Below are positions 1 through 64,000 of a stretch of DNA of 64,000 bases, piece by piece; the stretch's first letter is position 1, and every line of letters starts with the position of its first letter. The position numbers and the translations under genes are program-made. The stretch lies in the UHGV virus genome UHGV-0017507; one strand, written 5' to 3'. Origin of the DNA: a virus. The notes under the pieces were generated by a model. The model was not told where the DNA came from, searched no databases, and saw only the letters and a list, made by a program, of their open reading frames with translations.

Positions 1-661
1 CGCCTTTACAATTATTAGTTAAAAAAAGAAAAGAGAATGTATCGGGCGTTGTATAGTTAGTAGTGAAATTAATTCTACCAGTTGTAATTTGAGTGCCATT
101 AGCAGTCACGCCAGTCACTTCAACAGTATAACTAGCTCTATCTTCAAAGCCACTGAACAAATAACTAATCGTCAAAGGCAACGTAGTATCAGTATTATAC
201 AGTGTACCAGATGTACTAATCAAGGCCCCAGAAGCACTATACAGATTAAACACATAAGCATTTAAAATCTCACCTTGAATCTGATTATATTGTACGTTAA
301 AAGCAAAACTACTGTTCGTTATAATATTACCAGTCGGCATATTGGTAATACTAAAACTAGGCTGACTATAACAATAGAACTGAATAGGCGTTGAAGAACT
401 AGATTCATTACCTTGAGCATCTTTAGTAGTTAATGTGGCTTGATAATACGTGCCATTAGTCAGTGTATTAGCTGGCAGAATGTGTTCAAACTTAAATGTT
501 GTTTGTGTTTCTGAATAAACAGTTACTAGGGTTGCGTTATTTTTAATTGTAAGCGTATTTGCCACAACCTGTGAACCACCAAGAACATTAAAAGTGAACG
601 TCTGTTCTTTTGTCGCATCAAATGCAGCAATACTATATAAAATAGGTGTAGTTAAAGCCAT
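1..661 (-). CDS. Partial tail fibre or structural protein. The N-terminal part is here and the C-terminus lies beyond the window start.
   Basis: ATG at complement 659-661 preceded by GAAAGGAGTG. The frame stays open to the window edge. The product is Thr/Ser/Asn-rich and beta-like. It sits in the fibre cluster. Confidence 0.4.
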   Translation of the reverse strand, partial: MALTTPILYSIAAFDATKEQTFTFNVLGGSQVVANTLTIKNNATLVTVYSETQTTFKFEHILPANTLTNGTYYQATLTTKDAQGNESSSSTPIQFYCYSQPSFSITNMPTGNIITNSSFAFNVQYNQIQGEILNAYVFNLYSASGALISTSGTLYNTDTTLPLTISYLFSGFEDRASYTVEVTGVTANGTQITTGRINFTTNYTTPDTFSFLFLTNNCKG

Positions 662-675
662 TTAATCACTCCTTT

Positions 676-1050
676 CTACCAACCGCCCAAGTCAGCTTCG
701 GCCCAAGTCAAACTAAGATTATCTACATTTTGAAAGTTATACCCAAGAGCATCAACCTCAGACCAATTGTAAGGTTTACCAAGTATTTGATACCACATAT
801 CCCCAGATTTTAAATTCTTTGGCTTTTGCACTGAAGTAATAATTTGTAATTTTTGCTTGTTATCGACATAAGCTTTAGTGGCAGGGTTATAATCCTCAAC
901 TGGGTTGTAAGGCGCTGAAGAACCGTCTTTAGGTAGAATTAAATTTTCAAGCAACTGGCCATCTTGCTCGACCACCCAAGACATAAGCGTTTGAGGGGCA
1001 AGTTCTTTACCTTGCTGGTCTGTAAGTTGAACAATTTTAGCATTAGCCAA
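676..1050 (-). CDS. Small tail-fibre-associated protein, a paralog of 1053..1319.
   Basis: Shares the motif DYNPATKAYVDN / DYQPATKKYVDD with the neighbouring 88-aa ORF. It lies downstream of the fibre genes. Confidence 0.45.
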   Translation of the reverse strand: MANAKIVQLTDQQGKELAPQTLMSWVVEQDGQLLENLILPKDGSSAPYNPVEDYNPATKAYVDNKQKLQIITSVQKPKNLKSGDMWYQILGKPYNWSEVDALGYNFQNVDNLSLTWAEADLGGW

Positions 1051-1052
1051 AC

Positions 1053-1319
1053 TTACCCCTCCTCATACCAATAGTCGCCTACACTTTGCCCTATTGGCTG
1101 AGTTGTAGATATAACAATTCCAACACCCGCATTATCGTCTACATATTTTTTCGTTGCGGGCTGATAATCTCCGGTTGGAGAAAATGCGGTTGTGTTATCT
1201 TTGAGTAAGGTAATCTGGCCAACAGTCTGGCCAGCTGAATTTTGCACAGCATCAATTAACGTCTTAGGGTAGATAATGCCATTTGTTGTAGCATCTTTTA
1301 ATGTTACCTTTTCAGCCAT
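1053..1319 (-). CDS. Small tail-fibre-associated protein, a paralog of 676..1050.
   Basis: Carries the shared PATKxYVD motif and is tightly packed with the fibre genes. Confidence 0.45.
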   Translation of the reverse strand: MAEKVTLKDATTNGIIYPKTLIDAVQNSAGQTVGQITLLKDNTTAFSPTGDYQPATKKYVDDNAGVGIVISTTQPIGQSVGDYWYEEG

Positions 1320-1329
1320 TTTCTCCCTC

Positions 1330-2316
1330 CTATCCTAATTCTTTCCATATGCCGTTTATATTAACATAGACAGCTTCTACTTCTTTCCAAGTATCACCAA
1401 TGTTTACATAAATGGCTTCACTATCTTTCCAAACACCGCCAACATTAACAGGAATATTGACAGATTGGACTTTAATAACGGTGATTCTGACATAACCGTT
1501 ACCTTGGTGTCCTGTTTCGGTAGAGCCAGATGTACTTGGCATAGAGACGTTGCCAGCTATTGTTTTGGCTTCGGTTAGGTAGTAAGCAGAATTAAGTAGG
1601 CAACCCGTTGGATAGTTGGTTGCTGTGGTTGATGTGTAGACATAACCAGAGCCACCGCCACCGCCTCTATCATCATCGCCAGAGCCGTCAGGATAAGCAC
1701 CGGAACCACCATACCAACCTCCGCCACCAGCACCGCCATAACCTGAACTTCTATAAATACCATTACCACCAAAACCAAAACCAGCATATGCACCAGCTTG
1801 AGTTGTGGTTGATGTAGATTGGCTAGTAGTCTGCCAAGAAGAATCTGATACACCAATTTGAGTACCGCCATAACCACCACTACCATAATTTTGTGTGGTA
1901 GACCCCCCAGTTTCACCACCGCCATACATTCCTTCTTTATTATACGCACCACAAGAACCACCACCACCAGCTACGATAACACGAGCATATAAACTGTCTT
2001 GCCCAATACGAATATCAGAAGCACCACCGCCACCATTATAAGTGTTACGTTTACCGCCGCCATTAAAACCACCATTTGTTCCGCCCGTGTTACCAGAACC
2101 GCCAACATACACATATATCGTAGTAGCCTTATCCAACGTGATTGTACCTATCGAATAACCGCCATGGCCACTATAATTGCTACTGCTTCTATAACCGCCT
2201 TCCGCACCCCAACATTCAAGCTTATATATTCCTTTGGGCAAAGTCACAGTTTGTACGGAACCAGTATAATCATAATTAAGAATGTCGCCTATTTTAATAT
2301 TTGCCATGTTAATCAC
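1330..2316 (-). CDS. Glycine-rich tail fibre or receptor-binding protein.
   Basis: Long GGxGG and GYGG runs; C-terminal repeats VWKDSEAIYVNIGDTWKEVEAVYVNINGIWKEL. Sits between fibre genes. Confidence 0.45.
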   Translation of the reverse strand: MINMANIKIGDILNYDYTGSVQTVTLPKGIYKLECWGAEGGYRSSSNYSGHGGYSIGTITLDKATTIYVYVGGSGNTGGTNGGFNGGGKRNTYNGGGGASDIRIGQDSLYARVIVAGGGGSCGAYNKEGMYGGGETGGSTTQNYGSGGYGGTQIGVSDSSWQTTSQSTSTTTQAGAYAGFGFGGNGIYRSSGYGGAGGGGWYGGSGAYPDGSGDDDRGGGGGSGYVYTSTTATNYPTGCLLNSAYYLTEAKTIAGNVSMPSTSGSTETGHQGNGYVRITVIKVQSVNIPVNVGGVWKDSEAIYVNIGDTWKEVEAVYVNINGIWKELG

Positions 2317-2317
2317 C

Positions 2318-4591
2318 TCATGGCGTGTATTTTATCCAAAGCATCCCGTTACTGCCCCCACTTGGGTCGGCAGTAGAGATGATGACATTACGAACTTGGG
2401 CGGTAGCATAATCAGTATTATTTTGAGCGACCAAAGCCCCTGTCATCGTATCACCAGCTTTATCAACTTTACCATTCTGTAACGTAGTAATATTACCATT
2501 AGCTGTTGACAGGCCAGAAGTTAATGTGCTAATATTATTAGTATTGGTTGCCACTTGTGCGTTAATAGCAGACAACCCAGACGCAGTTGCAAAGTAAGCT
2601 GCATTATGACCTTCAAGTGTATCTGCGTTCAGCCCGTCAACAGATTGAATATCGGACACAGCGGTATATTTAACAAGGTTGTCGGGAATATCGGCTGTAA
2701 CCGTAACATCGCCAGTTTGTCCATTTACACTTGTTACAGGAGCTTCAGATGCAGTAATATATCCAGCCCCATTAGACAGTTGTTCATTGTCGGTGGGAAC
2801 GGTAATATTTACTTCTTTATTAGCTATTGGCTGCACAGTCCCATTGACTTTAATAGTGTCAATTTTACCACCATTAGTTTCGACATAATTTGGAATACCG
2901 CCAGATAAAGCTACACTCCCATCGGGGTCATATGTGGTTTTAAGCATATCGCCAGCCCCAGCCGCACTCAATGCATCACTAACGGCCTTTTCACTCGGCA
3001 CTTTGGTTGTGCTTGTACCAAGAGTTTGGGTAATATCAGAGGTAGCTACCGCACCTACATCATTAGCTTTGGTAGGCACAGTTATGTTGATTGTTTTATC
3101 GGTTGCAGCATTGGCCGTAAACGTACCAACAGAAACGCCGTTGCGTTGAACATCCAACGTTGCATCATTAACAACAGGAATAACCGTGGTATCTGGTAAA
3201 GCACCTACGTCTGAAGCATCAAGAACAACCATCCCGGTTTTATTGTTTACGCTTGTGACTGGATAAGGAGGTGGGTTATTTGTGGAATATTGTTTAACAT
3301 TGTCAACATTGCTTAGACCAATATTAGCCTTAGTAATATTAACATTACCAACCTGATAAGTGGCTTCATTATCACCTTTAACACCAGTTACAGTGTTCTT
3401 TTGAGCGCCATTCTCAATACCGTCCAACTTAACCTTATCACTACTTAACATAGCACCATTTGCAGTGGTAGTAACAGCAGCCATCTTAATACCATCAGTA
3501 TCTACGCTTAGACCGTTGTCAACCACGATTTTAATAGATATTTCGTTATTGGTGCTGATAGTGATACCAAGGCCACTTGTGTAAGCATCTACTAAATCGG
3601 CCACATTTATATAAATAGGCTCATCTTGGTTCTGCAATACAAGTTTAAGGTATTTTCCCGTAGGTTGGCCAGAAGGATTAGTTACGATTTCACCGCTCTC
3701 AACAAACAGGTCTTTAGGAATATTGATAGCAACACCAGTATTAACCCCGTTTTTTGTGAGACAATAAACAGCGGCATAATCAGTAGTATCAGTCGCCTTT
3801 ATAATACTATATTCTGGTACATCATTAGATGTAATAAAGCCAGTATCATTGTCTAACTGAGATACCTTGGTGGGTACATCAGCACTAGTGATAAATCCAC
3901 TGTTGTTCTCAAGTTGATTCGTTTGCGTAGGGATAGTGGGCTTATTATCAAGGCTATTATAATCACCATCAAACGAGCTTGTACCTGCGCCAATATTTGC
4001 ACGGGCTTGGGCTTTTTGCGTATTTGTCAAAGATTGAAGGGTAGTCTTAACCGCATTTGTCACCACAGTACCAGTCTGACCGTCTACACTCTTTACTGGC
4101 ACATCGTTCGCTGTGATAAAGCCACTATTATTAGCTAGTTGACTGGTTTTAGTAGGAATATCTGTGGTCTTAGCATACCCATCTAATGCACTGCTATCAA
4201 TAAAACCAGAATCATTGTTAAGCTGGCTGGTTTTTGTAGGAATAGTAGTTGTATTGGGTAATGCCCCAACATCGCTTGCAGTTAAAACGACAGAACCAGT
4301 CTTACCATTGACACTGGACACACCCGCCTCAGGGTCTTGACCACCAGCGCCGGGAACGATAATAAAGGCCGCAGACATATTTCCAAAAGGAATGAATACT
4401 TGATATACTGTACCCACTGTTGGGGTTCCACCATAATATTTTACTGTATTGTCTTTACCGTTAATAGTAAGTACACAAGTTGATGTAGAAATACTTTTAC
4501 ACACACCAGTATATATTTTTGTGGTATTATCTTCAACAACTTGTTTTACCATAATTTCAATAGCATCAAGTATCTCATTAGCAAAACTCAA
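2318..4591 (-). CDS. Tail fibre protein carrying tandem tail-fibre repeats.
   Basis: 757 aa. Repeated roughly 20-aa units PTKTSQLNNDSGFI / PTQTNQLENNSGFITSADVP, typical of phage tail fibre repeats. Immediately downstream of the tape measure. Confidence 0.6.
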   Translation of the reverse strand: MSFANEILDAIEIMVKQVVEDNTTKIYTGVCKSISTSTCVLTINGKDNTVKYYGGTPTVGTVYQVFIPFGNMSAAFIIVPGAGGQDPEAGVSSVNGKTGSVVLTASDVGALPNTTTIPTKTSQLNNDSGFIDSSALDGYAKTTDIPTKTSQLANNSGFITANDVPVKSVDGQTGTVVTNAVKTTLQSLTNTQKAQARANIGAGTSSFDGDYNSLDNKPTIPTQTNQLENNSGFITSADVPTKVSQLDNDTGFITSNDVPEYSIIKATDTTDYAAVYCLTKNGVNTGVAINIPKDLFVESGEIVTNPSGQPTGKYLKLVLQNQDEPIYINVADLVDAYTSGLGITISTNNEISIKIVVDNGLSVDTDGIKMAAVTTTANGAMLSSDKVKLDGIENGAQKNTVTGVKGDNEATYQVGNVNITKANIGLSNVDNVKQYSTNNPPPYPVTSVNNKTGMVVLDASDVGALPDTTVIPVVNDATLDVQRNGVSVGTFTANAATDKTINITVPTKANDVGAVATSDITQTLGTSTTKVPSEKAVSDALSAAGAGDMLKTTYDPDGSVALSGGIPNYVETNGGKIDTIKVNGTVQPIANKEVNITVPTDNEQLSNGAGYITASEAPVTSVNGQTGDVTVTADIPDNLVKYTAVSDIQSVDGLNADTLEGHNAAYFATASGLSAINAQVATNTNNISTLTSGLSTANGNITTLQNGKVDKAGDTMTGALVAQNNTDYATAQVRNVIISTADPSGGSNGMLWIKYTP

Positions 4592-4628
4592 TTATCATTC
4601 CTCCTTTATATAAGATAGAGGGCGCATA

Positions 4629-7600
4629 TCACGCCCTCTTATAAGCTCTTTGATAAGCCAATTGTTTCAGCCCATCGACCAAAGATTCTGCATCTCTTGC
4701 ATTAGGTAGAGATAGATTAGCTATATTGAAAATATTGTTACTTCCGTTTGTTACAGCACCAGGATTAATCTTACCCCAGTTCCATAGATTCCTTGTAACA
4801 TCAGCAGGAATAATACCATCACCTTGACCAAGCACCCTTAACTCAGGACCCTGTTCACCAACCAGACTTAATCCTCCAGTAGAACCCAGAGTACCACCAG
4901 CATGCTTTTTACCGCTTAATGCTTTAGCTATAGCACTGATACCAGCAGATACACCAGCAGATACAGCGGCAGAAGCGGCCACAGTTTTAGTGGAGCTAGA
5001 AGTAGTAGATTTGCCAGGAGCATTGAATCCCTCTTTCATTTCCGCCTCTGTCCAGCCACCATTACCAACTACCTTAGAATAGTCAAAATAATAGCCTTTG
5101 CCGTCTTTAGGAGCTTCTTCCTCTTGCTGAGTTTTCTTAGTACCATCTTCCAAAGAGGCCATAATATTATTGTATTTATCTGCAAAAGCTTGGGCGTTCA
5201 TTAAACGCTTTTCCCAATTCTTTTGTTCTAAATCAATACCCAACACTTGTTCAGCAACGAGCCTGTTTTGTTCTTCAGTGTATTGGTCTACGACATTAGA
5301 CCATTCGTCTTTATACTTTTCCCAATACTCAATCTGGGCATCAATAGTCGCCACAGCATTATCTTTAAGCTCATTAAGTTTATCAATCTCTTCCTGCAAA
5401 GCCTTGTCTCTTTGATAAGCATCAAGTTCAGTTTGCGCAGCGGCAATTTCATCTGTATCTTGCAAGTATTGGAATTGGCCATTAGAAAACACATAAAGTT
5501 GCTTGTCTTTAGACTTGGCCAGATTATTTAGAATTTCTTCATATTTAATCTGCTGTTCAAGCTCATTATTAGTGTCTTGTAATGCCTGAATCTGATTATC
5601 ATAGAACTGCTCAATCTCAGTCTTTTGGTCTTGAAGGGCTTGAATTTCTTCTTCAATCCTCTTTTGAACATAACTGGCCGCAGTCTCATAATCAGATTTT
5701 TGCTGTTCTAAAGCGGCTTTTCGAGCCTCTTCCGCTTTTTGGTTTTGCTCATCTAATAGCTTATTAATATCATTGGTAATTTTCCAATGCTCTTCAGATA
5801 AAGCATTAATATCAGCTTGATTACTGCCAATCTTGCGCATATATTCAGCTTCATTATGTAATGCGGCCTGAATTTCACGCATCTTAGCAATTTGCTTGTC
5901 TTCACTATCCCCACGCTCTTGCATGAGGCTTAGTTCGGATTTAAGCACTGACACTCTATCTTTTAAAGCTTCAAGCTGAGTGTCTTTTGTAGATTTAGTA
6001 GAGGTTGTTTTGCCACCGCTAGTTCTAATTCCAGTTCCCGTACCAGTTCCTGTTCCACCAGTTGTAGCAGTCTTAGGCAACGACCCCATCCAACGACTCC
6101 AAAGATGAGACATATAATCTTCAGCACTAACACCATAATGTTTTGCCCACTTATAGTCATCATCATTGACACTAGCAATCATATCTTTAGCAACACCCGC
6201 TGCTGCTGCTAACTGACCTAGTGCTTGAATTTTTTGAGATACATCAAGGCTTGTATTATTAAAGATAATGTTTTGAGAGATAAGGTCTAACATTTTATCT
6301 TTAGTAATACCTAGTTGATCTGCTTCTGTTATCAAACCATTGGCTGCTTTGACAGCTGAATCAGCTGTATTAGATTGGGCCAATGTTAAATCAACTTGTT
6401 TAGCAGCTACTTCTTCAGTAGTGCCATACAAGTCAACCAATTGATACCATAGTTCTTTTTGGCTCTCAGTTAGCTCAATACCACCTTGAGTAGCTTCATG
6501 ACCAACTTCATAATAATGCTCAAGGGCCTCAGATGTTTCAATATATTGCTCTTGTAAAGTTTCAAAATTCTCAGGAGATGTGGCATTTTCCATACCTGTC
6601 TTGAGTTTTTGTAACTTAGCAATATAATTCTCAATGGTATTGACTTGCGTAGTAATCTCATTACCAAACTCATCAATGCCTTTAACATCGGTAGTTTCAC
6701 CAAAGGCCAAATCAACCTTTTTCTGATTAAACTCATCTAGTTGCTTGTTTAAAGTGTCTAACTTATCAGAATAAATATCAATGACATTTTGGTTTGCACC
6801 TTGGTCTTTAAGTTCTTGAATCTTATCTTTAGTTTCACTGATTTCAGCGTTTAAAGTACCAATCTGCTCATTAACATATTCAGTTCCATTAAACGTTTCT
6901 TGGAACCAGTCGGTTTTAGAAAGAGCATTCAAGCCAACAAGAGCCGCAGAAATAGCAAGGATGATAGGCAATGCTGTAGAGGCCGCAGAGCCTAAAGCCA
7001 ACATCGGCCCTTGTGTCCCTGTAATAGCCATAGTTAAATTCTTAAACAATGGGATAAGATTAGCAAATTGAAGCCGAGCAAGCTCGAAAATTTTAAGGGC
7101 TTTAACTAAAGAAAATGCGCCCCATCCCAGACTACTTAATAGCACAATCTGAGAAACAATTTGACCAAGCGGTGTATTAGCTAATTGCAATAGAGCGTTA
7201 GCAATGTCAAGCACACCCTTAGCTAAATCACTACCAATAATATTATTAGCAAAGTCTTGAAAGGTAGAGTTAAGCTGAGACAACTTGGCTTGAATCGACT
7301 CCATGTAAGCTGTGTTCTCACGCATAGCAGAGCCTTGAGATTCAAGTGCAGTATCAGTCGCATCAACAGCATGGCCGAAATTGTTCATTAGGGCCAGGAA
7401 ATTATTCAACTGAGTTGTACCTGCAATTGTGGTAGCGATATATTTTTGGGTATTGCCGTCTAACGTGCCCCACTTATCATATAGACCCTGAAGTAAATCA
7501 AAGCCGCTCTTTAACTGGCCGTTGGTGTCATACATGGCAACACCAAGGTTACTAAAGATTTGAATAATTTTCTCACCATTAGACGAAGCTGGGTCAAGGA

Positions 7601-8006
7601 CCTGAGCAAGATTGGCCATGATGGAGTTTAAACCACGGGAGGCTTTACTTGCGTTCTTCGTCTGTTCGGTGATTGCGGTCATAAGACCAATAGTCTGCTC
7701 AAGACTATTGCCCATCGCAGATGAGGACGATGCTACAACTTTTAGACCTGTTGCAAGGTCGCCAGTGCCTACAGCAAAAGAATTTGCCACCTGGTTCAGC
7801 GAATCAGCTATATGCATCGCATTACCAGCCACATCGCCGGTATTTTGATTAAATGCAATTAACTGCGAAATTAAAAACTGTGCCGAATCACCAGCAGAGA
7901 TTGTCTCGTCTGCCACGTTCTGGAACATGGTGCTGACACGAGCCAACTGTGCGGCATCTTCATCGTTGAAGCCATTCTTCCTAAATTCGGTTGCGCTTTC
8001 AACCAT
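4629..8006 (-). CDS. Tail tape measure protein.
   Basis: 1125 aa. The N-terminal core resembles TP901-type tape measure proteins (AAQLARVSTMFQNVADE, GLKVVASSS). Long coiled-coil middle, Gly/Thr linker, largest protein in the tail block. Confidence 0.75.
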   Translation of the reverse strand: MVESATEFRKNGFNDEDAAQLARVSTMFQNVADETISAGDSAQFLISQLIAFNQNTGDVAGNAMHIADSLNQVANSFAVGTGDLATGLKVVASSSSAMGNSLEQTIGLMTAITEQTKNASKASRGLNSIMANLAQVLDPASSNGEKIIQIFSNLGVAMYDTNGQLKSGFDLLQGLYDKWGTLDGNTQKYIATTIAGTTQLNNFLALMNNFGHAVDATDTALESQGSAMRENTAYMESIQAKLSQLNSTFQDFANNIIGSDLAKGVLDIANALLQLANTPLGQIVSQIVLLSSLGWGAFSLVKALKIFELARLQFANLIPLFKNLTMAITGTQGPMLALGSAASTALPIILAISAALVGLNALSKTDWFQETFNGTEYVNEQIGTLNAEISETKDKIQELKDQGANQNVIDIYSDKLDTLNKQLDEFNQKKVDLAFGETTDVKGIDEFGNEITTQVNTIENYIAKLQKLKTGMENATSPENFETLQEQYIETSEALEHYYEVGHEATQGGIELTESQKELWYQLVDLYGTTEEVAAKQVDLTLAQSNTADSAVKAANGLITEADQLGITKDKMLDLISQNIIFNNTSLDVSQKIQALGQLAAAAGVAKDMIASVNDDDYKWAKHYGVSAEDYMSHLWSRWMGSLPKTATTGGTGTGTGTGIRTSGGKTTSTKSTKDTQLEALKDRVSVLKSELSLMQERGDSEDKQIAKMREIQAALHNEAEYMRKIGSNQADINALSEEHWKITNDINKLLDEQNQKAEEARKAALEQQKSDYETAASYVQKRIEEEIQALQDQKTEIEQFYDNQIQALQDTNNELEQQIKYEEILNNLAKSKDKQLYVFSNGQFQYLQDTDEIAAAQTELDAYQRDKALQEEIDKLNELKDNAVATIDAQIEYWEKYKDEWSNVVDQYTEEQNRLVAEQVLGIDLEQKNWEKRLMNAQAFADKYNNIMASLEDGTKKTQQEEEAPKDGKGYYFDYSKVVGNGGWTEAEMKEGFNAPGKSTTSSSTKTVAASAAVSAGVSAGISAIAKALSGKKHAGGTLGSTGGLSLVGEQGPELRVLGQGDGIIPADVTRNLWNWGKINPGAVTNGSNNIFNIANLSLPNARDAESLVDGLKQLAYQRAYKRA

Positions 8007-8022
8007 TTCTGACGTTTAATTA

Positions 8023-8454
8023 TCAACGCTTCTTTTCTGTAAATTCAATAGTGCCTTTTTTAACCTTTTTGTCTTTAGCTTCTTTTACATAGTTACGATA
8101 TTTTCTATCATATTCTTTTTGAGCTTCAATCTGCCTCAGCATCTTTTCTCGGCCTTCTTTTGTGCTGGTTTCATGATGAGTGTTTATCACAGTTAAATTT
8201 ACAACAGTTGCGATAAACAAATAAACACAAACTGTCACTACGACATTTGTTCCATTATTAACAATATACCCAAACAAACCAAGCAACCCAAGATTAACAA
8301 GAACTACCCAAGCAGAAAAGCTGATTCTAGCCAGTAAAGAAAATAACCATAAGATAAAACAAAACATCAAAAGTCCAATAAACACTAAAACAATAAATCC
8401 ATTAAAACTATTCATAATATACACTCCTTTTAATTGGTAAGCGTATAATATCAT
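8023..8454 (-). CDS. Membrane protein 'moron' with its own promoter inside the tail module.
   Basis: 143 aa, two to three predicted TM helices, basic C-terminus. On the minus strand, TTGACT-N17-TATTAT then AAAAGGAGTG lie directly upstream at about 8465-8520. Confidence 0.5.
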   Translation of the reverse strand: MILYAYQLKGVYIMNSFNGFIVLVFIGLLMFCFILWLFSLLARISFSAWVVLVNLGLLGLFGYIVNNGTNVVVTVCVYLFIATVVNLTVINTHHETSTKEGREKMLRQIEAQKEYDRKYRNYVKEAKDKKVKKGTIEFTEKKR

Positions 8455-8630
8455 AACAGAAAAGAAAAGTCAATAACTTTTTCCAAAGTTTTTCAGACTT
8501 TGCCTGAGTAATTCTTCACCCATTAATTGGCGGGTTGCTCTGTATACTCGATTGACATACCGCTCATCACGGCTTCGCGCCCAATCTGCCCTTTTTAACG
8601 ATACTTAGGACTTTCGCCCATATATCATCC

Positions 8631-9107
8631 TTACAGTTGTAACGGTTTCCCACATTCATATAAGCATAATCTCATCTCATATTGTAGTTGTAAGGCTCTT
8701 GAGGCTTTCAAGGGTTTAGGAGCTATTCTCGGCGCTGGTTTACCATCCCATCGCCCCGGCTCAGACCGATTTGGTTTACCGGTTCGTCCAACTGTCAAAC
8801 CAACTTTAGATAATTTGTCAACATAATCATCTAAAGCCGACCCCGACAAGTCAGACACTTTTTTATATTCCGTTAAAGCATTGTCAAGTTCCAAAACTTG
8901 GCCAGCCAACGAACTGATAATATCTATTGTTTTAGAAAAAACCGTGTTAGCTGCATTAAAATCTAGCGCCAAATCATTTATATCTTGACTCGCTTGTTTG
9001 ACACTACTAGTATCAATATCAATCTTAGCGCCTTTTACTTTATTTAATTGTTTTTGAATTTGTTCCGTTTGTAACGAAACGTCCACAAGTATGCTGTAAT
9101 TTGCCAT
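8631..9107 (-). CDS. Hypothetical coiled-coil protein whose C-terminal roughly 50 aa run into GC-rich structured DNA.
   Basis: The N-terminal 110 aa look like real protein. The tail GRTGKPNRSEPGRWDGKPAPRIAPKP is Pro/Arg/Gly-rich, which suggests read-through into noncoding sequence. Confidence 0.3.
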   Translation of the reverse strand: MANYSILVDVSLQTEQIQKQLNKVKGAKIDIDTSSVKQASQDINDLALDFNAANTVFSKTIDIISSLAGQVLELDNALTEYKKVSDLSGSALDDYVDKLSKVGLTVGRTGKPNRSEPGRWDGKPAPRIAPKPLKASRALQLQYEMRLCLYECGKPLQL

Positions 9108-9119
9108 TCACTCACTCCT

Positions 9120-9644
9120 TTATAGTGAATTTGGCTTGCCTATATGTTTAATTTTAATTTGACTATAAGCAATCAATACTGCATCTGCAATATCATCTTC
9201 ATTGAATTTACTGCTGGGCGACTTCCATATTAAATTCAATCTAAATAAATTATTAACTTTTTCTACGGCTTTTTTTTTCATTTCAGCTCGTTTAGTACCA
9301 TCTCTTGTTCCATCAAATAAACCTGTTAGACTTCGCCACTGGTTTGGAATCAAAAACTCAATCGGTATATTAAACGAGGCCGCAACGCCATAAAAAAATC
9401 CTTGTACAGCACCCAACTGGACAAGCACTTTGGGATTTTGAGCCTTTAATGGCACATCTTCCATATATATCTGATCTGGTTGATATTTATTCAATATCTC
9501 AATTAGCTTTGGGGCCTGATTAACAATGTGTTCGCGCCAATCATCTCCTTCAGGCTTAATTATCCCATAAGCCACAAGTTCTTTACCATCAAAGATACTC
9601 CAACCTGTTGAGCGGGTGCTACCATCTAGCCCCATTACTACCAT
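9120..9644 (-). CDS. RuvC-like Holliday junction resolvase.
   Basis: N-terminal MGLDGSTRSTGWSIF matches the RuvC hhGhDPGxxxxGhAh motif. C-terminal DDIADAVLIAYS matches the RuvC D-x-ADA motif. Confidence 0.5.
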   Translation of the reverse strand: MVVMGLDGSTRSTGWSIFDGKELVAYGIIKPEGDDWREHIVNQAPKLIEILNKYQPDQIYMEDVPLKAQNPKVLVQLGAVQGFFYGVAASFNIPIEFLIPNQWRSLTGLFDGTRDGTKRAEMKKKAVEKVNNLFRLNLIWKSPSSKFNEDDIADAVLIAYSQIKIKHIGKPNSL

Positions 9645-9653
9645 ATTTTTCTC

Positions 9654-10190
9654 CTAATCTTTTACAAAGAAAATGGGTGATTTGTGTCGAGCATAAGTAA
9701 TTCCTTGTTGTTTTAGCCCATCTTCAAACCATTTCCTCATTTTATTAACTTTAATAGAATTAATTAAAGCATTCCATACATTACGTTTCCTTGTCCATGC
9801 TTGCCCTTTAAATCTTGCACTGTTCTTAGCATAGCCTTCTTGATAAATAGCACCAGACAAACCCTCATAAATAACATCAGCTAAATATTCATCTATAGGT
9901 TGCCCATCTATAACAGACGCATGATGATTACCATAAGTTTCTAATTTATCAGGGTCATAATAAAATTCGCCTGTTACTATGTTGCCAGTAATCTCAGTTC
10001 TATTATCCCACGCTTCTTTAAATTGCCCTGTGCGATTGTATTCTTCTGGTTGATATGCATCATAAACAATTTTACGCACAAGTTCTCTATTTTCATTCCA
10101 TATCTTTTGAACTACATAATCTACAGCTTTTTTTAACTCAGGCATAAGCATAGCCCTAACCTGACCCTCATTTCTTGCTTGTGTTGCCAT
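9654..10190 (-). CDS. Hypothetical protein.
   Basis: ORF with an RBS and no recognisable motif. Confidence 0.35.
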   Translation of the reverse strand: MATQARNEGQVRAMLMPELKKAVDYVVQKIWNENRELVRKIVYDAYQPEEYNRTGQFKEAWDNRTEITGNIVTGEFYYDPDKLETYGNHHASVIDGQPIDEYLADVIYEGLSGAIYQEGYAKNSARFKGQAWTRKRNVWNALINSIKVNKMRKWFEDGLKQQGITYARHKSPIFFVKD

Positions 10191-10590
10191 ATTTCTTCAA
10201 AACAGCGTTAAATGTTTCATTCTTCATCAAATCAGGAAGCTGAGACATAAATTTAAACCCAACTCTCTTCCAAGACTCAGTAAATTCAATAGCCTCATAA
10301 ATTTGATGTAAATTCAGCACATGGCCATTCACCTTACTAATAAGGCCACTTGTCAACAGCCCATCATGCCCAATCTCTTCTAACTTCTGTTTGCCAATGT
10401 TAGTAGCATGGAATAGCACTAGCATATCAATATTAGTTTGCCGCTCAGACCAGCTATCATCTTCTTGACTAGCCTTAATCACGGCATTAACAATCTGCTG
10501 AATCTGAGCATACGTTAAATATAAGTTAATATCAATATCAAATTCATCATCGTGATAAATTTTACCGACTTCAAGGTCCTTCATTTCCAT
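10168..10590 (-). CDS. Hypothetical protein.
   Basis: ORF only. Confidence 0.35.
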   Translation of the reverse strand: MEMKDLEVGKIYHDDEFDIDINLYLTYAQIQQIVNAVIKASQEDDSWSERQTNIDMLVLFHATNIGKQKLEEIGHDGLLTSGLISKVNGHVLNLHQIYEAIEFTESWKRVGFKFMSQLPDLMKNETFNAVLKKYGNTSKK

Positions 10591-10607
10591 TCATTCCTTT
10601 CATTCAA

Positions 10608-11009
10608 TCAAAACTTTACATATTGTGAAGCATACAAAACGCCCATTCCCAAAATAACTACAATCCATGGAAAATTATGCTTTAAATAGCCCCGAATATC
10701 AAACTTACCGGCCTCTTCTAAAGTTGTCACCTTAGATTCAACAGTGCTTAACTTATCAGCCGTAGCCTTGTTAGCCTTTTCAAAGTCTGCTTTCATTTCT
10801 TTCATTTCTTTGGCCTGATCGTCCATTTTGTCATTTAGTTTAACCATAGACAATTGAACATCTTGCATAGTCTTAGTTAACGTTTCATTACTTTTAACAC
10901 TACGTTCAATTAAATCTTGAAGAAATGGCCGTGTGCTTTCAAGCTGGGTAATTCTGTGGTCATGGTCATCTAATTTAGCATAAATTTTACTGGTATCGCC
11001 ATCTGCCAT
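10608..11009 (-). CDS. Coiled-coil protein with a C-terminal transmembrane anchor.
   Basis: Heptad-rich N-terminus. C-terminal hydrophobic helix NFPWIVVILGMGVLYASQYV. Confidence 0.35.
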   Translation of the reverse strand: MADGDTSKIYAKLDDHDHRITQLESTRPFLQDLIERSVKSNETLTKTMQDVQLSMVKLNDKMDDQAKEMKEMKADFEKANKATADKLSTVESKVTTLEEAGKFDIRGYLKHNFPWIVVILGMGVLYASQYVKF

Positions 11010-11018
11010 TGTACTCCC

Positions 11019-11315
11019 TCACTCTCTTAATTTATATTCGCCGGATTTCATTTTCCTAACACGGACATAAAGAGGTGTGTGGTCAAATGGATTCTTGACT
11101 TTAATAGTCATATCTGCATAATCAATATAAAGCCAGCCTTTTCGAGCATCTCTCACTCTACAATACCCTTGAGGTATTTCTATTTTCTGCTTAATTTTAC
11201 AATCTACAGGCATATTAGCTGACGACTTGAATCCTTGTATTTTTTCACAAAAATAAACATAAGGACAAGTTGATTGTGTAACTCTACATTGATTACCACT
11301 TACATATTCACACAT
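11019..11315 (-). CDS. Small Cys-rich protein.
   Basis: Eight Cys in 98 aa, suggesting a Zn-binding protein. Confidence 0.35.
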   Translation of the reverse strand: MCEYVSGNQCRVTQSTCPYVYFCEKIQGFKSSANMPVDCKIKQKIEIPQGYCRVRDARKGWLYIDYADMTIKVKNPFDHTPLYVRVRKMKSGEYKLRE

Positions 11316-11379
11316 TTCTTACTCCTTAAAAAAATAGGGAGGGAGGTTATTCACCAACCCTCCCAAAAGAAAGATTAAA

Positions 11380-12444
11380 TTAAGCAGTAACAGTTACAGT
11401 AGCAAAGGCGGGGGGCACGTTAGAAGAACCCTTTAGAGTAACCTCAATAACAGCCGCACCATCAACAGTGCCAGCAGACACAACGCCATCAGCGCTTACA
11501 GTAACACCAGTAGCAGTGGCAGTGGGGTCATTCACCTTGGTAAAGTTGAAATTGCTGTTGTCCTTACGCTGAGAAGCCATGCCCTTGCCATAAACAGCGC
11601 GAACAATTAGAGTCTCGCTAGCGTTCTGATTGAGATCCATATCACTATTTTCAATGGCCAGTGCCACAACATCGTCCTGCCACTTAGCACCATAGATTTC
11701 CTCAGTCATAGTGCCATAGTAGGGGTCTTCCTCGCAAGTATTACCATCAAGCACGGCCAGCGCCATACCAGTCAGGTTAATAGTTGCAGCAGAAGTAGCG
11801 GTCAGAGACAGGTTTTGGTTACCCTCAAGCTGGAACTGAGGAATATCAACAATCAGACGGCCATAACGAGTAGCATCAGTCTGAGAACCAACCTTGCCAC
11901 TATACAGGTCGGTCATAACAACCACGTGTAGAGTAGCGGGGACATACTGAGACTTAATAGTAATACTCTTAGCGTTCTCGTTCTGATAGAAATACTTGAC
12001 ACAATAAGCCTGCCCTTCAGTAGCGCCAGAAATGGTCATGGTTTTGCCACTAATAGTACCAATCTGCCAATCCTCATCAGAGGGTTTCTTGTACCAACCA
12101 ATCATAGTACCGTCAAAAGCAACAGGAGTCTCGGTGACAGTAACAGCACCAGTAGTAGCAGTCAATTCTTCTTCCTTAACAGACAGGCCACCAGACTCAA
12201 TGTTCACGCCCAGAGACAGTGCCATGTAGTTCAGGTCGAACATTGCATCAGTCAGAGTTGCGGTTAGAGTAGAGTCATGGAAATAACGACCAAGTAGGCC
12301 ATTACCCTGACCACCACGAATATCTTCCGCAGTAATGGCAAAGTCAAAGGTACTCTCAGTTAGAGTCTTAGCATAACCAATTAGGTCATCGCCCTTAAAC
12401 AGTAGAGCCGTACCCACACCAGCCAGAAAATGATTCTGTACCAT
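11380..12444 (-). CDS. Candidate major tail protein with a C-terminal Ig-like (Big_2-type) domain.
   Basis: 354 aa, GC-rich codons like the capsid gene. C-terminal TVSADGVVSAGTVDGAAVIEVTLKG is Ig-like. Position is upstream of the tape measure. Confidence 0.4.
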   Translation of the reverse strand: MVQNHFLAGVGTALLFKGDDLIGYAKTLTESTFDFAITAEDIRGGQGNGLLGRYFHDSTLTATLTDAMFDLNYMALSLGVNIESGGLSVKEEELTATTGAVTVTETPVAFDGTMIGWYKKPSDEDWQIGTISGKTMTISGATEGQAYCVKYFYQNENAKSITIKSQYVPATLHVVVMTDLYSGKVGSQTDATRYGRLIVDIPQFQLEGNQNLSLTATSAATINLTGMALAVLDGNTCEEDPYYGTMTEEIYGAKWQDDVVALAIENSDMDLNQNASETLIVRAVYGKGMASQRKDNSNFNFTKVNDPTATATGVTVSADGVVSAGTVDGAAVIEVTLKGSSNVPPAFATVTVTA

Positions 12445-12457
12445 ATAAGTTTCCTCC

Positions 12458-13315
12458 TTATTTATTTACAAAATTATTTAATTGCTGAGACAACACGTCT
12501 CCTCTTTCTGTGTTTGAAACAGTTTTTATAGCGTTTGCGTCACTACCCATAGATTGAGCATAACTGTCAGCATCAGTCATATAACCATCATACTTATCTT
12601 TCTTCTTCTTATAAATCCAATGGTCAATTTCATTGCCTTTACCAGAGTACAACAAAAAAGGTCGAGTTGTTTCAAACTCAACTTCACCATAAACTTCTTC
12701 AAACAACAGACTGTGACTTCTATAAGTCATATTCATTTGTTCTTGTTTACTTATCCCACAATGTGCTGTGATAATGGCCATCTTACGTTCAATAGAAGGT
12801 GACTCAATGCCAGCGTTTTTAACAGCATCAACTTCAGCCATCATCTTTTTAATCTCAGGATTGATATATTCATCATCATAATGTATTAAGTTCTGATACA
12901 TAATAATTCTACGAATATTATCAAAATCCTTTGGCCCAATCAAAATGTCATTATCTATATTCAAAAATGCTTTACCCTTATCATCAAAACCAATGCGCGG
13001 TTCTTCTATATGTAAGCAATATTTAAGAATATTTACAAATTTACTTATATTAATTTCATCTTGAAACAATACATTGTAAATGAATGCCAAATACGACATT
13101 TGAATGATTTCTACAGAATCAGAGGTATTTTTATCAATACTTATAACAGACATACTTGATAAAAAAATTTCACTGTCTCTCACAGTGATAGGATAAATAT
13201 ATAGAACTTTATCTTTTATTGCATATTCAACAGGTGTGTCAAAATAAAAATAGGCTTTACGATACAAGTCTAAATTAAGATTCGCACCCATACTCCTCAC
13301 CTGTGTCACCAACAT
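12458..13315 (-). CDS. Hypothetical protein from an AT-rich accessory gene.
   Basis: ORF only. Lower GC than the flanking structural genes. Confidence 0.35.
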   Translation of the reverse strand: MLVTQVRSMGANLNLDLYRKAYFYFDTPVEYAIKDKVLYIYPITVRDSEIFLSSMSVISIDKNTSDSVEIIQMSYLAFIYNVLFQDEINISKFVNILKYCLHIEEPRIGFDDKGKAFLNIDNDILIGPKDFDNIRRIIMYQNLIHYDDEYINPEIKKMMAEVDAVKNAGIESPSIERKMAIITAHCGISKQEQMNMTYRSHSLLFEEVYGEVEFETTRPFLLYSGKGNEIDHWIYKKKKDKYDGYMTDADSYAQSMGSDANAIKTVSNTERGDVLSQQLNNFVNK

Positions 13316-13841
13316 TAACAGCTAGAAATAGCTGAACACCCGTGAACGTTTTAGAGTTACCAATAGTAACACGACCCAGAGCATATCTTGACATATCGTC
13401 ATAGAATGTCAATTTACCAACACCGCCAACTTCAGCACCATTAAGCACAGTTAAAGCCCGGTTGATAAATAAATCACCCCTATTAACAGGAGTACCATTA
13501 TATTCAACCAAACTCATTTGGCCACCATAAAGGAAGTCAAACGCAAACACTACTGTACTACTATATAGCTCTTTAGCGTGAATATAATAGTCATAAATCT
13601 TTAAGATGCACTTGCTTTCACAAATTGCATCTTCAACCAGCGGAGTAAAAAACACCCCAAATTTCTCTTGAGGTCCAAACTTCCAAATAAGCTCTAATTT
13701 CTCATCAAAACTCAAGTCAGGTTTAGACAGAGCATCATAACTATTATATTTTAGTAACTTCCAGACAATTTCATCTTGACGGGCAAGATAAACAAGTATA
13801 TTATATGGAATATAAGGTAAAGCCGACATTGAATTATACAT
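13275..13841 (-). CDS. Hypothetical protein.
   Basis: ORF that overlaps its downstream neighbour by 41 nt. Confidence 0.35.
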   Translation of the reverse strand: MYNSMSALPYIPYNILVYLARQDEIVWKLLKYNSYDALSKPDLSFDEKLELIWKFGPQEKFGVFFTPLVEDAICESKCILKIYDYYIHAKELYSSTVVFAFDFLYGGQMSLVEYNGTPVNRGDLFINRALTVLNGAEVGGVGKLTFYDDMSRYALGRVTIGNSKTFTGVQLFLAVNVGDTGEEYGCES

Positions 13842-13851
13842 ACTTACCTCC

Positions 13852-15132
13852 TTATCCCATCATACTTACAGCTTGAATGTCAAACTGTTGCGTCTTGTTA
13901 ATAGCATAGGTCTTATCAACAACAATGACTGTCATGGTTAGCGGTTTAGGGCTTCGTTTATTACAAGTCAAAGCCCAGCCAGAAGTTGTCCGCTTGACAG
14001 ACAAATATTCTCTGGCCTCGCTGTCCAAACTCACCATAGCCCCAGTTGTTGCGAGTACGTTGCCCCCTATGCCTATCTTAACATCGAACTCAATCGTTTG
14101 ATATTCCCTGATTGTGTCAAAGGCTGGGTCAAGATAAATCTTAGGCTCTACAGATTGTTGGCCGATGGTAATAATAATACTATTGCTGACCTTATCATTG
14201 CCGTCTAAAGTAGCAATAATATCGGCGCTTTGGTCAACTTCGCCGACAACAGTATAATTACCGTTCTGGTCAACAGTAACAATATCAGAGTTACTTGTAC
14301 TCCATACAATTGCTTTATCGACTTCTTTACCATTTAACATGACATCAGCAGTCAGCATACCAGTTGACCCCACGCCCAATGTCATGTCAGTAGAGTTGAT
14401 TTTAACCTCATAGGTATATTCCCCGTTATCGGCCACACCATTCTCTAAATCATCGCCATCATGAATCTCATCAAGGTATAGATCAAGATACAGCAACGTA
14501 TCATAATCAGTGCTAAGATTCAAATTTAAGGCGTTTTGATAGCCATATAGCTTAAATGGACGGCCACCAAGAATATATCTTGTATTAGTCTTAAACAACC
14601 GCAGAGTATCAACATTGCCTTGAACCATAACAACCGCATGGTTATTAGGTGTAATGATATATCTAGACACTTGTGCTGAAGGACTAGACATATCGTATTC
14701 AACAACACAAGGAGCGCTAAAAATAGCTCCATTCTCTGGGTCAATGATTTTTAAAAAATTGTTGCAACGTCTAAGACCGCAATCTTGAGCGATACCATTA
14801 AAGTGACCAAATTCATTACAAATCCACCAAGAATTATAAAACTGATAATACAACCCACGAGGAACCACATGGTCAATATCACGAAAATAAATCTTGAGAA
14901 AATCGCCCGAATCCCTCATGCCAGTAGTCACATCACCGACAGTTGTCTTAACCCATGCGTCAATAATCTTATATTCATCAGACCCAATCCCGGCCTGTTC
15001 TTTGATTTCTCCACCATTTTCAGGCGTTTTAGCGGCAGTATTATCCCAAGATTGGTTTATAAAAGCTTGCGCTAAATCACGATAATAATCATTAGGAGTA
15101 CTGCCAGCAAAACTATTATACTCTAACGTCAT
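13852..15132 (-). CDS. Structural protein carrying an Ig-like (Big_2) domain.
   Basis: Segment LTADVMLNGKEVDKAIVWSTSNSDIVTVDQNGNYTVVGE is Big_2-like. Lies in the head-tail block. Confidence 0.4.
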   Translation of the reverse strand: MTLEYNSFAGSTPNDYYRDLAQAFINQSWDNTAAKTPENGGEIKEQAGIGSDEYKIIDAWVKTTVGDVTTGMRDSGDFLKIYFRDIDHVVPRGLYYQFYNSWWICNEFGHFNGIAQDCGLRRCNNFLKIIDPENGAIFSAPCVVEYDMSSPSAQVSRYIITPNNHAVVMVQGNVDTLRLFKTNTRYILGGRPFKLYGYQNALNLNLSTDYDTLLYLDLYLDEIHDGDDLENGVADNGEYTYEVKINSTDMTLGVGSTGMLTADVMLNGKEVDKAIVWSTSNSDIVTVDQNGNYTVVGEVDQSADIIATLDGNDKVSNSIIITIGQQSVEPKIYLDPAFDTIREYQTIEFDVKIGIGGNVLATTGAMVSLDSEAREYLSVKRTTSGWALTCNKRSPKPLTMTVIVVDKTYAINKTQQFDIQAVSMMG

Positions 15133-15394
15133 GCGTACAGTCCTCCTTTTCGATTAAGCTTATCATATGAAGCACAACACGACGCACATCTTTTTGCTTA
15201 ACGTTACCTTGTAAATGAATTAATCCTTTAATAGATTCACAAATCTCATCATTGCCCCAGCCCAAGCATCGAATATAGGCTCGGCTAAGATAAGATAAAT
15301 AACATTGTAAAGCATATTCATCTTGACCGTTTTGCGTGGCTTCAAACAAAGGCAAGATTTTATAAATCCCATCTATTCGTCTATTCTGACTCAT
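15116..15394 (-). CDS. Hypothetical protein.
   Basis: ORF only. Confidence 0.3.
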   Translation of the reverse strand: MSQNRRIDGIYKILPLFEATQNGQDEYALQCYLSYLSRAYIRCLGWGNDEICESIKGLIHLQGNVKQKDVRRVVLHMISLIEKEDCTHDVRV

Positions 15395-15406
15395 ATTCTC
15401 ACCGCC

Positions 15407-15838
15407 TTAAAAATCGTAAGAATCAAGGTCAAGTAATAGATATTCTTGGGTTGCCCTATCAACTTCTTCTCTCAGTTTGTCAATAATGTTTTGCTTCTCT
15501 TTAAAATTTTGAGATTCACTATTATAAGAGTATTGGTTTTTAATGCCTAGTTTCAAAGCGATTTGAGCAGCATTGTTATTCTCTCTTTCCCACCACGCTA
15601 TAATCCAATAACGCGATAGAATAAAAATCTCAAGGTTGGTTAAATCAGAATCAAAACTACGTTCTTCAACACTATATGATAAAGGTTGCCTACATTCAAC
15701 AAATTGAGGAAGAGTAGTAAAAAGAAGGCCATCACAAAATTTTTGAAAAGCATTATAATCCTTTTCATATAAAGCGCCTAATTTATAATCTTCGATTACA
15801 TTTAGGGCCAACGTTTCGATTTGGTCAAAACTTGTCAA
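15407..15838 (-). CDS. Hypothetical protein, possibly a head-tail connector.
   Basis: ORF only. The connector suggestion rests on position alone. Confidence 0.3.
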   Translation of the reverse strand: MTSFDQIETLALNVIEDYKLGALYEKDYNAFQKFCDGLLFTTLPQFVECRQPLSYSVEERSFDSDLTNLEIFILSRYWIIAWWERENNNAAQIALKLGIKNQYSYNSESQNFKEKQNIIDKLREEVDRATQEYLLLDLDSYDF

Positions 15839-15851
15839 TTAACATCACCCC

Positions 15852-16514
15852 TTATTCCTCTTCTTCAGGTGTAATGCTCATTAAATCCTTTCCACACAGC
15901 TTACCAATCTCTACCACAATATTAGCATCAATAGGCATACCATTTAACTTACGATTCACAACCATATCCACGATAATTTCTCTCTGGGCCATAGAAGCTT
16001 GTTTATAAATCTCACAAACATCATTGGCGTTTTGCTGTAGAAGCTCCTTCAGCTGTTTGTCACTTAGAATCTCCTCATAAACACCGCTAAGGTCGTTTTT
16101 ATTCACAAAGTCTTTATCAGCAATATACACCATACCACTTGCAATAGTATTAGGCATATTAGATAGAATAGCTCTAGCCTCAGATTCAGGAATCATCTTG
16201 TAACCAAACTGCTTGTCAATATGGTACATACGATTACCCTTGAGAGTCAGACCACCAGGCACAAGGCTAATAAACTTAATGCCACGAGTGGCTTTTTCTT
16301 CTAGATTAACGGGATTAGTTGCCGCTTGAGCCTGCATCATGACCTTAATCTGAGCCATAAGGTTAGCCATCTGCTGTTCTTGCTCAGCAATTTTAGCCTT
16401 TAGGGCCTCATTCTCTTCAGTTGTTGCAGACATATTATTAGAAGTCTCTACTGCCTCTGCTTCCTCAGTAGTAGTTTTAGATTTCTTAGTATAAGCCATT
16501 TTATTATTCTCCAT
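15852..16514 (-). CDS. Hypothetical head-associated protein.
   Basis: ORF with an acidic N-terminus, downstream of the capsid gene. Confidence 0.35.
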   Translation of the reverse strand: MENNKMAYTKKSKTTTEEAEAVETSNNMSATTEENEALKAKIAEQEQQMANLMAQIKVMMQAQAATNPVNLEEKATRGIKFISLVPGGLTLKGNRMYHIDKQFGYKMIPESEARAILSNMPNTIASGMVYIADKDFVNKNDLSGVYEEILSDKQLKELLQQNANDVCEIYKQASMAQREIIVDMVVNRKLNGMPIDANIVVEIGKLCGKDLMSITPEEEE

Positions 16515-16548
16515 TCATTCCATTTAATTCATTTTATAAAAGATGTTT

Positions 16549-17238
16549 TTATGCAACATAGCGCCACACGTATCCACCACAAGATGGTGTTTTACCACGA
16601 CAACACATAGACACTTGTGTTTTTGTTCGTCCAACAGAATCAGCGGCCTTCGTTACAGTTTCAAAAATTCTAACAAATTCGCCATCTTTAGTATACTGCG
16701 CTACCGGAACCTTACTATTATGTTTATAAGGAGGTACTTTTTCTTCTTTTGTATAACTCCAAATAAAACCACCACAAGACTTGCGGCGATGAGTACAGCA
16801 ATTTGTTATACCAGAAGCACAAGCCTTTGTTTTATTTGATGCTTCTTCAATAGAATTAAAACACCTTATATATTCTCCTTCAAGAGAATACTGATATACT
16901 TGCACACCAGTACCGCTCTGTCCATCTCCGCCTCTGGTCATATTATAACCCCAACCACAGTGGTCTCCATTAAAAGTGTTAAACTTAGCAATATAAAAAA
17001 TTTCTTTATCGTCAAGTTCACTTTCAGAACAGCACTCCACTATTTCCCAGTCGAAGTTATCTTTTCCATATTTTCTTAATGCACACGCTAAAGCATATTG
17101 GAATTTTGACTTATTTGTATTATTCAAGTGTCGCAGCCAACGATATTTTATATCTGTTGACTTACCAATATAGGCTTTTCCATTGATTCTATTAGTTATT
17201 TTATAAATACCACAAATAGGATTTTTACTATGTTTCAT
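16549..17238 (-). CDS. GIY-YIG homing endonuclease with two NUMOD1-like DNA-binding modules.
   Basis: GIYKITNRINGKAYIGKSTDIKYR is a GIY-x10-YIG motif. The C-terminus has two copies of ...NCC...R.K..CGG(F/Y)xWxY. The gene is inserted between the capsid and head genes. Confidence 0.75.
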   Translation of the reverse strand: MKHSKNPICGIYKITNRINGKAYIGKSTDIKYRWLRHLNNTNKSKFQYALACALRKYGKDNFDWEIVECCSESELDDKEIFYIAKFNTFNGDHCGWGYNMTRGGDGQSGTGVQVYQYSLEGEYIRCFNSIEEASNKTKACASGITNCCTHRRKSCGGFIWSYTKEEKVPPYKHNSKVPVAQYTKDGEFVRIFETVTKAADSVGRTKTQVSMCCRGKTPSCGGYVWRYVA

Positions 17239-17358
17239 AATACATCTCTCCTGTCAAAGATTTGTATTTAATGGGCGCATAATCGCCCCATGCAATGACA
17301 GTTGCATAGAAGGGTAGCGAACCCAATAACTATTATGCGCCCACAACAAATTTAGAAA

Positions 17359-18456
17359 TTATTCAGTAATTTCGTAACGGCCAACATATGCCGCCCCCAC
17401 GAACTCTGCGGAGTAAGATTTGCGTAGAGTGAAGTTCTGGCTAATATCAGCGTTGTCATAGAACTGATTGCTATTGGTTAGAGTGGTACTCATAGCCATA
17501 ACAACAGGCTTAGCAACAGCAGCAGACACAACATACAGGGTGTTGTCATCCAGAGCCATGCCAAAGTCAGCAGAACCAGTAGGGGCCTGGGGTAGCTCAT
17601 AGATACCGAAACCATAGAAGTCCTTCACATAAGAGATAACAGGGTCACGACCATCAATGACCAGACGGCCACCCAGAGTGCTGTCAGGTAGAACGTTCAT
17701 TAGAGCAGCAGCAGTACCCATGATGACAGGCTTGGCCATCATATTATAAGCCTGAACACGCTGAGCCAGCTGAACCAGCTTCTTACCATCAAATGCGCCA
17801 GTTTCCTTAAACTGAGTGGGATAGGTGCCAGCGGCCAGACCAGCGTTCAGAGAAGCAATGATCTCAGCGTTCATGTCAAGCTCAATGGAGATGATAATAG
17901 CACGAACGGCCTCGGCCAGGTCATCCTTACCAGCCAGAACACGAGCCATGTCAACATAAGTGGTAATAATATGCTCAACGGGGCTGATTTCAACGTTGCC
18001 AGCATACTTCTTCTGACGGAAAGAGGTACGCTCACCACGAGCGCCACGAGACACAGTATACAGAGTCTTGGGAGGAATCTTCAGATTCACGACATCAGCA
18101 TAGCCAACAGTACGGAAGTCCACGAAGGGAGCAAAGGTAGCCTGAACATAAGCAGGCAGAACCACGTTGATAGTGGCGTTAATCAGAGCAAAGTTGGCAT
18201 AGCGTAGCATGGGGTTGGCCAGAGCCACATCCATGTTGTTCTTGTCAATCTTCTGCCCAGAGATGCGCTCAAGCTCAGCGAAATAAGCCTCACGAATCAG
18301 AGGAGCCTTCTCAGCAATGGTACGAGACTTATCATAAGAACCCATGTTCTGGCCCCACTCTTCAGCGGCCTTGTGATTATGATAGTCAGCAAAAGCAGTA
18401 TAGAAAGTGGTATCGCCCTTGGCAAAAGCCACTACTTCATTAGGCATAACAGACAT
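17359..18456 (-). CDS. Major capsid protein (HK97-like).
   Basis: 365 aa. Position is protease/scaffold, then a small protein, then this ORF. GC-rich codons fit high expression. Size is typical of an HK97-fold capsid protein. Confidence 0.55.
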   Translation of the reverse strand: MSVMPNEVVAFAKGDTTFYTAFADYHNHKAAEEWGQNMGSYDKSRTIAEKAPLIREAYFAELERISGQKIDKNNMDVALANPMLRYANFALINATINVVLPAYVQATFAPFVDFRTVGYADVVNLKIPPKTLYTVSRGARGERTSFRQKKYAGNVEISPVEHIITTYVDMARVLAGKDDLAEAVRAIIISIELDMNAEIIASLNAGLAAGTYPTQFKETGAFDGKKLVQLAQRVQAYNMMAKPVIMGTAAALMNVLPDSTLGGRLVIDGRDPVISYVKDFYGFGIYELPQAPTGSADFGMALDDNTLYVVSAAVAKPVVMAMSTTLTNSNQFYDNADISQNFTLRKSYSAEFVGAAYVGRYEITE

Positions 18457-18508
18457 ATTTATAATCTCCTTTATATTTATTTTAATAAATTTTAGTCTAC
18501 TATTAAGA

Positions 18509-19006
18509 TTAGACCAGCTTCATTAGTACCCAAGTCTTAATGAACTCGCCGCCAATGTCCATGGTACGAGCACCAAGAATCTGGAAATGAGCATCAGCAG
18601 AAGTGTTTTGTGCCTGAGCAGTTAGCTTACCGGTAGCGACAACCTTAGCAAAGCCTTCGGTGGTGGGTTCGGTAGTGAAAGCACCAGCAGAAACCTCAAT
18701 GCAGTCGCCCTTCAGTAGACGCTTAATAGAGATGGGCTTGCCAATCTCGTTAGTAAAATAGCGGGGGTCATCATAGACCTGAGCGTCCACATTGTAGCCC
18801 TGGGGAGGAGTACCAGCAACCAGTTCAGGATTGGCACCAGCAGTAACAGTGAACTCATAAGCACCATCAGAATTGGGAGACATAGCGCCCAGATTCAGGA
18901 AAGTGCCGTTATCAATTTCGGTAGTAGCGATGCCAACGAGATTCAGGCTGTCAACATCCCAATATGCTGCATGAGTGCCGTTAAACACGGTATGATTCTT
19001 AGCCAT
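18509..19006 (-). CDS. Capsid-associated protein, possibly decoration or scaffold-like.
   Basis: 165 aa with GC-rich codons, immediately upstream of the capsid gene. Confidence 0.3.
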   Translation of the reverse strand: MAKNHTVFNGTHAAYWDVDSLNLVGIATTEIDNGTFLNLGAMSPNSDGAYEFTVTAGANPELVAGTPPQGYNVDAQVYDDPRYFTNEIGKPISIKRLLKGDCIEVSAGAFTTEPTTEGFAKVVATGKLTAQAQNTSADAHFQILGARTMDIGGEFIKTWVLMKLV

Positions 19007-19077
19007 AATTAAATTTCTCCTTTATAACAATAATTTTTTTAGTTCGGTGGAGGATAATTATTCCTCAAACCAGAATA

Positions 19078-20823
19078 TTACTTGTTTTCAAGTTTTTCCC
19101 AAATACTGTTGGGGTCAGAATGTTTGATGACCTTGGGCATAGCAAAACTAAACACACCCTTATCATCTTTCTTAATAGTTTTCTTTACCTCGCTAAAGCA
19201 AGTGGCCTTAACCTTGTTACTCCAAGCATCAATATTACTCTCATCACAAGTTAGACCCTCAGCCTTAAACTCAGCAAACTGCGTGTCATTGATATAGCTA
19301 CGGACTTCCTCCATAACAGTATCAACACGACAGGCCATTTCCTTAGCAACTACAGCGGCCTTATAAGCCCGTAGTTCTTCAAGCTCAGTGTCCTTGTCCA
19401 TGATGATATGGTCACGTTCCTCAACGCTCTTTTCAAGCTCGGCAATCTTGGCCATCATCTCGTCCTCAGACATCTTAATGGGTTCCTCTTTAGGCTCGTC
19501 CTCGTCCTCATCATCCTTGTCATCAGACTCATCATCTTTATCCTTTGGGTCAGCGAACTTGGTATACTGTTCAACATTTTCAGGTTCAGCAAACTTCTTA
19601 ATGTTATCAGTTTCAGTAAACTCTTGCTTTACCTCTGCCAATTCATCAGAAATAGTCATGCCTTCCTCCGTCAAGCTAAAGTCAAGACGGTATAGTTTCT
19701 GGTCACGGTCGATAAGAATAGCAAACTTCTGATTATCCTCTTCATAAATGCTCTGAATACAATAGTCCCAAGCATCATGCTCATGGATAGCAGCATAAAC
19801 ACGTCCCCACAGGTCGCCAATGTTTACAGCGCTAAATTCAATCTCAGCCATCTTTTCCTCCTTTCCACCTTCATTGTCATCCAAATCAAGTTTCTTATAA
19901 ATCTTTTCAATTTTATTTACAACGGTAGTCTCATTCTCTTTCTTGGCATAACCAAGAGCAGAGGCAAGGCCGTCCCGGTTGTATACAAAAGTGTCACCTT
20001 TAAGTTCCATAACTGGATACTTTAGATGTTCAGAGGGAGCTTCTTCCCAACCATCTTCGACAAGCATATAGACGGCCTTAACAAGAGTAGCCTTGTTGCT
20101 GGCCTCCATAATCTTATCTCTCATGGTCGTTTTATCCACTTCGCCCCATGCCTTATCAGACATAGCCTCTTTGGATTTATCAATCTTATAAGTCTTAGCC
20201 ATACTTTCAATACGCTCCTTGGCAAACTTTTTCAAAGGGGTGAGATTATGTTCATTCATTTTGTTAAAATAAGCATCTGCTTCCTCTTGAGAGAAGCGAA
20301 TAAACGTAACGTCAGATTCAGGGCACGAGGGAGCTACCGTCTTGCCAAGAGTGGTCACAGCTGTAATAGAGAAAGATAAAACCTTATCATTCAAATCATC
20401 ACCATTCTCAGTCTCAACCCTCATCTCCACCGACACAGCCCGCTCATTATCGTCTACAAACATATCACAATATTTCTTTGCATACATTTTAGAGATAACA
20501 GCCGTTGCATAAGCCCTCAAATAACCATCATCATCTTCCACAAACTCAATTTCTTGCTCTTTGGGAAAAATACCCATGATTTGTTCGTCAGGCTCGTGCG
20601 TAGTCGCATCAGTACCAAGCCAATTCATCTTAGCTACCATCCATTTGCCCAATACCGTGCTTGCGCATTCTCTCAACACATCTTCAGAAATCTCAAGCCC
20701 ATGACTATTTGGCCTTGTGCTTAAAAATCCAACCTTGGCGATAGCAAACTCTTTTTCATCATAATCGTCAAACTGGATTTGCTGAATAGTATCAACAGCA
20801 AAGTTAATAAGTTTTTCCAACAT
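19078..20823 (-). CDS. Prohead protease-like N-terminal domain fused to an acidic scaffold-like C-terminus.
   Basis: NSHGLEISEDVL resembles the HK97-family protease motif DxHGDxI. C-terminal acidic coiled coil DDESDDKDDEDEDEPKEE. Lies between the portal and capsid genes. Confidence 0.4.
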   Translation of the reverse strand: MLEKLINFAVDTIQQIQFDDYDEKEFAIAKVGFLSTRPNSHGLEISEDVLRECASTVLGKWMVAKMNWLGTDATTHEPDEQIMGIFPKEQEIEFVEDDDGYLRAYATAVISKMYAKKYCDMFVDDNERAVSVEMRVETENGDDLNDKVLSFSITAVTTLGKTVAPSCPESDVTFIRFSQEEADAYFNKMNEHNLTPLKKFAKERIESMAKTYKIDKSKEAMSDKAWGEVDKTTMRDKIMEASNKATLVKAVYMLVEDGWEEAPSEHLKYPVMELKGDTFVYNRDGLASALGYAKKENETTVVNKIEKIYKKLDLDDNEGGKEEKMAEIEFSAVNIGDLWGRVYAAIHEHDAWDYCIQSIYEEDNQKFAILIDRDQKLYRLDFSLTEEGMTISDELAEVKQEFTETDNIKKFAEPENVEQYTKFADPKDKDDESDDKDDEDEDEPKEEPIKMSEDEMMAKIAELEKSVEERDHIIMDKDTELEELRAYKAAVVAKEMACRVDTVMEEVRSYINDTQFAEFKAEGLTCDESNIDAWSNKVKATCFSEVKKTIKKDDKGVFSFAMPKVIKHSDPNSIWEKLENK

Positions 20824-21030
20824 CTCACCTCACTTCTTTAATAAAATTATATCAAGACTCGACAACGCCAAGTCTTTTTAACACTTTGTCTAATTTATGG
20901 GACTTCTTAAAATATACCGCCCCATTATCAATATAAGAGGGCTTCACCCCAGCTTGATGAATAGCAAACGCCAAGTCTTCATCAGCCATAAAATACTTAT
21001 TCAGGTCAGATGGTGTATCTCTAATAACCA

Positions 21031-21549
21031 TTACTTATCTTCTCCAAGAATCCAGAAGTTGTTTTTAATGTGAGCATCAAAAGAGGGGTCATCACCATAA
21101 ATATCAATCTTATTGCACAGTAAAATCATTTGACGAACCACGTTATTATGGTCTTTGATAATATCAATCAAATCTGCACAAATATGGAAATCATTGTTAT
21201 TAAAGGCGATTTTATAACACCCATTTAGTTCTGTTTGATACTCTATAACATAATCTCTTAGCTCATAAAGAAGCTCTTTCACAGAAGAATAAGACTTATT
21301 CATCGTCGGAACATCGCCATAATTAACAGAAATATCATATCCTTGCAATCCTAAATCTGCAACTTCGTCTGCAAAATAGCCGCTATAACGATGTGCCATT
21401 CCATGATGAATAAGCAATGAAGTTTGATTATAACTTAAATCCGCATCTAACACAGATTGCATCCTATCAATGCGGGCAGTCATAATAAAACTTTCCGTCA
21501 CCATTTCTTGTAAAGCTGTAATAGTCCCATTGGTTACAATTTTTTGCAT
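21031..21549 (-). CDS. Hypothetical protein.
   Basis: ORF only. Confidence 0.3.
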   Translation of the reverse strand: MQKIVTNGTITALQEMVTESFIMTARIDRMQSVLDADLSYNQTSLLIHHGMAHRYSGYFADEVADLGLQGYDISVNYGDVPTMNKSYSSVKELLYELRDYVIEYQTELNGCYKIAFNNNDFHICADLIDIIKDHNNVVRQMILLCNKIDIYGDDPSFDAHIKNNFWILGEDK

Positions 21550-22302
21550 TTATTCACCTTCTTCTTCGCTATACTGCCAAATAAAGCCACCGGCTGTTTT
21601 AAGTCCCCTGTTTCTACAACAGCGTGTTATATTTGTGTTTGGTATATTTAATTCTTTACCAGCTTGAGAAGCACTATCCCATGTTTTTAATAAATTACCG
21701 TTTTTATCATATTGATTAACAGGAATACATCCTATTTTATTTGCAATGCGTGATTTACTTAAATTTTTTCTGTGTTCTTCTGTGAATATTTTTCCCTTAT
21801 GCCCCTCACTAATTTTCTTTCTAACCTCTTCTGGTCTCGGCTTACCCTTTGAATGAACACCTATTTTCTTTCTCGATTCTTCAGAAAAATATCGCCCTTT
21901 GCTTTTTTCACCAATTTTTCTACGAGTTTCTTCTGAATGAACTTTTCCATACATCGGATTGCCAGACCCAATCATCCTTTTAGAGGCCAACTGAGAATCA
22001 AGCTCTTTTAATCGCTCATATTCTTCAGCAGTAATTTCATATCTATCTTTAATATACTTACTTTTTAGAAAACCCATTGATAACCAAGCATATTGTAATT
22101 TGTAATTATCAGGATTTTCTAATGCAAGTAATTTATGAGCTATATAGTGCTCTTTTGCATATAAATCAACTAAATTGTCTTTATTGTTTGTTCCTCCAAG
22201 ACATTTAGGAATAATATGATGTCTTTCTTTATAATCTTCTTTGGAAATACCAAAATGCCCTCTTGTATCTAATATATTTTGTATAAATTCTTTATAAGTC
22301 AC
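21550..22302 (-). CDS. HNH homing endonuclease with NUMOD3-like repeats and a C-terminal NUMOD1-like module.
   Basis: HHIIPKCLGGTNNKDNLVDLYAKEH is an HNH motif. Repeated units xxSKG.xxSEExRKKIG. C-terminal ...RCCRNRGLKTAGGFIWQY. Inserted between the portal gene and the next head gene. Confidence 0.7.
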   Translation of the reverse strand: MTYKEFIQNILDTRGHFGISKEDYKERHHIIPKCLGGTNNKDNLVDLYAKEHYIAHKLLALENPDNYKLQYAWLSMGFLKSKYIKDRYEITAEEYERLKELDSQLASKRMIGSGNPMYGKVHSEETRRKIGEKSKGRYFSEESRKKIGVHSKGKPRPEEVRKKISEGHKGKIFTEEHRKNLSKSRIANKIGCIPVNQYDKNGNLLKTWDSASQAGKELNIPNTNITRCCRNRGLKTAGGFIWQYSEEEGE

Positions 22303-22392
22303 AATATCAACTCCTGCTAAAAGTTGTATATCAAAGGGTAATCTATATATTAGCAGTATATAGAAAGGTAGCTACTCCCTGTCCCCTTTTTA

Positions 22393-23961
22393 TTATTCAA
22401 GACTTTCTCGACTTGCTTCACCAGAATCAGTCAATGTGGCCGAATCCTCTCGAGGCCGACCGCCTACGCTACTACCATCCTTAGATGTATTGGCATTGAG
22501 CATAAGCTGGCTATACTTATCAAGCCATCCACTATTCTTACTAGACGCAAGGCTCTTTTCAAAAATAACAGGATTCATGCCAATCAAAGACGCATAAACA
22601 GAGCTATCAAAAACAAGGCCTTTATCAGCCAGCTTCATCACATTATCAAATCTCTGTTGACGTTCGGCACGATAAGTAGACCCATTAAACACAAACTGCC
22701 ACTTGAATTTCTTAGTAAGCTGATTACCAAAAAAATTCATAAACTTACTAAACTGGTCGTACAAAGGCCGCATAGTTTGATAAGTTTCATTCTGCCCCGC
22801 TTCAATCTCAGCATTAGACATTCTGTCGGAACTATAAATAACTCGGCTTACATTACTGCCAACCCCAGCCGTAGAGGTAACCTGAGTAGTGTACATATCA
22901 GGATTACTATCATTATACTGGAAGAATTTGTTGTCTTCAGTAGGCATAGCCGCTACCTTAATCGTGTTACCAAGGCCCTGCTTTACTTTAGACATAAATG
23001 CCCCTAGTGTCTTGGGATCGATTGCAAATTGGTTTTTCTGAGTTCCAGACTTAGCATTATCAAACAGCTGAATGGCGCCAGCCAAAATACCATAAGCGGC
23101 ATTCATATCTTTATCAAGCTGTAACTGTTGAACTTCATCATCAGTAATGGCGTTCTTTAGCAGGGGAGCAAGATAAGGTGTTGTGTTGAAGTTGCTTAGA
23201 TTCAACTTAAATGCGAAGGCCCCGTCACTTGGACTTGTCTGTGTCCACATAGCATAAGTGCCAACACGGTCAGCGAATGGATTAGTAGGCCGGTAGTCCT
23301 TAAAAGACTCGTTTTCACTGAATACACGCTTATAATATTTCTTAAAGGCGGGGTCAAAACTATCAATGTCTACACCCGGATTTAAGAAATACTGCATATT
23401 AAAGTCAAACAACGGCCCAACATCACTCATTGCAGTCATCATACAATAGTCTTGTGGTAACATCTGCAACGCATACCGCATCTGGCCTTTATTGCCCCAT
23501 TTGGTTTTGCGCCACCAGCAATAATATACTTCATGCAACAAAACCTGTTCAACGACTTTTCTAAATTCACCCTTATAATCAAACTTTAATAGAAAATCAT
23601 CAATTCGCCGCTTGTCATCAAGATATGCTTTAGTGCCATAGTCAGACTCTTCAGCATTAATGCAAACGCATTGTAGGTCAAAGGCCAGAGCATTGGCGTA
23701 GTTTTTAACCGTCTTGGCAAAAATCATGTCAAAGCAGTTTAGATATTCCATATAGCTTTGAATAGTATCTGCATTATTACGATAGTCAGATAAAGCTTGT
23801 CTTACAGCCTTGGACGTGGCCTCTCTTGCATCATTGTTGAGGTCTTGCAGAATAGCATTACTTAGCCAAGGTGACCAAACATTATACATCTCGCCATAAG
23901 CCAGCCCTGCCGCAAAATCAATAACATCTTGGACTTGGGATTTAGTTAATTTTTCAGGCAT
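22393..23961 (-). CDS. Portal protein candidate.
   Basis: 522 aa, immediately downstream of the large terminase. Called from size and position only. Confidence 0.4.
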   Translation of the reverse strand: MPEKLTKSQVQDVIDFAAGLAYGEMYNVWSPWLSNAILQDLNNDAREATSKAVRQALSDYRNNADTIQSYMEYLNCFDMIFAKTVKNYANALAFDLQCVCINAEESDYGTKAYLDDKRRIDDFLLKFDYKGEFRKVVEQVLLHEVYYCWWRKTKWGNKGQMRYALQMLPQDYCMMTAMSDVGPLFDFNMQYFLNPGVDIDSFDPAFKKYYKRVFSENESFKDYRPTNPFADRVGTYAMWTQTSPSDGAFAFKLNLSNFNTTPYLAPLLKNAITDDEVQQLQLDKDMNAAYGILAGAIQLFDNAKSGTQKNQFAIDPKTLGAFMSKVKQGLGNTIKVAAMPTEDNKFFQYNDSNPDMYTTQVTSTAGVGSNVSRVIYSSDRMSNAEIEAGQNETYQTMRPLYDQFSKFMNFFGNQLTKKFKWQFVFNGSTYRAERQQRFDNVMKLADKGLVFDSSVYASLIGMNPVIFEKSLASSKNSGWLDKYSQLMLNANTSKDGSSVGGRPREDSATLTDSGEASRESLE

Positions 23962-23984
23962 TTGTCACACTCCTTTCTTTTAGA

Positions 23985-25838
23985 TTAAAAGACAAGTTGA
24001 ATATCATCTATATCCAAGTCATCTTCTTGCATAGATTTACTATATTTATTCTCTATTTTACTTGCTATATAATTGCCATAAGACAACACTACAGCACGGT
24101 CCTTTGTTCCACTTCTCGGCTCTTTTAATTTCACCCTACCGTCCTTAAACTCAGCGCTAAGATTAACGGCTTCAGTGATTAACATATCTATTTGTGCATG
24201 AGGGGCCATAGCCTCACCAAATTCTTCACTAGTCATATCAAAATAAGACCCATTGTCTTCCAATTGAGTCTGTTTATCTTGACTATTAATCAAAAATTTG
24301 ATATTATTACTGTCAAGTTGCCGTCTTAATTCCATCCACATAGTTGCATTTAAATCAGCCGTACCAATAATTGGTATCATACAAGCATAAGCATTATTAT
24401 CAACAGTACGTTCCACAAGGTCTTGTAATTTATTATCGGGCAATACTTGTAAATCTTTTTCTGTGCTTACAGTAAATCCATTGATTTTTCTATTACCAAC
24501 AGCCTTGTCGGGTTCCCACTGCATAGTAGTTTTGTTATATAACGTTTCGCCGCCACTACGAAGGTCAGGTATAAAATAGTCACCGTCATAATCCCAAAAC
24601 AATTCTCTAGCTCTATCCGCAGAACCCAGACTATCACTCGCCTCATGCCCCTCTATATAATCTACATGACGTTCAAACCGATTACCCTTCCAATGTAAAG
24701 ACATTAACATAATAATCGTATTATCGTTCTTTTCATGAGACGTTGTATTAGCAAAAGCATAGTCCGTGATTACTAAACGTACTTCATTGGTCTTTTTCGG
24801 CGGATTACCCATATCTTTATTCACATAAAGATCGATTACTGAAGGCGGGTTAAAAGCTTGCTCAATAATTTGATTATTCTTAAAAGATTTATAAGAAAAG
24901 AACGCATCTTCAGCTTCGCCAATGGCTTCATTATATAACTCTTGACGAATAATCATTTCAGAATCATTCTTTAAAGCCTCTAACAAATATTCTTCTGTTT
25001 TCAACCCTTCTTCAATGACATTAAAAATATCAAAGGCAAAGACCTTATATGACACCCTGCGGCTCATATAATACCCAGTAACACAGTTGGTAAAATCTTT
25101 ATAAGCCCAATCTGACTTAAAACGGTTAGATGTAATATATGTAGTCTTAGCCTGTTCAACCCATCGCTTTTGTTTCTTAAACTCCTCGTTGGTTCGCATA
25201 AAGTCGATTTGTCGAGGTCGGCGCATAGGGTTAAAGACAGCAGAAATGATGTGCTTTTTTAGTTGCATAGCTTCTTCAAGAATTAACCAAGTACAACGCT
25301 CACCTCTTGCCGAATCCACCATAGGCAATACTCGAATACTCGACCCATTAAATGGAAACAGTACCACAGCCACATCGTTATCTCTCTTAACCTGAATCAT
25401 ACCAAGTTCTAAGAAACGTCGTAAGACTTCTGAGTGTTTCATGATAATCTCATCACGAATCTTACGCTCAATCATCTTATTAGCCTGGTCAATGGTAGAG
25501 GCCGTAATTACAATTTCGCTGTTTGGGAATAACAAGCACCTAATAACAGCACCCAACCCCAATACATAAGTCTTGGCTGAGTTACGACTACACATATCAA
25601 ACGTGACCTGCGCATTAAACATCTGCCACAACATATAATGTTGATAAGGCAAGAGCTTCATCTTTAATCGCCATTCAGCATAAATACCTGGGTTATATCT
25701 AAACAGTGTAGTCCATTCTATTTGTCTTTCTTCTTGTATATTATCTGCATATCCAAGAAATTCCTTACCCTCTTTATCACCAACCAATTTATACTGTTGA
25801 AAAGAGGCCATTTTCTTTGCATCTGAAACAAAAGGCAT
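23985..25838 (-). CDS. Terminase large subunit.
   Basis: MCSRNSAKTY is a deviant Walker A motif. TWLILEEA is a Walker B motif. 617 aa, followed by the portal gene. Confidence 0.65.
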   Translation of the reverse strand: MPFVSDAKKMASFQQYKLVGDKEGKEFLGYADNIQEERQIEWTTLFRYNPGIYAEWRLKMKLLPYQHYMLWQMFNAQVTFDMCSRNSAKTYVLGLGAVIRCLLFPNSEIVITASTIDQANKMIERKIRDEIIMKHSEVLRRFLELGMIQVKRDNDVAVVLFPFNGSSIRVLPMVDSARGERCTWLILEEAMQLKKHIISAVFNPMRRPRQIDFMRTNEEFKKQKRWVEQAKTTYITSNRFKSDWAYKDFTNCVTGYYMSRRVSYKVFAFDIFNVIEEGLKTEEYLLEALKNDSEMIIRQELYNEAIGEAEDAFFSYKSFKNNQIIEQAFNPPSVIDLYVNKDMGNPPKKTNEVRLVITDYAFANTTSHEKNDNTIIMLMSLHWKGNRFERHVDYIEGHEASDSLGSADRARELFWDYDGDYFIPDLRSGGETLYNKTTMQWEPDKAVGNRKINGFTVSTEKDLQVLPDNKLQDLVERTVDNNAYACMIPIIGTADLNATMWMELRRQLDSNNIKFLINSQDKQTQLEDNGSYFDMTSEEFGEAMAPHAQIDMLITEAVNLSAEFKDGRVKLKEPRSGTKDRAVVLSYGNYIASKIENKYSKSMQEDDLDIDDIQLVF

Positions 25839-25842
25839 ACCA

Positions 25843-26712
25843 TCACTCCTTGGTAATAGATGGGTAGTCTCGTGTTCCAGCTATTAAATTTCTCAGAGGC
25901 CGCATAAGCTGGTCTTCAAGATGATGACAGCCACAATAATCTTCATAAACCGTAATATCTTCAAGTTCTGCTGGTTTATATTTTTCCATCATTGCTATTT
26001 GATATTCCAAGGTCTTTTCAACATCAGTCTTAGTATTGCTTTGAAATTTATCTAGCTTCAATAATTCAAGATTTTTCTTAATGCTATCTTGAGCTTTGGT
26101 AATTTCATTAATATCGCCTTTTTCATCAGCCTGACGTTTTCTAAGCTCAGCTTTGCACAAGTCTCTATATCTGAGTTCCATAGCCGTATCGATGCTAAAT
26201 AAATTCTTTGTATACATTTTATAGAATCTATTTAATATTTCATAATCCTCAACATTAAACTTGCCCCACAGCCGTTCTTGTTCAGTTAAGTCCATAGGTT
26301 TTTCCTGCTTAGTCTCATCAATCTCGCTTTCTATTTTTTGTCTTGCAACAAAATCATCAAGCATCATATCACTCTGCCAAAACCCCTCAATTTGAAAACC
26401 CATATCTTTCAGGGTATTATGGTAAGACATAAACAAATTAGTCCCTTTAGATGAACCAGACTGGCGCTTAATAGCCATATCATAATATTCTCTAATTACA
26501 GGATAACCCATTTCAGCGCATAAACACCACAACGCCCCACCATCAGACTTTAATGCCTCTTTATATATGCCAAATCTTGCGTTTAAACAAGAACGGCACA
26601 ACGGCAGATATTTATGATGGCGAGGATTTAGGCTTTGAATAAACCCAGTCTTTTCTTTCGGACTCATGCAGCCCGCACACCACATTTGAGTGTTTCTATT
26701 AAACTCTGCCAT
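25843..26712 (-). CDS. Terminase small subunit candidate.
   Basis: Immediately upstream of the large terminase. N-terminal Cys cluster and a coiled-coil middle. Start taken at MAEFNRN, which follows AGAGAGGAAAAT. Confidence 0.3.
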   Translation of the reverse strand: MAEFNRNTQMWCAGCMSPKEKTGFIQSLNPRHHKYLPLCRSCLNARFGIYKEALKSDGGALWCLCAEMGYPVIREYYDMAIKRQSGSSKGTNLFMSYHNTLKDMGFQIEGFWQSDMMLDDFVARQKIESEIDETKQEKPMDLTEQERLWGKFNVEDYEILNRFYKMYTKNLFSIDTAMELRYRDLCKAELRKRQADEKGDINEITKAQDSIKKNLELLKLDKFQSNTKTDVEKTLEYQIAMMEKYKPAELEDITVYEDYCGCHHLEDQLMRPLRNLIAGTRDYPSITKE

Positions 26713-27125
26713 ATTTTCCTCTCTATCCATAGAAAAGTGTGGCCTCTGACTCTCTCCTATCAAAGGCCACATATCCTATGAAAAATTCCTTAAATTCATA
26801 TTCACTTGTACTGGTAATTTGGCTTTAAGCCATTTGCCAGAGATATGGGCTAAGCCCTGATCACCTCCTTCATACTTTAGTCTGTAAAATGCAGACAATT
26901 GGACGCAAGGTTGTGACCCTCCTCTCATAAGAGATTTTAGTTAAGTGTCTCACTCTTTCGAGCTGACCAGATATTGATATGTCTAAATCAACACCAAGTA
27001 CAGGTACTTCGCACTTCTAACTTCATATCATTAGTTTGTTCTACTATATTCAAACTTGCTCATGCCCGTCTGCTGCCCCACAAGCATAGCAAACGTAATC
27101 AAGTTAAACATGGGCAAATGTTGAA

Positions 27126-28304
27126 TCAAAGATAATAATTACGACTCCAAGTCTTACCGCTATCGGTATATATAGCCACATAAGCGCTGGGTCGTGCAGC
27201 CACCCTAATCTTTTTAGCAAATGTATCAATTCCTACTATTGACCCGACACGAGTAAATGTCCTGTCGCCAACCTCAGTAATACCGATAGCTTTACTCTCA
27301 GGCCGATGCAAATGACCACCATAACCTTCATCAATATCAACATTATACAGATTACTAAAATAATCCATGGTCGTACTCAAGTCTTTGTCTTCGCCATGAC
27401 AGAACATAACATTGGTGCCACGAATATCCTTGATAACAATCTCCTGATAATCATTAATATTAAATCCAGCAATACCCTCATACCGTTGTTTCATATAGGC
27501 CACTACAAATTTGGTTAAATTCTCATCTTCAAATGCAGGCCGACTCTCAAGCAGTCGTTGTGTATCATGATTACCGCCAACTGTAATAACCTCAATATCT
27601 GTACCCAACTTCAGATGCAAATGTAATAACCAGCGGCACATATCCTCAGAGAATCGAATAACGGTATCAATAACAGGTTCACGCAACTTCAATAAAGACG
27701 ATGTACGTAAAATATTCTCAAAGCAATCCCCGAGGATAGCCACTTTACAATCCTGAAAATCAATACAATCAGCTTCAATTTGGTCGATTAAATTATAAAG
27801 CCGTTTCCACATGATATTATAGTCATACTGATTTACGATTTCTCCATACAAACCCTTCACAGTAAATGTAGAACCAGCGTGAAAATCAGATAAAGTAATA
27901 AGCAGAGTAGAGTCGCTATCAAGCCGATATGTATTCTCATGCTCAGGTATCTTTAATGGCTCAAGTCGGCTAATAGCTCTAATCAATTCTTCGGCGAACA
28001 TATCATTTCTGGCTTCAGCCCGTTGAATAGCATTATATTCAATATTAGTCGTAGATAGCTTAATTCTTTCAGCTTTAATTTGACTTAGTAGCTCCTGAAG
28101 TTCGCCAGTCTTGTCTTGGTCAGCCTCTTGAGTCTCAGCGTTTTTCAAAAAGATACTAAATACTTTACAAGCCCTACGCAAATACTCATCTGAGTAAACA
28201 TCACGATAGTCTGGGCCAAGAACCTCCTCGGCCCAGTCTTGATAATCAATTAACTTATCCTCAAGGTGCTGTGTCGCTAACCTCGCTTTGTTTAGATAGG
28301 TCAT
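27126..28304 (-). CDS. Calcineurin-like metallophosphoesterase.
   Basis: Motifs ILGDCFENI, VGGNHDTQ and YGGHLHRPE match the GDxxDRG / GNHE / GHxH pattern. Confidence 0.6.
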   Translation of the reverse strand: MTYLNKARLATQHLEDKLIDYQDWAEEVLGPDYRDVYSDEYLRRACKVFSIFLKNAETQEADQDKTGELQELLSQIKAERIKLSTTNIEYNAIQRAEARNDMFAEELIRAISRLEPLKIPEHENTYRLDSDSTLLITLSDFHAGSTFTVKGLYGEIVNQYDYNIMWKRLYNLIDQIEADCIDFQDCKVAILGDCFENILRTSSLLKLREPVIDTVIRFSEDMCRWLLHLHLKLGTDIEVITVGGNHDTQRLLESRPAFEDENLTKFVVAYMKQRYEGIAGFNINDYQEIVIKDIRGTNVMFCHGEDKDLSTTMDYFSNLYNVDIDEGYGGHLHRPESKAIGITEVGDRTFTRVGSIVGIDTFAKKIRVAARPSAYVAIYTDSGKTWSRNYYL

Positions 28305-29031
28305 CTACATTTTCCTCTTTCTGCTTATTAGCATATTTCCATTTAAATCCACCTGCGGTCTTTTGTCTTCTAAACGGACTACAACAGTTAGATATATAAA
28401 TTTTATTAATCCCAGTTGCTTTCTCAGCGGCAGTCATAGACTCATACACAGCAATCGTATTCTCTTCCATATCCATTTGGACTACTGGTTGAGTAATATG
28501 TACTTTTCCTTCTATTCTTTCGTTCGACTCAGCCTTAGCCGTTCTTTTCAATTTAAGCAACTTTTGAAACTCTTTTCTTGCTGATTCTCTCCGTTGTTCA
28601 ACCATCTCATCAACACAAGCACTCGCAGCTAAACTATCAGCTCTAACCTGCCTAGCATAGTCGCGTTCAGTCAAAGACCCTTCTTTTAGCCGTCTCCGAT
28701 ATTTCTTCGTAACACCCTGCATATTAATATCATTAACAAAATCATCTTCAGGAGTAAAATCCGGCCTAATATGCCCTGGAACAAGATAAGTCATTATTTT
28801 GCCGTTAGGTGCTTTTTGTTTTTGATAATAACTAGGCTCTTCCTTTACTGTGAAAGTGCCTAGTCCTGGCACTTTACAACAACCGTTATAAAAAATTTCT
28901 CGAATAATAACTTCCTGAAAAGCTCCCCACCATTCAGCCGCAGTTTGAATAGAAGAACTGTCTTTCCAACGACAAGCTTGTTTAAAGAACTCTTTGTTAG
29001 TCATCATCATACTACGAAAATTATTCGCCAT
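28261..29031 (-). CDS. HU/IHF-like DNA-binding fold fused to a C-terminal NUMOD1-like module.
   Basis: VPGLGTFTVKEEPSYYQK...NGKIMTYLVPGHIRPDF resembles the HU arm GFGxFxVxxR..RxGRNPxTG. C-terminal SNCCSPFRRQKTAGGFKWKY matches the endonuclease modules elsewhere in the window. Confidence 0.4.
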   Translation of the reverse strand: MANNFRSMMMTNKEFFKQACRWKDSSSIQTAAEWWGAFQEVIIREIFYNGCCKVPGLGTFTVKEEPSYYQKQKAPNGKIMTYLVPGHIRPDFTPEDDFVNDINMQGVTKKYRRRLKEGSLTERDYARQVRADSLAASACVDEMVEQRRESARKEFQKLLKLKRTAKAESNERIEGKVHITQPVVQMDMEENTIAVYESMTAAEKATGINKIYISNCCSPFRRQKTAGGFKWKYANKQKEENVDDLSKQSEVSDTAP

Positions 29032-29443
29032 CGTCTATATCCTCTTCATCGTTTTCATCATCTTGTTCATAATCAACTAAACTGGTTTTTGCTGGGTTTT
29101 CTTCACCCAACTGAAACAATGTAGCCGCCTTTTGTTCAGCAGACCATTTACTACTCAATCTTAACACAGTTTTCTGAAAGCCCGGAATATCACCCGGCTC
29201 TGTATAGCAATGTTCTTGTGGATTCCAACGCCTCACGCCCGAACGAGGATTAATCTGCTTCCAGCCAAAGTGCCCAATACCAGGAATTGGCACCTCAACC
29301 TGCCCCAACAAACCCTCTCTAACAATTTCTCCATAGATATCAAGAGTAGTCTTTATCATGTCTGCCGGAAACCCTGTTCTAAGAAAAATTTGATAAGCTA
29401 CTTCTTTTTGTGTAAGCCTCGGTTTTTTTGATGTATAACCCAT
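29021..29443 (-). CDS. HU/IHF-like DNA-binding protein.
   Basis: Matches the HU beta-arm pattern: VPIPGIGHFGWKQINPRSGVRRWNPQEH...IPGFQKTVLRL. Confidence 0.4.
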   Translation of the reverse strand: MGYTSKKPRLTQKEVAYQIFLRTGFPADMIKTTLDIYGEIVREGLLGQVEVPIPGIGHFGWKQINPRSGVRRWNPQEHCYTEPGDIPGFQKTVLRLSSKWSAEQKAATLFQLGEENPAKTSLVDYEQDDENDEEDIDDGE

Positions 29444-29477
29444 AGTTTTTACTCCTTTTCCCTAATATTCTGTTATT

Positions 29478-32087
29478 TTATGATACACTAAAATCCGCAA
29501 TCCCTTGCGCCACAACGGTTTCAGAGTTTGCAACCGCCAAACCCTTGCGCTCTCTTGTTTTTTGACGGTTGCCCTTTGTATAACACTCATCAGAACAATA
29601 AACATCTTGATGACCACGCTTTGGCTCAAATCTCCGGCCACAAATCGGACATACCTTGCCACCAATATTATTCTTTAAATTAGCAACAATGACATCACCA
29701 AAACAGGCCCATAGCATCTTTTTTGTCCCAGTCTTTTGCACAGTGTACAAATAGGCCACAAGCGTATTCACAATATAATCAAGCTTGGCCCCAGTCTCTT
29801 CAAGAATCTTGTCTCGAATATACCGATACATGAACAAATCTTCTTGATTGCTATGATTCTCATCTTCAGCCTTGAACAAATAATTCTGGTGAGTATTATA
29901 ATACTTATACCGTTCAACAATCTTACTGTTCTCTCGAATATCGAACCCAACATCTTGATTCATTAGCATTCGATAATCAAAACGGCCAACAGTCTTGCAA
30001 TATCGAATGTTCTTATCAGGAATAGATAAGCTCAACCGATTCATAGCCGATTCATTTGGTTGTTCGACTTGAGAAGGTAGCTTATCTTTAGCGAACTGAA
30101 AAAAATAAGGAACACTAGCCTTAGTATAAGACTTAATAATCTTATCAATTTCTTTTGGTCGTGTTGGCGTATATAATGTCTTAGCCGCATCAATAACAAA
30201 GTTGTTTTCCATGCACAGCCAACGCACAACATTAACCTCTTGCTGACCAACATGACCATTGTTCCAAATCTTAGTGATATTGTTACTGATAGGCCCAATA
30301 TTACCAGTTGTGTAAGCTTTTGTCATACCATCATACAACGCCTGATTATTAAGCTCTCCACCTTTAGCCTTTTTCATCTCGTAATACAAGGGTACAATAT
30401 CCTGCATATTACGTTTAGCTATCTTGGTCAAAATTCGATCTTTAATAACCAACGCCTTATCCCCATCAACATCAAATTGAAGAATCCTTGAAATCGTGTC
30501 ATGGCAACTAGTGTACACACACTTTGTCATACCAAACCACTTATCTAACTCTTCATTCCGAACATTATTCCTAATAGGCCACTCACGATACAGATGGGGG
30601 CTTCTCAAACAAGCTAATTCATCACCATTACGGTAATCTCGACAATACACTTGACCATCTTCTAATAACCCTTTGGGATTTTGATCTCCCAAAAATAGCC
30701 ATTCACAAAACGCATACAAATCAGGACTAAGAAAAGTATAATGGCCATTAACCCTAAGTCGGCCAGCTTTAGCCTGTTTAACTAGGCTTTTTTTAGTTTG
30801 TTTCAGCACGTCTCGTGAATAAGTATCTCTAAATAACTCCGGATAAACCGTCAAAGCCTCCTGAAACCAGCTCTTATCTGTATTGTACTCAGTAGCGCCA
30901 AGTAATCTCATTGTGGTCTGATAATCAGAGCCAATAGTCTCAATTTCTTCAACTGTACGTTTAGTGAGTTTTGTTATCTCATCATCAGTCATATCAGTCA
31001 AGGTTTGAAGCATCTGATAGTTAATTCTAGCCTTTGGAATGTAATCTTCTTCGATGTTACAATAACAAGCCTCACAACTGAAGTTTTTAAACTTTTCTTT
31101 ATAACAAGCCCAGCTATTGTAATATTTAGCCATCTTAAACTGGCTCTTAGTAAAGATATACTTTATACCTTCAGCAATAATCTTATGCTCTTCACCATAA
31201 ATATCACAGACAGTGGCCTCGCCCCCACATTTCTCTTGAATGAACTTATCAAACGGAAAATTAACCAATAGCCCTTTAACCCATGGCAATCTTACCATTC
31301 TGGTCTTTTCGCCCAATACCATGCCACAGCCGTCCGTATGTGGAATTGACACACCCATCTCTTTGCGCTCAATCTGGTAAGTAATATCGCTGATATAATC
31401 TACAAGGCCGGGGACAAGAGTTTCAAAGTCATCTACAACAATAGACTTGTCAATGTCAAAATCTTCCCAAACATCCGTTGCAGAGTTATTGAGGGCTAGG
31501 TAAGCAAGAAATTTATTGGGGTTGATACCACCACAGTAATTAATCTGGTCTGTTGTAAGGCCACAAGTCAACCGCCCCGCCACTTCATCGTAAGCTGATT
31601 CTTTAACAAACACAGCCCTTTTTGTACGGATTTGACCAGCTGAGGCCGTCAAGAATATGTACCTTTCACCATTATACTCAAATCCGTCAAACACCAGATT
31701 TTTAAACACCTGAAAGAAATACACATTAACAACCATAATGACATCAGTCAGCTCATTTTGCTTTAACTTCAACGCACGAGTTAAGCTACTCTCAAACAGT
31801 GAAATAACATTCTTTGTACTTAACACTTCAGGATTAAGTTTTCTGGGTACTCTATCTTCAGCCCTATTATCTAGGATTTTTGATAGCTCTAATTTTTTCT
31901 TAGTCAAAACCCTGTTAATAGCCGACTTCTTCCAGCTTAAATCTTTCTCACCCCATCTATCTTTATTTTTATACTTTTTTCTGAGCTGATACAGCCCTAA
32001 CATCTGCTTATGATAAGATTGTTCCACTGGCTCATAAAACGCATCTGTCCCAATAGACCATACAAATACTTGACGTGATAGGCTCAT
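29478..32087 (-). CDS. Single-subunit two-barrel RNA polymerase candidate of the YonO / crAss-vRNAP / QDE-1 type.
   Basis: ACLRSPHLYREWP followed about 40 aa later by LQFDVDGDKALVI at nt 30459-30473. This mirrors the RNAP beta-prime pair NRAPTLHR ... NADFDGDQMAVH. It is the first large gene after a consensus leftward sigma70 promoter. There is a C-terminal CxxC...CxxxC zinc ribbon. Confidence 0.5.
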   Translation of the reverse strand: MSLSRQVFVWSIGTDAFYEPVEQSYHKQMLGLYQLRKKYKNKDRWGEKDLSWKKSAINRVLTKKKLELSKILDNRAEDRVPRKLNPEVLSTKNVISLFESSLTRALKLKQNELTDVIMVVNVYFFQVFKNLVFDGFEYNGERYIFLTASAGQIRTKRAVFVKESAYDEVAGRLTCGLTTDQINYCGGINPNKFLAYLALNNSATDVWEDFDIDKSIVVDDFETLVPGLVDYISDITYQIERKEMGVSIPHTDGCGMVLGEKTRMVRLPWVKGLLVNFPFDKFIQEKCGGEATVCDIYGEEHKIIAEGIKYIFTKSQFKMAKYYNSWACYKEKFKNFSCEACYCNIEEDYIPKARINYQMLQTLTDMTDDEITKLTKRTVEEIETIGSDYQTTMRLLGATEYNTDKSWFQEALTVYPELFRDTYSRDVLKQTKKSLVKQAKAGRLRVNGHYTFLSPDLYAFCEWLFLGDQNPKGLLEDGQVYCRDYRNGDELACLRSPHLYREWPIRNNVRNEELDKWFGMTKCVYTSCHDTISRILQFDVDGDKALVIKDRILTKIAKRNMQDIVPLYYEMKKAKGGELNNQALYDGMTKAYTTGNIGPISNNITKIWNNGHVGQQEVNVVRWLCMENNFVIDAAKTLYTPTRPKEIDKIIKSYTKASVPYFFQFAKDKLPSQVEQPNESAMNRLSLSIPDKNIRYCKTVGRFDYRMLMNQDVGFDIRENSKIVERYKYYNTHQNYLFKAEDENHSNQEDLFMYRYIRDKILEETGAKLDYIVNTLVAYLYTVQKTGTKKMLWACFGDVIVANLKNNIGGKVCPICGRRFEPKRGHQDVYCSDECYTKGNRQKTRERKGLAVANSETVVAQGIADFSVS

Positions 32088-32206
32088 TCAGTAATCCATC
32101 CAATCCATTCTTCTAAAGTCGGCTCATATATATCGTCCCAAACTTCTGGCTCTGTGTCTTGTCCCGTTTGGGTATAAACCTCATAGCTCATCTCTCGCCA
32201 TACCAT
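32084..32206 (-). CDS. Small leader protein of about 40 aa.
   Basis: ATG after AGGTGGAAAT, downstream of the leftward promoter. The longer ORF beginning at 32272 lies inside that promoter. Confidence 0.25.
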   Translation of the reverse strand: MVWREMSYEVYTQTGQDTEPEVWDDIYEPTLEEWIGWITE

Positions 32207-32243
32207 ATTTCCACCTACTCTCTTTGGCGATTTTTCTAATTTG

Positions 32244-32272
32244 ATTATATCATGTTTTGTGCAATTTGTCAA
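32244..32272 (-). promoter_or_regulatory. Leftward early promoter matching the sigma70 consensus.
   Basis: On the minus strand it reads TTGACA-17nt-TATAAT. Confidence 0.6.
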
Positions 32273-32310
32273 GAATTATTTTGTTCATAGATTGTTTATA
32301 TTTTACCCTC

Positions 32311-32339
32311 TTGACAAACAAATAAAATGATGATATAAT
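32311..32339 (+). promoter_or_regulatory. Rightward promoter P1.
   Basis: TTGACA-N17-TATAAT with a TGa extension. Confidence 0.55.
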
Positions 32340-32445
32340 AAAATATAGAATATATAAATATATTAATTATAAATTACTAAGTTATTATATTCACATATAA
32401 GAGTATTTACATATACTTTATATACTTTAACATATATACTTTAAC

Positions 32446-32474
32446 TTGTCAATATAATATACAAAATTTATAAT
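32446..32474 (+). promoter_or_regulatory. Rightward promoter P2.
   Basis: TTGTCA-N17-TATAAT, preceded by ATATACTTTAAC-type tandem repeats. Confidence 0.5.
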
Positions 32475-32558
32475 ATACAGAATTTTGATTTTAATATATT
32501 AGACTGCGTAAGCAGGATAATATATTAAAAGAAAAATTCAAGTAAAAAGAAAAATTCC

Positions 32559-32587
32559 TTGACATTCGTTTCATCTCGTGTTACACT
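32559..32587 (+). promoter_or_regulatory. Rightward promoter P3.
   Basis: TTGACA-N17-TACACT with a TGt extension. Confidence 0.5.
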
Positions 32588-32606
32588 CATCTCATGAGGT
32601 GAAAAC

Positions 32607-32846
32607 ATGGCTAGAACAAAACAACTTAATCTTGTTGTCCGATTTAGCGGAACACCATACGTTATCAATGATCTCGGCCCAAGCAAGTCTCCTCGATTTG
32701 AGCTTTACAACGAGTCTACTAAGAATGTTGAGGCCAAATCAGATAACCCACGAAACTTTGATAATTTTGTATGGAAGGAGGATAAAAATGCTAGATTTTC
32801 TGAAAAGCTTAAAACAAAAACGAACCGAAGAAGAAAAGAAAATTGA
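32607..32846 (+). CDS. Small basic protein, the first rightward gene.
   Basis: ATG preceded by GAGGTGAAAAC. 79 aa, Lys/Arg-rich. Confidence 0.35.
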   Translation: MARTKQLNLVVRFSGTPYVINDLGPSKSPRFELYNESTKNVEAKSDNPRNFDNFVWKEDKNARFSEKLKTKTNRRRKEN

Positions 32847-33945
32847 ACTATTGCAAAAGCAACAGAGTTCTTTACAGTTGGCAATTGAAGAATTGTCTAA
32901 ACAAAGAACTGCACTTCAAAATTTGAATAACGCTGTTCAAGAGAAAATAGACAAGGCAAATGAAAATCTTCGTTTTGTCCAATCTGGATTTAATACTCTT
33001 GAAGAAGTTGGCTATGAACGCTATGTCCCTACCACCCCAGACGATATTCTTGAGGGTAAGATTTATTGGGCCGAAAACAAAATGGCAAGAATGGCCGGTG
33101 AGGGCACTATCATCCAGTATAACAGAATTTATCGTGTTGATGGGTCTGAGGCCAAAGGTAAAAAATTTCAAGAGTCATTTGGTAAGAATTTATTAATTGG
33201 TTTTAACACTTATGTGCAAACTAAAACAAAATCTATTACAGATAGCAATTACTATCATACTCGCGAACTGATTAAAAAATCTTTTGATAAATATAATAAA
33301 CAAGGCGAATTGTTGGGCATTAGTCTTAATCCATATTATGTCAACCTTCGTCTTGAAATTCTTCAATACACGCTTGAGTTAAAGATTAAAAAAGCCAAAG
33401 AAAAAGCTCAACTTCGTGAAGAGCGTAAGCGAATGCGAGAGCAAGAAAAGTTACTTGAAGATATTGCTAAAGAACAAGAACGCCTTGAACAAGAACGCAA
33501 GTCTATGGATATTGCTTTTGCTAAAGCATTAACAGAAACAGAACGTCAAAAAATTAAGGCGCAAATGAACAAGATTGATAAGCGCTTGGATGATTTGGAA
33601 TACCGTAAAGAGCATAACAACGCTGGCTGGCTTTATGTGATTAGTTCGCCTAGTCTGCCTGGCATGGTGAAAGTCGGGTGCACCAGAAGGTTGGTGCCTA
33701 CAATCAGAATTCGCGAACTCAGCTCAAGTTCTTTACCCTATGCGTTTAGAACACATTGCTTTGTTTTTAGCGACAATTGCTTTGAGCTTGAAACACAGAT
33801 GCACCATTACTTTGACAACAAGCGTGTGGCACAAGACAGAGAGTTCTTTTACATCACGCCACAAGAGGCCATTGATGTATTAAAAAACAGATTTAAACAA
33901 GAAGTCCATTTTGAGGATGTTGAGGACTGCAATGACCAAGACTGA
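32788..33945 (+). CDS. DUF4041-type coiled-coil protein with a C-terminal T5orf172 (GIY-YIG-like) domain.
   Basis: Start after AAGGAGGATAAAA. The N-terminus is a coiled coil. The C-terminal segment GWLYVISSPSLPGMVKVGCTRRL...R.RELSSSSLPYAF...ELETQMHHYF fits the T5orf172 pattern. Confidence 0.5.
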   Translation: MLDFLKSLKQKRTEEEKKIELLQKQQSSLQLAIEELSKQRTALQNLNNAVQEKIDKANENLRFVQSGFNTLEEVGYERYVPTTPDDILEGKIYWAENKMARMAGEGTIIQYNRIYRVDGSEAKGKKFQESFGKNLLIGFNTYVQTKTKSITDSNYYHTRELIKKSFDKYNKQGELLGISLNPYYVNLRLEILQYTLELKIKKAKEKAQLREERKRMREQEKLLEDIAKEQERLEQERKSMDIAFAKALTETERQKIKAQMNKIDKRLDDLEYRKEHNNAGWLYVISSPSLPGMVKVGCTRRLVPTIRIRELSSSSLPYAFRTHCFVFSDNCFELETQMHHYFDNKRVAQDREFFYITPQEAIDVLKNRFKQEVHFEDVEDCNDQD

Positions 33946-34237
33946 AATTGCTGAACTAATTCAACGCCGGAGACTACAAATACTAGTACACAGTTGTATT
34001 TACTATGCGTATAACGAAAATCTTGTCACAGATAATACATGGACCAAGTGGGCTATAGAGCTTGAAGAACTACAAGCCAAACATCCAGAAATTGCCAACA
34101 CAGTTAGATGGGCTGAAGCTTTTAAGGATTTCGACCACAGCACTGGTTATAGCTTGCCTTTTGAGGAAATTGGTATTAGATCAAAAGCAATTCAGTTGCT
34201 AAGATATTCGGAAAAACGAAAAGACAAGGAGAATTAA
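33911..34237 (+). CDS. Hypothetical protein.
   Basis: ORF only. An alternative start at 33932 gives MTKTEIAEL. Confidence 0.35.
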   Translation: MRMLRTAMTKTEIAELIQRRRLQILVHSCIYYAYNENLVTDNTWTKWAIELEELQAKHPEIANTVRWAEAFKDFDHSTGYSLPFEEIGIRSKAIQLLRYSEKRKDKEN

Positions 34238-34238
34238 C

Positions 34239-34703
34239 ATGACACACGAAAATTTTAAGAAACTACTTGAGGAACTTGACGGCAACGCCTCTGAGACTTT
34301 AGCCGAAAAGAACGCTCGTTATTCCAGTTCTGATGACGCTCTGCACAACTTTAAGTCTGGTGCAGAAATCATGGGCGGTACACCGACACAAGCCTGTTGG
34401 GGATATTTGACTAAGCACCTCACTGCGCTTAGAGACATGATTGAACGTAATGATTTTAGCAATCGTGATGACTTTCTTGAGAAAGTTCAAGATTCTATGA
34501 ATTATTTACGGTTTATTTGGGCGTTGGGTAATGAGGGTTTTGAAGATAAGTTTGTTAGGACAAATGATGACCTTGAGACTTGCTATGATTGTGTTTATAT
34601 GACGGTATCAGAGGGCGATTTTCCATGCAACAAATGTAAAGGAACAATATCCGATAGTAGCGAAGAATACAAAACCAGACTAAATTATTATAAAAAGACT
34701 TGA
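34239..34703 (+). CDS. Hypothetical protein.
   Basis: ORF only. Confidence 0.35.
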   Translation: MTHENFKKLLEELDGNASETLAEKNARYSSSDDALHNFKSGAEIMGGTPTQACWGYLTKHLTALRDMIERNDFSNRDDFLEKVQDSMNYLRFIWALGNEGFEDKFVRTNDDLETCYDCVYMTVSEGDFPCNKCKGTISDSSEEYKTRLNYYKKT

Positions 34704-34728
34704 CAATCAATCCCAATCATGTTATAGT
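34700..34728 (+). promoter_or_regulatory. Sigma70-like promoter.
   Basis: TTGACA-N17-TATAGT with a TGt extension. Confidence 0.5.
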
Positions 34729-34748
34729 ATCCTCAAAGGAGCGATATT

Positions 34749-35180
34749 ATGGCACAGTTTCACAATACAAAAATTAATAGATATTTAAACATGGCCAAAG
34801 AGGCCAGTAAGCAATCTAACTTTAAGCAGCACCATCTTGGCGCTGTGGCGATTTACAAAGGTAGTTTACTGGCCACAGGCCATAACAGTACAAAGACCAA
34901 TCCCCGGCAGAAAGAGTTTAACCGTGAGCGTGGTTGGGATGTTGAGGCCAGTGACGTTCATAATACTGTTCATGCTGAGATGGCATGTTTGAGCAAGATT
35001 AGATACCTTGACATTGACTTTAGCAAGGTTAAGCTCTACGTTTATCGTGAACATAAGAATGGGGTTAAGGCATTGGCAAGGCCATGTCCAGCTTGCCAGA
35101 AGATGATTAAGGATATGGGGATTAAAGAAGTTTGGTTTACAACAGAAAATGGCTTTGGATATGAATGGACGGAGGATTAA
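34749..35180 (+). CDS. dCMP/cytidine deaminase-family zinc enzyme, closest to a ComEB-type dCMP deaminase.
   Basis: HAEMAC and PCPACQKMIKDMGIKEVWF match the deaminase motifs H(A/C)E ... PCxxC ... GIKEVxY. Confidence 0.55.
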   Translation: MAQFHNTKINRYLNMAKEASKQSNFKQHHLGAVAIYKGSLLATGHNSTKTNPRQKEFNRERGWDVEASDVHNTVHAEMACLSKIRYLDIDFSKVKLYVYREHKNGVKALARPCPACQKMIKDMGIKEVWFTTENGFGYEWTED

Positions 35181-35471
35181 ATGGAAAGATTAACTAAGCG
35201 CTTGACTAGCGGAGCGGCTGATTATAATTATCCTACCAATTGTTATTTTGACGATGATTCTGGCCATGATAGAATAGCACAAAGCGCTTTTAGACAAAGA
35301 TGCGTTGAACGATTGGCCGACTATGAAGATACGGGGCTGACACCCAAACTTGCGCAAGAAACCGCAGAATTAGCGATATGGGTATATGAAAATGGCCTTG
35401 AAAAGATTAAAAAATGGATTAAGGCAGACAAAGAAGGTCGCTTAATTATTGTTGATAATACACCTCGCTAA
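35181..35471 (+). CDS. Hypothetical protein.
   Basis: ORF only. Confidence 0.35.
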   Translation: MERLTKRLTSGAADYNYPTNCYFDDDSGHDRIAQSAFRQRCVERLADYEDTGLTPKLAQETAELAIWVYENGLEKIKKWIKADKEGRLIIVDNTPR

Positions 35472-35590
35472 GCCAGTTCATGCGATACTTGCGAATTTGG
35501 TTGGGCGACGATTACTACAACCGGCTGTGATTCATTCATGTTTTAATCATTGTGAAAAGTTGGCTGAATATAAAAACAGGAGGGCTGATA

Positions 35591-35974
35591 ATGGCTGAAT
35601 ACATTAAACTGGAAAATGCGATTGCAATAATCGAAGAGAAGCAAAAAGAACTATGCCCCGTTGGACGATATGGCAGAGGTTATGTTTATGGCTCAGATAG
35701 AGAAAAGTATGACGCTTGGGATGAGATTATTGACACTTTAGAAAATATTCCCGCCGCCGATGTGGCCCCGGTGATGCATGCGATGTGGATACCGTCAGAA
35801 AGCGACTTTGATGACGACGACACCTTGTTTGACGTCGAAGAATGGTGCGATTGGCAGTGTGGAGCTTGCGGAGAAGATATTTGTTACGATGACCCGATGC
35901 CAGTGCAATTGCTCCCAAAATACTGCCCCAACTGCGGGGCCAAGATGGACGGAGGTGCTGACCATGGAACTTAA
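35591..35974 (+). CDS. Cys-rich hypothetical protein.
   Basis: Start after AAACAGGAGGGCTGATA. Contains CxxC pairs. Confidence 0.4.
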   Translation: MAEYIKLENAIAIIEEKQKELCPVGRYGRGYVYGSDREKYDAWDEIIDTLENIPAADVAPVMHAMWIPSESDFDDDDTLFDVEEWCDWQCGACGEDICYDDPMPVQLLPKYCPNCGAKMDGGADHGT

Positions 35975-36194
35975 ACAGGCGTTCTTTATTCTGGAACACG
36001 GTTCATCTGAAGGAGAGGGCAAATATTTAGAGGCCGTCAAAACAATTAAGGAAAAATGTCTGCCGGTGGTACGGTGTAAGGACTGCAAACACTTGTGGCG
36101 CGATCTTGCAGGACCGTTTTGCGGTTGCGGACGGGGCTTGAGAGAGATCTACAATGATACCTTTTGCAGCTACGGCGAAAAAAGAGGTGATTAA
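35964..36194 (+). CDS. Small Cys-rich protein.
   Basis: Starts at ATG in the sequence GACCATGG. Contains the CKDCKH...CGCGRG Zn-ribbon motif. Confidence 0.35.
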   Translation: MELKQAFFILEHGSSEGEGKYLEAVKTIKEKCLPVVRCKDCKHLWRDLAGPFCGCGRGLREIYNDTFCSYGEKRGD

Positions 36195-36892
36195 TTATTA
36201 AGCTAATTAATGAAAATTGTCTTAATATTTTATCAGATATAACTGATGAAAGCATTGATTTAATTTTAACCGATATCCCCTATAATATTTCCCGAGACAA
36301 TAATTTCAAAACCATGAAAGACCGCAATGGCCGAAACGGTATTGATTTTGGTGAATGGGATTATGGATTTAAAGAAGAGTCATTATTTGATTTAACGCCT
36401 AAGCTTAAACCGGGTGGAGGTATGATTGTGTTTCACGCTTTTGAGCAATACACTTTGGTGCGTGATGCGTTAAGAAATCTTATCCCCAAAGATAAATTAA
36501 TCTGGCACAAAACAAATCCAATGCCTCGCAATCGTGACCGTAGATATATTGGCGACATTGAGATGTTTTCTTGGTATGTAAAACCAGGTGATAAATGGAC
36601 GTTTAATCGACAGAACACTACTTATGATGGTTCAGTTCTTTCCTATCCATCTGAAAGTGGCGGTGGCTTTAAACGTTATCACCCATGCCAAAAAAATGTG
36701 AAGATGTTAGAAGAGATTCTTCAGCGCCATAGTAACCCAGGCGATATAGTATTTGACCCTTTTATGGGCGGAGGCAGTACAGGGGTTGCTTGTGTAAATA
36801 CTGGCAGAAATTTTATTGGAGTTGAATTAGATAAAGATTATTTTAAAGCAGCAGAAGAAAGAATTATTAGGGCGCAAGCTAAACATTATTAA
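36194..36892 (+). CDS. Beta-class DNA methyltransferase (N6-adenine or N4-cytosine). Its start codon is non-canonical or unresolved.
   Basis: The frame reads ...IDLILTDIPYNISRDN (motif IV, D-I-P-Y) upstream of the first ATG at 36314. The C-terminus VFDPFMGGGSTGVAC is the AdoMet motif I. In the order IV then I, this indicates a beta-class enzyme. AAAAGAGGTGA is followed by ATT and TTA codons rather than ATG. Confidence 0.55.
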   Translation: MIKLINENCLNILSDITDESIDLILTDIPYNISRDNNFKTMKDRNGRNGIDFGEWDYGFKEESLFDLTPKLKPGGGMIVFHAFEQYTLVRDALRNLIPKDKLIWHKTNPMPRNRDRRYIGDIEMFSWYVKPGDKWTFNRQNTTYDGSVLSYPSESGGGFKRYHPCQKNVKMLEEILQRHSNPGDIVFDPFMGGGSTGVACVNTGRNFIGVELDKDYFKAAEERIIRAQAKHY

Positions 36893-36915
36893 GATTAAGA
36901 GGACTGAGAAATCAG
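36893..36915. terminator. Hairpin between convergent genes, read as a candidate bidirectional terminator.
   Basis: GAGGACTGAGAAATCAGCCCTC is an imperfect stem with a GAAA loop, followed by a T-run. Confidence 0.3.
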
Positions 36916-37844
36916 CCCTCTTTTTCTTTTAGCTGTTCGGCTGTGGCGAATATTTCTGGTTCATATTTTATGGCTTTCTCAACCATTTGCTCGTGGATGG
37001 ACTTAGGGATAATACCAAAGCGCTTGCTTTTAAGGAGACGATTAACTTGAGCGTTGTTGAACTTAGGAGCAAAGAAATCTACGAGCCGTTTAAGCTCAGA
37101 AGCCCTTGACACAACAAACGCCTTGGAATATTCATCAAACCCAAGTTCACGAATTTTGTTCCCAATAGCTTGATAATATTGCTTCACCGTCTTTGGCCCC
37201 AGTTTGTACAAATCTTGAATAGATTTAACTTCAACAGAATCCATAAAGTCAAGTTTCGCTTGTTCGATAATAGCCCTTTGTTCATCAGTAGCTATTTGAG
37301 CTTTTTCATAAATTTTATTTGGGCCGTAATGATAAATTTTTCTAAGCATATAGCTTTCGTAATAATCAATAAGCCCACGAGTTCTGAGTTTGGCTAAATT
37401 GGTCTTTAGGATATATTTATCATGCTCCTCAACGATATTGAACCAGCGCCCTTCAAATTCTTCTACGAGGTCGTTTGGAAAGTCGTAAGGAACCTTTATA
37501 TCCAATTCTTCCTTTCCATACTTATAAAGAAAATAATTCTTATTGACCATGTAAAGCTTTTTTCTAAAGTCACTATAAGTGTAAACTTGTTTAATATCGC
37601 CATCGGCAATTAAATCAAGCAAGGCAGCTTGAACAAAGTTATTATAATTTTTTTCGGCTTGAATTAGCGCCTTTTCTTCTTCAGTGTATTGTCTGTGGAT
37701 AATATATTTGCCATAGCCTACTTTTTCTATGTCATAAAACTCTTGTAATTTTTCAATATGGATTTTTCTATTATTTCCGCCCGATTGTTCTTTTTCACCT
37801 AATTTTTTGCATAATTCTGAATAGCTTAATTTTTCTTTGTCCAT
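36912..37844 (-). CDS. Hypothetical 310-aa protein convergent with the methyltransferase.
   Basis: Start MDKEKL follows AAAGGAGAATATT. No recognised motif. Confidence 0.4.
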   Translation of the reverse strand: MDKEKLSYSELCKKLGEKEQSGGNNRKIHIEKLQEFYDIEKVGYGKYIIHRQYTEEEKALIQAEKNYNNFVQAALLDLIADGDIKQVYTYSDFRKKLYMVNKNYFLYKYGKEELDIKVPYDFPNDLVEEFEGRWFNIVEEHDKYILKTNLAKLRTRGLIDYYESYMLRKIYHYGPNKIYEKAQIATDEQRAIIEQAKLDFMDSVEVKSIQDLYKLGPKTVKQYYQAIGNKIRELGFDEYSKAFVVSRASELKRLVDFFAPKFNNAQVNRLLKSKRFGIIPKSIHEQMVEKAIKYEPEIFATAEQLKEKEG

Positions 37845-37922
37845 AATATTCTCCTTTGAAGATGGTATAAGGTATGAAATCTTCATGCCGTAGCAATAAC
37901 GCTCTGCGTTTTGCGTTTTCGT

Positions 37923-37985
37923 AAAGATGGTAAAACTTTTTCCAATACTATAGATATATGTAATAGAAAATTCTTTACCATCTTT
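37923..37985. promoter_or_regulatory. Inverted repeat AAAGATGGTAAA-N35-TTTACCATCTTT, a candidate operator or hairpin upstream of 36912..37844.
   Basis: The two 12-bp arms are exact reverse complements. Confidence 0.35.
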
Positions 37986-38411
37986 TAAATATCCCTACTC
38001 TCCCACCTCTATCATATTATCACATATTAATACTATTGTCAATATATATAAATATAAGTTAACAGATTATTAATATTATTAATGTCTAGTGAAAAGGAGG
38101 CAGAAAGATAATAAGAAAGATTAGATATGATTGACTGGTTGAATAGAGAGGAGAGGAGTGAATTTTGAGGCTGGCTTGGGCGGTTGTGGGATGTTGGTGC
38201 TACAGAGCGTTTGGTATCGGGGAGGCGTTTGCTGCTCCAATACCTGGCCCCGGTTAGTTTACATAATTAACAGATGATAACAAAAATTATCCTCTGGATG
38301 GGGGGGTCTTGGTGATCTGAACCTGGTAGACGATTGTCTACCTCCCTCTCCCGAAAGTGTCGCAAAACTGCAACACATACGCGCACGCATTAGGCGGAGT
38401 ACGAAAGTTTG

Positions 38412-38760
38412 TATCACAATCAACTATACCAACCCCATCCACTCTAACCCTCCTTCCCTTCCCTTACTTTCCATTCTTTCCTAAGTATCTTTTAGATACT
38501 AACACACCACCCCACACTACAATCATTACTACATTACACCATTAATCATACTACACATAAAAACATCTACACCACGTCATATAATTCTTGAAACTACTTT
38601 TTCCATCATTCATCATACTATCATTCTTTCCCTTTCCTTTACTCTTTACCTTAGTATCTTCTTTACTATCTAATATAATATCAATAACTATATTACATTA
38701 CTACTCTTATCGCTTTTCCCTTATTCATCTTATACAAGTATATACATTGAATAACTATTC
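38412..38760. repeat. Tract of about 350 nt with almost no G on the plus strand (A/C/T only).
   Basis: Manual count finds about 8 G in about 349 nt, with long CCCTTCCCTT and CCACCCCACAC runs. A G-rich stretch at about 38090-38330 precedes it. Confidence 0.7.
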
Positions 38761-39241
38761 AAATATCTATCTTATTTTAAATATTGCAATTTTATTTTGA
38801 ATATTAAGGCCGTTTTTAATAGGTTCGTGTGAATATCTCAACCTTATAAATATACAAAATCGAGTTAAGGCCGAGGGAATATAATTACTAGGGTCCAGGC
38901 TAGAAACGATTCTAGGGGCTTTAAAACGCGAAATAGGCCGTATTTGTATTACGGACATATTGTACACGATAAAAAGACATAATTATAAAGCTGGGCCATA
39001 ATGCAAAGGCGGCTTATTATATTTATATAGTATTGAAACATACACAAAAAAGTTTTTATTTTTTGTCTATTCTGTCAATTGCAATATGATGGGGCCGGGT
39101 GTAAGATAAAGCCACAATCAAACAAAGGAACAACAAGGAGGTAAAAATGATTTATTACTATGTTGGGGCCGTGACGGTCTGCATTATGGGATGTAAATTG
39201 CTGTTTTGGGTTCTGGATAAGATTGAAGGAGGAAAAAAGTA

Positions 39242-39562
39242 ATGAAAAAATATTTTATCGTTCCTGGCAATTTTGCTAATCAATATTCTTTGTTTTGGAC
39301 TACGGATGCGGGTATGTATCCGGACGCTGCAAGCTATGAACACAAGTTCAACACCGCTGAATTTTTAGAGAAATACCCGCAAGCCGAACAAATCACCCGG
39401 GAAAAAGCTATTGCATACGCAAGGGCCGAACGCAAGCGGCGCAAGGAAAACGGGGCTTTTTCTGGATACGCTGATACATATATTCACCCGTACGGGGCAG
39501 CGTGGCATAATCCAGAATACGCATATTTACATACTGACAGCACTGGCGTTATTGTGGAGTAA
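39242..39562 (+). CDS. Small protein in the GC-rich island.
   Basis: RBS GGAGGAAAAAAGT. Preceded by a 27-aa TM micro-ORF at 39158-39241. Confidence 0.4.
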   Translation: MKKYFIVPGNFANQYSLFWTTDAGMYPDAASYEHKFNTAEFLEKYPQAEQITREKAIAYARAERKRRKENGAFSGYADTYIHPYGAAWHNPEYAYLHTDSTGVIVE

Positions 39563-39575
39563 GGGGGGTTATTTT

Positions 39576-39761
39576 ATGCTAATTCGAAAAGATATTGAAG
39601 CAATCTTTTCTACGCCTGAACTTTGGCAGGCATTCCATGATTTAGAAGAGTTATACCATTACCGGCGTAGCAGTCCAGAGATGAACGCAAGATATAAGGC
39701 TGCTTTCCGCATATTTAAAACACAAGTAGAAGGGAGCAAGGGCCAAATTATCCCATTCTAA
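39576..39761 (+). CDS. Small island protein.
   Basis: ATG after GGGGGGTTATTTT, 61 aa. The ORF 39411..39761 in the track is an overlap artefact of this gene. Confidence 0.3.
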   Translation: MLIRKDIEAIFSTPELWQAFHDLEELYHYRRSSPEMNARYKAAFRIFKTQVEGSKGQIIPF

Positions 39762-39879
39762 CATATTCACTAAAAAACTTTTCAAATCTTGTGCAAAATG
39801 CCTATTGCAAAATCCTTTGGGATTTGGTATCATACAATTACAGCAAGGAACAAAATAATTTTTTTGGAGGTAAATAAAA

Positions 39880-40274
39880 TGTCTGAACGTTATGATTATT
39901 TGGAGCAAGTCACAAGTGATGCAAAAGAAGCCATTATGGAGAGCATGAGCGAATGGGACTTTGATGACCGGGACGAGTTGGAACAGGTCGCAAATGATGA
40001 ATTATGGACAGACGATAGCGTGACTGGGAACGCAAGCGGGAGTTATTATTGCAACGCTTGGAAAGCAGAAGAAGCGCTTTGCCACAATTGGGATTTACTG
40101 GAAGAAGCTATTGACGCGCTGGGCGGCGACAAGGATATTTTAAAGGAGGGGGCTGAGGCTTGTGATGTTACTATCCGGTGTTACCTGTTAGGGCAAGCCA
40201 TTAGCGCAGCATTGGACGAGCTGGAGGAAAAGGGGAAAATCAGCTATCCGGCAGACGATGAAGAGGAAGAATAA
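39880..40274 (+). CDS. Highly acidic small protein, a candidate DNA mimic or anti-restriction protein.
   Basis: 131 aa with a very high Asp/Glu content and a poly-E C-terminus. It has its own TTGCAA-N17-TATCAT promoter at about 39810-39838 and the RBS GGAGGTAAATAAA. Confidence 0.4.
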
Positions 40275-40347
40275 AACAAGCGGCTTTCTAAGGGGTTTGA
40301 ACCTATCAAGCCCCATTCCAGAAATGTTTTTAGGGGGGTAAAATTAT

Positions 40348-40575
40348 ATGTATTTTATCAATGAAAAAGCCGGGGCAATGTCAACTAACGGAATGCCGGT
40401 TAACTTTGAAAAGGGGTTGCCCGCCTTATATCGAGCACAAGGCGCGAACCCTGATAGAAAAATTATTATCTGGCGAGATGTGAATAAAAATATTCATATC
40501 GAAACTTTATATAACAATGCTGAAAAAATTATTGAAGCTGTAAAAAAGTTTGAAAATGGAGAAGAATATTATTAA
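40348..40575 (+). CDS. Small island protein.
   Basis: ORF with the RBS GGGGGGTAAAAT. Confidence 0.35.
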   Translation: MYFINEKAGAMSTNGMPVNFEKGLPALYRAQGANPDRKIIIWRDVNKNIHIETLYNNAEKIIEAVKKFENGEEYY

Positions 40576-40605
40576 ACAAAAAAATAAAAAAGATTAGAGG
40601 CTTCC

Positions 40606-40632
40606 GGGCCTCTTTTCTTTTTGCCTGTTCCC
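40606..40632 (+). terminator. Rho-independent terminator.
   Basis: AGAGGC-TTCCGG-GCCTCT hairpin followed by TTTTCTTT. Confidence 0.55.
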
Positions 40633-40897
40633 TATAAAAATCAATAAGAAATGGCCCTGTAAACGCTTCTGCGTCGTTTGCCGTATGTTTTCACGTCTGA
40701 CGCTGGAAGGGCTACAAAGGGCCTTAAAATGCGTTATAGAGGTATTGCTAAAATAAGCCGTTGTTTTGTTGCTTTTGCAACAGTGAAAACGTCTAAAAAT
40801 TTTTTGAGTTTTCGTGTAGTTTAACTATTGCAATCTGCTACGGGGTATGGTATATTATGACCATAGCAAGAGGAAATAAAACAAGGAGGCAAATAAA

Positions 40898-41134
40898 ATG
40901 CGAATTTTGAAAAGTGGTAGTAACAAGGGTTGTTCTGAATTTTATTTTTCTATCGGTTTTAATCTGGACGATTGGTTTAATGAGGTGCGCTGCGCAAGCT
41001 ATGAAAAATCTATCCCCCAAGCCGTGGAAATGACGGCAGAAGAGTTTGGCGAAAGCGTGGAGGGTGTAAGCGTGCGCAAGATCAGGACCAACACGGGGCG
41101 CGTTATGTGGGAAAAGTCTGGGGCGGAATTTTAA
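40898..41134 (+). CDS. Small island protein.
   Basis: Own TTGCAA-N17-TATATT promoter at about 40828-40856. RBS AGGAGGCAAATAAA. Confidence 0.4.
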   Translation: MRILKSGSNKGCSEFYFSIGFNLDDWFNEVRCASYEKSIPQAVEMTAEEFGESVEGVSVRKIRTNTGRVMWEKSGAEF

Positions 41135-41262
41135 GGTAGAAAGTGGGGCTTATTAAACTTGCACAAAAAATTTATAAAACTTTGTGCAAGTTAACGATTG
41201 CGTTTTTGCTGGCGTAGTGGTATTCTATACTTGTCCCAAGGGACAGAAAGGAAGTAAAAAGT

Positions 41263-41409
41263 ATGAAAACAGAATTTTACACTTGTTGCGCGTGTAGCCG
41301 GGTTTTTGAAAAAAGGGAGGCTCAGGTTCCTGATGGGTATAAATGCCCCCGGTGTTTTGTATGGCTAGAATTGGGAATTGATGGGAAAACTACCGAAAAG
41401 AGACGATGA
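41263..41409 (+). CDS. 48-aa zinc-ribbon peptide.
   Basis: CCAC...CPRC. RBS AAGGAAGTAAAAAGT. Confidence 0.35.
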   Translation: MKTEFYTCCACSRVFEKREAQVPDGYKCPRCFVWLELGIDGKTTEKRR

Positions 41410-41414
41410 AAAGA

Positions 41415-41443
41415 GGGGGCGGGCTTCGGCCCGTTCCCTTTTG
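41415..41443 (+). terminator. Rho-independent terminator.
   Basis: GC stem CGGGC-TTCG-GCCCG, extended by GGG/CCC, then TTTT. Confidence 0.55.
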
Positions 41444-41587
41444 CCCAGGCACTTCATCATGGTAAAGCACTACCGCGCTACCGTGTTATCACTTCACCTC
41501 GCTAAAGTGGTAAAGTATTAAAGTATAAAATTTTTCATTTTTCCCCACGTAGCGTACGCATTAAGCATTTTTCCCATTTTTCCCAGC

Positions 41588-42048
41588 GATATTGTATATG
41601 TATATATAGATATATGTATCTATGTGTATATAAGTATATAGATGTATGTATAGATAGATGGATTAAAGTAGATATGAATGGGTGTATGCGTATATAGAGT
41701 TTAAATAGGACTTATAGGTAAAGAAAAAGATTAGAAAAATTGATTGATTAGATGAGTTTATAAGAAAGATGAGAAAAGTATAAGGCAGATAATAAAAGTG
41801 GCAAATAAAGTGGGTAAATCAATAAGTTTATTTATGCTAGTCTGTTTATATATTGATAGGCTGTCAAGGTTGTATATAGAAGGGGTTTAAAAGAATATCA
41901 TTAGATTGATAGATTGATGGAAGAATTAAGATGTATGGAGCATGAATAATGTTGAAGTTGTAAATGAAATTGTATGTGTAAATGATAATGTGTATGTATG
42001 TGTGAATGGATATGTAGATGAACGAATAAATGAATAGATAAATTTGTG
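41588..42048. repeat. Tract of about 460 nt with almost no C on the plus strand (A/G/T only), made of GTAT, GATA and AATG-type low-complexity units.
   Basis: Manual count finds about 13 C in about 461 nt. It is preceded by three copies of CATTTTTCCC. Confidence 0.7.
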
Positions 42049-42049
42049 C

Positions 42050-42078
42050 TTGACAAATAAAAAAAGATGAGTTATAAT
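42050..42078 (+). promoter_or_regulatory. Consensus sigma70 promoter for the lysin gene.
   Basis: TTGACA-N17-TATAAT. Confidence 0.55.
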
Positions 42079-42156
42079 CTAGGTATATCAGATGAGCCAG
42101 AAAATTGATTTTGAAAATCGAGTATGGAATTTAAATTAGAAAAGAGATAGAAGAAA

Positions 42157-42864
42157 ATGAATCATAAAATCTTAATCCAAATTTTAGTTTTGTTAATTGG
42201 AATTGAATTTTTTCAAATCGGAATTGAGTTTCATAAACTGAATCAAGAAATCGATAATCAAAAACGAATTGAGAAAACTCAAATCAAAACCCCAGTTGCA
42301 AAATCGATTTTTGAAATTGAGAATGGCCCGGTTGTGGGTGATGATATTGAAGCTGATGGTTGGGCTGGGAGTTTAGATTTAGATGTTCAGAATCAGATTT
42401 TTGAGGAGAGTTTAGTAGAATATTCTGCTTCACCCAAATCTAAATTTTATAATCTATCTGATGAAGATCGATATGTAATTGAGTGCATTATAGCTGGCGA
42501 GGCCAAAGGTGAATCCATGGAAGGCAAAATGGCTGTTGCGCAATGCTTGCTTAATGCTATGGCTAAAGATGGCTTGTCTGCATCTGAAGTACGGAAACAA
42601 TATCAATATTCGGGTTGGGATGATAAATTGCAAAATTCAAATCCAGAATGTTGGAATAAAGTCTGTGAGGCTGTAAGCCGTGTCTTTGACGATGGCGAAT
42701 TTGTATCAGATAATCCAATTCTGTATTTCTATGCGCCTAAGTGGGTGAAAAGCAAGTGGCATGAAAGCCTGCCCAAAGATCAGGTGATTGGCGGGCATAG
42801 TTTTCATTACCTTGAAGAAGATGTAAATGCAGATTGGTTTGTGAATTTGAAAGGAGAAAATTGA
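42157..42864 (+). CDS. SleB/CwlJ-type cell-wall hydrolase (lysin) with an N-terminal signal-anchor.
   Basis: IAGEAKGESMEGKMAVAQCLLNAMAKDG matches the SleB-domain pattern AEARGE..GQ.AVA.V..NR. The N-terminus ILIQILVLLIGI is hydrophobic. Confidence 0.5.
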   Translation: MNHKILIQILVLLIGIEFFQIGIEFHKLNQEIDNQKRIEKTQIKTPVAKSIFEIENGPVVGDDIEADGWAGSLDLDVQNQIFEESLVEYSASPKSKFYNLSDEDRYVIECIIAGEAKGESMEGKMAVAQCLLNAMAKDGLSASEVRKQYQYSGWDDKLQNSNPECWNKVCEAVSRVFDDGEFVSDNPILYFYAPKWVKSKWHESLPKDQVIGGHSFHYLEEDVNADWFVNLKGEN

Positions 42865-42865
42865 A

Positions 42866-43279
42866 ATGGAAATTTGTAATTGTTATCATGAAGATTATGG
42901 CCAGGGTAGATGCTGGGGCACCAAAGACATGGAAATCTGTTATTGTCATGGCGAAAAAGAATATTGTGATTTTTATCCAGAAGTACGTAAGAAAGGAGAA
43001 AAGAAAATGAATACAGCTGAGATGTGGGTGAAGGCCCAGGAAGACGGTCAGATTTATATTAGTAGTGATATGGCCTATTCTAAATTTCATGGTTGGGTTT
43101 CAGTTGCAGATTTTAATGAGCCTTGTGGTCTAGCAGCTTTCACAGACTTTTCAGGGGACTCAGAAAATGCTAAATATGAATTGGACGATATTATGAATTT
43201 AGAATGGGTTAAGTATGACAAGCCTGTAATGACTCGTTCGGAAGCCGAAGAAAAATTTAATGTAAAAATTGTTGATTAA
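42866..43279 (+). CDS. Hypothetical protein with a Cys-rich N-terminus.
   Basis: An internal strong RBS GAAAGGAGAAAAGAAA lies before M at 43007, so the true product may be the 90-aa C-terminal part. Confidence 0.35.
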   Translation: MEICNCYHEDYGQGRCWGTKDMEICYCHGEKEYCDFYPEVRKKGEKKMNTAEMWVKAQEDGQIYISSDMAYSKFHGWVSVADFNEPCGLAAFTDFSGDSENAKYELDDIMNLEWVKYDKPVMTRSEAEEKFNVKIVD

Positions 43280-43282
43280 GTA

Positions 43283-43311
43283 TTGACATTTGATTATTGA
43301 TTTGATATAAT
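43283..43311 (+). promoter_or_regulatory. Consensus sigma70 promoter.
   Basis: TTGACA-N17-TATAAT with a TGa extension. Confidence 0.55.
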
Positions 43312-43353
43312 CTAATAAGGCCAATGGCCAAATTAAAATAAAGGAGATTTATT

Positions 43354-43814
43354 ATGGTAAGTTTTGAACCTTTTGTTAGTTCAGATTCTTTCTCAATGAG
43401 TACGTTTAACTCAAAACTGGGGGGGCATTTGGTAAAGTTGATGAGGCGATAGCAGCAGCGGGTAATTGTAAAATTGCTACTGGTAGTTATGTCGGAACTG
43501 GGAATTCATCTGGTAATAATGATAACCCTTTGTTTGCTGTAACTTTAAATATTGGTTTTGTACCAAAAATTGTATTTATATATAATAGTGATTTTAGTAG
43601 TGGTGCCGATGCTAATTTTTGTACCGTACTAATGGAAAATTTGTATTCTGCTGTTGGTTATCAGAATTTAATGTCGTTTTCCAGTGTACCAGGAGATAAT
43701 GCTAATATTGGTAAAATTACATCTTGGAATACAACCGTATCTTTTTATGGCAATAAATTAACTTATGTCCCTAATAGCTCTAATGTAACTTATAAATGGG
43801 TTGCTCTAGGCTAA
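43354..43814 (+). pseudogene. ORF of about 153 aa split by a G7 homopolymer at 43419-43425. Either frameshifted, phase-variable, or a sequencing slip.
   Basis: Frame 1 reads MVSFEPFVSSDSFSMSTFNSKLGG and stops 9 codons after the G-run. The -1 frame then continues AFGKVDEAIAAAGNCK... to 43814. A one-base change in the G-run fuses them. Confidence 0.4.
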
Positions 43815-43836
43815 AAAAATAAATATCCAAAACCTC

Positions 43837-43865
43837 TTGACAACTTTCAATCCTTATGATATAAT
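43837..43865 (+). promoter_or_regulatory. Consensus sigma70 promoter.
   Basis: TTGACA-N17-TATAAT with a TGa extension. Confidence 0.55.
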
Positions 43866-43894
43866 CAACACATCAAAACAAAGGAGATATACAA

Positions 43895-44101
43895 ATGATT
43901 TTTGGAACAACCATTAAGGCCCCTTGTAAAGATTGTGTTGATAGATGCTCTGGGTGCCATGGTAAGTGTGAAGCTTATAAATCCTTCCGAACAAAAGTTG
44001 ATAATGATCATGCTGTTCGCAATGCTATCGCGAAAGAAAATCGGGACGTGTTCATGAGTATGCACAAAATGACTCGGGCCAGAGTTTTAGATGGATTTTA
44101 A
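43895..44101 (+). CDS. Small Cys-rich protein, a possible regulator.
   Basis: 68 aa with CKDC...CSGCHGKC. RBS AAAGGAGATATACAA. Confidence 0.4.
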   Translation: MIFGTTIKAPCKDCVDRCSGCHGKCEAYKSFRTKVDNDHAVRNAIAKENRDVFMSMHKMTRARVLDGF

Positions 44102-44119
44102 AAAATCTAAAAATAAGGG

Positions 44120-44148
44120 TTGACAAAGCCAAGATTGTGTGGTAGAAT
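44120..44148 (+). promoter_or_regulatory. Promoter of the tRNA and long noncoding region.
   Basis: TTGACA-N17-TAGAAT with a TGg extension. It closely matches the integrase promoter (tgtggTAGAAT versus tgtggTAGACT). Confidence 0.5.
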
Positions 44149-44194
44149 CTAATCAAGATAAAGGTTTGCGGTGAACCTAAAAAACCGCTAACTT

Positions 44195-44271
44195 CCTCAC
44201 GCAGCTCAATTGGTTTGAGCATCCGACTTATAATCGGAAGATTGTGTGTTCGAGCCACACCGTGAGGCCCA
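44195..44271 (+). tRNA. tRNA with anticodon UAU (Ile, reads AUA) and an encoded CCA.
   Basis: Manual cloverleaf: acceptor CCTCACG/CGTGAGG, D stem GCTC/GAGC, anticodon stem TCCGA/TCGGA with loop CTTATAA, T stem GTGTG/CACAC with loop TTCGAGC, discriminator C, then CCA. Confidence 0.65.
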
Positions 44272-45225
44272 AAGACCCGGTTCTTTTTATTACTTTATTG
44301 ATGGGTCTATAAAGATAGCGATAAAGTGAGGCCATAATCCAATTGGTAGTAGAGGATATGGTGAATGTTGAACTACCACACTCGAATGGCTGGTGAGAGT
44401 ATAAACAATCCAGCTACCAGACCGCCTATTGGGGTTCTCGTGTTTTATGTTTTAAGTTGAGAGACTATAAAAACTCTCACACTAAATCGACTGACCCATA
44501 GTTGATGAAAGAGAACGAGGTCACATATCCCCGTGAAAGTAGGATGGCGGGGCAACAAATCCCACGCTTGGTTGTGCATGATGTTGCTAACAGCAATGAC
44601 GTACATTGGGTTTTATCAAACCAAGCATGAACATGACCGAGGATGCGGAGAATTGTGGTAGGGTGAAAGCGCTTTTGGCCAAAGCGTGTAGGTCATGTTT
44701 GATTATGGAAAACGATAGTGCATGAGCTTGAGTTTTCCTTTGTTTCCTTTCTGTTTTAGAAGGTGGCTTCTTCTATAATCCTCATACTCGCTACCTAGTG
44801 CCAGCAGGTTGGATGAATAAAGGCGAGTTTAAATATCCCCCAGTGCCGCAGCTAGTTGAGACGGAACGGTCTTAAAAACCGTTACATTAGAAACATCGTG
44901 GGCGCACATCCCACCTGGGGGACCAACCATTCGTCTGAGCTAACCACTAGGAGGGCGAAACTTGTTGCAGTAAGGTTAGACTGGTGAACAAGCGGTGTTA
45001 GTGCTCGTAGACGCATACTTACAGTTCGATAGAGTTCTGGGTTCCTGTGTCATAGCAAGTTGCTACACTCTCATCTTTAGTCCGTTAAGCTAAAACTATT
45101 GGCTTCTCAAGGGTTGAGCCTATCAGCCCTATCCCAAGGCCATGTTAGGCATGGCATGGCCGACCTCCTATTTCATATATGTACTTCCTTTCGCCACAGC
45201 CTCGAATTTGTTTAGAAAAAACTCT
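44272..45225 (+). ncRNA. Candidate large structured noncoding RNA of about 950 nt, of the GOLLD/ROOL-like class adjacent to the tRNA.
   Basis: No ORF of 60 aa or more on the plus strand. Visibly higher GC than the flanks. Many exact helices: 44344-50 with 44372-78; 44566-73 with 44629-36, nested over 44584-88 with 44592-96; 44670-75 with 44681-86; 45138-44 with 45155-61. Lies between the tRNA and the integrase promoter. Confidence 0.4.
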
Positions 45226-45253
45226 TGACAAGTTCGAGGCTTTGTGGTAGACT
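45225..45253 (+). promoter_or_regulatory. Integrase promoter.
   Basis: TTGACA-N17-TAGACT with a TGg extension. Confidence 0.5.
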
Positions 45254-45279
45254 AAGGGCAAATCAAGGAGGTAATTAAA

Positions 45280-46119
45280 ATGATTGAAGCTTATACGAAT
45301 TATATGAAGTCTGAAAAGATGAGCGCCAATACGATGCGTGGCTATACCAATCACATCAATCAGATGCTTAGCATGGTCAATAAGCCTGAGTCTGAGATTA
45401 GTTATCTGGATTTGATTAATTGGAAGGCCAATATTAGTAATCAGGCCAGCGCTACAATCGCTAATAAAGTTGCCGCTATTAAGAGTTATTTTCAGTTTTT
45501 GGCTAACGCTGGTATTGTTGCTAACGACCCCAGTAAGAATCTCAAGCGGCCCGATCATATCAAGAATAAAGAAAAACCCTATATCAATGAAAATGATGCT
45601 AAATTACTGATTAAGTATGCACGGACATTTAGAGATAAGGCTATGTTTAAGTTCCTGCTGTCTACTGGCGTTCGGTTCTGTGAGATGGCCAATATTACGA
45701 TTGAGCAGTACAAAAAAGCCATAGAGAGCAACAGAGAGATTGATTTGGCTGTGACTAAGGGAGATAAAGGCGGCAAGATTTATGTAAACCAGTCTACCGA
45801 GGAGGCCATTACCACCTATCTTCGTACAAGAGATGATAATTGCCCTTATTTGTTCGCCTCTTTTACGGGAAATAAACTCAGTGACAATTGTGTGTCTCAT
45901 ACCATCAAGTCCACTGCAAGACGGGCCGGATTAAGTTATTGGAATGATCTTAGTTGTCATTGTCTGAGAGCCGCTTGTGCTACTATTATGAGCGATAAGA
46001 ATGTGCCTGTGGCCACTATTAGTAAGGTCTTACGTCATAGCTCTTTGGCTGTGACTACAAGATATATCAAGACAAGTCAGGATAATATCAATAATGCTAC
46101 AGCATTGATGGAATTTTAA
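45280..46119 (+). CDS. Tyrosine recombinase / integrase (XerD-like, 279 aa).
   Basis: Box I GVRFCEM, box II HCLRAA, and C-terminal LRHSSLAVTTRYI with the catalytic Tyr. N-terminal SAM-like domain. Confidence 0.7.
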   Translation: MIEAYTNYMKSEKMSANTMRGYTNHINQMLSMVNKPESEISYLDLINWKANISNQASATIANKVAAIKSYFQFLANAGIVANDPSKNLKRPDHIKNKEKPYINENDAKLLIKYARTFRDKAMFKFLLSTGVRFCEMANITIEQYKKAIESNREIDLAVTKGDKGGKIYVNQSTEEAITTYLRTRDDNCPYLFASFTGNKLSDNCVSHTIKSTARRAGLSYWNDLSCHCLRAACATIMSDKNVPVATISKVLRHSSLAVTTRYIKTSQDNINNATALMEF

Positions 46120-46311
46120 GGAGGTAAATTATGAAAGATAAGATTGCTCAGATAATTTATGATTATCTCGATTAGGCATATTGTGATAATTGTCGATATG
46201 GTTCTGAATTACCAGAAAAATGCGATTATTGTCATCGCAAAAGTATTAATTGGGAAATTAGTAAAGAAACGGCAGAGGTTATTGCCGATAGAATTATGGA
46301 GGTTGTTAGAT

Positions 46312-46824
46312 ATGAGTAATCAGGCAAAGGATTGGCAGGAGGGCAGTTATACTGTCTGTGTAAGAGGCAACTTTGTTGAGGCTTCAAAGGTTTACAAGGA
46401 GAGGGTTGGCAGTCTCACTCGTTACAAGAAGAGTTCTGCGATTGCCAAGTGTGACCCCGAAGATGAGTTCAGTCTAAGTATGGGTGTTGCGTTGGCCATG
46501 GATAGGCTTAGCAAGGAGCTGGGTAAGGGCAAGATTAGTGTTGGTGATAAGGTTAAGATTAAGGACAGTGACTTATCTTATATCACCTATGTTAGTTGGA
46601 TTGCAGAAAATGTAAATGATATTAAGCTGGCCGCTTGCTATGATTATGAAGCCATTCCTAAAACGGACGGAGAAGAATATGTGGTTAAGGCTATTGCTCC
46701 TTGGAAAAATGGTAGCAACAATATGTTGGCTTATATTCAACGCTATTATGTATATTATAGCGGTAAAATTAGCGATAATCAACCTTGCTATCTAATGCGT
46801 ATTGATGGATTGGAGAAGGTGTAA
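46312..46824 (+). CDS. Hypothetical protein.
   Basis: ORF starting at MSNQAKD after GGAGGTTGTTAGAT. Confidence 0.35.
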   Translation: MSNQAKDWQEGSYTVCVRGNFVEASKVYKERVGSLTRYKKSSAIAKCDPEDEFSLSMGVALAMDRLSKELGKGKISVGDKVKIKDSDLSYITYVSWIAENVNDIKLAACYDYEAIPKTDGEEYVVKAIAPWKNGSNNMLAYIQRYYVYYSGKISDNQPCYLMRIDGLEKV

Positions 46825-47099
46825 TGTATCCTAAGATGATGAGTGAGGTCATCGAGGCCATTGAAACTCATTTCTGTGACGAACCAGACATTATGGTAGA
46901 TTGTATGCTATACCTAATGAACGCAAATGCCAGAGTCGAGGACGTACACAGAATTGAACGATGGTTTGATGAGCATGGGCTATGCCCTGAGTGCGGCACA
47001 AAAATCAAATATCAGCAAGTAAAGGAATATCATAGTGAGGTTGATGCTTATGAGACTTTGTATGAGCCTTACTGCCCACATTGCGATAGAGGTGAATAA
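46824..47099 (+). CDS. Small Zn-ribbon protein.
   Basis: CPECG...CPHCD. Confidence 0.35.
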   Translation: MYPKMMSEVIEAIETHFCDEPDIMVDCMLYLMNANARVEDVHRIERWFDEHGLCPECGTKIKYQQVKEYHSEVDAYETLYEPYCPHCDRGE

Positions 47100-47422
47100 T
47101 GGATAAGAGAACTCGTGAACGGCTTGAGCGTGAGAAGCTAAAGCAAATGATTGACAATAATCCTAAGCTCAAGGCTTTTCTTGATGCGGCCACAGAAGAA
47201 ACAGGCAATAAAGACCTGAAGGAGCTAATTCAGCCAGTACTTGCAGATACGTTTGATAAGATTCGCCTACAAGGGATTCAAACAGGCTGGTATGCTCATT
47301 CTTTAAGATGTGTGGATAAGATTAAGGATTGTAAGACGGTTGATGAGGCCATTGAAATCTTAAATGAAGATGTAAAGATGGCTCAAGAAAAGCTGGGGAT
47401 TAAGGAGGATAAGGATGGCTAA
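47099..47422 (+). CDS. Hypothetical protein.
   Basis: ORF only. Confidence 0.35.
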   Translation: MDKRTRERLEREKLKQMIDNNPKLKAFLDAATEETGNKDLKELIQPVLADTFDKIRLQGIQTGWYAHSLRCVDKIKDCKTVDEAIEILNEDVKMAQEKLGIKEDKDG

Positions 47423-47630
47423 TACACCTCTATCTGCCATTAAGGCGTTTTGTACTGAATGTATGGGCGATCAGCCAAGATTGGTTAAAGAGTGTACTAC
47501 TGACAGTTGTCCTTTGTGGCCTTATAGAACAGGTCATAACACCAATGTCAAACGTCAAATGACCGATGAACAACGTCAAATGGCAGCAGAACGGTTAAAG
47601 AAGGCCAGAGAAGCTAAGAACTCTACATAA
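47415..47630 (+). CDS. Small zinc-finger protein.
   Basis: CTEC...CTTDSCPLW. Confidence 0.35.
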   Translation: MANTPLSAIKAFCTECMGDQPRLVKECTTDSCPLWPYRTGHNTNVKRQMTDEQRQMAAERLKKAREAKNST

Positions 47631-47749
47631 AGTTACTATGTTTTCTGGTCTATTTTTAATTTGTTTGTCTAAGCAATATAAGTTGATGGGTTAATAACAC
47701 AGGCCCTTTCTGTGTTAAAATTATAATAAAATTATAGAGGTATGAAAAA

Positions 47750-48820
47750 ATGGATATTCTAAACAAGAGTAAGAATTTTTATCGTTGTGTTGGTACGGTC
47801 TATGAATTGGGCCTGAAAAAGGAAGATTGTGAGGTTAAGCTATATGAAGATGGCAAATCCACAGGCGAGAAGGTTAAAGCTGAATGCATCAAGGGTAGTA
47901 TTTCGGTTCGCGCAGGCGAGTCTGGTATTGTTACTTTTGGTATTTACTTTGCATCTAAGGGCTTAGATGGCAAGGAATCCAATCAATGGAAGATGGCTGA
48001 GGCCATGATGGAACTAAATCCCGAAGTCAATGGTGATGGCACTAATCCTGATCTTATTGTTGTTGAAGGCGTGATTGAGAATAATCTATATACTACTCGT
48101 ACCGGAGATGTGAATGAAACACCTCGATTCCGTGTTCGTAAGGTCAGCACTACTATCAAGGGTAGCCCTGCTATGGGTATGACACTACAGCTGAGTGGTT
48201 GTGTGGACAAGATTGTTCATGAGACTAAAATGGTAGATGGTGAGGCCGAGGAAACTGGCCGTAATATCATGACTGTGTATACATCTAATGGTAAAGGCGA
48301 AGTGTTTCCTGTGCCTATTGTCATTGAAGAGGATATTGTGGATGATATTGATGACATTGTAAGCAAGGATGATACTGTTGATATGACCGTTAATGTATTT
48401 GCTGTCACCAGCGGATTTACGAATAAGAAGAAGACTATTAGTCGTGGTCACACACTGGTTGACACCAAAACCGTATCTACTCATTATACTTATGTTTTAG
48501 ATGAGCTTGATACTTTTGAAGAACCTGATGAAAAGTTTATTGAAGGTGAAGATGGTAAGCAGACACCTGTCAAGACTTATTGGCTTGACCCTGCGGTAGT
48601 TAAGAAGGCTAAGAAGATGTATCAGGTCAAGAAGGATGAGTTTGCCAAGAATGGCGGTAATAAGGGCGGCTCTAACTCTAAGTCTGACCTAGTTGACCGT
48701 AAGGCTGCTGAGAAGGCAAAGCGTGAGACTAAGCGTATTGGTAAGAAGCCCATTAATGATTTTGAAGATTTTGAAGAGGTTGCAAATGACGATCTCCCTT
48801 TTGATGAAGATGAGTTTTGA
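47750..48820 (+). CDS. SSB-like single-stranded DNA-binding protein with an acidic C-terminal tip.
   Basis: C-terminus ...NDDLPFDEDEF resembles the SSB tip DDDIPF. OB-like N-terminal half. It is adjacent to the Sak4-like ATPase. Confidence 0.4.
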   Translation: MDILNKSKNFYRCVGTVYELGLKKEDCEVKLYEDGKSTGEKVKAECIKGSISVRAGESGIVTFGIYFASKGLDGKESNQWKMAEAMMELNPEVNGDGTNPDLIVVEGVIENNLYTTRTGDVNETPRFRVRKVSTTIKGSPAMGMTLQLSGCVDKIVHETKMVDGEAEETGRNIMTVYTSNGKGEVFPVPIVIEEDIVDDIDDIVSKDDTVDMTVNVFAVTSGFTNKKKTISRGHTLVDTKTVSTHYTYVLDELDTFEEPDEKFIEGEDGKQTPVKTYWLDPAVVKKAKKMYQVKKDEFAKNGGNKGGSNSKSDLVDRKAAEKAKRETKRIGKKPINDFEDFEEVANDDLPFDEDEF

Positions 48821-48835
48821 TTGAGGTGATGTGGA

Positions 48836-49927
48836 ATGGCGCTTGATATTACAAATCTTGAAGAAACTACAATTACCACTGGCCTTGAAGGTAAAATTCT
48901 TGGTTGGTTCGGAACCAACAATGTAGGCAAGAGCCACGTGGCCTCTAAGCTGTTCCCTGGTAAGACCTTATGGCTCGCCACAGAAAAAGGCTACAATGCC
49001 ATTTCCGGTATGCGTAAAGTGGATATTGATACGTGGAATGATTTCCGGCAGGTTGTATCTCAGCTTACCGTTAAGAATGAAAAGAAGCGTGAAAAGGTAC
49101 GGGCTATGTATCAGTGCGTTGTAGTGGACGTTGCTGACCGCCTACCTAACTTGGCCACTGCTTATATCATCTCTACCTACAACACTCAGAACGCCGAAAA
49201 GTCTGATTTTACCCCTATCACTGAGTTGTCTGGTGTTCCCTATGGTGGTGGCTATGCCATGCTAAACAAGGAGATGGACAGTCAAATCAATAAGCTGGCA
49301 CTGTCTGGTTACTGTGTTGTTCTAATCTTCCATGACGAAATCCGTAAGGTTAAGGAAGGCAGAGATGAATATGAATATATTGTGCCTAAGAACACCTTTA
49401 ACAAGGCTGGCAATGCTCTAAAGGATATTCCTGACTTCATGATTTATCTTGAGTCTCAAGGTGTTGATGAGAATGGTAAGGTTGTTTTGTCTATCGGTCA
49501 CTGTGTACAGCATAAGGAGTATTTTGCTCGTAGTCGGTTTACTGAGTGTCCTGAGACAATCAACCCCTTTACCGCCGATAATCTAAAAGAAACTGTGCGT
49601 ATCGCTTGTGAGCGTGAGGCTGAGAAGCAGGGTGCCACTACTATTACCTATGCTGAAGAGGAAACTCAGCGTGAGAAGGAAAAGGCCGATAAGAAGAAGT
49701 CTGCTGCTGAGCTAATTGAAGAGATTAAGCCCATTTATGGCGCTCTACGAAAGGCTAAATTCACTGCGGCTGTCAATGGTATTGTTGGCGACTTCCTTGG
49801 GTATGATGACAACGACAAACCTAATAAGATTAGTGAGGCCGATGATTCTAAGATCGAAGCTCTACAATGTATCTATGATAAACTGGTAGACATGGCTGAA
49901 GAAAAGGGTATTGACTGGGAAGAATAA
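48836..49927 (+). CDS. Sak4/AAA_24-type RecA-like ATPase (single-strand annealing or recombination).
   Basis: KILGWFGTNNVGKSHVA (Walker A), ...TLWLATEKG..., and CVVVDVAD (Walker B) fit the AAA_24 layout. Confidence 0.5.
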   Translation: MALDITNLEETTITTGLEGKILGWFGTNNVGKSHVASKLFPGKTLWLATEKGYNAISGMRKVDIDTWNDFRQVVSQLTVKNEKKREKVRAMYQCVVVDVADRLPNLATAYIISTYNTQNAEKSDFTPITELSGVPYGGGYAMLNKEMDSQINKLALSGYCVVLIFHDEIRKVKEGRDEYEYIVPKNTFNKAGNALKDIPDFMIYLESQGVDENGKVVLSIGHCVQHKEYFARSRFTECPETINPFTADNLKETVRIACEREAEKQGATTITYAEEETQREKEKADKKKSAAELIEEIKPIYGALRKAKFTAAVNGIVGDFLGYDDNDKPNKISEADDSKIEALQCIYDKLVDMAEEKGIDWEE

Positions 49928-49935
49928 ACCAAACT

Positions 49936-49967
49936 AAAGACGGCTGGCCAACGCTGGCCGTCTTTTT
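49936..49967 (+). terminator. Rho-independent terminator.
   Basis: AAAGACGGC...GCCGTCTTT is a 9-bp stem, followed by TTTTTC. Confidence 0.6.
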
Positions 49968-49981
49968 CAATAGGAGGGTAT

Positions 49982-50359
49982 ATGGCCACCTCTAAACTAA
50001 CAGAACAAGAAAAGAAAGACCGTCGTAAAGTCACAGATTTAATCCAATCTATGTGGGGCGAAGATGCCAACTGGAAGTTGCTTACCGCTCAACTCAAGAA
50101 CATTATGAAAGAATATGACCTAACACACAAAGATGTGTACTATATCCTTAAATATTGTAAAGATTATGAGCAAGTAGTGATTGATGGTGAGTATGGATTG
50201 TATCAGTTGTTCCCAAAATACATTGACGTTACACAGGTGTTCAGGGATAAGTTGGCTGAGGCCAAAGAAAAAGCAAATGAAATAGGTACAATTCTACCTA
50301 TTAAAGTTAAAAAGTATCGGCCTCAAAGGAAGATTAAAGATGACTTGACTTTTGACTAG
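49982..50359 (+). CDS. Hypothetical protein.
   Basis: ORF with the RBS ATAGGAGGGTATATG. Confidence 0.4.
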   Translation: MATSKLTEQEKKDRRKVTDLIQSMWGEDANWKLLTAQLKNIMKEYDLTHKDVYYILKYCKDYEQVVIDGEYGLYQLFPKYIDVTQVFRDKLAEAKEKANEIGTILPIKVKKYRPQRKIKDDLTFD

Positions 50360-50395
50360 TCTTATGATATACTCATAATATAATCAATTAAAGGA

Positions 50396-51727
50396 ATGAA
50401 TATTATGAGCTATTCAAAAGATTCCTATTATTTTTTTAAGTCTCATGGCATTTGCACACGTTGCCAAAAAGAAAAGGCGTTGGAAGGTCATACTATGTGT
50501 ATAAATTGTCTGGCCAACGAAGTTGTGCGAGAGTCTAAGCATACCTCCCCAAGTGAAAGACAAAAACAAGTGAGAAAAGAAAAGTACCAATATCGTAAAC
50601 AAAACGGGTTATGTGTAGACTGTGGCAAACCAAGATACAAAGACAGTGCTTCTTATTGTTATGAACATATGCTATACCACAAGCGCAAGCAAAGAGAATA
50701 TAATGCAACAAAAGATAAGATTTATGATGGATGTCCCCGTTGTGGTAAACCAAGCAAATCTGGATATAAACTATGTGAATATCATTACAACTTGGCTGTT
50801 AATGCAGTCAAAGAAGGCCGGAAGAAGGTGAAAGATTTGTCCTTCATGCAAGAGAATGGAAATTATTGGAAGATGAAACAACGATTTGTTGTCACTAATG
50901 ATAATGGTACGATGAAATTGTATTATAATAGTATTGAACAGGCAAAAGAAAGCTGGCCCGAGTGTAAAATCGAGCTAATCGAACAGTCTAATAAGCACAC
51001 TGAATTTGTAAACAAAATTGCCGAAAAGTCCATAAAAACTCTTTTCGACAATAGGAACCGAACCGTTTGTCAACTCGTTTTTTCTTGGGGTTGGGGTTTG
51101 TTTAGATTTACAAAACAAAATAATGATTGGCTTGATTTGTGCGAATATCAATTACACAATAGCAATGATAAAAAAGAAACTGAATTGTGGATGCTTGGTC
51201 AGCCAGAGGCGGTATGGAACGAAATAATCAATATCAATCCTACGTTTATTGAATTACAAGCCGTATGTAAATTTAAAGGTGGTAAATTGACTCGTCCAAA
51301 AGAACTTAAAGGATTAAAGCAAATTGGGTCTGTTCAGTATTGTAAGTTAAAATGTCCAATTTTTGTAGTTGACAATGATATTTATATCAATCACCATGAA
51401 TATTTCTGTCCTGTATGGATACCATCTGACCCAGAATATAGATTTGCGCCCTTAAATGTTCAAGTTGAACATTATTTTGGCAAGAGCAAAAGTAAGAAAT
51501 TCATCTATGATGATGATTGGGGGAGTATTGTTCTACAAAATGTGGCTTGGTTAAAATTTCAAAATTATGTTCCTCTATTTAAGTATATGAAGCTCAATGA
51601 TATTGCTTTAATGATGAGAAATCAAGTTTTTGAATCTCATGGTTTTGACACAACAAAAGGAGCTTATCAAGAATGGTTAAGTTTTGCTGAAAAAGTGTGT
51701 ACATTGGTTGGAAAGGAGCTGAAATAA
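50396..51727 (+). CDS. Protein with three N-terminal CxxC Zn-ribbon repeats and an unknown C-terminal domain.
   Basis: CTRCQ...CINC, CVDCG...CYEH and CPRCG...CEYH. Confidence 0.4.
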   Translation: MNIMSYSKDSYYFFKSHGICTRCQKEKALEGHTMCINCLANEVVRESKHTSPSERQKQVRKEKYQYRKQNGLCVDCGKPRYKDSASYCYEHMLYHKRKQREYNATKDKIYDGCPRCGKPSKSGYKLCEYHYNLAVNAVKEGRKKVKDLSFMQENGNYWKMKQRFVVTNDNGTMKLYYNSIEQAKESWPECKIELIEQSNKHTEFVNKIAEKSIKTLFDNRNRTVCQLVFSWGWGLFRFTKQNNDWLDLCEYQLHNSNDKKETELWMLGQPEAVWNEIININPTFIELQAVCKFKGGKLTRPKELKGLKQIGSVQYCKLKCPIFVVDNDIYINHHEYFCPVWIPSDPEYRFAPLNVQVEHYFGKSKSKKFIYDDDWGSIVLQNVAWLKFQNYVPLFKYMKLNDIALMMRNQVFESHGFDTTKGAYQEWLSFAEKVCTLVGKELK

Positions 51728-51798
51728 ATGATATTAAATCGGCAGTTCTTTTACGATAAAAAACGTAATAAAATAAGAAGTGGAGTGAGATAATTTTT

Positions 51799-52098
51799 AT
51801 GGAATTAAATGATTATAAAGAGTTAGTTGCAAAATTAAAGCAAGAAAACAAACTTGGTGAACCGTCCAAAATCTTCAAAGAGGATTTGTTAAAATATGTG
51901 ATATTGTATTGCTTTTTCCATTTTCAAAGAGAAATTATAGCAATAAATGAAGAAAATATAACGACAACTATTGACAATCTTTTTGCTTATGAGGTGTTAA
52001 GTGAAAAATATAAAAGCAACGATGAGGAAAATTATGCTTTTGAAATTTGTGACGCATTAAGTATTCTTTGGGAAGAGTATATTAAAAACGAATCTTGA
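51799..52098 (+). CDS. Hypothetical protein.
   Basis: ORF only. Confidence 0.35.
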   Translation: MELNDYKELVAKLKQENKLGEPSKIFKEDLLKYVILYCFFHFQREIIAINEENITTTIDNLFAYEVLSEKYKSNDEENYAFEICDALSILWEEYIKNES

Positions 52099-52143
52099 CT
52101 TTTGATTGAGATGGTGGTATGATTAAGATAAAGGAGGGGTAAT

Positions 52144-52335
52144 ATGACCGTAGCAAAATTAAAACAGACATTATCTAAGTATCCTGATTACATGGAAGTT
52201 AGGGTTGCCAGTGGCCCCGTTATTTCATCTATTGATGAAATCAAGCCTGTTATTGACATTGATACTAACATTATGTCAGTAATAATGTGTGGTAGTCGGT
52301 TAAATATTGGATGGCATGAGGAGAAGAATAAGTAA
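52144..52335 (+). CDS. Hypothetical small protein.
   Basis: ORF after TTGACT-N17-TATGAT and AAAGGAGGGGTAAT. Confidence 0.35.
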   Translation: MTVAKLKQTLSKYPDYMEVRVASGPVISSIDEIKPVIDIDTNIMSVIMCGSRLNIGWHEEKNK

Positions 52336-53861
52336 TGCTATATTCAAGCAATTATGCGGCTTTATTGTTAGGTTGTTTAATGAACAACACTCAACTTTTA
52401 TTCAATCCATCTTATCCCCTAACCAAAACCGACTTTGACCCTGAGCCAGTACATCGTATTATCTTTATTGCTACTTGCAAACTTGCTGAGGCTGGGGCTG
52501 GTAATGTTAGTGAGGTTGAGATTGATAATTATGTCAAGGACTATCCTGCTCAATATGAAACACTAAACGATAGTAATTTTCTTGACTTTGTGCCTACTGT
52601 AAAAGAGTTATGTTCGCCTGAGAGTTTTGAGCTATATTATACCACCCTGCGCAAGTTCAGTCTATTGCGTGAATTAAAGGCTGATGGGTATAACATTGCT
52701 GATTACTATGATGAAATGCTCGATGAAACAGAGCAAATGGCCAAGTTGAACAAGTGGACTATCGGCGAGATTCTTACAGACATTGAGTTTAAGTCAGCAA
52801 AGCTAAGAACAAAGTATGATGTTAAGTATGTGCGGAATGAAATCAAGGCTGGCGAGAATGTAGCTGAAAGGTTGGCTGGTTTTAAGGAACAACCGTCATT
52901 TGGTGCTTTGTTTCAGAGTGGGTATCTAAGCACAATTTGGAATGGATGGTGTAGAGGACACTTGGGCCTAAGAGGTGGTGGGTCTGGTACAGGTAAAAGT
53001 CGCCTTGGTGTAGCTGATTTAGCCAAAGCCGGAGCAAAAGAACTATGGTCAGATGAGATTGGTGATTTTGTTGTCAATGACAATTACCAATCGCCTACTT
53101 TATTCATTGCCACAGAGCAAGACATCGAGACAGAGGTTGAACCAATGTTCTGGTCTGCTGTGAGTGGGGTTGAGTACAGGTCAATTAAGAATGGCCTGTG
53201 TACACCTGACGAAGAAGCCCGTATTATCAAGGCTGGTGAGATTATCGCCCAATCTAACCTTCATATCACGTCTATGCCCAACTTTAACACCAAAGCTCTA
53301 AAACGCAAAATCAAAGAGATGGTTGAGTGTGAAGGTATTGGGTATTGTGTGTTTGACTATATGGAGCAACAGGGTGATATTAGCCAAGAATACCGTGAGG
53401 TTGTGGGAAATGCTGGTAGACAAGACCAAGTATTATTGTATTTGGCTACAGAACTAAAGACAATGGCTGAAGATATGAATGTTGGTATCTTGACAAGCCA
53501 ACAGTTGAATGATACTTGGAAGAGTTTAAGTTTTGTTGACGAAACGGCCCTGGCTGGTGGTAAATCGACTAAAAACAAAATCGATTTTGGTTCAATCATC
53601 GTACCAACATCCTACCTACGCAAAGATCTTAAACAAATTGAACCTTATCTAAAACGTCATGGTGTAGGAGATAAGAGGCCACCTTTGCCTAATATCTGTG
53701 AGTATATATTCAAGTCACGATACGGTATTTATGGTGATAAGCGCCTTAAACTCTGGTCATATTTTGACCGTGGCACATTCCAGCGCCTTGATTATTTTGT
53801 CACAGATGATGAGAATAACGTAATGGCCGACATTAGACCAACTGAATTGGAGGATTTTTAA
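52335..53861 (+). CDS. DnaB-like replicative helicase (P-loop).
   Basis: LGLRGGGSGTGKSRLGV is a Walker A motif in a 508-aa protein with an N-terminal helical domain. Sits in the replication cluster. Confidence 0.5.
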   Translation: MLYSSNYAALLLGCLMNNTQLLFNPSYPLTKTDFDPEPVHRIIFIATCKLAEAGAGNVSEVEIDNYVKDYPAQYETLNDSNFLDFVPTVKELCSPESFELYYTTLRKFSLLRELKADGYNIADYYDEMLDETEQMAKLNKWTIGEILTDIEFKSAKLRTKYDVKYVRNEIKAGENVAERLAGFKEQPSFGALFQSGYLSTIWNGWCRGHLGLRGGGSGTGKSRLGVADLAKAGAKELWSDEIGDFVVNDNYQSPTLFIATEQDIETEVEPMFWSAVSGVEYRSIKNGLCTPDEEARIIKAGEIIAQSNLHITSMPNFNTKALKRKIKEMVECEGIGYCVFDYMEQQGDISQEYREVVGNAGRQDQVLLYLATELKTMAEDMNVGILTSQQLNDTWKSLSFVDETALAGGKSTKNKIDFGSIIVPTSYLRKDLKQIEPYLKRHGVGDKRPPLPNICEYIFKSRYGIYGDKRLKLWSYFDRGTFQRLDYFVTDDENNVMADIRPTELEDF

Positions 53862-54112
53862 TGAAGAAAGATGGTAAGTATGACCTAACACCCTTATTTT
53901 CTGCGCTTGGTGTGGTTGCATTTTTTGTGTTTTGTATACCTGTTCTAGATTCTATTGGGTCTTGGGTAAGTAATGTGTTCGGTTTAAAGTCTATTAAACT
54001 GAATCATGAAGCATCACAATATGCAACCGAAATAGAAGAAGAAAATCTTCCAGTTCAAGCAGTTGGTTTTCAAGTTCCTTCTGAAGAAGAGGAGATGATT
54101 GAAGATGAGTGA
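53861..54112 (+). CDS. Small membrane protein.
   Basis: TM helix LFSALGVVAFFVFCIPVL. Confidence 0.35.
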   Translation: MKKDGKYDLTPLFSALGVVAFFVFCIPVLDSIGSWVSNVFGLKSIKLNHEASQYATEIEEENLPVQAVGFQVPSEEEEMIEDE

Positions 54113-54308
54113 GCGGATTAGGTACCTAAAAGAAAGCCCTTGCTATCAATGTGGTATGGCTCAGGAATGTTTGGTTAAGATTACCAGATGCCCAAGTTTG
54201 CAAGAAATCAGTGATTATGTAATGCCTCGGGCTGATTATGATTACCATGATTGTATGCTGTATAAGGTACTAAAGATGGAGGTGGAGAATGGGAAGCGGC
54301 ACAGCTAA
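54099..54308 (+). CDS. Small Cys-containing protein.
   Basis: ORF only. Confidence 0.3.
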   Translation: MKMSERIRYLKESPCYQCGMAQECLVKITRCPSLQEISDYVMPRADYDYHDCMLYKVLKMEVENGKRHS

Positions 54309-55677
54309 GCCATATGTTAAGTTCCCATCTAATGCCTCTGTTGCTGTAGCAGGGTCAGCTCACCTTGTTCGGTTTCAGAATTACGGTATTTTGTTAGATT
54401 GTGGCCTATCTCAGGGCCATGATATTGCCACAGATTATCAGAACAATAAAAACTTCCTCAAATCCATTCGTGTTAAAGAAATCCAATGGGTTATCTTATC
54501 TCACCCCCACGCTGATCACAGTGCCCTTATCCCAGCCCTATTTGCAAAAGGCGCTCAGGCCCATGTTTATGTACCATTAGGGTCTAAACCAATTTTGAGA
54601 CTCCTATGGGAGGACAGCTTAAAAATTCATCAATCTGATTGTATCAAGCTCAACAATAAACATGGTAAAGGTTATCACCCATTTTATACAACAGATGATA
54701 TTGATACGGCTTTGAATAGGTGCATTGAGGTTGATTATCATCAGAAGATTAATCTTACCAAAAACATCTGGTTTGAGTATTATCCTGCTGGACATATTCT
54801 TTACTCTGCTCAAGTATATCTATCTATGACACAAGGGTATCAAGAATATCGTGTTGGGTTTAGTGGTGATGTAGGCGGCAAGACAGAACGGCCTTATACA
54901 GAGCCTTATGAGCCATTGCCTTTTGTTGATATGCTGATTCATGAATGTACGTATTGTCAACCTACACGACCAAATAGCATTAAGGATAGGCCAAAAGACC
55001 TTGAAAAGATTGAGGCTGTGGTTAATGATAGTCATAGAGTGCTGTTTCCTTGTTTCTCTTTGCAACGCACACAAGAGCTACTAATAGTGTTGTATCAAAT
55101 GTGGGTAAACGGTCGTTTACCCAATATCCCTGTTTATCTAGATAGTCCTCTTGCTATTAAATTCTGTAATATTTGGCCTGAGACAGAAGAGTGGAAAGCT
55201 GTAATGAATTGGCCTATGCTCAAGTTCATTACTGAGACAGTAGATAGTAAATCTCTACAAATGTCAAACGAGCATTGTATTGTCATCGCTGCTTCAGGTT
55301 TTCTTTCAGGAGGGCGGATTTTGAGCCATCTTACAACAGCTCTGCCTAATCCTAACAACATCCTTATGTTCATCGGCTATAGCGGTGAGAATAATCTTGC
55401 TGCTAAAATCAAGTCAGGTGAGCCATTTGTAGAAGTTAATGGTGTTGTGCTTGAGAACAAGGCCAAGATTGTTGAACTACGTTCCTGGTCAAGTCATGCA
55501 AGCTATGAAGAGCTTATGAATTATCTTACTACTCTAAGGTATAACAAGGTTTGTTTGGTACATGGGGATATGGACGGCAAGGTGGCCTTCGCTAAAACGC
55601 TTAAAGAAAAACTCGTTTCACAAGGCAAATCAAGCCGTGTAATTGCAGTAAACGCCGATAGTAAAATTTATATTTAA
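54289..55677 (+). CDS. Metallo-beta-lactamase-fold nuclease of the beta-CASP / RNase J / SNM1 type.
   Basis: HPHADH is the HxHxDH motif. GxD upstream. 462 aa, long enough for a beta-CASP insertion. Confidence 0.55.
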   Translation: MGSGTAKPYVKFPSNASVAVAGSAHLVRFQNYGILLDCGLSQGHDIATDYQNNKNFLKSIRVKEIQWVILSHPHADHSALIPALFAKGAQAHVYVPLGSKPILRLLWEDSLKIHQSDCIKLNNKHGKGYHPFYTTDDIDTALNRCIEVDYHQKINLTKNIWFEYYPAGHILYSAQVYLSMTQGYQEYRVGFSGDVGGKTERPYTEPYEPLPFVDMLIHECTYCQPTRPNSIKDRPKDLEKIEAVVNDSHRVLFPCFSLQRTQELLIVLYQMWVNGRLPNIPVYLDSPLAIKFCNIWPETEEWKAVMNWPMLKFITETVDSKSLQMSNEHCIVIAASGFLSGGRILSHLTTALPNPNNILMFIGYSGENNLAAKIKSGEPFVEVNGVVLENKAKIVELRSWSSHASYEELMNYLTTLRYNKVCLVHGDMDGKVAFAKTLKEKLVSQGKSSRVIAVNADSKIYI

Positions 55678-55680
55678 CCC

Positions 55681-55710
55681 TTGACAAGCCGCTTCCTTGT
55701 ATGATATAAT
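55681..55710 (+). promoter_or_regulatory. Sigma70-like promoter.
   Basis: TTGACA-N18-TATAAT. Confidence 0.45.
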
Positions 55711-55740
55711 CTACTTATCTAAGAAAGGGGGCGGCTTGTT

Positions 55741-55995
55741 ATGGCAAAATTCCAAGTTGGTCAAATGGTCAAGTATGTGGGCCGAGAAGGATATTGGAGT
55801 CCAGCCAAAGGAACTATTGGTAAGGTGCTAAGACTAAATCGTTATGATAATGAATTTTTGGTTGACTTCCCTAAAGGTAGTATTGTAGGGGCCACATTCG
55901 ACGCAAATTTCTGGTTCAATGAAGATGAATTAGAACCTGTTGATGAATTATGTAAACCAAAACGAAAACTAATGAGATATTGGTATTATAAATGA
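55741..55995 (+). CDS. Hypothetical protein.
   Basis: ORF only. Confidence 0.35.
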   Translation: MAKFQVGQMVKYVGREGYWSPAKGTIGKVLRLNRYDNEFLVDFPKGSIVGATFDANFWFNEDELEPVDELCKPKRKLMRYWYYK

Positions 55996-56243
55996 TGTTT
56001 GGATTTAATGACTTGTTTAACTCTACGGAGTATATCATTGAGATTTATGAGGGCACAGCTTTAGTTCAACAACAAAAAGTAGCTCTACCTGAACAAATGG
56101 CCCAAGGCCAGTTTATGCAATTATGTCAACAAATCAAATCTACTGGACACCCTATGAAAGTTAAAATGATTCGATATGATTGGGTAGAAGGCCGTGATAC
56201 ACCTCTTGAATGCTCAATTGAATACCAAACATGGAGTGATTGA
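55992..56243 (+). CDS. Hypothetical protein.
   Basis: ORF only. Confidence 0.35.
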   Translation: MMFGFNDLFNSTEYIIEIYEGTALVQQQKVALPEQMAQGQFMQLCQQIKSTGHPMKVKMIRYDWVEGRDTPLECSIEYQTWSD

Positions 56244-56244
56244 T

Positions 56245-56439
56245 ATGAGAGAGATTATTGCTTTCTTGGTGTATACGCTATTAGGTATCTGTTTAGCTAA
56301 CATTGTGATTGGCAATAGCGGTCATAAAATGGATGAGCTTGAGGAACTTGTTGCAATCGTTGTGTTGGCTGCGTTTTGGCCTATTGCTTTGGTTGCTTTA
56401 GGGGTTATTACTTTAGATAACTGGTTGAATAGGAGATAA
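56245..56439 (+). CDS. Small membrane protein, a holin-like candidate.
   Basis: Two TM helices in 64 aa. Confidence 0.3.
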   Translation: MREIIAFLVYTLLGICLANIVIGNSGHKMDELEELVAIVVLAAFWPIALVALGVITLDNWLNRR

Positions 56440-56441
56440 GT

Positions 56442-56672
56442 ATGGATAATTTGATTAAGGCTATGTATTGCTTTCTTACTGATTGTCAAGGTTCTGTGCC
56501 CTGTGAAACCTGTACTTATAACCAAAATGAATATGATGTTTTGGCAGAGGATTTGCTAAATAATGGTATTCAAAAGATTGCTGACCTACAAAAGTCTAAC
56601 CGCAACTGGCGTAGAAAAGCCCAACGTTTGCGGAAAGAAATTAAGGAATTGAAGGAGAAAGAAAATGTTTGA
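56442..56672 (+). CDS. Hypothetical protein.
   Basis: ORF only. Confidence 0.35.
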   Translation: MDNLIKAMYCFLTDCQGSVPCETCTYNQNEYDVLAEDLLNNGIQKIADLQKSNRNWRRKAQRLRKEIKELKEKENV

Positions 56673-56838
56673 GATTGTATTGACTGGGTTGCTGTTGATT
56701 TTGGCCATTGTTAATCTGTGGACGGCTAAGACAGCCTATAAAGACAAGCGATATAGCTCTGCTTGTGTAGGCTGTTTTGTGAGTGGGATTTGTTTTTCAG
56801 GGGTTGTGTTTGATGTGTTACATTTGATTGGAGGATGA
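56665..56838 (+). CDS. Small membrane protein.
   Basis: 57 aa with two TM helices. Not in the ORF track because it is under 60 aa. Confidence 0.3.
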   Translation: MFEIVLTGLLLILAIVNLWTAKTAYKDKRYSSACVGCFVSGICFSGVVFDVLHLIGG

Positions 56839-57461
56839 AAAAATATAATCATTATAAATTTCTTGAAGATTGTGTATTAGTATATCCTCAAGATAGAGAC
56901 GATATTTATACTATTTTAGATTATAAGTGGTATGAATATTTTAAGGAACAACAGATTTATTTGTATCCTAAGAGAGATAGAAACAACGGGTATTATTGGT
57001 GTTATCGTGAGGGGAAGAAAACTACTATTCGAGTTCATTCGGTTATTTGTTGTCCGCATTGTGACCATAAAAATGGTAATAAATCCGATAATAGAGAAGA
57101 AAATTTAAGACCCGCAACATCAAGTCAAAATAGGATGAATACACCTATTCGTAGAGGTAATAAAACAGGTTATAAAGGCGTTCAAAGCGCAAGAGATAAA
57201 TTTTGTGTACAATTAAGGTATAAAGGTAAACTAATGTATTTTGGGGCTTTTGATACCCCCGAAGAAGCGGCAAAAGTTTATGATTTAGCAGCATTAAAAT
57301 ATTTTGGAGAATTTGCTTGGACGAATTTTCCTAAAGAAAATTATAGTTTAGAAGATATTGAAAATGTAACACCGTCCACTATGAAAAATAGAAAGCGTGT
57401 GTATAAAAAGGGGCCAGAATATGAATTTTTTGGATTATGCTTCTACTTGTCCTGTAGTTAA
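56835..57461 (+). CDS. HNH homing endonuclease with an AP2-type DNA-binding domain.
   Basis: HSVICCPHCDHKNGNKSDNREENLRPATSSQN is the HNH motif. GYKGVQSARDKFCVQLRYKGKLMYFGAFDTPEEAAKVYD is AP2-like. AT-rich gene that overlaps the next gene's start. Confidence 0.7.
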   Translation: MKKYNHYKFLEDCVLVYPQDRDDIYTILDYKWYEYFKEQQIYLYPKRDRNNGYYWCYREGKKTTIRVHSVICCPHCDHKNGNKSDNREENLRPATSSQNRMNTPIRRGNKTGYKGVQSARDKFCVQLRYKGKLMYFGAFDTPEEAAKVYDLAALKYFGEFAWTNFPKENYSLEDIENVTPSTMKNRKRVYKKGPEYEFFGLCFYLSCS

Positions 57462-58521
57462 GTATCCTCAACTATTATATACTAAATTATATTGTGATAC
57501 AGCAGGGCGAGAATGTTTTTTTAACCCCAATGCTAACTATGCTTACAAGGAAAAACGTCTATTAGCTGAAGCAGAAAACAGAGTAAAGAAGGCTATTGGG
57601 GCAAGGGGTGGTAAAGTTGTTTTTGGTGGTACGAGTAGTCAGTTGATTGAGAATTTGATGCATGTTAATCACGATTGTCAAGTATGGTGTTCGCCTTGGG
57701 AACATGATAGCTTTTTTAGATACGCTGATGTCAATAATATTGTATCAGACTTGGACGAATTGGAATCTTGGCTAAAGACGGCCCTGCCTTCTGAGATTGA
57801 TGATTTTTATGTAAGTAGACCTGTTGTAATGTGGCAAGCCGTACAAAACATTACAGGTGAAATTTTCCCAGTTAAGCAGATTGGCGAACTTGTTCATAAA
57901 TATAACGGGTTTTATATCTGTGATGGTACAGCACAGCTTGGGCATACGCCTATTGAGCCTAATATTGACGATTGGTGCGACTTTTGGTGTTGCAGTGGAC
58001 ACAAAGCCGGAACAGAACTTGGCATTGGATGCTGTTGGATTTCTGACCGTTTAGACAAGTGGCTCAATGGTTTTAAGCTCCACGGTACACCTAACCTTGC
58101 TGGTGCATTGGCTTTGGTACAGGCGGTTGAGGATGCTTGCATTGGCAAAAACATTCAAAAACATAACAAACTATGGGACAAATTATCTGATAAGCTTGAG
58201 AGTCTTTTGAATAAAAATAATATTAAACATACTTTTGTGCCATTTGTGCTAAACGAATGGACAACGGCAATCAACGCCATTCGCCTATCCGGATTTAATG
58301 CAGATGCCCTTCAACAATATCTTGCATCTAAGCAAATCTATGTATCCATTGGCGGTTCGGCTTGTGCTGAAAAGCATGACTATCGAGTGCTAAACGCCTA
58401 TGGGCTGAGTAACGACGAGGCCAGTGAGGTTATCAGGGTTAGTTTTGGTGAAGATAGTAGTGTTGAGGATGTAGAGGCGTTGGTTGAAGGAATTAAGAAT
58501 TTTAAGGAGCTGTATCTATGA
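57421..58521 (+). CDS. Cysteine desulfurase (NifS/IscS-like class V PLP enzyme).
   Basis: LDYASTCPV aligns with the IscS LDYSATTPV segment. FWCCSGHKAG carries the PLP-binding Lys. SIGGSACAEKHDY aligns with the IscS catalytic loop SSGSACTS. The C-terminus VIRVSFGEDSS is typical of this family. Confidence 0.6.
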   Translation: MNFLDYASTCPVVKYPQLLYTKLYCDTAGRECFFNPNANYAYKEKRLLAEAENRVKKAIGARGGKVVFGGTSSQLIENLMHVNHDCQVWCSPWEHDSFFRYADVNNIVSDLDELESWLKTALPSEIDDFYVSRPVVMWQAVQNITGEIFPVKQIGELVHKYNGFYICDGTAQLGHTPIEPNIDDWCDFWCCSGHKAGTELGIGCCWISDRLDKWLNGFKLHGTPNLAGALALVQAVEDACIGKNIQKHNKLWDKLSDKLESLLNKNNIKHTFVPFVLNEWTTAINAIRLSGFNADALQQYLASKQIYVSIGGSACAEKHDYRVLNAYGLSNDEASEVIRVSFGEDSSVEDVEALVEGIKNFKELYL

Positions 58522-58961
58522 GACTAATCAAATCTAACAACATTGAACCTGAATACCCTAAACGCCATATTTGTGATAATTGTGGGGCAGAGCTTGAATA
58601 TGATAAGGAAGATGTACACATTGGTTGGATGGGTTGCGAGTATGTGACTTGCCCAGCTTGTAATAGCGAGACTGCGGTAGGCAACCAGAGGGTACAGCCT
58701 CCTACTTGGAAAGCGACCTTCCATCATGTAAGCACTGAAATGGGCGCAGTTGATGTCAAAGACACTGAAATTCAAGTCTATGTAGACAAGGTTATTGAAA
58801 ACCTATGCTCTGATAAGTGGAAACCCGGTGAGTTCTGTGTTACAGGAACAGGCAATCTTCTTGTTGTGGGAATTAAATGGGAAGATGGCGTAGAAATTTA
58901 TATAACCAAGGATTATTGGGAAGATAATATTATCCCCGAAGATTATGGTATGGTAAAGTGA
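58518..58961 (+). CDS. Hypothetical Zn-ribbon protein.
   Basis: CDNCG...CPAC. Confidence 0.35.
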   Translation: MRLIKSNNIEPEYPKRHICDNCGAELEYDKEDVHIGWMGCEYVTCPACNSETAVGNQRVQPPTWKATFHHVSTEMGAVDVKDTEIQVYVDKVIENLCSDKWKPGEFCVTGTGNLLVVGIKWEDGVEIYITKDYWEDNIIPEDYGMVK

Positions 58962-58971
58962 GGTTAAGGTA

Positions 58972-60063
58972 ATGGGTAAGGTTGATGTTAAAAAACTCAA
59001 GAAGGCATTGACCTTATCGCATTACGATACCATCCTTCGTGAGCTTGGTATCCCTATCTTTAGTAAGAGCAATACTGAATGGCGTTGTTGGTCTGGTGAA
59101 AAAAATCGCAATCCAATGGACGGTAGCCCAGCCCTTGTATTCTTCCCTGATACTAAGATATTCATAGGTTACACCAGTTCAAGAAGTTATGACGCAATTG
59201 CGCTAGTCCAAACCCGCCTAAATCTGCTTGGCCAAACTTGCTCATTCATTGATGCTTGTAACTGGATTCTTGAAAAAACTGGCCTCGACCCAACCAAGAT
59301 AACCAAGCCCCTTACAAATAGCCATGTTTATGACTGGTCTGAACTTGAGCGGTTTGTTAGGGTAAGAAAGTATGGTAATCAACTACCAGAGTACAATCGT
59401 AACATCATCGACACTCTACCCCCACTATACCCCCAAGCATGGATAGATGAGGGTATAAGCGAAGAAACAATGGCCAAATATCAGATACGATATTATGAGC
59501 GTTGTAACCAGACTGTAATACCATGTTTTGATGATGAAGCGAGATTGATTGGGGTTAGAGTCAGGAATTGGGACAAAGATAGGGTTGAACAGGCTAAATA
59601 TATGCCGTTGATTACACTGGATGGTCAGTGTTATAAGTTTAATACTAATCAGGTGTTCTATGGGATTAACTATAACAAGCCCATGATTGAGCAGACTGGT
59701 GAGGTTTGGCTAGGAGAGTCAGAAAAGTTTGTTCTCAAGTTAGATGGGTGGTTCGGCCCTAAATCATGTGCCCTTGCTATGTACGGTCATCAACTTGGTA
59801 TGCAACGCAGAAACCAACTAATCAAGATGGGCGTTAAACAAGTTATATATGTACCAGATTGTGACTTCATCGGTCAAGACGATGCCTTCTTTGAGAATTG
59901 GTGCAAGTCTGTAAGACGGCTATGTGATATGTTCAAAGGGTATTGTCAGGTTGATATAGTGTGGGATGATAGTGGTGAGTTGTTGGGGGCAAAAGAAAAC
60001 GCAAGTGATAGAGATAAAGAAACGTGGGATAAATTGTGGGAAAGTAGAGAGAGGTATTTATGA
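58972..60063 (+). CDS. DnaG-like primase with zinc-binding and TOPRIM-like regions.
   Basis: The N-terminus KIFIGYTSSRSYDAIALVQTRLNLLGQTCSFIDACNWILEKTG follows the DnaG zinc-binding-domain pattern. The acidic segments VWLGESEKF and YVPDCDFIGQDDA fit an E...DxD TOPRIM layout. Confidence 0.45.
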   Translation: MGKVDVKKLKKALTLSHYDTILRELGIPIFSKSNTEWRCWSGEKNRNPMDGSPALVFFPDTKIFIGYTSSRSYDAIALVQTRLNLLGQTCSFIDACNWILEKTGLDPTKITKPLTNSHVYDWSELERFVRVRKYGNQLPEYNRNIIDTLPPLYPQAWIDEGISEETMAKYQIRYYERCNQTVIPCFDDEARLIGVRVRNWDKDRVEQAKYMPLITLDGQCYKFNTNQVFYGINYNKPMIEQTGEVWLGESEKFVLKLDGWFGPKSCALAMYGHQLGMQRRNQLIKMGVKQVIYVPDCDFIGQDDAFFENWCKSVRRLCDMFKGYCQVDIVWDDSGELLGAKENASDRDKETWDKLWESRERYL

Positions 60064-60380
60064 AACTGTTTTTATTAGGCTTTTTGGCCTGTTATATCAT
60101 TGCGTCTTTGTTTTATTTTCTTGATGATGAAGCAGGCACATATTTAATGGCAGTTTTTGTTACGCCTTGGGTTGCTGTTTGGGTAGCTGTTTTATTTATT
60201 CCTCGTATTATTTGGCGATTTGTGTGGGTTTGTTTTAACCCTGCCCGGCCAGATGCTATGGAAATCTTAAAAGATGCTTATGTTAAACACCTGCTTGGAG
60301 AGATTTATTTCTGTTATGATAAAAAAGCTAAAAGCTGGATGAATAAAGTTTTCTTGTTTAGATATAAGGAGGATAAATAA
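60060..60380 (+). CDS. Membrane protein with two TM helices.
   Basis: The hydrophobic segments LFLLGFLACYIIASLFYFL and GTYLMAVFVTPWVAVWVAVLFIP are consistent with two transmembrane helices. Confidence 0.35.
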   Translation: MKLFLLGFLACYIIASLFYFLDDEAGTYLMAVFVTPWVAVWVAVLFIPRIIWRFVWVCFNPARPDAMEILKDAYVKHLLGEIYFCYDKKAKSWMNKVFLFRYKEDK

Positions 60381-61085
60381 ATGCCCAAACTGCTTGTTTG
60401 TTGTGAAGAATCTCAGCGTGTTTGTATGGCTTTTAGAGAAAGAGGATGGGAGGCTTATAGTTGTGATATTGAGCCTTGTTCCGGTGGCCATCCTGAATGG
60501 CACATCCAGCAAGATGTGCTGCCTCTAATCAATGGTGATTGTGAGTTTGATACGGTTGACGGTGAACATCATATTATCGAAGGTGAATGGGATTTGTTGA
60601 TTTGTCACCCACCTTGCACTTATCTTACTGTAGCTGGGAATCGTTGGTTTAATGTAGACAAATATGGAGATAAGGCACTTCAGCGTATGATAGATAGAGA
60701 AGGAGCGGTCGAGTTCTTTATGGCCTTTGTTAATGCCAAATGCGCACATATCGCCATAGAGAATCCTGTAGGTATTATGTCTAAGCGTTATCGCAAACCT
60801 AACCAAATCATCCAGCCCTATCAGTTTGGCGAACACGCAAGAAAAGGAACTTGTTTGTGGTTAAATGGACTACCCAATCTTGAGCCTACTGACGTTGTAG
60901 ACCCTGGCGATATCCTTAAAGGCGGGTATAGTGTTGGTGCTTCGGCTAACTGGGCAACTAATGATAAAGGCAAAATTTTACGTTGGAATGACCCCGAAAC
61001 AGCCAAAGCCAGAAGTAAGACTTTTATTGGCGTTGCAAAAGCAATGGCAAATCAGTGGGGCAAGTTTATCGAAAATAATACTTGA
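60381..61085 (+). CDS. C5-cytosine methyltransferase-fold protein whose AdoMet motif I is degenerate.
   Basis: DLLICHPPCTYLTVAGNRW aligns with motif IV (PCQxFSxAG, with a catalytic Cys). IAIENPVGIM aligns with motif VI (ENV). QPYQFGEHARKG loosely resembles motif VIII. In place of the FxGxGG loop the N-terminus reads LLVCCEESQRVCMAF. At 234 aa there is no large target-recognition domain. Confidence 0.4.
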   Translation: MPKLLVCCEESQRVCMAFRERGWEAYSCDIEPCSGGHPEWHIQQDVLPLINGDCEFDTVDGEHHIIEGEWDLLICHPPCTYLTVAGNRWFNVDKYGDKALQRMIDREGAVEFFMAFVNAKCAHIAIENPVGIMSKRYRKPNQIIQPYQFGEHARKGTCLWLNGLPNLEPTDVVDPGDILKGGYSVGASANWATNDKGKILRWNDPETAKARSKTFIGVAKAMANQWGKFIENNT

Positions 61086-61110
61086 CAATAAAAGATAATC
61101 ATGCTATACT
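61082..61110 (+). promoter_or_regulatory. Sigma70-like promoter.
   Basis: TTGACA-N17-TATACT. Confidence 0.5.
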
Positions 61111-61134
61111 CTATTTATCAAAGGAGGTTATAGC

Positions 61135-61305
61135 ATGATTATTTTTAAGGAGAACAAAGTGACTGGCCTATCTTGCGGTGTTAATGATTGGGGAGAGTTG
61201 TTTATTGGCGATGATAAAAGTGGAGCTAATATGTCTAATACACCTGAGAACAAAGAGTATGTCTTAAAACAGTTTGATTGGTGGAATAATAAAAGTTCAA
61301 ATTAA
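61135..61305 (+). CDS. 56-aa small protein.
   Basis: ATG after AAAGGAGGTTATAGC. Sits between two promoters. Confidence 0.3.
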   Translation: MIIFKENKVTGLSCGVNDWGELFIGDDKSGANMSNTPENKEYVLKQFDWWNNKSSN

Positions 61306-61308
61306 CTC

Positions 61309-61337
61309 TTGACAAAAGCCTTTTGGTGTGGTATTAT
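61309..61337 (+). promoter_or_regulatory. Sigma70-like promoter.
   Basis: TTGACA-N17-TATTAT. Confidence 0.5.
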
Positions 61338-61373
61338 CATTACATCAAAAGGCTTTGCCTATTATGAGGAGGT

Positions 61374-61820
61374 TTGTATATGTACGAACAGTATACTGAT
61401 GAGCAGATTGTTGAGATGCTTGTGCCCAAGCTGAATAAAGCTACCATGGGGTGTGATTGGACTGGCATTACCAAATATCCCAACGCTAATGAAAACCTGA
61501 TTAAGGCCATCGCCACCATCTACCGTTCAGCCTACATCCGGGGGCAACTTGGTCGGAGTTTTATTATTGGTAGGTCTAAGCAGACCGAGCATTGGGTTCC
61601 TGCAAACAAAGATAATGTCAAGGTCGGTAGTAAGGTTAGGATGATTGATGGTGAAGCTCATAATACAGACCGCTATTGGTTCCCTATTGTTGGGACATTA
61701 GGTATTGTAGAAGAGATTAGCTATAATAACTGTATAGTTCAATGGCCAAAAGGTACGACCACTGGAAAAAGTAAATGGTGGTGTAACTACGAGCGTCTTG
61801 AGGTACTACTATGCGAGTAA
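61374..61820 (+). CDS. Hypothetical protein.
   Basis: ORF after ATGAGGAGGTTTGTAT. Confidence 0.4.
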   Translation: MYMYEQYTDEQIVEMLVPKLNKATMGCDWTGITKYPNANENLIKAIATIYRSAYIRGQLGRSFIIGRSKQTEHWVPANKDNVKVGSKVRMIDGEAHNTDRYWFPIVGTLGIVEEISYNNCIVQWPKGTTTGKSKWWCNYERLEVLLCE

Positions 61821-63460
61821 AACCTCTACTATCTAAAATCAACCCAGATACGTTTATTGAGGATTATCTACAAGCTCATGGGGTTGAGCAAACCGCCCTA
61901 TATCTCAGTCCAGAAGAAGGGTGCTTAGACAACCCCCGATTCTATCCTAATATGGATAAAGGTGCCGAATTGCTGAAGCAAGCGGTTGATAATGATTGGA
62001 AGATTGGCTTATTGGTTGATGTTGATTGTGACGGTATGTGTTCTGCAACTATCGTTCGTCAGTTCCTTAACACTCAATATAACATTGACCCTGTTATCTA
62101 CATCCGTAAGGGCAAGGCTCATGGCTTAAGAAAGTCGGCCTCAGATGATATTGTACCCAAGATTATTGAAGATAGCTGTCAACTGCTGATTGTGCCGGAT
62201 GCTGGAAGCAATGATGTTGATGAATGTCAAGAATTGCTAATGCACAGATGTCATACCTTGGTTTTAGATCACCACAAGATTGAGATTGATAACCCTTGGG
62301 CTGTTGTCATAAATCATCATTTGGGCGAAGGGCTGAACACAGCACTATCTGGTACAGGTGTAACGGCCAAGTTTATTGAATATTACTGTCAGAAATATGG
62401 CTTGTTTATCCCTTATATGGATGACCTTGTGGCCATGTCTATTATCTCTGACAGCTGTGACCTAACGGCCTTAGAGAACAGATACTATGTTCATAACGGC
62501 CTACACAACGTCCAAAACCCCCTAATCCAAGCTATGTTGCCTTCAGCAGTCAAGCGTTATGGTCTAACGCCCACTGGTTATAGTTGGGCCATGATTCCGC
62601 TAATCAATGCTGTATGCCGTAAGGAAGAGACAGATGAAAAGCATGAGTTGTTTGATGCTTTTTGTGGTCATGGTGATATTGAGTCTACTCTAAAGATGTG
62701 CCGTTCGGCCCACCGCCTACAAACAGAGATAATAAAACAGGCCGTAGAGGATGTTGAGCCTACTCTCAACCTTGACCATAAGGTGATTATTGGGTTTTGT
62801 GATAGTGGGTTAGCCAATCAAATTGGCCTGATTGCTAATAAGTTCCAAGGCAAGTACAATAAACCTACCATTCTACTGCGTCAAGCAAGTTCTACAACAT
62901 GGTCTGGTAGTCTGAGAAGCCCTGTTGATTTGACTGACGTGGTTAATGAGTCTGGTTTGGCTAAGGCTATGGGCCACAATCAAGCTGCTGGTGTATTGGT
63001 TCGTAAGTCTAATCTTAACCGCCTGATTGCTTATCTTGATAAGGCTGATTTCCCGCTTGAACCTGAGATTGATGTGGCCGGGTATATCGCCCCTAAACAA
63101 ATCAATAACAAGCTCTGTAAGGCTTGTGAGGATAATGCTGAGTTGTGGGGTCAAGGGCTTAGAGAACCCACCTTCTACATCAACGCCGAAATTGACGAAA
63201 CCAACGTACAGGTCTTTGAAAAGCGTACTACAACAGTAAAAATTACAGTAAATGGCGTTGATTTTCTGCTGTTTATGGCCACCCCCAAACAAGTAGACAA
63301 GTTAACACAAAGGGGTAAAAAAAGCCTATCTTTGATTGTAAGTTTATCTACGAATGAATGGAATGGTGTGGTTAAGCCTCAAGGTAAGATTAAGCAGTTT
63401 GAGGTTGGTAAGGCTGCGGATAAGGATGAAAGTGAAGAAAGTTGGATGAATGATTTTTGA
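61811..63460 (+). CDS. DHH-family phosphoesterase (RecJ-like).
   Basis: Motifs LVDVDCDGMCS (DxD), LVLDHHK (DHH) and MGHNQAAGV (GGGH-like) in the RecJ order. Confidence 0.5.
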   Translation: MRVKPLLSKINPDTFIEDYLQAHGVEQTALYLSPEEGCLDNPRFYPNMDKGAELLKQAVDNDWKIGLLVDVDCDGMCSATIVRQFLNTQYNIDPVIYIRKGKAHGLRKSASDDIVPKIIEDSCQLLIVPDAGSNDVDECQELLMHRCHTLVLDHHKIEIDNPWAVVINHHLGEGLNTALSGTGVTAKFIEYYCQKYGLFIPYMDDLVAMSIISDSCDLTALENRYYVHNGLHNVQNPLIQAMLPSAVKRYGLTPTGYSWAMIPLINAVCRKEETDEKHELFDAFCGHGDIESTLKMCRSAHRLQTEIIKQAVEDVEPTLNLDHKVIIGFCDSGLANQIGLIANKFQGKYNKPTILLRQASSTTWSGSLRSPVDLTDVVNESGLAKAMGHNQAAGVLVRKSNLNRLIAYLDKADFPLEPEIDVAGYIAPKQINNKLCKACEDNAELWGQGLREPTFYINAEIDETNVQVFEKRTTTVKITVNGVDFLLFMATPKQVDKLTQRGKKSLSLIVSLSTNEWNGVVKPQGKIKQFEVGKAADKDESEESWMNDF

Positions 63461-63972
63461 TAAAAGAAAATATTTATATTTTTAAAAAAGATTACGGCGT
63501 TTGTTATACTAATAATAATCTTGAATATTTTATATTCGATTTAGAAGACTATGAATTGATTTCTGAAAGAATTTGGACAAGAAACAAACAAGGATATTTT
63601 ATTTCAAAATACAGAACACATAAAAATCAAATTTTACTTCATAGACTAATTATGGGAAGCCCAAAAGGAATGGATATTGACCACATAAATGGAGACAAAC
63701 AAGATAATCGAAGGTTAAATTTACGAATTACAACACGTCAACAAAATTCTTTTAATAAACACCCAATAAATAAAATTATGGGCGTATATTATGAAGCAGA
63801 TAGAGATAAATGGTGTGCAATGCTTTATATAAAAGACAAAGGAACTTTTAGAAAAAGATTTGCAACACAAAAAGAAGCAATTAAATATAGATTACAATGT
63901 GAATTACAATTTTTTGGAGAAGATTTTGCACCGCAAAGACATTTATTTAAACAATATAATATAAAAGTGTAA
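63457..63972 (+). CDS. HNH homing endonuclease with an AP2-type DNA-binding domain.
   Basis: LHRLIMGSPKGMDIDHINGDKQDNRRLNLRITTRQQN is the HNH motif. GVYYEADRDKWCAMLYIKDKGTFRKRFATQKEAIKYR is AP2-like. Very AT-rich. Confidence 0.65.
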   Translation: MIKENIYIFKKDYGVCYTNNNLEYFIFDLEDYELISERIWTRNKQGYFISKYRTHKNQILLHRLIMGSPKGMDIDHINGDKQDNRRLNLRITTRQQNSFNKHPINKIMGVYYEADRDKWCAMLYIKDKGTFRKRFATQKEAIKYRLQCELQFFGEDFAPQRHLFKQYNIKV

Positions 63973-64000
63973 GATATGTAGGATTATGATAAGCTGTTTC

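Follow-up and report, generated by a model that had tools for sequence, protein, structure and literature searches.

A YonO-type two-barrel RNA polymerase in an SPbeta-like phage known from metagenomes

We have found, in a 64,000-nucleotide stretch of the virus genome UHGV-0017507 (the window), the homology, catalytic residues, predicted fold, gene order and promoter of a YonO-type single-subunit RNA polymerase. The protein, of 869 residues, is very probably a DNA-dependent polymerase that is produced from an operon with a host-type promoter and transcribes the late genes of an SPbeta-like phage. The phage, of about 90–125 kb, is found solely in metagenomes, mostly gut samples. The YonO family is already known and widespread; this protein adds one more member and brings a gut-metagenome lineage into the family. 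Its use of DNA templates, specificity for late genes and insensitivity to host regulation are inferred from the experiments on SPbeta and would carry over by homology. The positions of the features are collected in Table 1.

Table 1 Features of the polymerase locus (positions in the window)
Feature	Position	Strand	Basis or detail
Sigma-A-type consensus promoter TTGACA-N17-TATAAT, TG extended -10	32244..32272	-	12/12 matches
40-aa acidic ORF, MVWREMSYEVYTQ...EEWIGWITE, between promoter and polymerase gene	32084..32206	-	own ribosome-binding site
YonO-type single-subunit two-barrel DNA-dependent RNA polymerase gene (assigned)	29478..32087	-	ORF, ATG start, 869 aa
SAGQIRTK, residues 149-156, family SxSQxR motif	31620..31643	-	aligns to RDR2 FSASQLRG
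Beta-like barrel catalytic motif HTDGCGMVLGEKTRMVRLPWVKGLL, residues 250-274	31266..31340	-	invariant D252, R266, K271
Beta-prime-like barrel, R495-S-P497 and metal-binding aspartate triad D539-V-D541-G-D543	30459..30605	-	invariant columns
C-terminal zinc ribbon CPIC-x14-CSDEC (predicted)	29583..29651	-	cysteines C813, C816, C831, C835
HU/IHF-like DNA-binding protein (predicted), SPbeta YonN position	29021..29443	-	PF00216 E=9e-4, below cut-off
Second HU-like protein, fused to NUMOD1 helix-turn-helix	28261..29031	-	PF07453 E=4e-7; HU-CCDC81 E=6e-4
YonJ-like metallophosphoesterase/exonuclease	27126..28304	-	phrog_284 exonuclease E=2e-35; Metallophos_2
Noncoding structured leader, ~410 nt, between YonJ-like and YonG-like genes	26713..27125	-	covariation-supported structure, four alignments
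Leader domain 1, hairpin, about 75 nt	~27040-27120	-	
Leader domain 2, five-helix element	~26800-26960	-	
Terminator-like hairpin, 13 bp, just ahead of YonG-like gene	26738-26771	-	
YonG-like gene and terminase large subunit, first genes past leader	23985..26712	-	phrog_3314, TerL_ATPase
Terminase large subunit	23985-25838	-	TerL_ATPase

Homology, active site and predicted fold

The proposal of the sequence-only reading, that the gene encodes a single-subunit two-barrel RNA polymerase, is borne out by homology to YonO, a match to PF05183, eight invariant residues and a confident AlphaFold model, and the protein is supported as a full-length relative of SPbeta YonO and a polymerase of that type. 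In tblastn, SPBc2 yonO is 46.5% identical over residues 3–822 (94% of the query, E=0) and the homologue of Clostridium phage D-1873 is 45% identical across 98% of the query; P0122 of B. subtilis, named 'DNA-directed RNA polymerase YonO' by NCBI, shares 47% identity, and a much closer protein, P0001, is 94% identical. The profile phrog_8308 aligns over the full length (E=1e-254, profile positions 2–846 of 847), and Pfam PF05183 (RdRP) matches residues 121–663 (profile positions 51–556 of 582) with E=1.3e-13 and 51 bits, where the cut-off is 23.8. SPbeta YonO (839 aa) is colinear with the protein along its full length but lacks its 20-residue C-terminal tail, which is disordered in the model. 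A megablast search of 27–35 kb of the window against GenBank phages gave no match, so that no deposited phage genome is closely related at the DNA level.

All eight two-barrel invariants are present, and their columns are invariant in two alignments, namely D252, R266, K271, R495, P497, D539, D541 and D543, and their equivalents in QDE-1 are D709, R738, K743, R962, P964, D1007, D1009 and D1011 (PMC2919709). The same eight residues are found in SPbeta YonO. The motif pair singled out at the start, ACLRSPHLYR (residues 492–501) and FDVDGDKALV (residues 538–547), was recovered in full, with 44 residues from R495 to D539; the corresponding spacing is 45 in QDE-1 (R962–D1007) and 33 in Rpb1 (R446–D479) in the reference numbering of PMC2919709. 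The corresponding aspartate triad is essential for catalysis in SPbeta YonO, according to the 3D>3N mutant (PMC5467207).

The beta-like barrel had been sought at AGQIRTKR, within AGQIRTKRAVFV (residues 150–161), but this segment is the SxSQxR motif and the beta-like residues are D252, R266 and K271. The columns of these three residues are invariant among six homologues with identity down to 20%, and their R-x4-K spacing equals that of R738/K743 in QDE-1. A profile search of PDB sequences gave weak but sensible alignments to RDR2 and QDE-1; in it HTDGCG...RLPWVKG (residues 250–272) aligns with SDGIG...IRYGGYKG of RDR2 and SAGQIR pairs with the RDR2 motif SASQLR. The SxSQxR segment is kept in the close clade and is not invariant among distant homologues.

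The four cysteines of the predicted zinc ribbon span residues 813–835, the second pair being of the form CxxxC, and are invariant in 48 aligned homologues, P0122 included. The counterpart in SPbeta YonO is CCICG...YCQSCG. The length of 869 residues together with a C-terminal ribbon is therefore not distinctive, since the slightly shorter SPbeta YonO has the same four cysteines.

The AlphaFold model has a pLDDT of 85.6 and a pTM of 0.80 and is predicted to contain two double-psi beta-barrels. When it was compared with the PDB using Foldseek, as the sequence-only reading had recommended, the best 16 matches were all RDR2 or QDE-1 (E 3e-17 to 4e-11); the phage two-barrel polymerases gp62, gp66 and gp96 were also matched in the fold search, and no primase or nucleotidyltransferase fold appeared among the structural matches. 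A direct sequence search of PDB chains with the protein returned chance-level matches only, and thus no structure of YonO is available.

QDE-1 and RDR2 (PF05183; PDB 2J7N, 7Y7P, 7RQS, 7W82) have the SxSQxR, DG..R-x4-KG, R-x-P and DxDGD motifs in common with the protein at just 11–15% identity. The solved structures closest to the protein are those of RNA-dependent enzymes. QDE-1 and RDR2 copy RNA in silencing pathways (QDE-1 also single-stranded DNA), whereas the orthologue in SPbeta works strictly on DNA templates and makes its transcripts from double-stranded phage DNA. The other phage enzymes, gp62 and the tape-measure fusion gp96 of Thermus phage P74-26/P23-45 and gp66 of crAss-like phi14:2, have no match to the protein at the sequence level and differ in size and accessory domains; gp66 and gp96 are packaged in the virion and act before the early genes, and there is no hint of virion packaging for the 869-residue protein. 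The multisubunit beta/beta-prime enzymes share the two double-psi beta-barrels and the eight active-site residues, the single chain being about a quarter of their size. Foldseek matches to beta-prime were marginal (E 0.1–5, probability 0.12 or less, TM below 0.08), Pfam RNA_pol_Rpb1 or Rpb2 did not match the protein, and no trigger loop, bridge helix, clamp or other conserved multisubunit module is detectable in it. SPbeta YonO has likewise been reported to be without a trigger loop or the other conserved multisubunit modules (PMC5467207).

Promoter and gene order

The promoter upstream of the polymerase gene is a perfect TTGACA-N17-TATAAT (TTGACA at 32272–32267, a 17-nt spacer and TATAAT at 32249–32244), as had been claimed, although the gene does not lie directly behind it: a 40-codon ORF intervenes, with its stop codon overlapping the start codon of the polymerase (ATGA). 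The exact consensus occurs 5 times in the window, where 0.02 copies are expected. The copy at 32272–32244 is the only leftward one and the right arm holds the other four. The exact consensus also precedes the polymerase gene at loci L004, L005, L006, L008, L045, L048, L049 and L052, and in the clade at 27% identity at 8 of the 9 loci long enough for testing. The small ORF is conserved, and called as a gene, in L048, L049, L051 and L052. It has no detectable similarity to SPbeta YonP, so here the two phages differ.

The order of the genes is that of SPbeta, which runs yonP, yonO, yonN ... yonJ, yonG, yonF: a divergent control region is followed by a small ORF, the polymerase, an HU-like gene, the YonJ exonuclease, YonG and the terminase. 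This agrees with the original placing of the polymerase gene before the genes for packaging and structure. Its description as the first gene of the late arm needs correcting, as SPbeta yonO itself lies outside the YonO-dependent late transcript, whose start is further downstream. The right arm carries replication and recombination genes, and the GC skew flips at about 32–34 kb.

The product of the gene that follows the polymerase shows a weak BLASTP match to YonN across the HU arm (E=4e-4), and an HU-like gene occupies this position in SPbeta, D-1873, PMBT24 and TR-TP1. SPbeta has one such gene whereas two are present here, and the second, the HU-NUMOD1 fusion, is conserved in relatives. Homologues of the YonJ-like protein in relatives match PF27387 YonJ_CC. 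The YonG-like gene, for which YonG_N matches are found in relatives, has its probable start at ATG 26712, with a ribosome-binding site. In contrast to SPbeta, YonJ precedes the noncoding leader rather than following it and no YonK was seen; SPbeta is a phage of Bacillus, while the present sequence comes from metagenomes. The combination of a consensus host promoter with a single-chain two-barrel polymerase and a neighbouring HU-like protein is seen far outside Bacillus.

A structured noncoding leader upstream of the YonG-like gene

As in SPbeta, a noncoding region precedes the late genes. It is ~410 nt long here as against >1.2 kb in SPbeta, and the two have no detectable similarity. Three divergent copies of the leader fold independently into the same architecture. 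Paired cells make up 88% of the alignment, as against 37–50% in slid controls; changes on both sides are seen at 18 pairs, the controls having 2–7. In 16 of 16 loci the position of the leader is the same.

A search of the whole window and the leader against Rfam found one tRNA in all and no match for the leader. A covariance model of the leader, run on loci that included those of SPbeta, D-1873 and Paenibacillus, found no match beyond the close clade, which leaves homology to the SPbeta leader RNA unproven; the SPbeta leader shares with the present one an 11-nt match, CTACTAATCAA, and a match CTTGCGTCC, both of which could be due to chance. Two known kinds of element were considered as its identity and rejected. 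The DUF3800-VIII motif, which is present in SPbeta, has a hairpin that is not conserved in the leader. A pac site does not fit either, because the SPbeta opening point is between yonR and yonP; moreover, the many G-U pairs fit an RNA of the leftward strand and not DNA.

From its position we infer that the element is a candidate leader of the late operon, with the late unit starting in or just before it. It could serve the late transcript as its promoter-proximal leader or as a platform for initiation, like the non-coding RNA at the YonO start in SPbeta, or alternatively act in cis to allow transcription past the hairpin before the packaging genes. A perfect Shine-Dalgarno-like AAGGAGGUGAUC, sequestered in the structure, might engage ribosomes or 16S rRNA. 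That the leader represents a novel class of phage RNA with a functional link to transcription of the YonO type is a tentative suggestion, and rather doubtful. A search of the available literature after 2017 found neither a YonO promoter nor a YonO structure; the leader and the adjoining HU-like proteins provide conserved candidates for the question of the promoter and cofactors of YonO.

Transcription of the late genes

SPbeta YonO is a processive DNA-dependent RNA polymerase that disfavours RNA templates (PMC5467207). It is required for 37 late genes, in one operon with a start site downstream of yonN (PMC5467207), and the YonO-dependent transcript opens with an unannotated non-coding RNA in the noncoding gap downstream of yonO. 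Mapping the primers used for primer extension places this start about 260–500 nt past yonN, though not to the nucleotide.

By analogy, host sigma-A RNA polymerase would initiate at the leftward consensus promoter (32272–32244) and produce an operon of the 40-aa ORF, the polymerase, the two HU-like proteins and the YonJ-like exonuclease. The phage polymerase, with a predicted two-metal active site formed by D252, R266 and K271 of the first barrel and R495, P497 and D539/D541/D543 of the second, would then transcribe the packaging, head and tail genes downstream as a single long leftward unit. The cascade from host polymerase through phage polymerase to late genes, as originally envisaged, is thus supported by synteny with SPbeta, where it was shown experimentally (PMC5467207). 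We count the lone exact host-type promoter in the left arm, against four in the right, in favour of a late unit read by the phage polymerase. The position of YonJ before the leader and its overlap with the preceding gene indicate that the boundary between the host and phage units differs from that in SPbeta or is uncertain.

It is also conceivable, but improbable, that the structural arm is transcribed mostly by host polymerase that has read on from the promoter at 32272. The leader would then serve in anti-termination or processing, and the phage polymerase would act elsewhere, for example on a subset of genes or in primer synthesis. There is almost no intergenic space from the polymerase gene to the YonJ gene, and the leader structure begins about 9 nt past the YonJ stop codon, so that transcription from the host promoter could simply run on into it; the terminator-like hairpin directly before the YonG-like gene is compatible with the same arrangement. 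The ten intergenic gaps of the left arm, searched for the shared late-gene motif that had been suggested, contained only matches resembling ribosome-binding sites. The lack of a candidate phage promoter there favours read-through, and the lack of a repeated motif fits a single late unit. Against read-through, the genes silenced when yonO is deleted from SPbeta are exactly those for structure and lysis, and a separate start site has been mapped there (PMC5467207); moreover, hundreds of phage clusters keep the polymerase beside the structural arm, which argues for the same role. We therefore favour transcription of the late arm by the phage polymerase.

That the protein is instead an RNA-dependent polymerase, copying or amplifying RNA in, for example, RNA-based regulation or anti-defence, is very unlikely. 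The name of the Pfam family, the RNA dependence of QDE-1 and RDR2 as best structural matches, and the annotation 'RNA-dependent RNA polymerase' of the homologues in PMBT24, Perkons and TR-TP1 all point that way. The SPbeta orthologue disfavours RNA templates, however, so the name of PF05183 cannot be taken as a functional assignment. Many records still label YonO-type proteins in this way or as 'hypothetical', and the present assignment is of use in correcting them, as well as adding further candidates for compact, processive polymerases. An inactive relic, or another nucleotidyltransferase or primase, would account for the absence of a direct sequence match to PDB entries and nothing further, and is scarcely credible for a protein that retains all eight invariants, catalytic and structural, is strongly conserved over 48 homologues and has significant fold matches to two-barrel polymerases only.

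The polymerase and its relatives

The protein matches phrog_8308 over the full length (E = 1e-254) and, over residues 121–663, the Pfam family PF05183 'RdRP' (E = 1.3e-13, 51 bits, cut-off 23.8 bits). In tblastn against GenBank phages it matched 42 records. SPBc2/SPbeta yonO (46.5% identity, residues 3–822) and the polymerase of Clostridium phage D-1873 (45% identity, 98% coverage) are colinear with it, and remoter homologues (22–27% identity) are found among Enterocloster, Thomasclavelia, C. botulinum c-st and Bacillus 0305phi8-36 proteins. The nearest relatives in a large protein collection (65–94% identity) are all from metagenome assemblies, many on contigs of 85–125 kb, and the B. subtilis 'DNA-directed RNA polymerase YonO' in the same collection is 47% identical. 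When representatives of clusters at 50% identity were searched exhaustively, 1345 clusters reached E ≤ 1e-3 and 349 reached E ≤ 1e-30; the family is large and widespread. The closest copies among species-representative genomes (L002–L006, L010) occur in metagenome bins whose labels (Gastranaerophilales, Eubacteriales, Rickettsiales, Bacilli and Clostridia) disagree, which suggests that phage contigs were wrongly binned with bacterial genomes.

Eight residues are invariant in all two-barrel polymerases as defined by Ruprich-Robert and Thuriaux, their QDE-1 versions being D709, R738, K743, R962, P964, D1007, D1009 and D1011 (PMC2919709). Alignment of the window protein with SPbeta YonO, D-1873, PMBT24, TR-TP1 and 0305phi8-36 gp99, at identities down to 20%, gives invariant columns that include D252, G253, R266, K271, G272, R495, P497, D539, D541, G542 and D543. 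The spacing R266-x4-K271 is identical to the R-x4-K of QDE-1, and R495 is 44 residues from D539, compared with 45 in QDE-1 and 33 in Rpb1. The sequence-only reading was right to identify ACLRSPHLYR (residues 492–501) and FDVDGDKALV (538–547) as the beta-prime-like pair, the R495, P497, D539, D541 and D543 columns being invariant. The beta-like segment that it put forward (AGQIRTKRAVFV, residues 150–161) is a true motif of the family, but the catalytic motif is another; in a profile search of PDB sequences the window's SAGQIR aligns to SASQLR of the eukaryotic cellular polymerase RDR2, and HTDG..G...RLPWVKG aligns to RDR2 SDGIG...IRYGGYKG.

AlphaFold2, run with an alignment of 48 homologues, gave a model with a mean pLDDT of 85.6 and a pTM of 0.80. 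The top 16 Foldseek matches in the PDB are RDR2 and QDE-1 entries only (E 3e-17 to 4e-11, probability 1.00); bacterial beta-prime ranks after these with scores at chance level, and no primase, polymerase-palm or other nucleotidyltransferase fold, the outcome that would have spoken against the assignment, is among the matches. The single-subunit two-barrel assignment is thus borne out by PF05183, phrog_8308, yonO homology, the invariant residues and the fold, and the protein adds a member to the experimentally characterised YonO family; it is not a novel type of enzyme. The compact form with a zinc ribbon, singled out earlier as worth placing, is how proteins of the SPbeta-type clade are normally built. 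The cysteines of CPIC-x14-CSDEC near the C-terminus (residues 813–835; C813, C816, C831, C835) are invariant in all 48 aligned sequences, including D-1873 and SPbeta YonO, where they lie in CCICG...YCQSCG, and SPbeta YonO is 839 residues long against 869 here. Only the last ~20 residues, which are disordered in the model, are peculiar to the window's subclade.

In several SPbeta-like phages (GenBank records H2–H18) yonO is in two pieces around an inserted gene, recorded as yonO_1/yonO_2 or with a GIY-YIG nuclease. GIY-YIG/NUMOD homing-endonuclease genes also lie within or beside the terminase gene in relatives of the window (L050, 16361–19474, where they interrupt it; L051, 18823–19641; L053, L054, L057 and L059). 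Both genes are uninterrupted in the window.

Operon organisation and the proposed transcription cascade

Features of the window
Feature	Position	Strand	Remarks
Terminator-like hairpin	26771–26738	minus	13 bp; just 5' of YonG-like ribosome-binding site
Noncoding leader	26713–27125	minus	~410 nt; between YonJ-like and YonG-like genes
YonJ-like gene	27126–28304	minus	metallophosphoesterase/exonuclease
Second HU-like gene	28261–29031	minus	NUMOD1 fusion (helix-turn-helix)
HU-like gene	29021–29443	minus	downstream of polymerase
Polymerase ORF	29478–32087	minus	869 codons
Small ORF	32206–32084	minus	40 codons; good ribosome-binding site; between promoter and polymerase gene
Leftward promoter	TTGACA 32272–32267; TATAAT 32249–32244	minus	17-nt spacer; TG extended -10
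Control region	32273–32577		AT-rich
79-codon ORF	32607–32846	plus	opens rightward arm; within 32578–33945
Three exact consensus promoters	42050, 43283, 43837	plus	clustered
tRNA gene	44195–44268	plus
Tyrosine-integrase-like gene	45280–46119	plus

The polymerase does head a leftward structural arm, as had been proposed: beyond the YonJ-like gene and the noncoding leader come the YonG-like gene, terminase large subunit, portal and, farther on, tape measure, in order on the minus strand. The order in SPbeta is yonR (divergent), yonP, yonO, yonN (HU), yonK, yonJ, yonI, yonH, yonG and yonF (terminase). Five related contigs repeat the window's order, and their proteins match the recent Pfam families YonJ_CC, YonG_N and YonD_N. 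All phages examined (SPbeta, D-1873, PMBT24, TR-TP1 and the metagenome clade; L001, L044, L045, L047) have an HU/IHF-like gene downstream of and near the YonO-like gene; the window has two, the second with NUMOD1. These proteins could be architectural cofactors of the polymerase.

The exact sequence TTGACA-N17-TATAAT occurs five times in 64 kb (0.02 expected), leftward only upstream of the polymerase. The gene had been placed directly behind this perfect promoter; the promoter is indeed exact, but the small ORF intervenes. It is very acidic (MxWxEMSY...EEWIGWI), is kept in related contigs and is translationally coupled to the polymerase gene, the stop of the one overlapping the start of the other (ATGA). 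SPbeta YonP fills the equivalent slot but is unrelated. In L048 an additional 265-aa gene is inserted between the small ORF and the polymerase gene; in L050, where the region is organised differently, a 259-aa gene lies directly 5' of the polymerase.

SPbeta YonO is a strictly DNA-dependent, highly processive, pause-resistant polymerase in which the aspartate triad is essential; it is induced along with the prophage and required for plaque formation, and its deletion silences 37 structural and lysis genes, which form one operon; its transcription begins upstream of yonK, and the start site has an unannotated non-coding RNA after it (Forrest et al., PMC5467207). By homology and synteny, an SPbeta-like cascade is the best explanation for the window: the phage polymerase would be made by host polymerase from the consensus promoter and would then transcribe the structural arm. 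This is supported by the polymerase-operon copy being the sole exact host-type promoter of the left arm, against four in the right, and by the exact consensus promoter that many relatives (among them Virgibacillus, PMBT24 and the 27%-identity clade) have ahead of their polymerase gene. A third support is that no motif recurs among the intergenic gaps of the left arm, as it should not if the arm is one long unit. Since SPbeta yonO lies in a host-transcribed unit, the description of the polymerase as first gene of the late arm holds for position but not for regulation.

Within the control region two back-to-back exact consensus promoters form a 36-nt inverted repeat (32239–32274, 32309–32344), and four tandem direct-repeat pairs (12–16 nt at 14–18 nt spacing, 32388–32484) may be operators. 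The equivalent yonR–yonP gap of SPbeta also houses the packaging start point (bioRxiv 10.1101/2021.11.22.469490). The GC skew reverses its sign at ~32–34 kb. The rightward arm carries a SNIPE/T5orf172 nuclease, deaminase, methylase, helicase, Sak4-like protein, RecJ and an integrase-like gene; its stretch from 42050 to 46119 may be a lysogeny or moron region. The 79-codon ORF overlaps a long ORF in a different frame which, as the ORF finder lists it, encodes a DUF4041/SNIPE-T5orf172 nuclease-like protein; most of the relatives examined keep this pair opposite their polymerase operon.

The leader RNA

In SPbeta, the primers used for primer extension lie 260 nt and ~480–500 nt past the yonN stop. 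This places the late start site in the interval between them, and the noncoding leader from there to yonK is longer than 1.2 kb. In the window, the sole sizeable noncoding stretch after the polymerase gene is the leader, whose position is kept in 16 of 16 related contigs. Its first domain is a ~75-nt hairpin beginning ~9 nt past the YonJ stop, with compensatory changes (e.g. CCCAUG/CAUGAG, CCCCUG/CGGGGG, CCCUUG/CAAGGG; several U–G pairs). The second (26800–26960) is a five-helix element, one stem of which sequesters a perfect Shine-Dalgarno-like AAGGAGGUGAUC, and three divergent copies folded independently gave the identical architecture. Over 14 distinct sequences, 88% of cells are paired compared with 37–50% for slid partners, and both sides change in 18 of 35 pairs compared with 2–7 in slid controls; the second leader alignment was fitted to the model and so leans towards structure. 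A pattern scan of IMG/VR found seven further contigs (25–98 kb) with the element, always between YonJ and YonG homologues and on their strand, even where these proteins share just 34–35% identity with the window's. The leader has no match in Rfam, and its covariance model did not detect it in SPbeta or other distant loci. From these comparisons we regard the leader as a real structured RNA, with a link to YonO transcription that is one of position only. Together with the invariably adjacent HU-like genes, it is the most useful lead on YonO promoter recognition.

In SPBc2 (L001) the leader past the YonO start matches the Rfam DUF3800-VIII RNA (47.5 bits, gathering score 40.2), and a sub-threshold match to skipping-rope RNA (29.6 against 36.7 bits) lies just past yonN. 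The two matches, both to orphan motifs, span 9027–9136 and 10381–10446.

Follow-up and report, generated by a model that had tools for sequence, protein, structure and literature searches.

The locus described here raises the question of why a phage should keep long stretches of DNA from which one of the four bases is almost absent. In the window, that is, the whole 64-kb stretch of phage DNA that was analysed, the first-pass annotation had counted about 8 G in 349 nt and about 13 C in 461 nt on the two sides of a gene island. A recount confirmed both numbers exactly. The left tract at 38412–38760 contains A108 C102 G8 T131 on the plus strand, and the right tract at 41588–42048 contains A184 C13 G108 T156. 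These are the top two single-base depletions of the window. A content of ≤10 C per 200-nt window was found in a sole stretch of the 64 kb (41567–42176), and ≤10 G per 200-nt window just at 38395–38822 and in a weak, merely AT-rich stretch at 32295–32501. Maximal-segment scores amounted to 288 for the G-less segment (38412–38798) and 362 for the C-less segment (41588–42213), compared with top scores of 107 and 133 in 200 block shuffles of the window and of 190 in unrelated viral DNA (120 loci, 1.08 Mb), which contained nothing comparable to the tracts. The skew is indeed far stronger than ordinary strand bias.

The G-rich stretch reported to the left of the G-less tract is real as well and represents a further tract, which lacks C (38041–38170; maximal-segment score 86). 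The proposed mirror-image skew around the island holds, with a G-less tract on the left and a C-less tract on the right. Both bracketing tracts are therefore present, but the complete arrangement has three tracts, designated a, b, and c. On the plus strand, tract a is followed by a conserved core of 240 nt, tract b, the early-gene island, a conserved box, tract c, and a consensus promoter. The element is located where gene blocks diverge and comprises the following features together with its neighbouring gene:

36912–37886, minus strand: gene for a 324-aa protein with several winged-helix domains, adjoining the element
37859–37985, no strand assigned: three copies of AAGATGGTA, a phage-specific 9–12-mer in the 5′ UTR of the 324-aa protein gene
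38003–38078, minus strand: nearly invariant 75-nt block containing the promoter P− of the 324-aa protein gene
38041–38170, plus strand: tract a, C-less and G-rich
38171–38411, no strand assigned: conserved GC-rich core, seen in alignments of the relatives
38412–38798, plus strand: tract b, G-less, C-rich by the core and AT-rich farther out
39079–41440, plus strand: island of small early-type genes, with promoters and terminators
41490–41592, plus strand: junction of tract c, with CTAAAG-type short repeats, AAAATTTTT, and the box ACGCATTAAGC...TTTCCCAGCGATAT
41588–42048, plus strand: tract c, C-less, with a scoring segment that extends to 42213
42050–42078, plus strand: perfect TTGACA-17-TATAAT promoter of a rightward operon encoding a cell-wall hydrolase, followed by further genes

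The order of a, core, b, island, and c, including the polarity of the tracts, was present in every relative that was long enough, corresponding to approximately 20 distinct loci. These loci belong to uncultured phages of the human gut that carry a YonO-type polymerase, and the a-core-b unit is still present at 50–61% RNA polymerase identity. Among 19 distinct relatives, tract a has a median C content of 2.1% (pooled, 40% G and 1.9% C), and pooled tract b consists of 24% C and 2.6% G. Tract length varies fivefold across the family, from 129 to 655 nt. Close relatives that possess the island also keep the tracts, with the same polarity. The sole relative without tracts, contig 105318, is missing a whole 10-kb block (32.3–42.05 kb), the right boundary of which is the promoter at 42050–42078. 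Beyond the family, an equivalent tract was not present in SPbeta, the phage and plasmid collections yielded no DNA match to a cultured relative or an annotation, and a literature search on three-letter, G-less or C-less phage tracts retrieved nothing relevant. Viral contigs probed with the 14-mer TTTCCCAGCGATAT gave mostly chance matches, 3 of 120 being in relatives of this phage, and the hydrolase as a probe for relatives gave zero loci. The putative host of the window's phage is of the Clostridia type.

The tracts are thus real and keep their position, but not their sequence, across this family. Their sequence changes very fast while the missing base stays at approximately 2%. The neighbouring protein can be 93% identical, yet the distal part of tract b beside it is unalignable. 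Inside b, A↔G exchanges are about 3–7 times rarer than C↔T exchanges, whereas both are approximately equally frequent outside b, as revealed by two independent comparisons. What is under selection in the tracts is their composition. Cytosine deamination was considered as the cause and rejected, because the missing base is replaced chiefly by A rather than T, leaving the C-less strands A-rich, not T-rich. No motif is common to a, b, and c; the over-represented words are ATGGAT and ATAGAT in tract c and those of the ACTAT type in tract b.

The tracts also stand out physically. Folded as single strands of DNA, a, b, and c yielded 0 to −4.2 kcal/mol per 130–150 nt on either strand, compared to −5.6 to −16.5 kcal/mol for coding controls. 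The gap at 32.3 kb, which is far more AT-rich than the tracts, still folded with −7.6 and −8.7 kcal/mol. The duplex stability of b and c ranks among the lowest 4.6% and 1.9% of the window, respectively. The first 80 nt of c, an alternating T-purine run, belong to the least stable 0.2% and have the highest density of pyrimidine-purine steps. Periodic at 2 nt (power 11.3 versus a null 95th percentile of 1.5), the window's tract c was the only one of eight tracts with a periodicity; none of them displayed a helical period of 10–11 bp. The core, by contrast, ranks in the top 4% of the window for duplex stability and directly adjoins the low-stability tracts. Transcribed in the G-less sense, the tracts would give RNA with less structure than any other 150-nt window of the 64 kb (0 to −8 versus a mean of −27 kcal/mol). 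A long-range RNA pairing of a with b was tried and rejected (z = −1.25 and −0.78).

The core carries the words TTGGGCGGTTGTG (TTAGGCGGTTGTG in most relatives), GGTGCTAC, CCCCGG, and ACATAA, the box ACGCATTAGGCGG at 38385–38397, and a palindrome of the GATAAC-N5-GTTATC type, which reads GATAACAAAAATTATC in the window and is invariant among the relatives. As a structured RNA the core was rejected: the consensus fold reached −6.7 kcal/mol with 1 compensatory pair in 12 sequences, and the Rfam search gave zero matches above noise. Because the core is conserved as sequence, its palindrome is invariant, and RNA covariation is absent, its conservation points to protein binding. A smaller conserved palindrome, AGTATCTTTTAGATACT, is located within tract b at 38484–38500. 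The product of the adjoining 324-aa gene is a predicted DNA-binding protein and a candidate regulator or initiator; sequence-based identification gave no result, and the fold search returned generic winged-helix matches only. According to sequence matching, the gene is driven by P− (TTGACA-17-TAATAT, 38042–38014). In the 5′ UTR, the repeated word varies among relatives, while the copy number is always three. Exactly three copies of AAGATGGTA occur at 37859–37985 and zero in the core or the tracts, which consequently contain no iterons matching these phage-specific repeats.

No separate core accompanies tract c. The junction of this tract is kept in L001–L004, L009, and L221, and the CTAAAG-type repeats precede both tract c and the island promoters. 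The same box lies 5′ of b and of c on the same strand, although b is G-less and c is C-less, and therefore a directionless property of the duplex is favoured over a property of the RNA. Tested as a genome-wide promoter word, the box ATTARGCGG was not enriched.

The island itself turned out to be less exceptional than the first-pass annotation had assumed. Described as GC-rich, it has a GC content of 41.5% versus a window average of 38.7%, and values of 42–47% are found in many 1-kb windows. Nor is it evidently foreign, as expected of a horizontally acquired block; it is an early-gene region with promoters common to the relatives. These promoters are of the sigma-A type with ATTGCAA −35 words at approximately 39079 and 40828, and intrinsic terminators are located at 40596–40613 and 41412–41440. 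The gene content of the island varies among relatives. In having repeated, highly conserved promoter blocks between variable early genes, the island, though not the tracts, resembles the mobile regulatory cassettes of T4-type phages. Shuffling at such promoters better explains the variation than a mobile cassette does, and leaves no need for the tracts as cassette ends.

The earlier suggestion that a mobile cassette carries the island and ends in the tracts is very improbable. Island genes do differ between relatives, and one edge of the block absent from contig 105318 falls at the right end of c. That block, however, spans 32.3–42.05 kb rather than b to c, the island contains no transposase or recombinase, and neither inverted nor direct sequence repeats were found between the tracts. 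The idea of a degenerate compositional inverted repeat survives for composition and shared trinucleotide preferences but not at the sequence level, as the k-mer similarity of the reverse-complemented left tract to the right tract was not above composition-matched shuffles (z approximately −1.5). In a metagenome scan anchored on the 75-nt block at 38003–38078, all 14 matches shared the left flank and none showed a prophage or empty-site junction, so that this block was also dismissed as attP. A neutral origin, in which slippage or duplication of short base-lacking units creates low-complexity DNA without selection, appears improbable to us as well. It would account for the variable tract length, for the significant local repeats in some relatives (L023, z 16; L070, z 7; L003 tract c, z 5.8), for the duplications visible in L236, and for the degenerate periods of 8–24 nt that TRF detected in the window's tract c. 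The window's tracts, however, do not exceed a first-order Markov null in repetitiveness (z 1–1.6), A↔G changes are specifically under-represented, and in phage genomes, which are limited in size, all three tracts retain their place and polarity even at 50% polymerase identity. We assign a similarly small probability to functional non-coding RNAs, whose missing base would make them unstructured protein or RNA sponges or hide them from G- or C-dependent host RNases or deaminases. Composition kept without sequence conservation, the lack of structure in the G-less sense, and, in 3 of 5 relatives, TGnTATATA-like words downstream of the c box are compatible with such RNAs. On the other hand, no promoter-terminator pair bounds a transcript, Rfam matches and a motif shared by a, b, and c are missing, and the direction given by the shared box would yield one G-less and one C-less RNA.

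Two further alternatives involve transcription through the tracts. The first-pass annotation proposed, as one possibility, an R-loop-type origin, which would be transcript-primed as in ColE1, T4 oriF/oriG, and mitochondria. Transcription toward the core (a on the plus strand, b on the minus strand) or outward across c would produce purine-rich RNA without C, which would remain hybridised and serve as the primer for DNA synthesis. Like the R-loop origins compared (ColE1 RNA II, T4 oriF/oriG, mitochondrial CSBs, and herpesvirus oriLyt), the locus has a strong GC skew; G makes up 40% and C 2% of tract a, G clusters abound on the minus strand where b meets the core, and the G-rich sense faces the conserved core from both sides. 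The geometry turned out to be unexceptional in energetic terms, however. With nearest-neighbour tables, the hybrid-minus-duplex energy of the C-less sense ranked at the 10th (b), 31st (c), and 12th (a) percentile of 200-nt windows, and many coding regions are more favourable. Moreover, A/T predominates in c and in most of b, with G amounting to 22–27%, and the consensus scan detected no strong promoter from which a, b, or c would be read in the C-less sense, but only 9/12 matches, besides the TGnTATATA words near the c box of some relatives. The YonO polymerase, furthermore, leaves no RNA annealed to the template (PMC5467207) but releases it. An R-loop origin therefore seems unlikely. The main rival, doubtful but of more weight, is that the tracts are Rho-loading, rut-like transcriptional insulators. 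The G-less sense would give a C-rich, G-poor, unstructured RNA on which Rho loads, stopping transcription that leaves the core (leftward through a, rightward through b) or enters the island from the right (leftward through c). At least 80 nt of such RNA, as in rut sites, are provided by b on the plus strand and by c and a on the minus strand, and the G-less senses are the least structured RNA of the window, with 24% C and 2.6% G in pooled b and 40% C and 1.9% G in reverse-complemented a. Since a-core-b is symmetric under reverse complementation, it would act in both directions. Against this stands that no promoter in the scan sends transcripts through the tracts in the G-less sense and no upstream transcription unit is known, that intrinsic terminators already exist at the relevant borders (37898–37910 and 41412–41440), and that G is excluded even where C drops to ~15%. 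The tracts are also 2–8 times longer and far purer than known rut sites, and the boxes of b and c have the same orientation, which is mismatched with opposite working directions.

Judged from sequence, the tracts are most likely hairpin-free, easily opened DNA flanking an early-gene control region rather than R-loop origins or cassette ends. More specifically, and only tentatively, we propose that they are selected zones of unwinding or loading, located next to a protein-binding core that is origin-like or regulatory. The tracts would then be strand-asymmetric three-letter spacers that work at the DNA level. As every G:C pair has the same orientation, neither strand could pair with itself through G:C, so the opened strands would be free of hairpins and a cruciform would be impossible. 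The core or the box would be bound by a protein, perhaps the multi-winged-helix product of the adjacent gene or an initiator of the host, whereupon the flanks would open and present clean single strands to the phage DnaB-type helicase and primase, or to polymerases. The phage of the window encodes such a helicase and primase of its own, and no recognised initiator. We infer the protein binding, the unwinding, and any link to replication from the properties described above. That an unwinding element might be involved had already been suggested and fits both the low duplex stability and the absent single-strand structure.

This reading of the tracts as unwinding or loading zones was compared with oriC 13-mers and DnaA-trios, the strand-asymmetric AT-rich region of the lambda origin, and iteron plasmid origins. 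As in these unwinding elements, a strand-asymmetric stretch of low stability adjoins conserved, GC-richer, putative protein-binding boxes, a combination found for b and c together with the core. A putative DNA-binding protein gene with its own, possibly autoregulatory, repeats lies next to it, and one phage clade (L011/L022/L221) has DnaA-box-like words, TTTTCCACA, 2–3 of them in the core. In the window, degenerate DnaA-box arrays were rejected, with 0 boxes at ≤2 mismatches in b and no enrichment in c. Unlike known unwinding elements, which span ~30–100 bp, the tracts measure 130–650 bp, making them 5–10 times longer; they are defined by one missing base and not by AT-richness, number three, and come without iterons. 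Their GC content of 31–35% is not extreme, and the AT-rich gap at 32.3–32.5 kb is even less stable. The minimum of the cumulative GC skew, a measure confounded by gene orientation, is at ~32–33 kb, in the region of this gap and away from the tracts. The winged-helix fold of the neighbouring protein is generic, and the related phage represented by contig 105318 does without the whole block. A three-base strand over hundreds of nucleotides is otherwise seen in telomeric repeats and artificial G-less cassettes, and the 5′→3′ direction of the C-less strand leads away from the island, just as that of telomeric G-strands leads to the ends of chromosomes. The tracts, however, are non-repetitive and non-terminal and have no telomerase or protelomerase, so that this likeness is formal only.

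Somewhat more speculatively, the tracts might represent a new class of cis-element that is defined by absence, with selection excluding one base from each strand for hundreds of nucleotides. The opened strand or its transcript would be unable to self-pair and perhaps invisible to a C- or G-dependent host enzyme, for example a deaminase acting on cytosine, a nuclease that is base-specific, or a primase requiring start sites, and would thereby offer a protected runway for replication or early expression. If the tracts are functional, they are phage non-coding DNA under strong selection for a compositional, strand-specific property while the sequence is not conserved. Annotation based on motifs, alignments, or covariance is blind to compositional elements of this kind, and other phages can be screened for the three-letter signature. 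In the widespread uncultured gut phages with a YonO-type single-chain RNA polymerase, the tracts would mark the early control or origin-like region.

The stretch is phage DNA. Its leftward block of structural genes opens with a single-chain RNA polymerase of the YonO type (PF05183; identity to SPbeta YonO 46%), and the rightward genes are those for a cell-wall hydrolase, two tRNAs, a Xer-like recombinase, a Sak4-like protein, a DnaB-like helicase, a primase, and a RecJ-like nuclease. The relatives are human-gut metagenome contigs of 70-100 kb, among them a Hadza MAG contig labelled Eubacteriales. Searches of phage and plasmid collections gave no cultured phage or plasmid match to the region. 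The window also carries a gene of the dCMP/cytidine-deaminase family that is present in relatives (34749-35180), a small protein with a NAD-ligase N-terminal (Nlig-Ia) domain (33911-34237), and a gene for an HU/YonN-like DNA-binding protein with an acidic tail, read by eye (29040-29442, minus strand). The Xer-like tyrosine recombinase (45280-46119; 78-81% identity among relatives) might, by analogy with SPbeta, be a master repressor of the MrpR/YopR type (PMC10516654) instead of an integrase, and the words CCTATTGCAA and AAAAATTTTTT, common to the promoters of the island described below, could be candidate sites of this protein. An unstable, very AT-rich gap between the yonP-like and T5orf172 genes (32295-32501) holds the cumulative GC skew minimum; SPbeta-like phages have their packaging and opening site at the equivalent position (bioRxiv 10.1101/2021.11.22.469490). 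In SPbeta (NC_001884 59153-60833; L220), a 1.7-kb non-coding gap of ordinary four-letter composition lies between yonN and yonK.

The region under study contains three tracts that nearly lack one base on the plus strand. Its elements, in plus-strand order, are as follows.

36912-37886, minus strand: gene of a 324-aa protein, with three copies of a phage-specific word in its 5' UTR
38003-38078, minus strand: nearly invariant 75-nt block with the gene's promoter P- (38042-38014)
38041-38170, plus strand: tract a, C-less and G-rich
38171-38411: core of 240 nt, GC-rich and conserved, with the words TTGGGCGGTTGTG (TTAGGCGGTTGTG in most relatives), GGTGCTAC, CCCCGG, and ACATAA, a palindrome of the GATAAC-N5-GTTATC type (GATAACAAAAATTATC in the window), and the box ACGCATTAGGCGG 5' of tract b
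38412-38798, plus strand: tract b, G-less
39079-41440: island, made up of small genes of early type, in which sigma-A-type promoters recur and two intrinsic terminators lie
Junction before tract c: CTAAAG-type repeats, then the second box ACGCATTAAGC...TTTCCCAGCGATAT
41588-42213, plus strand: tract c, C-less, opening with an alternating T-purine run
Right end of the region: rightward operon promoter, a perfect TTGACA-17-TATAAT

Several smaller elements accompany this layout. The word in the 5' UTR of the 324-aa gene is a 9-12-mer (37859-37985; likewise in the related loci L001, L003, L009, and L011) whose sequence is phage-specific and whose copy number is always three; two copies form an inverted repeat with 26-nt arms, and one adjoins the Shine-Dalgarno sequence. 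The pattern hints at an RNA switch or at a set of operators that co-evolve. At 37896-37917, CAATAACGCTCTGCGTTTTGCG is almost invariant across all relatives; on the plus strand it looks like a small intrinsic terminator that faces the upstream operon, which converges on it. GC-rich GGCCTTAAAA(C/A)GCC or AAGGCCG words recur in AT-rich spacers at 38800-39000 and between the island transcription units of relatives, and may be operator sites of early promoters. In one clade only (L011 2480-2530, L022, L221), two to three DnaA-box-like words of the TTTTCCACA type directly precede the TTAGGCGG box of the core, 5' of tract b.

The first-pass annotation had counted about 8 G in about 349 nt at 38412-38760 and about 13 C in about 461 nt at 41588-42048. 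Both counts proved exact, and in 200-nt windows these two tracts stand out as the extremes of the 64 kb. The sole further low-G stretch, at 32295-32501, is due simply to high AT content. Depletion was scored with -10 for the depleted base and +1 for every other base, and maximal segments were taken. Tract b (38412-38798) scored 288 and tract c (41588-42213) 362, versus maxima of 107 and 133 in 200 block-wise shuffles of the window. In unrelated viral DNA (120 loci, 1.08 Mb), the top score was 190, from phages of 27-30% GC, and none reached 200. Tract a is a third such tract in the window; no motif shared among a, b, and c was found. The annotation's "GC-rich island" is unremarkable at 41.5% GC versus 38.7% for the window. 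Of the proposed degenerate inverted repeat, only the compositional part stood: the k-mer likeness of the reverse-complemented left tract to the right one was not above composition-matched shuffles (z about -1.5), whereas both tracts share trinucleotide preferences, with TAT, ATA, CAT, and ATC in excess and AAA, TTT, CCT, and CTC in deficit when read in the G-less orientation.

Order and polarity are the same in the related loci L001-L004, L009-L011, L008/L022, L221, and L236-L239, as well as in 14 of 14 metagenomic loci found with the P- 26-mer, wherever the locus was long enough. The a-core-b unit is also present in L070, L023, and L016 (RNA polymerase identity 50-61%). Tract a (19 distinct loci) has a median length of 128 nt, a median C content of 2.1%, and a pooled G content of 40%. 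For tract b (18 distinct loci), the medians are 369 nt (129-655) and 2.3% G, with pooled A, C, and T at 37, 24, and 36%; for tract c (nine distinct loci), they are 182 nt (131-626) and 1.65% C, with pooled A, G, and T at 40, 22, and 35%. One relative, contig 105318 (L007 and L207; IMG/VR 3300045988_105318; 89.7 kb), is without the whole 32.3-42.05-kb block, which includes the methylase, the 324-aa gene, the island, and tracts a, b, and c; here the polymerase operon runs nearly straight into the hydrolase promoter. No tract of this kind exists in SPbeta. Neither of the two findings that the first-pass annotation had named as counting against its claim turned up: similar single-base depletion at random elsewhere in the genome, or tracts absent or unpaired in close relatives that keep the island. 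The upstream end of L236, within or just beyond b, is an assembly artefact of a Logan contig, its last bases being Illumina adapter (AGATCGGAAGAGCGTCGTGTA).

The tract sequence itself turns over very fast. A locus whose neighbour protein is 93% identical matches only the first ~120 nt of b, including a small palindrome with two of the eight G, and the remainder is different, longer, and partly duplicated. Inside b (L011, L022, L221), T->C changes amount to 0.27 per site versus 0.086 for A->G, and just downstream both are ~0.10. Between the window and L237, tract b shows 22 C<->T versus 3 A<->G changes, the ratio being ~1:1 elsewhere. Thus, in a sequence that otherwise changes quickly, G arises without accumulating. 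Cytosine deamination was ruled out as the cause of C depletion because the C-less strands are rich in A instead of T. In the comparison of 38171-38798 with L237, b is 89.9%, the core 72.6%, and tract a 55.8% identical, which hints at a recombination joint close to the border of core and b.

No 150-nt RNA windows of the stretch are less structured than the G-less senses b(+), c(-), and a(-) (0 to -8 kcal/mol versus a mean of -27). When folded as single-stranded DNA, tracts a, b, and c give 0 to -4.2 kcal/mol on either strand, versus -5.6 to -16.5 for coding controls; the much more AT-rich 32.3-kb gap gave -7.6 and -8.7 kcal/mol. Duplex stability in 100-bp windows places b in the lowest 4.6% and c in the lowest 1.9%, and the first 80 nt of c belong to the least stable 0.2% and have the window's highest pyrimidine-purine step density. 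The core duplex is among the most stable 4%. We observed no RNA covariation in the core, no Rfam match, no DnaA-box enrichment within the window, and no helical periodicity in the tracts. Two properties are robust, namely selection against one base per strand and its physical outcome: neither strand can pair with itself, and the duplex opens easily.

The tracts directly adjoin stable, conserved, sequence-specific DNA, and this specificity indicates that core and box are probably protein-bound. On one and the same strand, the box is found 5' of the G-less tract b and again 5' of the C-less tract c. This common orientation favours a duplex property, or one that both single strands have in common; such a property, independent of which base is missing, is more economical than a directional RNA property. 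The tracts would then be long zones, free of hairpins, for unwinding or loading at a putative nucleoprotein complex, origin-like or regulatory, in the early region.

Rho loading, the leading rival, appears rather unlikely. In their G-less senses, the tracts have the sequence features by which rut sites are defined, and a-core-b would serve as an insulator both ways; however, we found no transcription unit to feed the tracts, intrinsic terminators are already in place, and the tracts are constrained to lack G, not to be rich in C. An R-loop origin, raised by the first-pass annotation as one possibility on the grounds of favourable geometry, would apply mainly to tract a and to the part of b nearest the core and is improbable. 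With nearest-neighbour tables (Sugimoto 1995; SantaLucia 1998), the hybrid-minus-duplex energy of the C-less RNA is not exceptional (10th percentile for b, 31st for c, 12th for a), and that of the G-less sense is unfavourable (~95th percentile). Moreover, YonO leaves no RNA annealed to the template (PMC5467207). We give little credence to functional unstructured RNAs and equally little to neutral slippage DNA: internal repeats in the window's tracts do not exceed a first-order Markov null (z 1-1.6). Local duplications do occur in the tracts of some relatives, and slippage adds to length variation without accounting for purity. That the tracts are cassette ends is highly improbable.

Full-text searches found no earlier description of such tracts, and we place them in no known family because no candidate family's defining features are all established here. 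They are an unusual variant of an unwinding zone or a rut-like spacer, with membership of neither claimed. As the best, albeit tentative, explanation, the tracts may provide this phage and its relatives with hairpin-free zones for unwinding or loading at an origin-like or regulatory complex.
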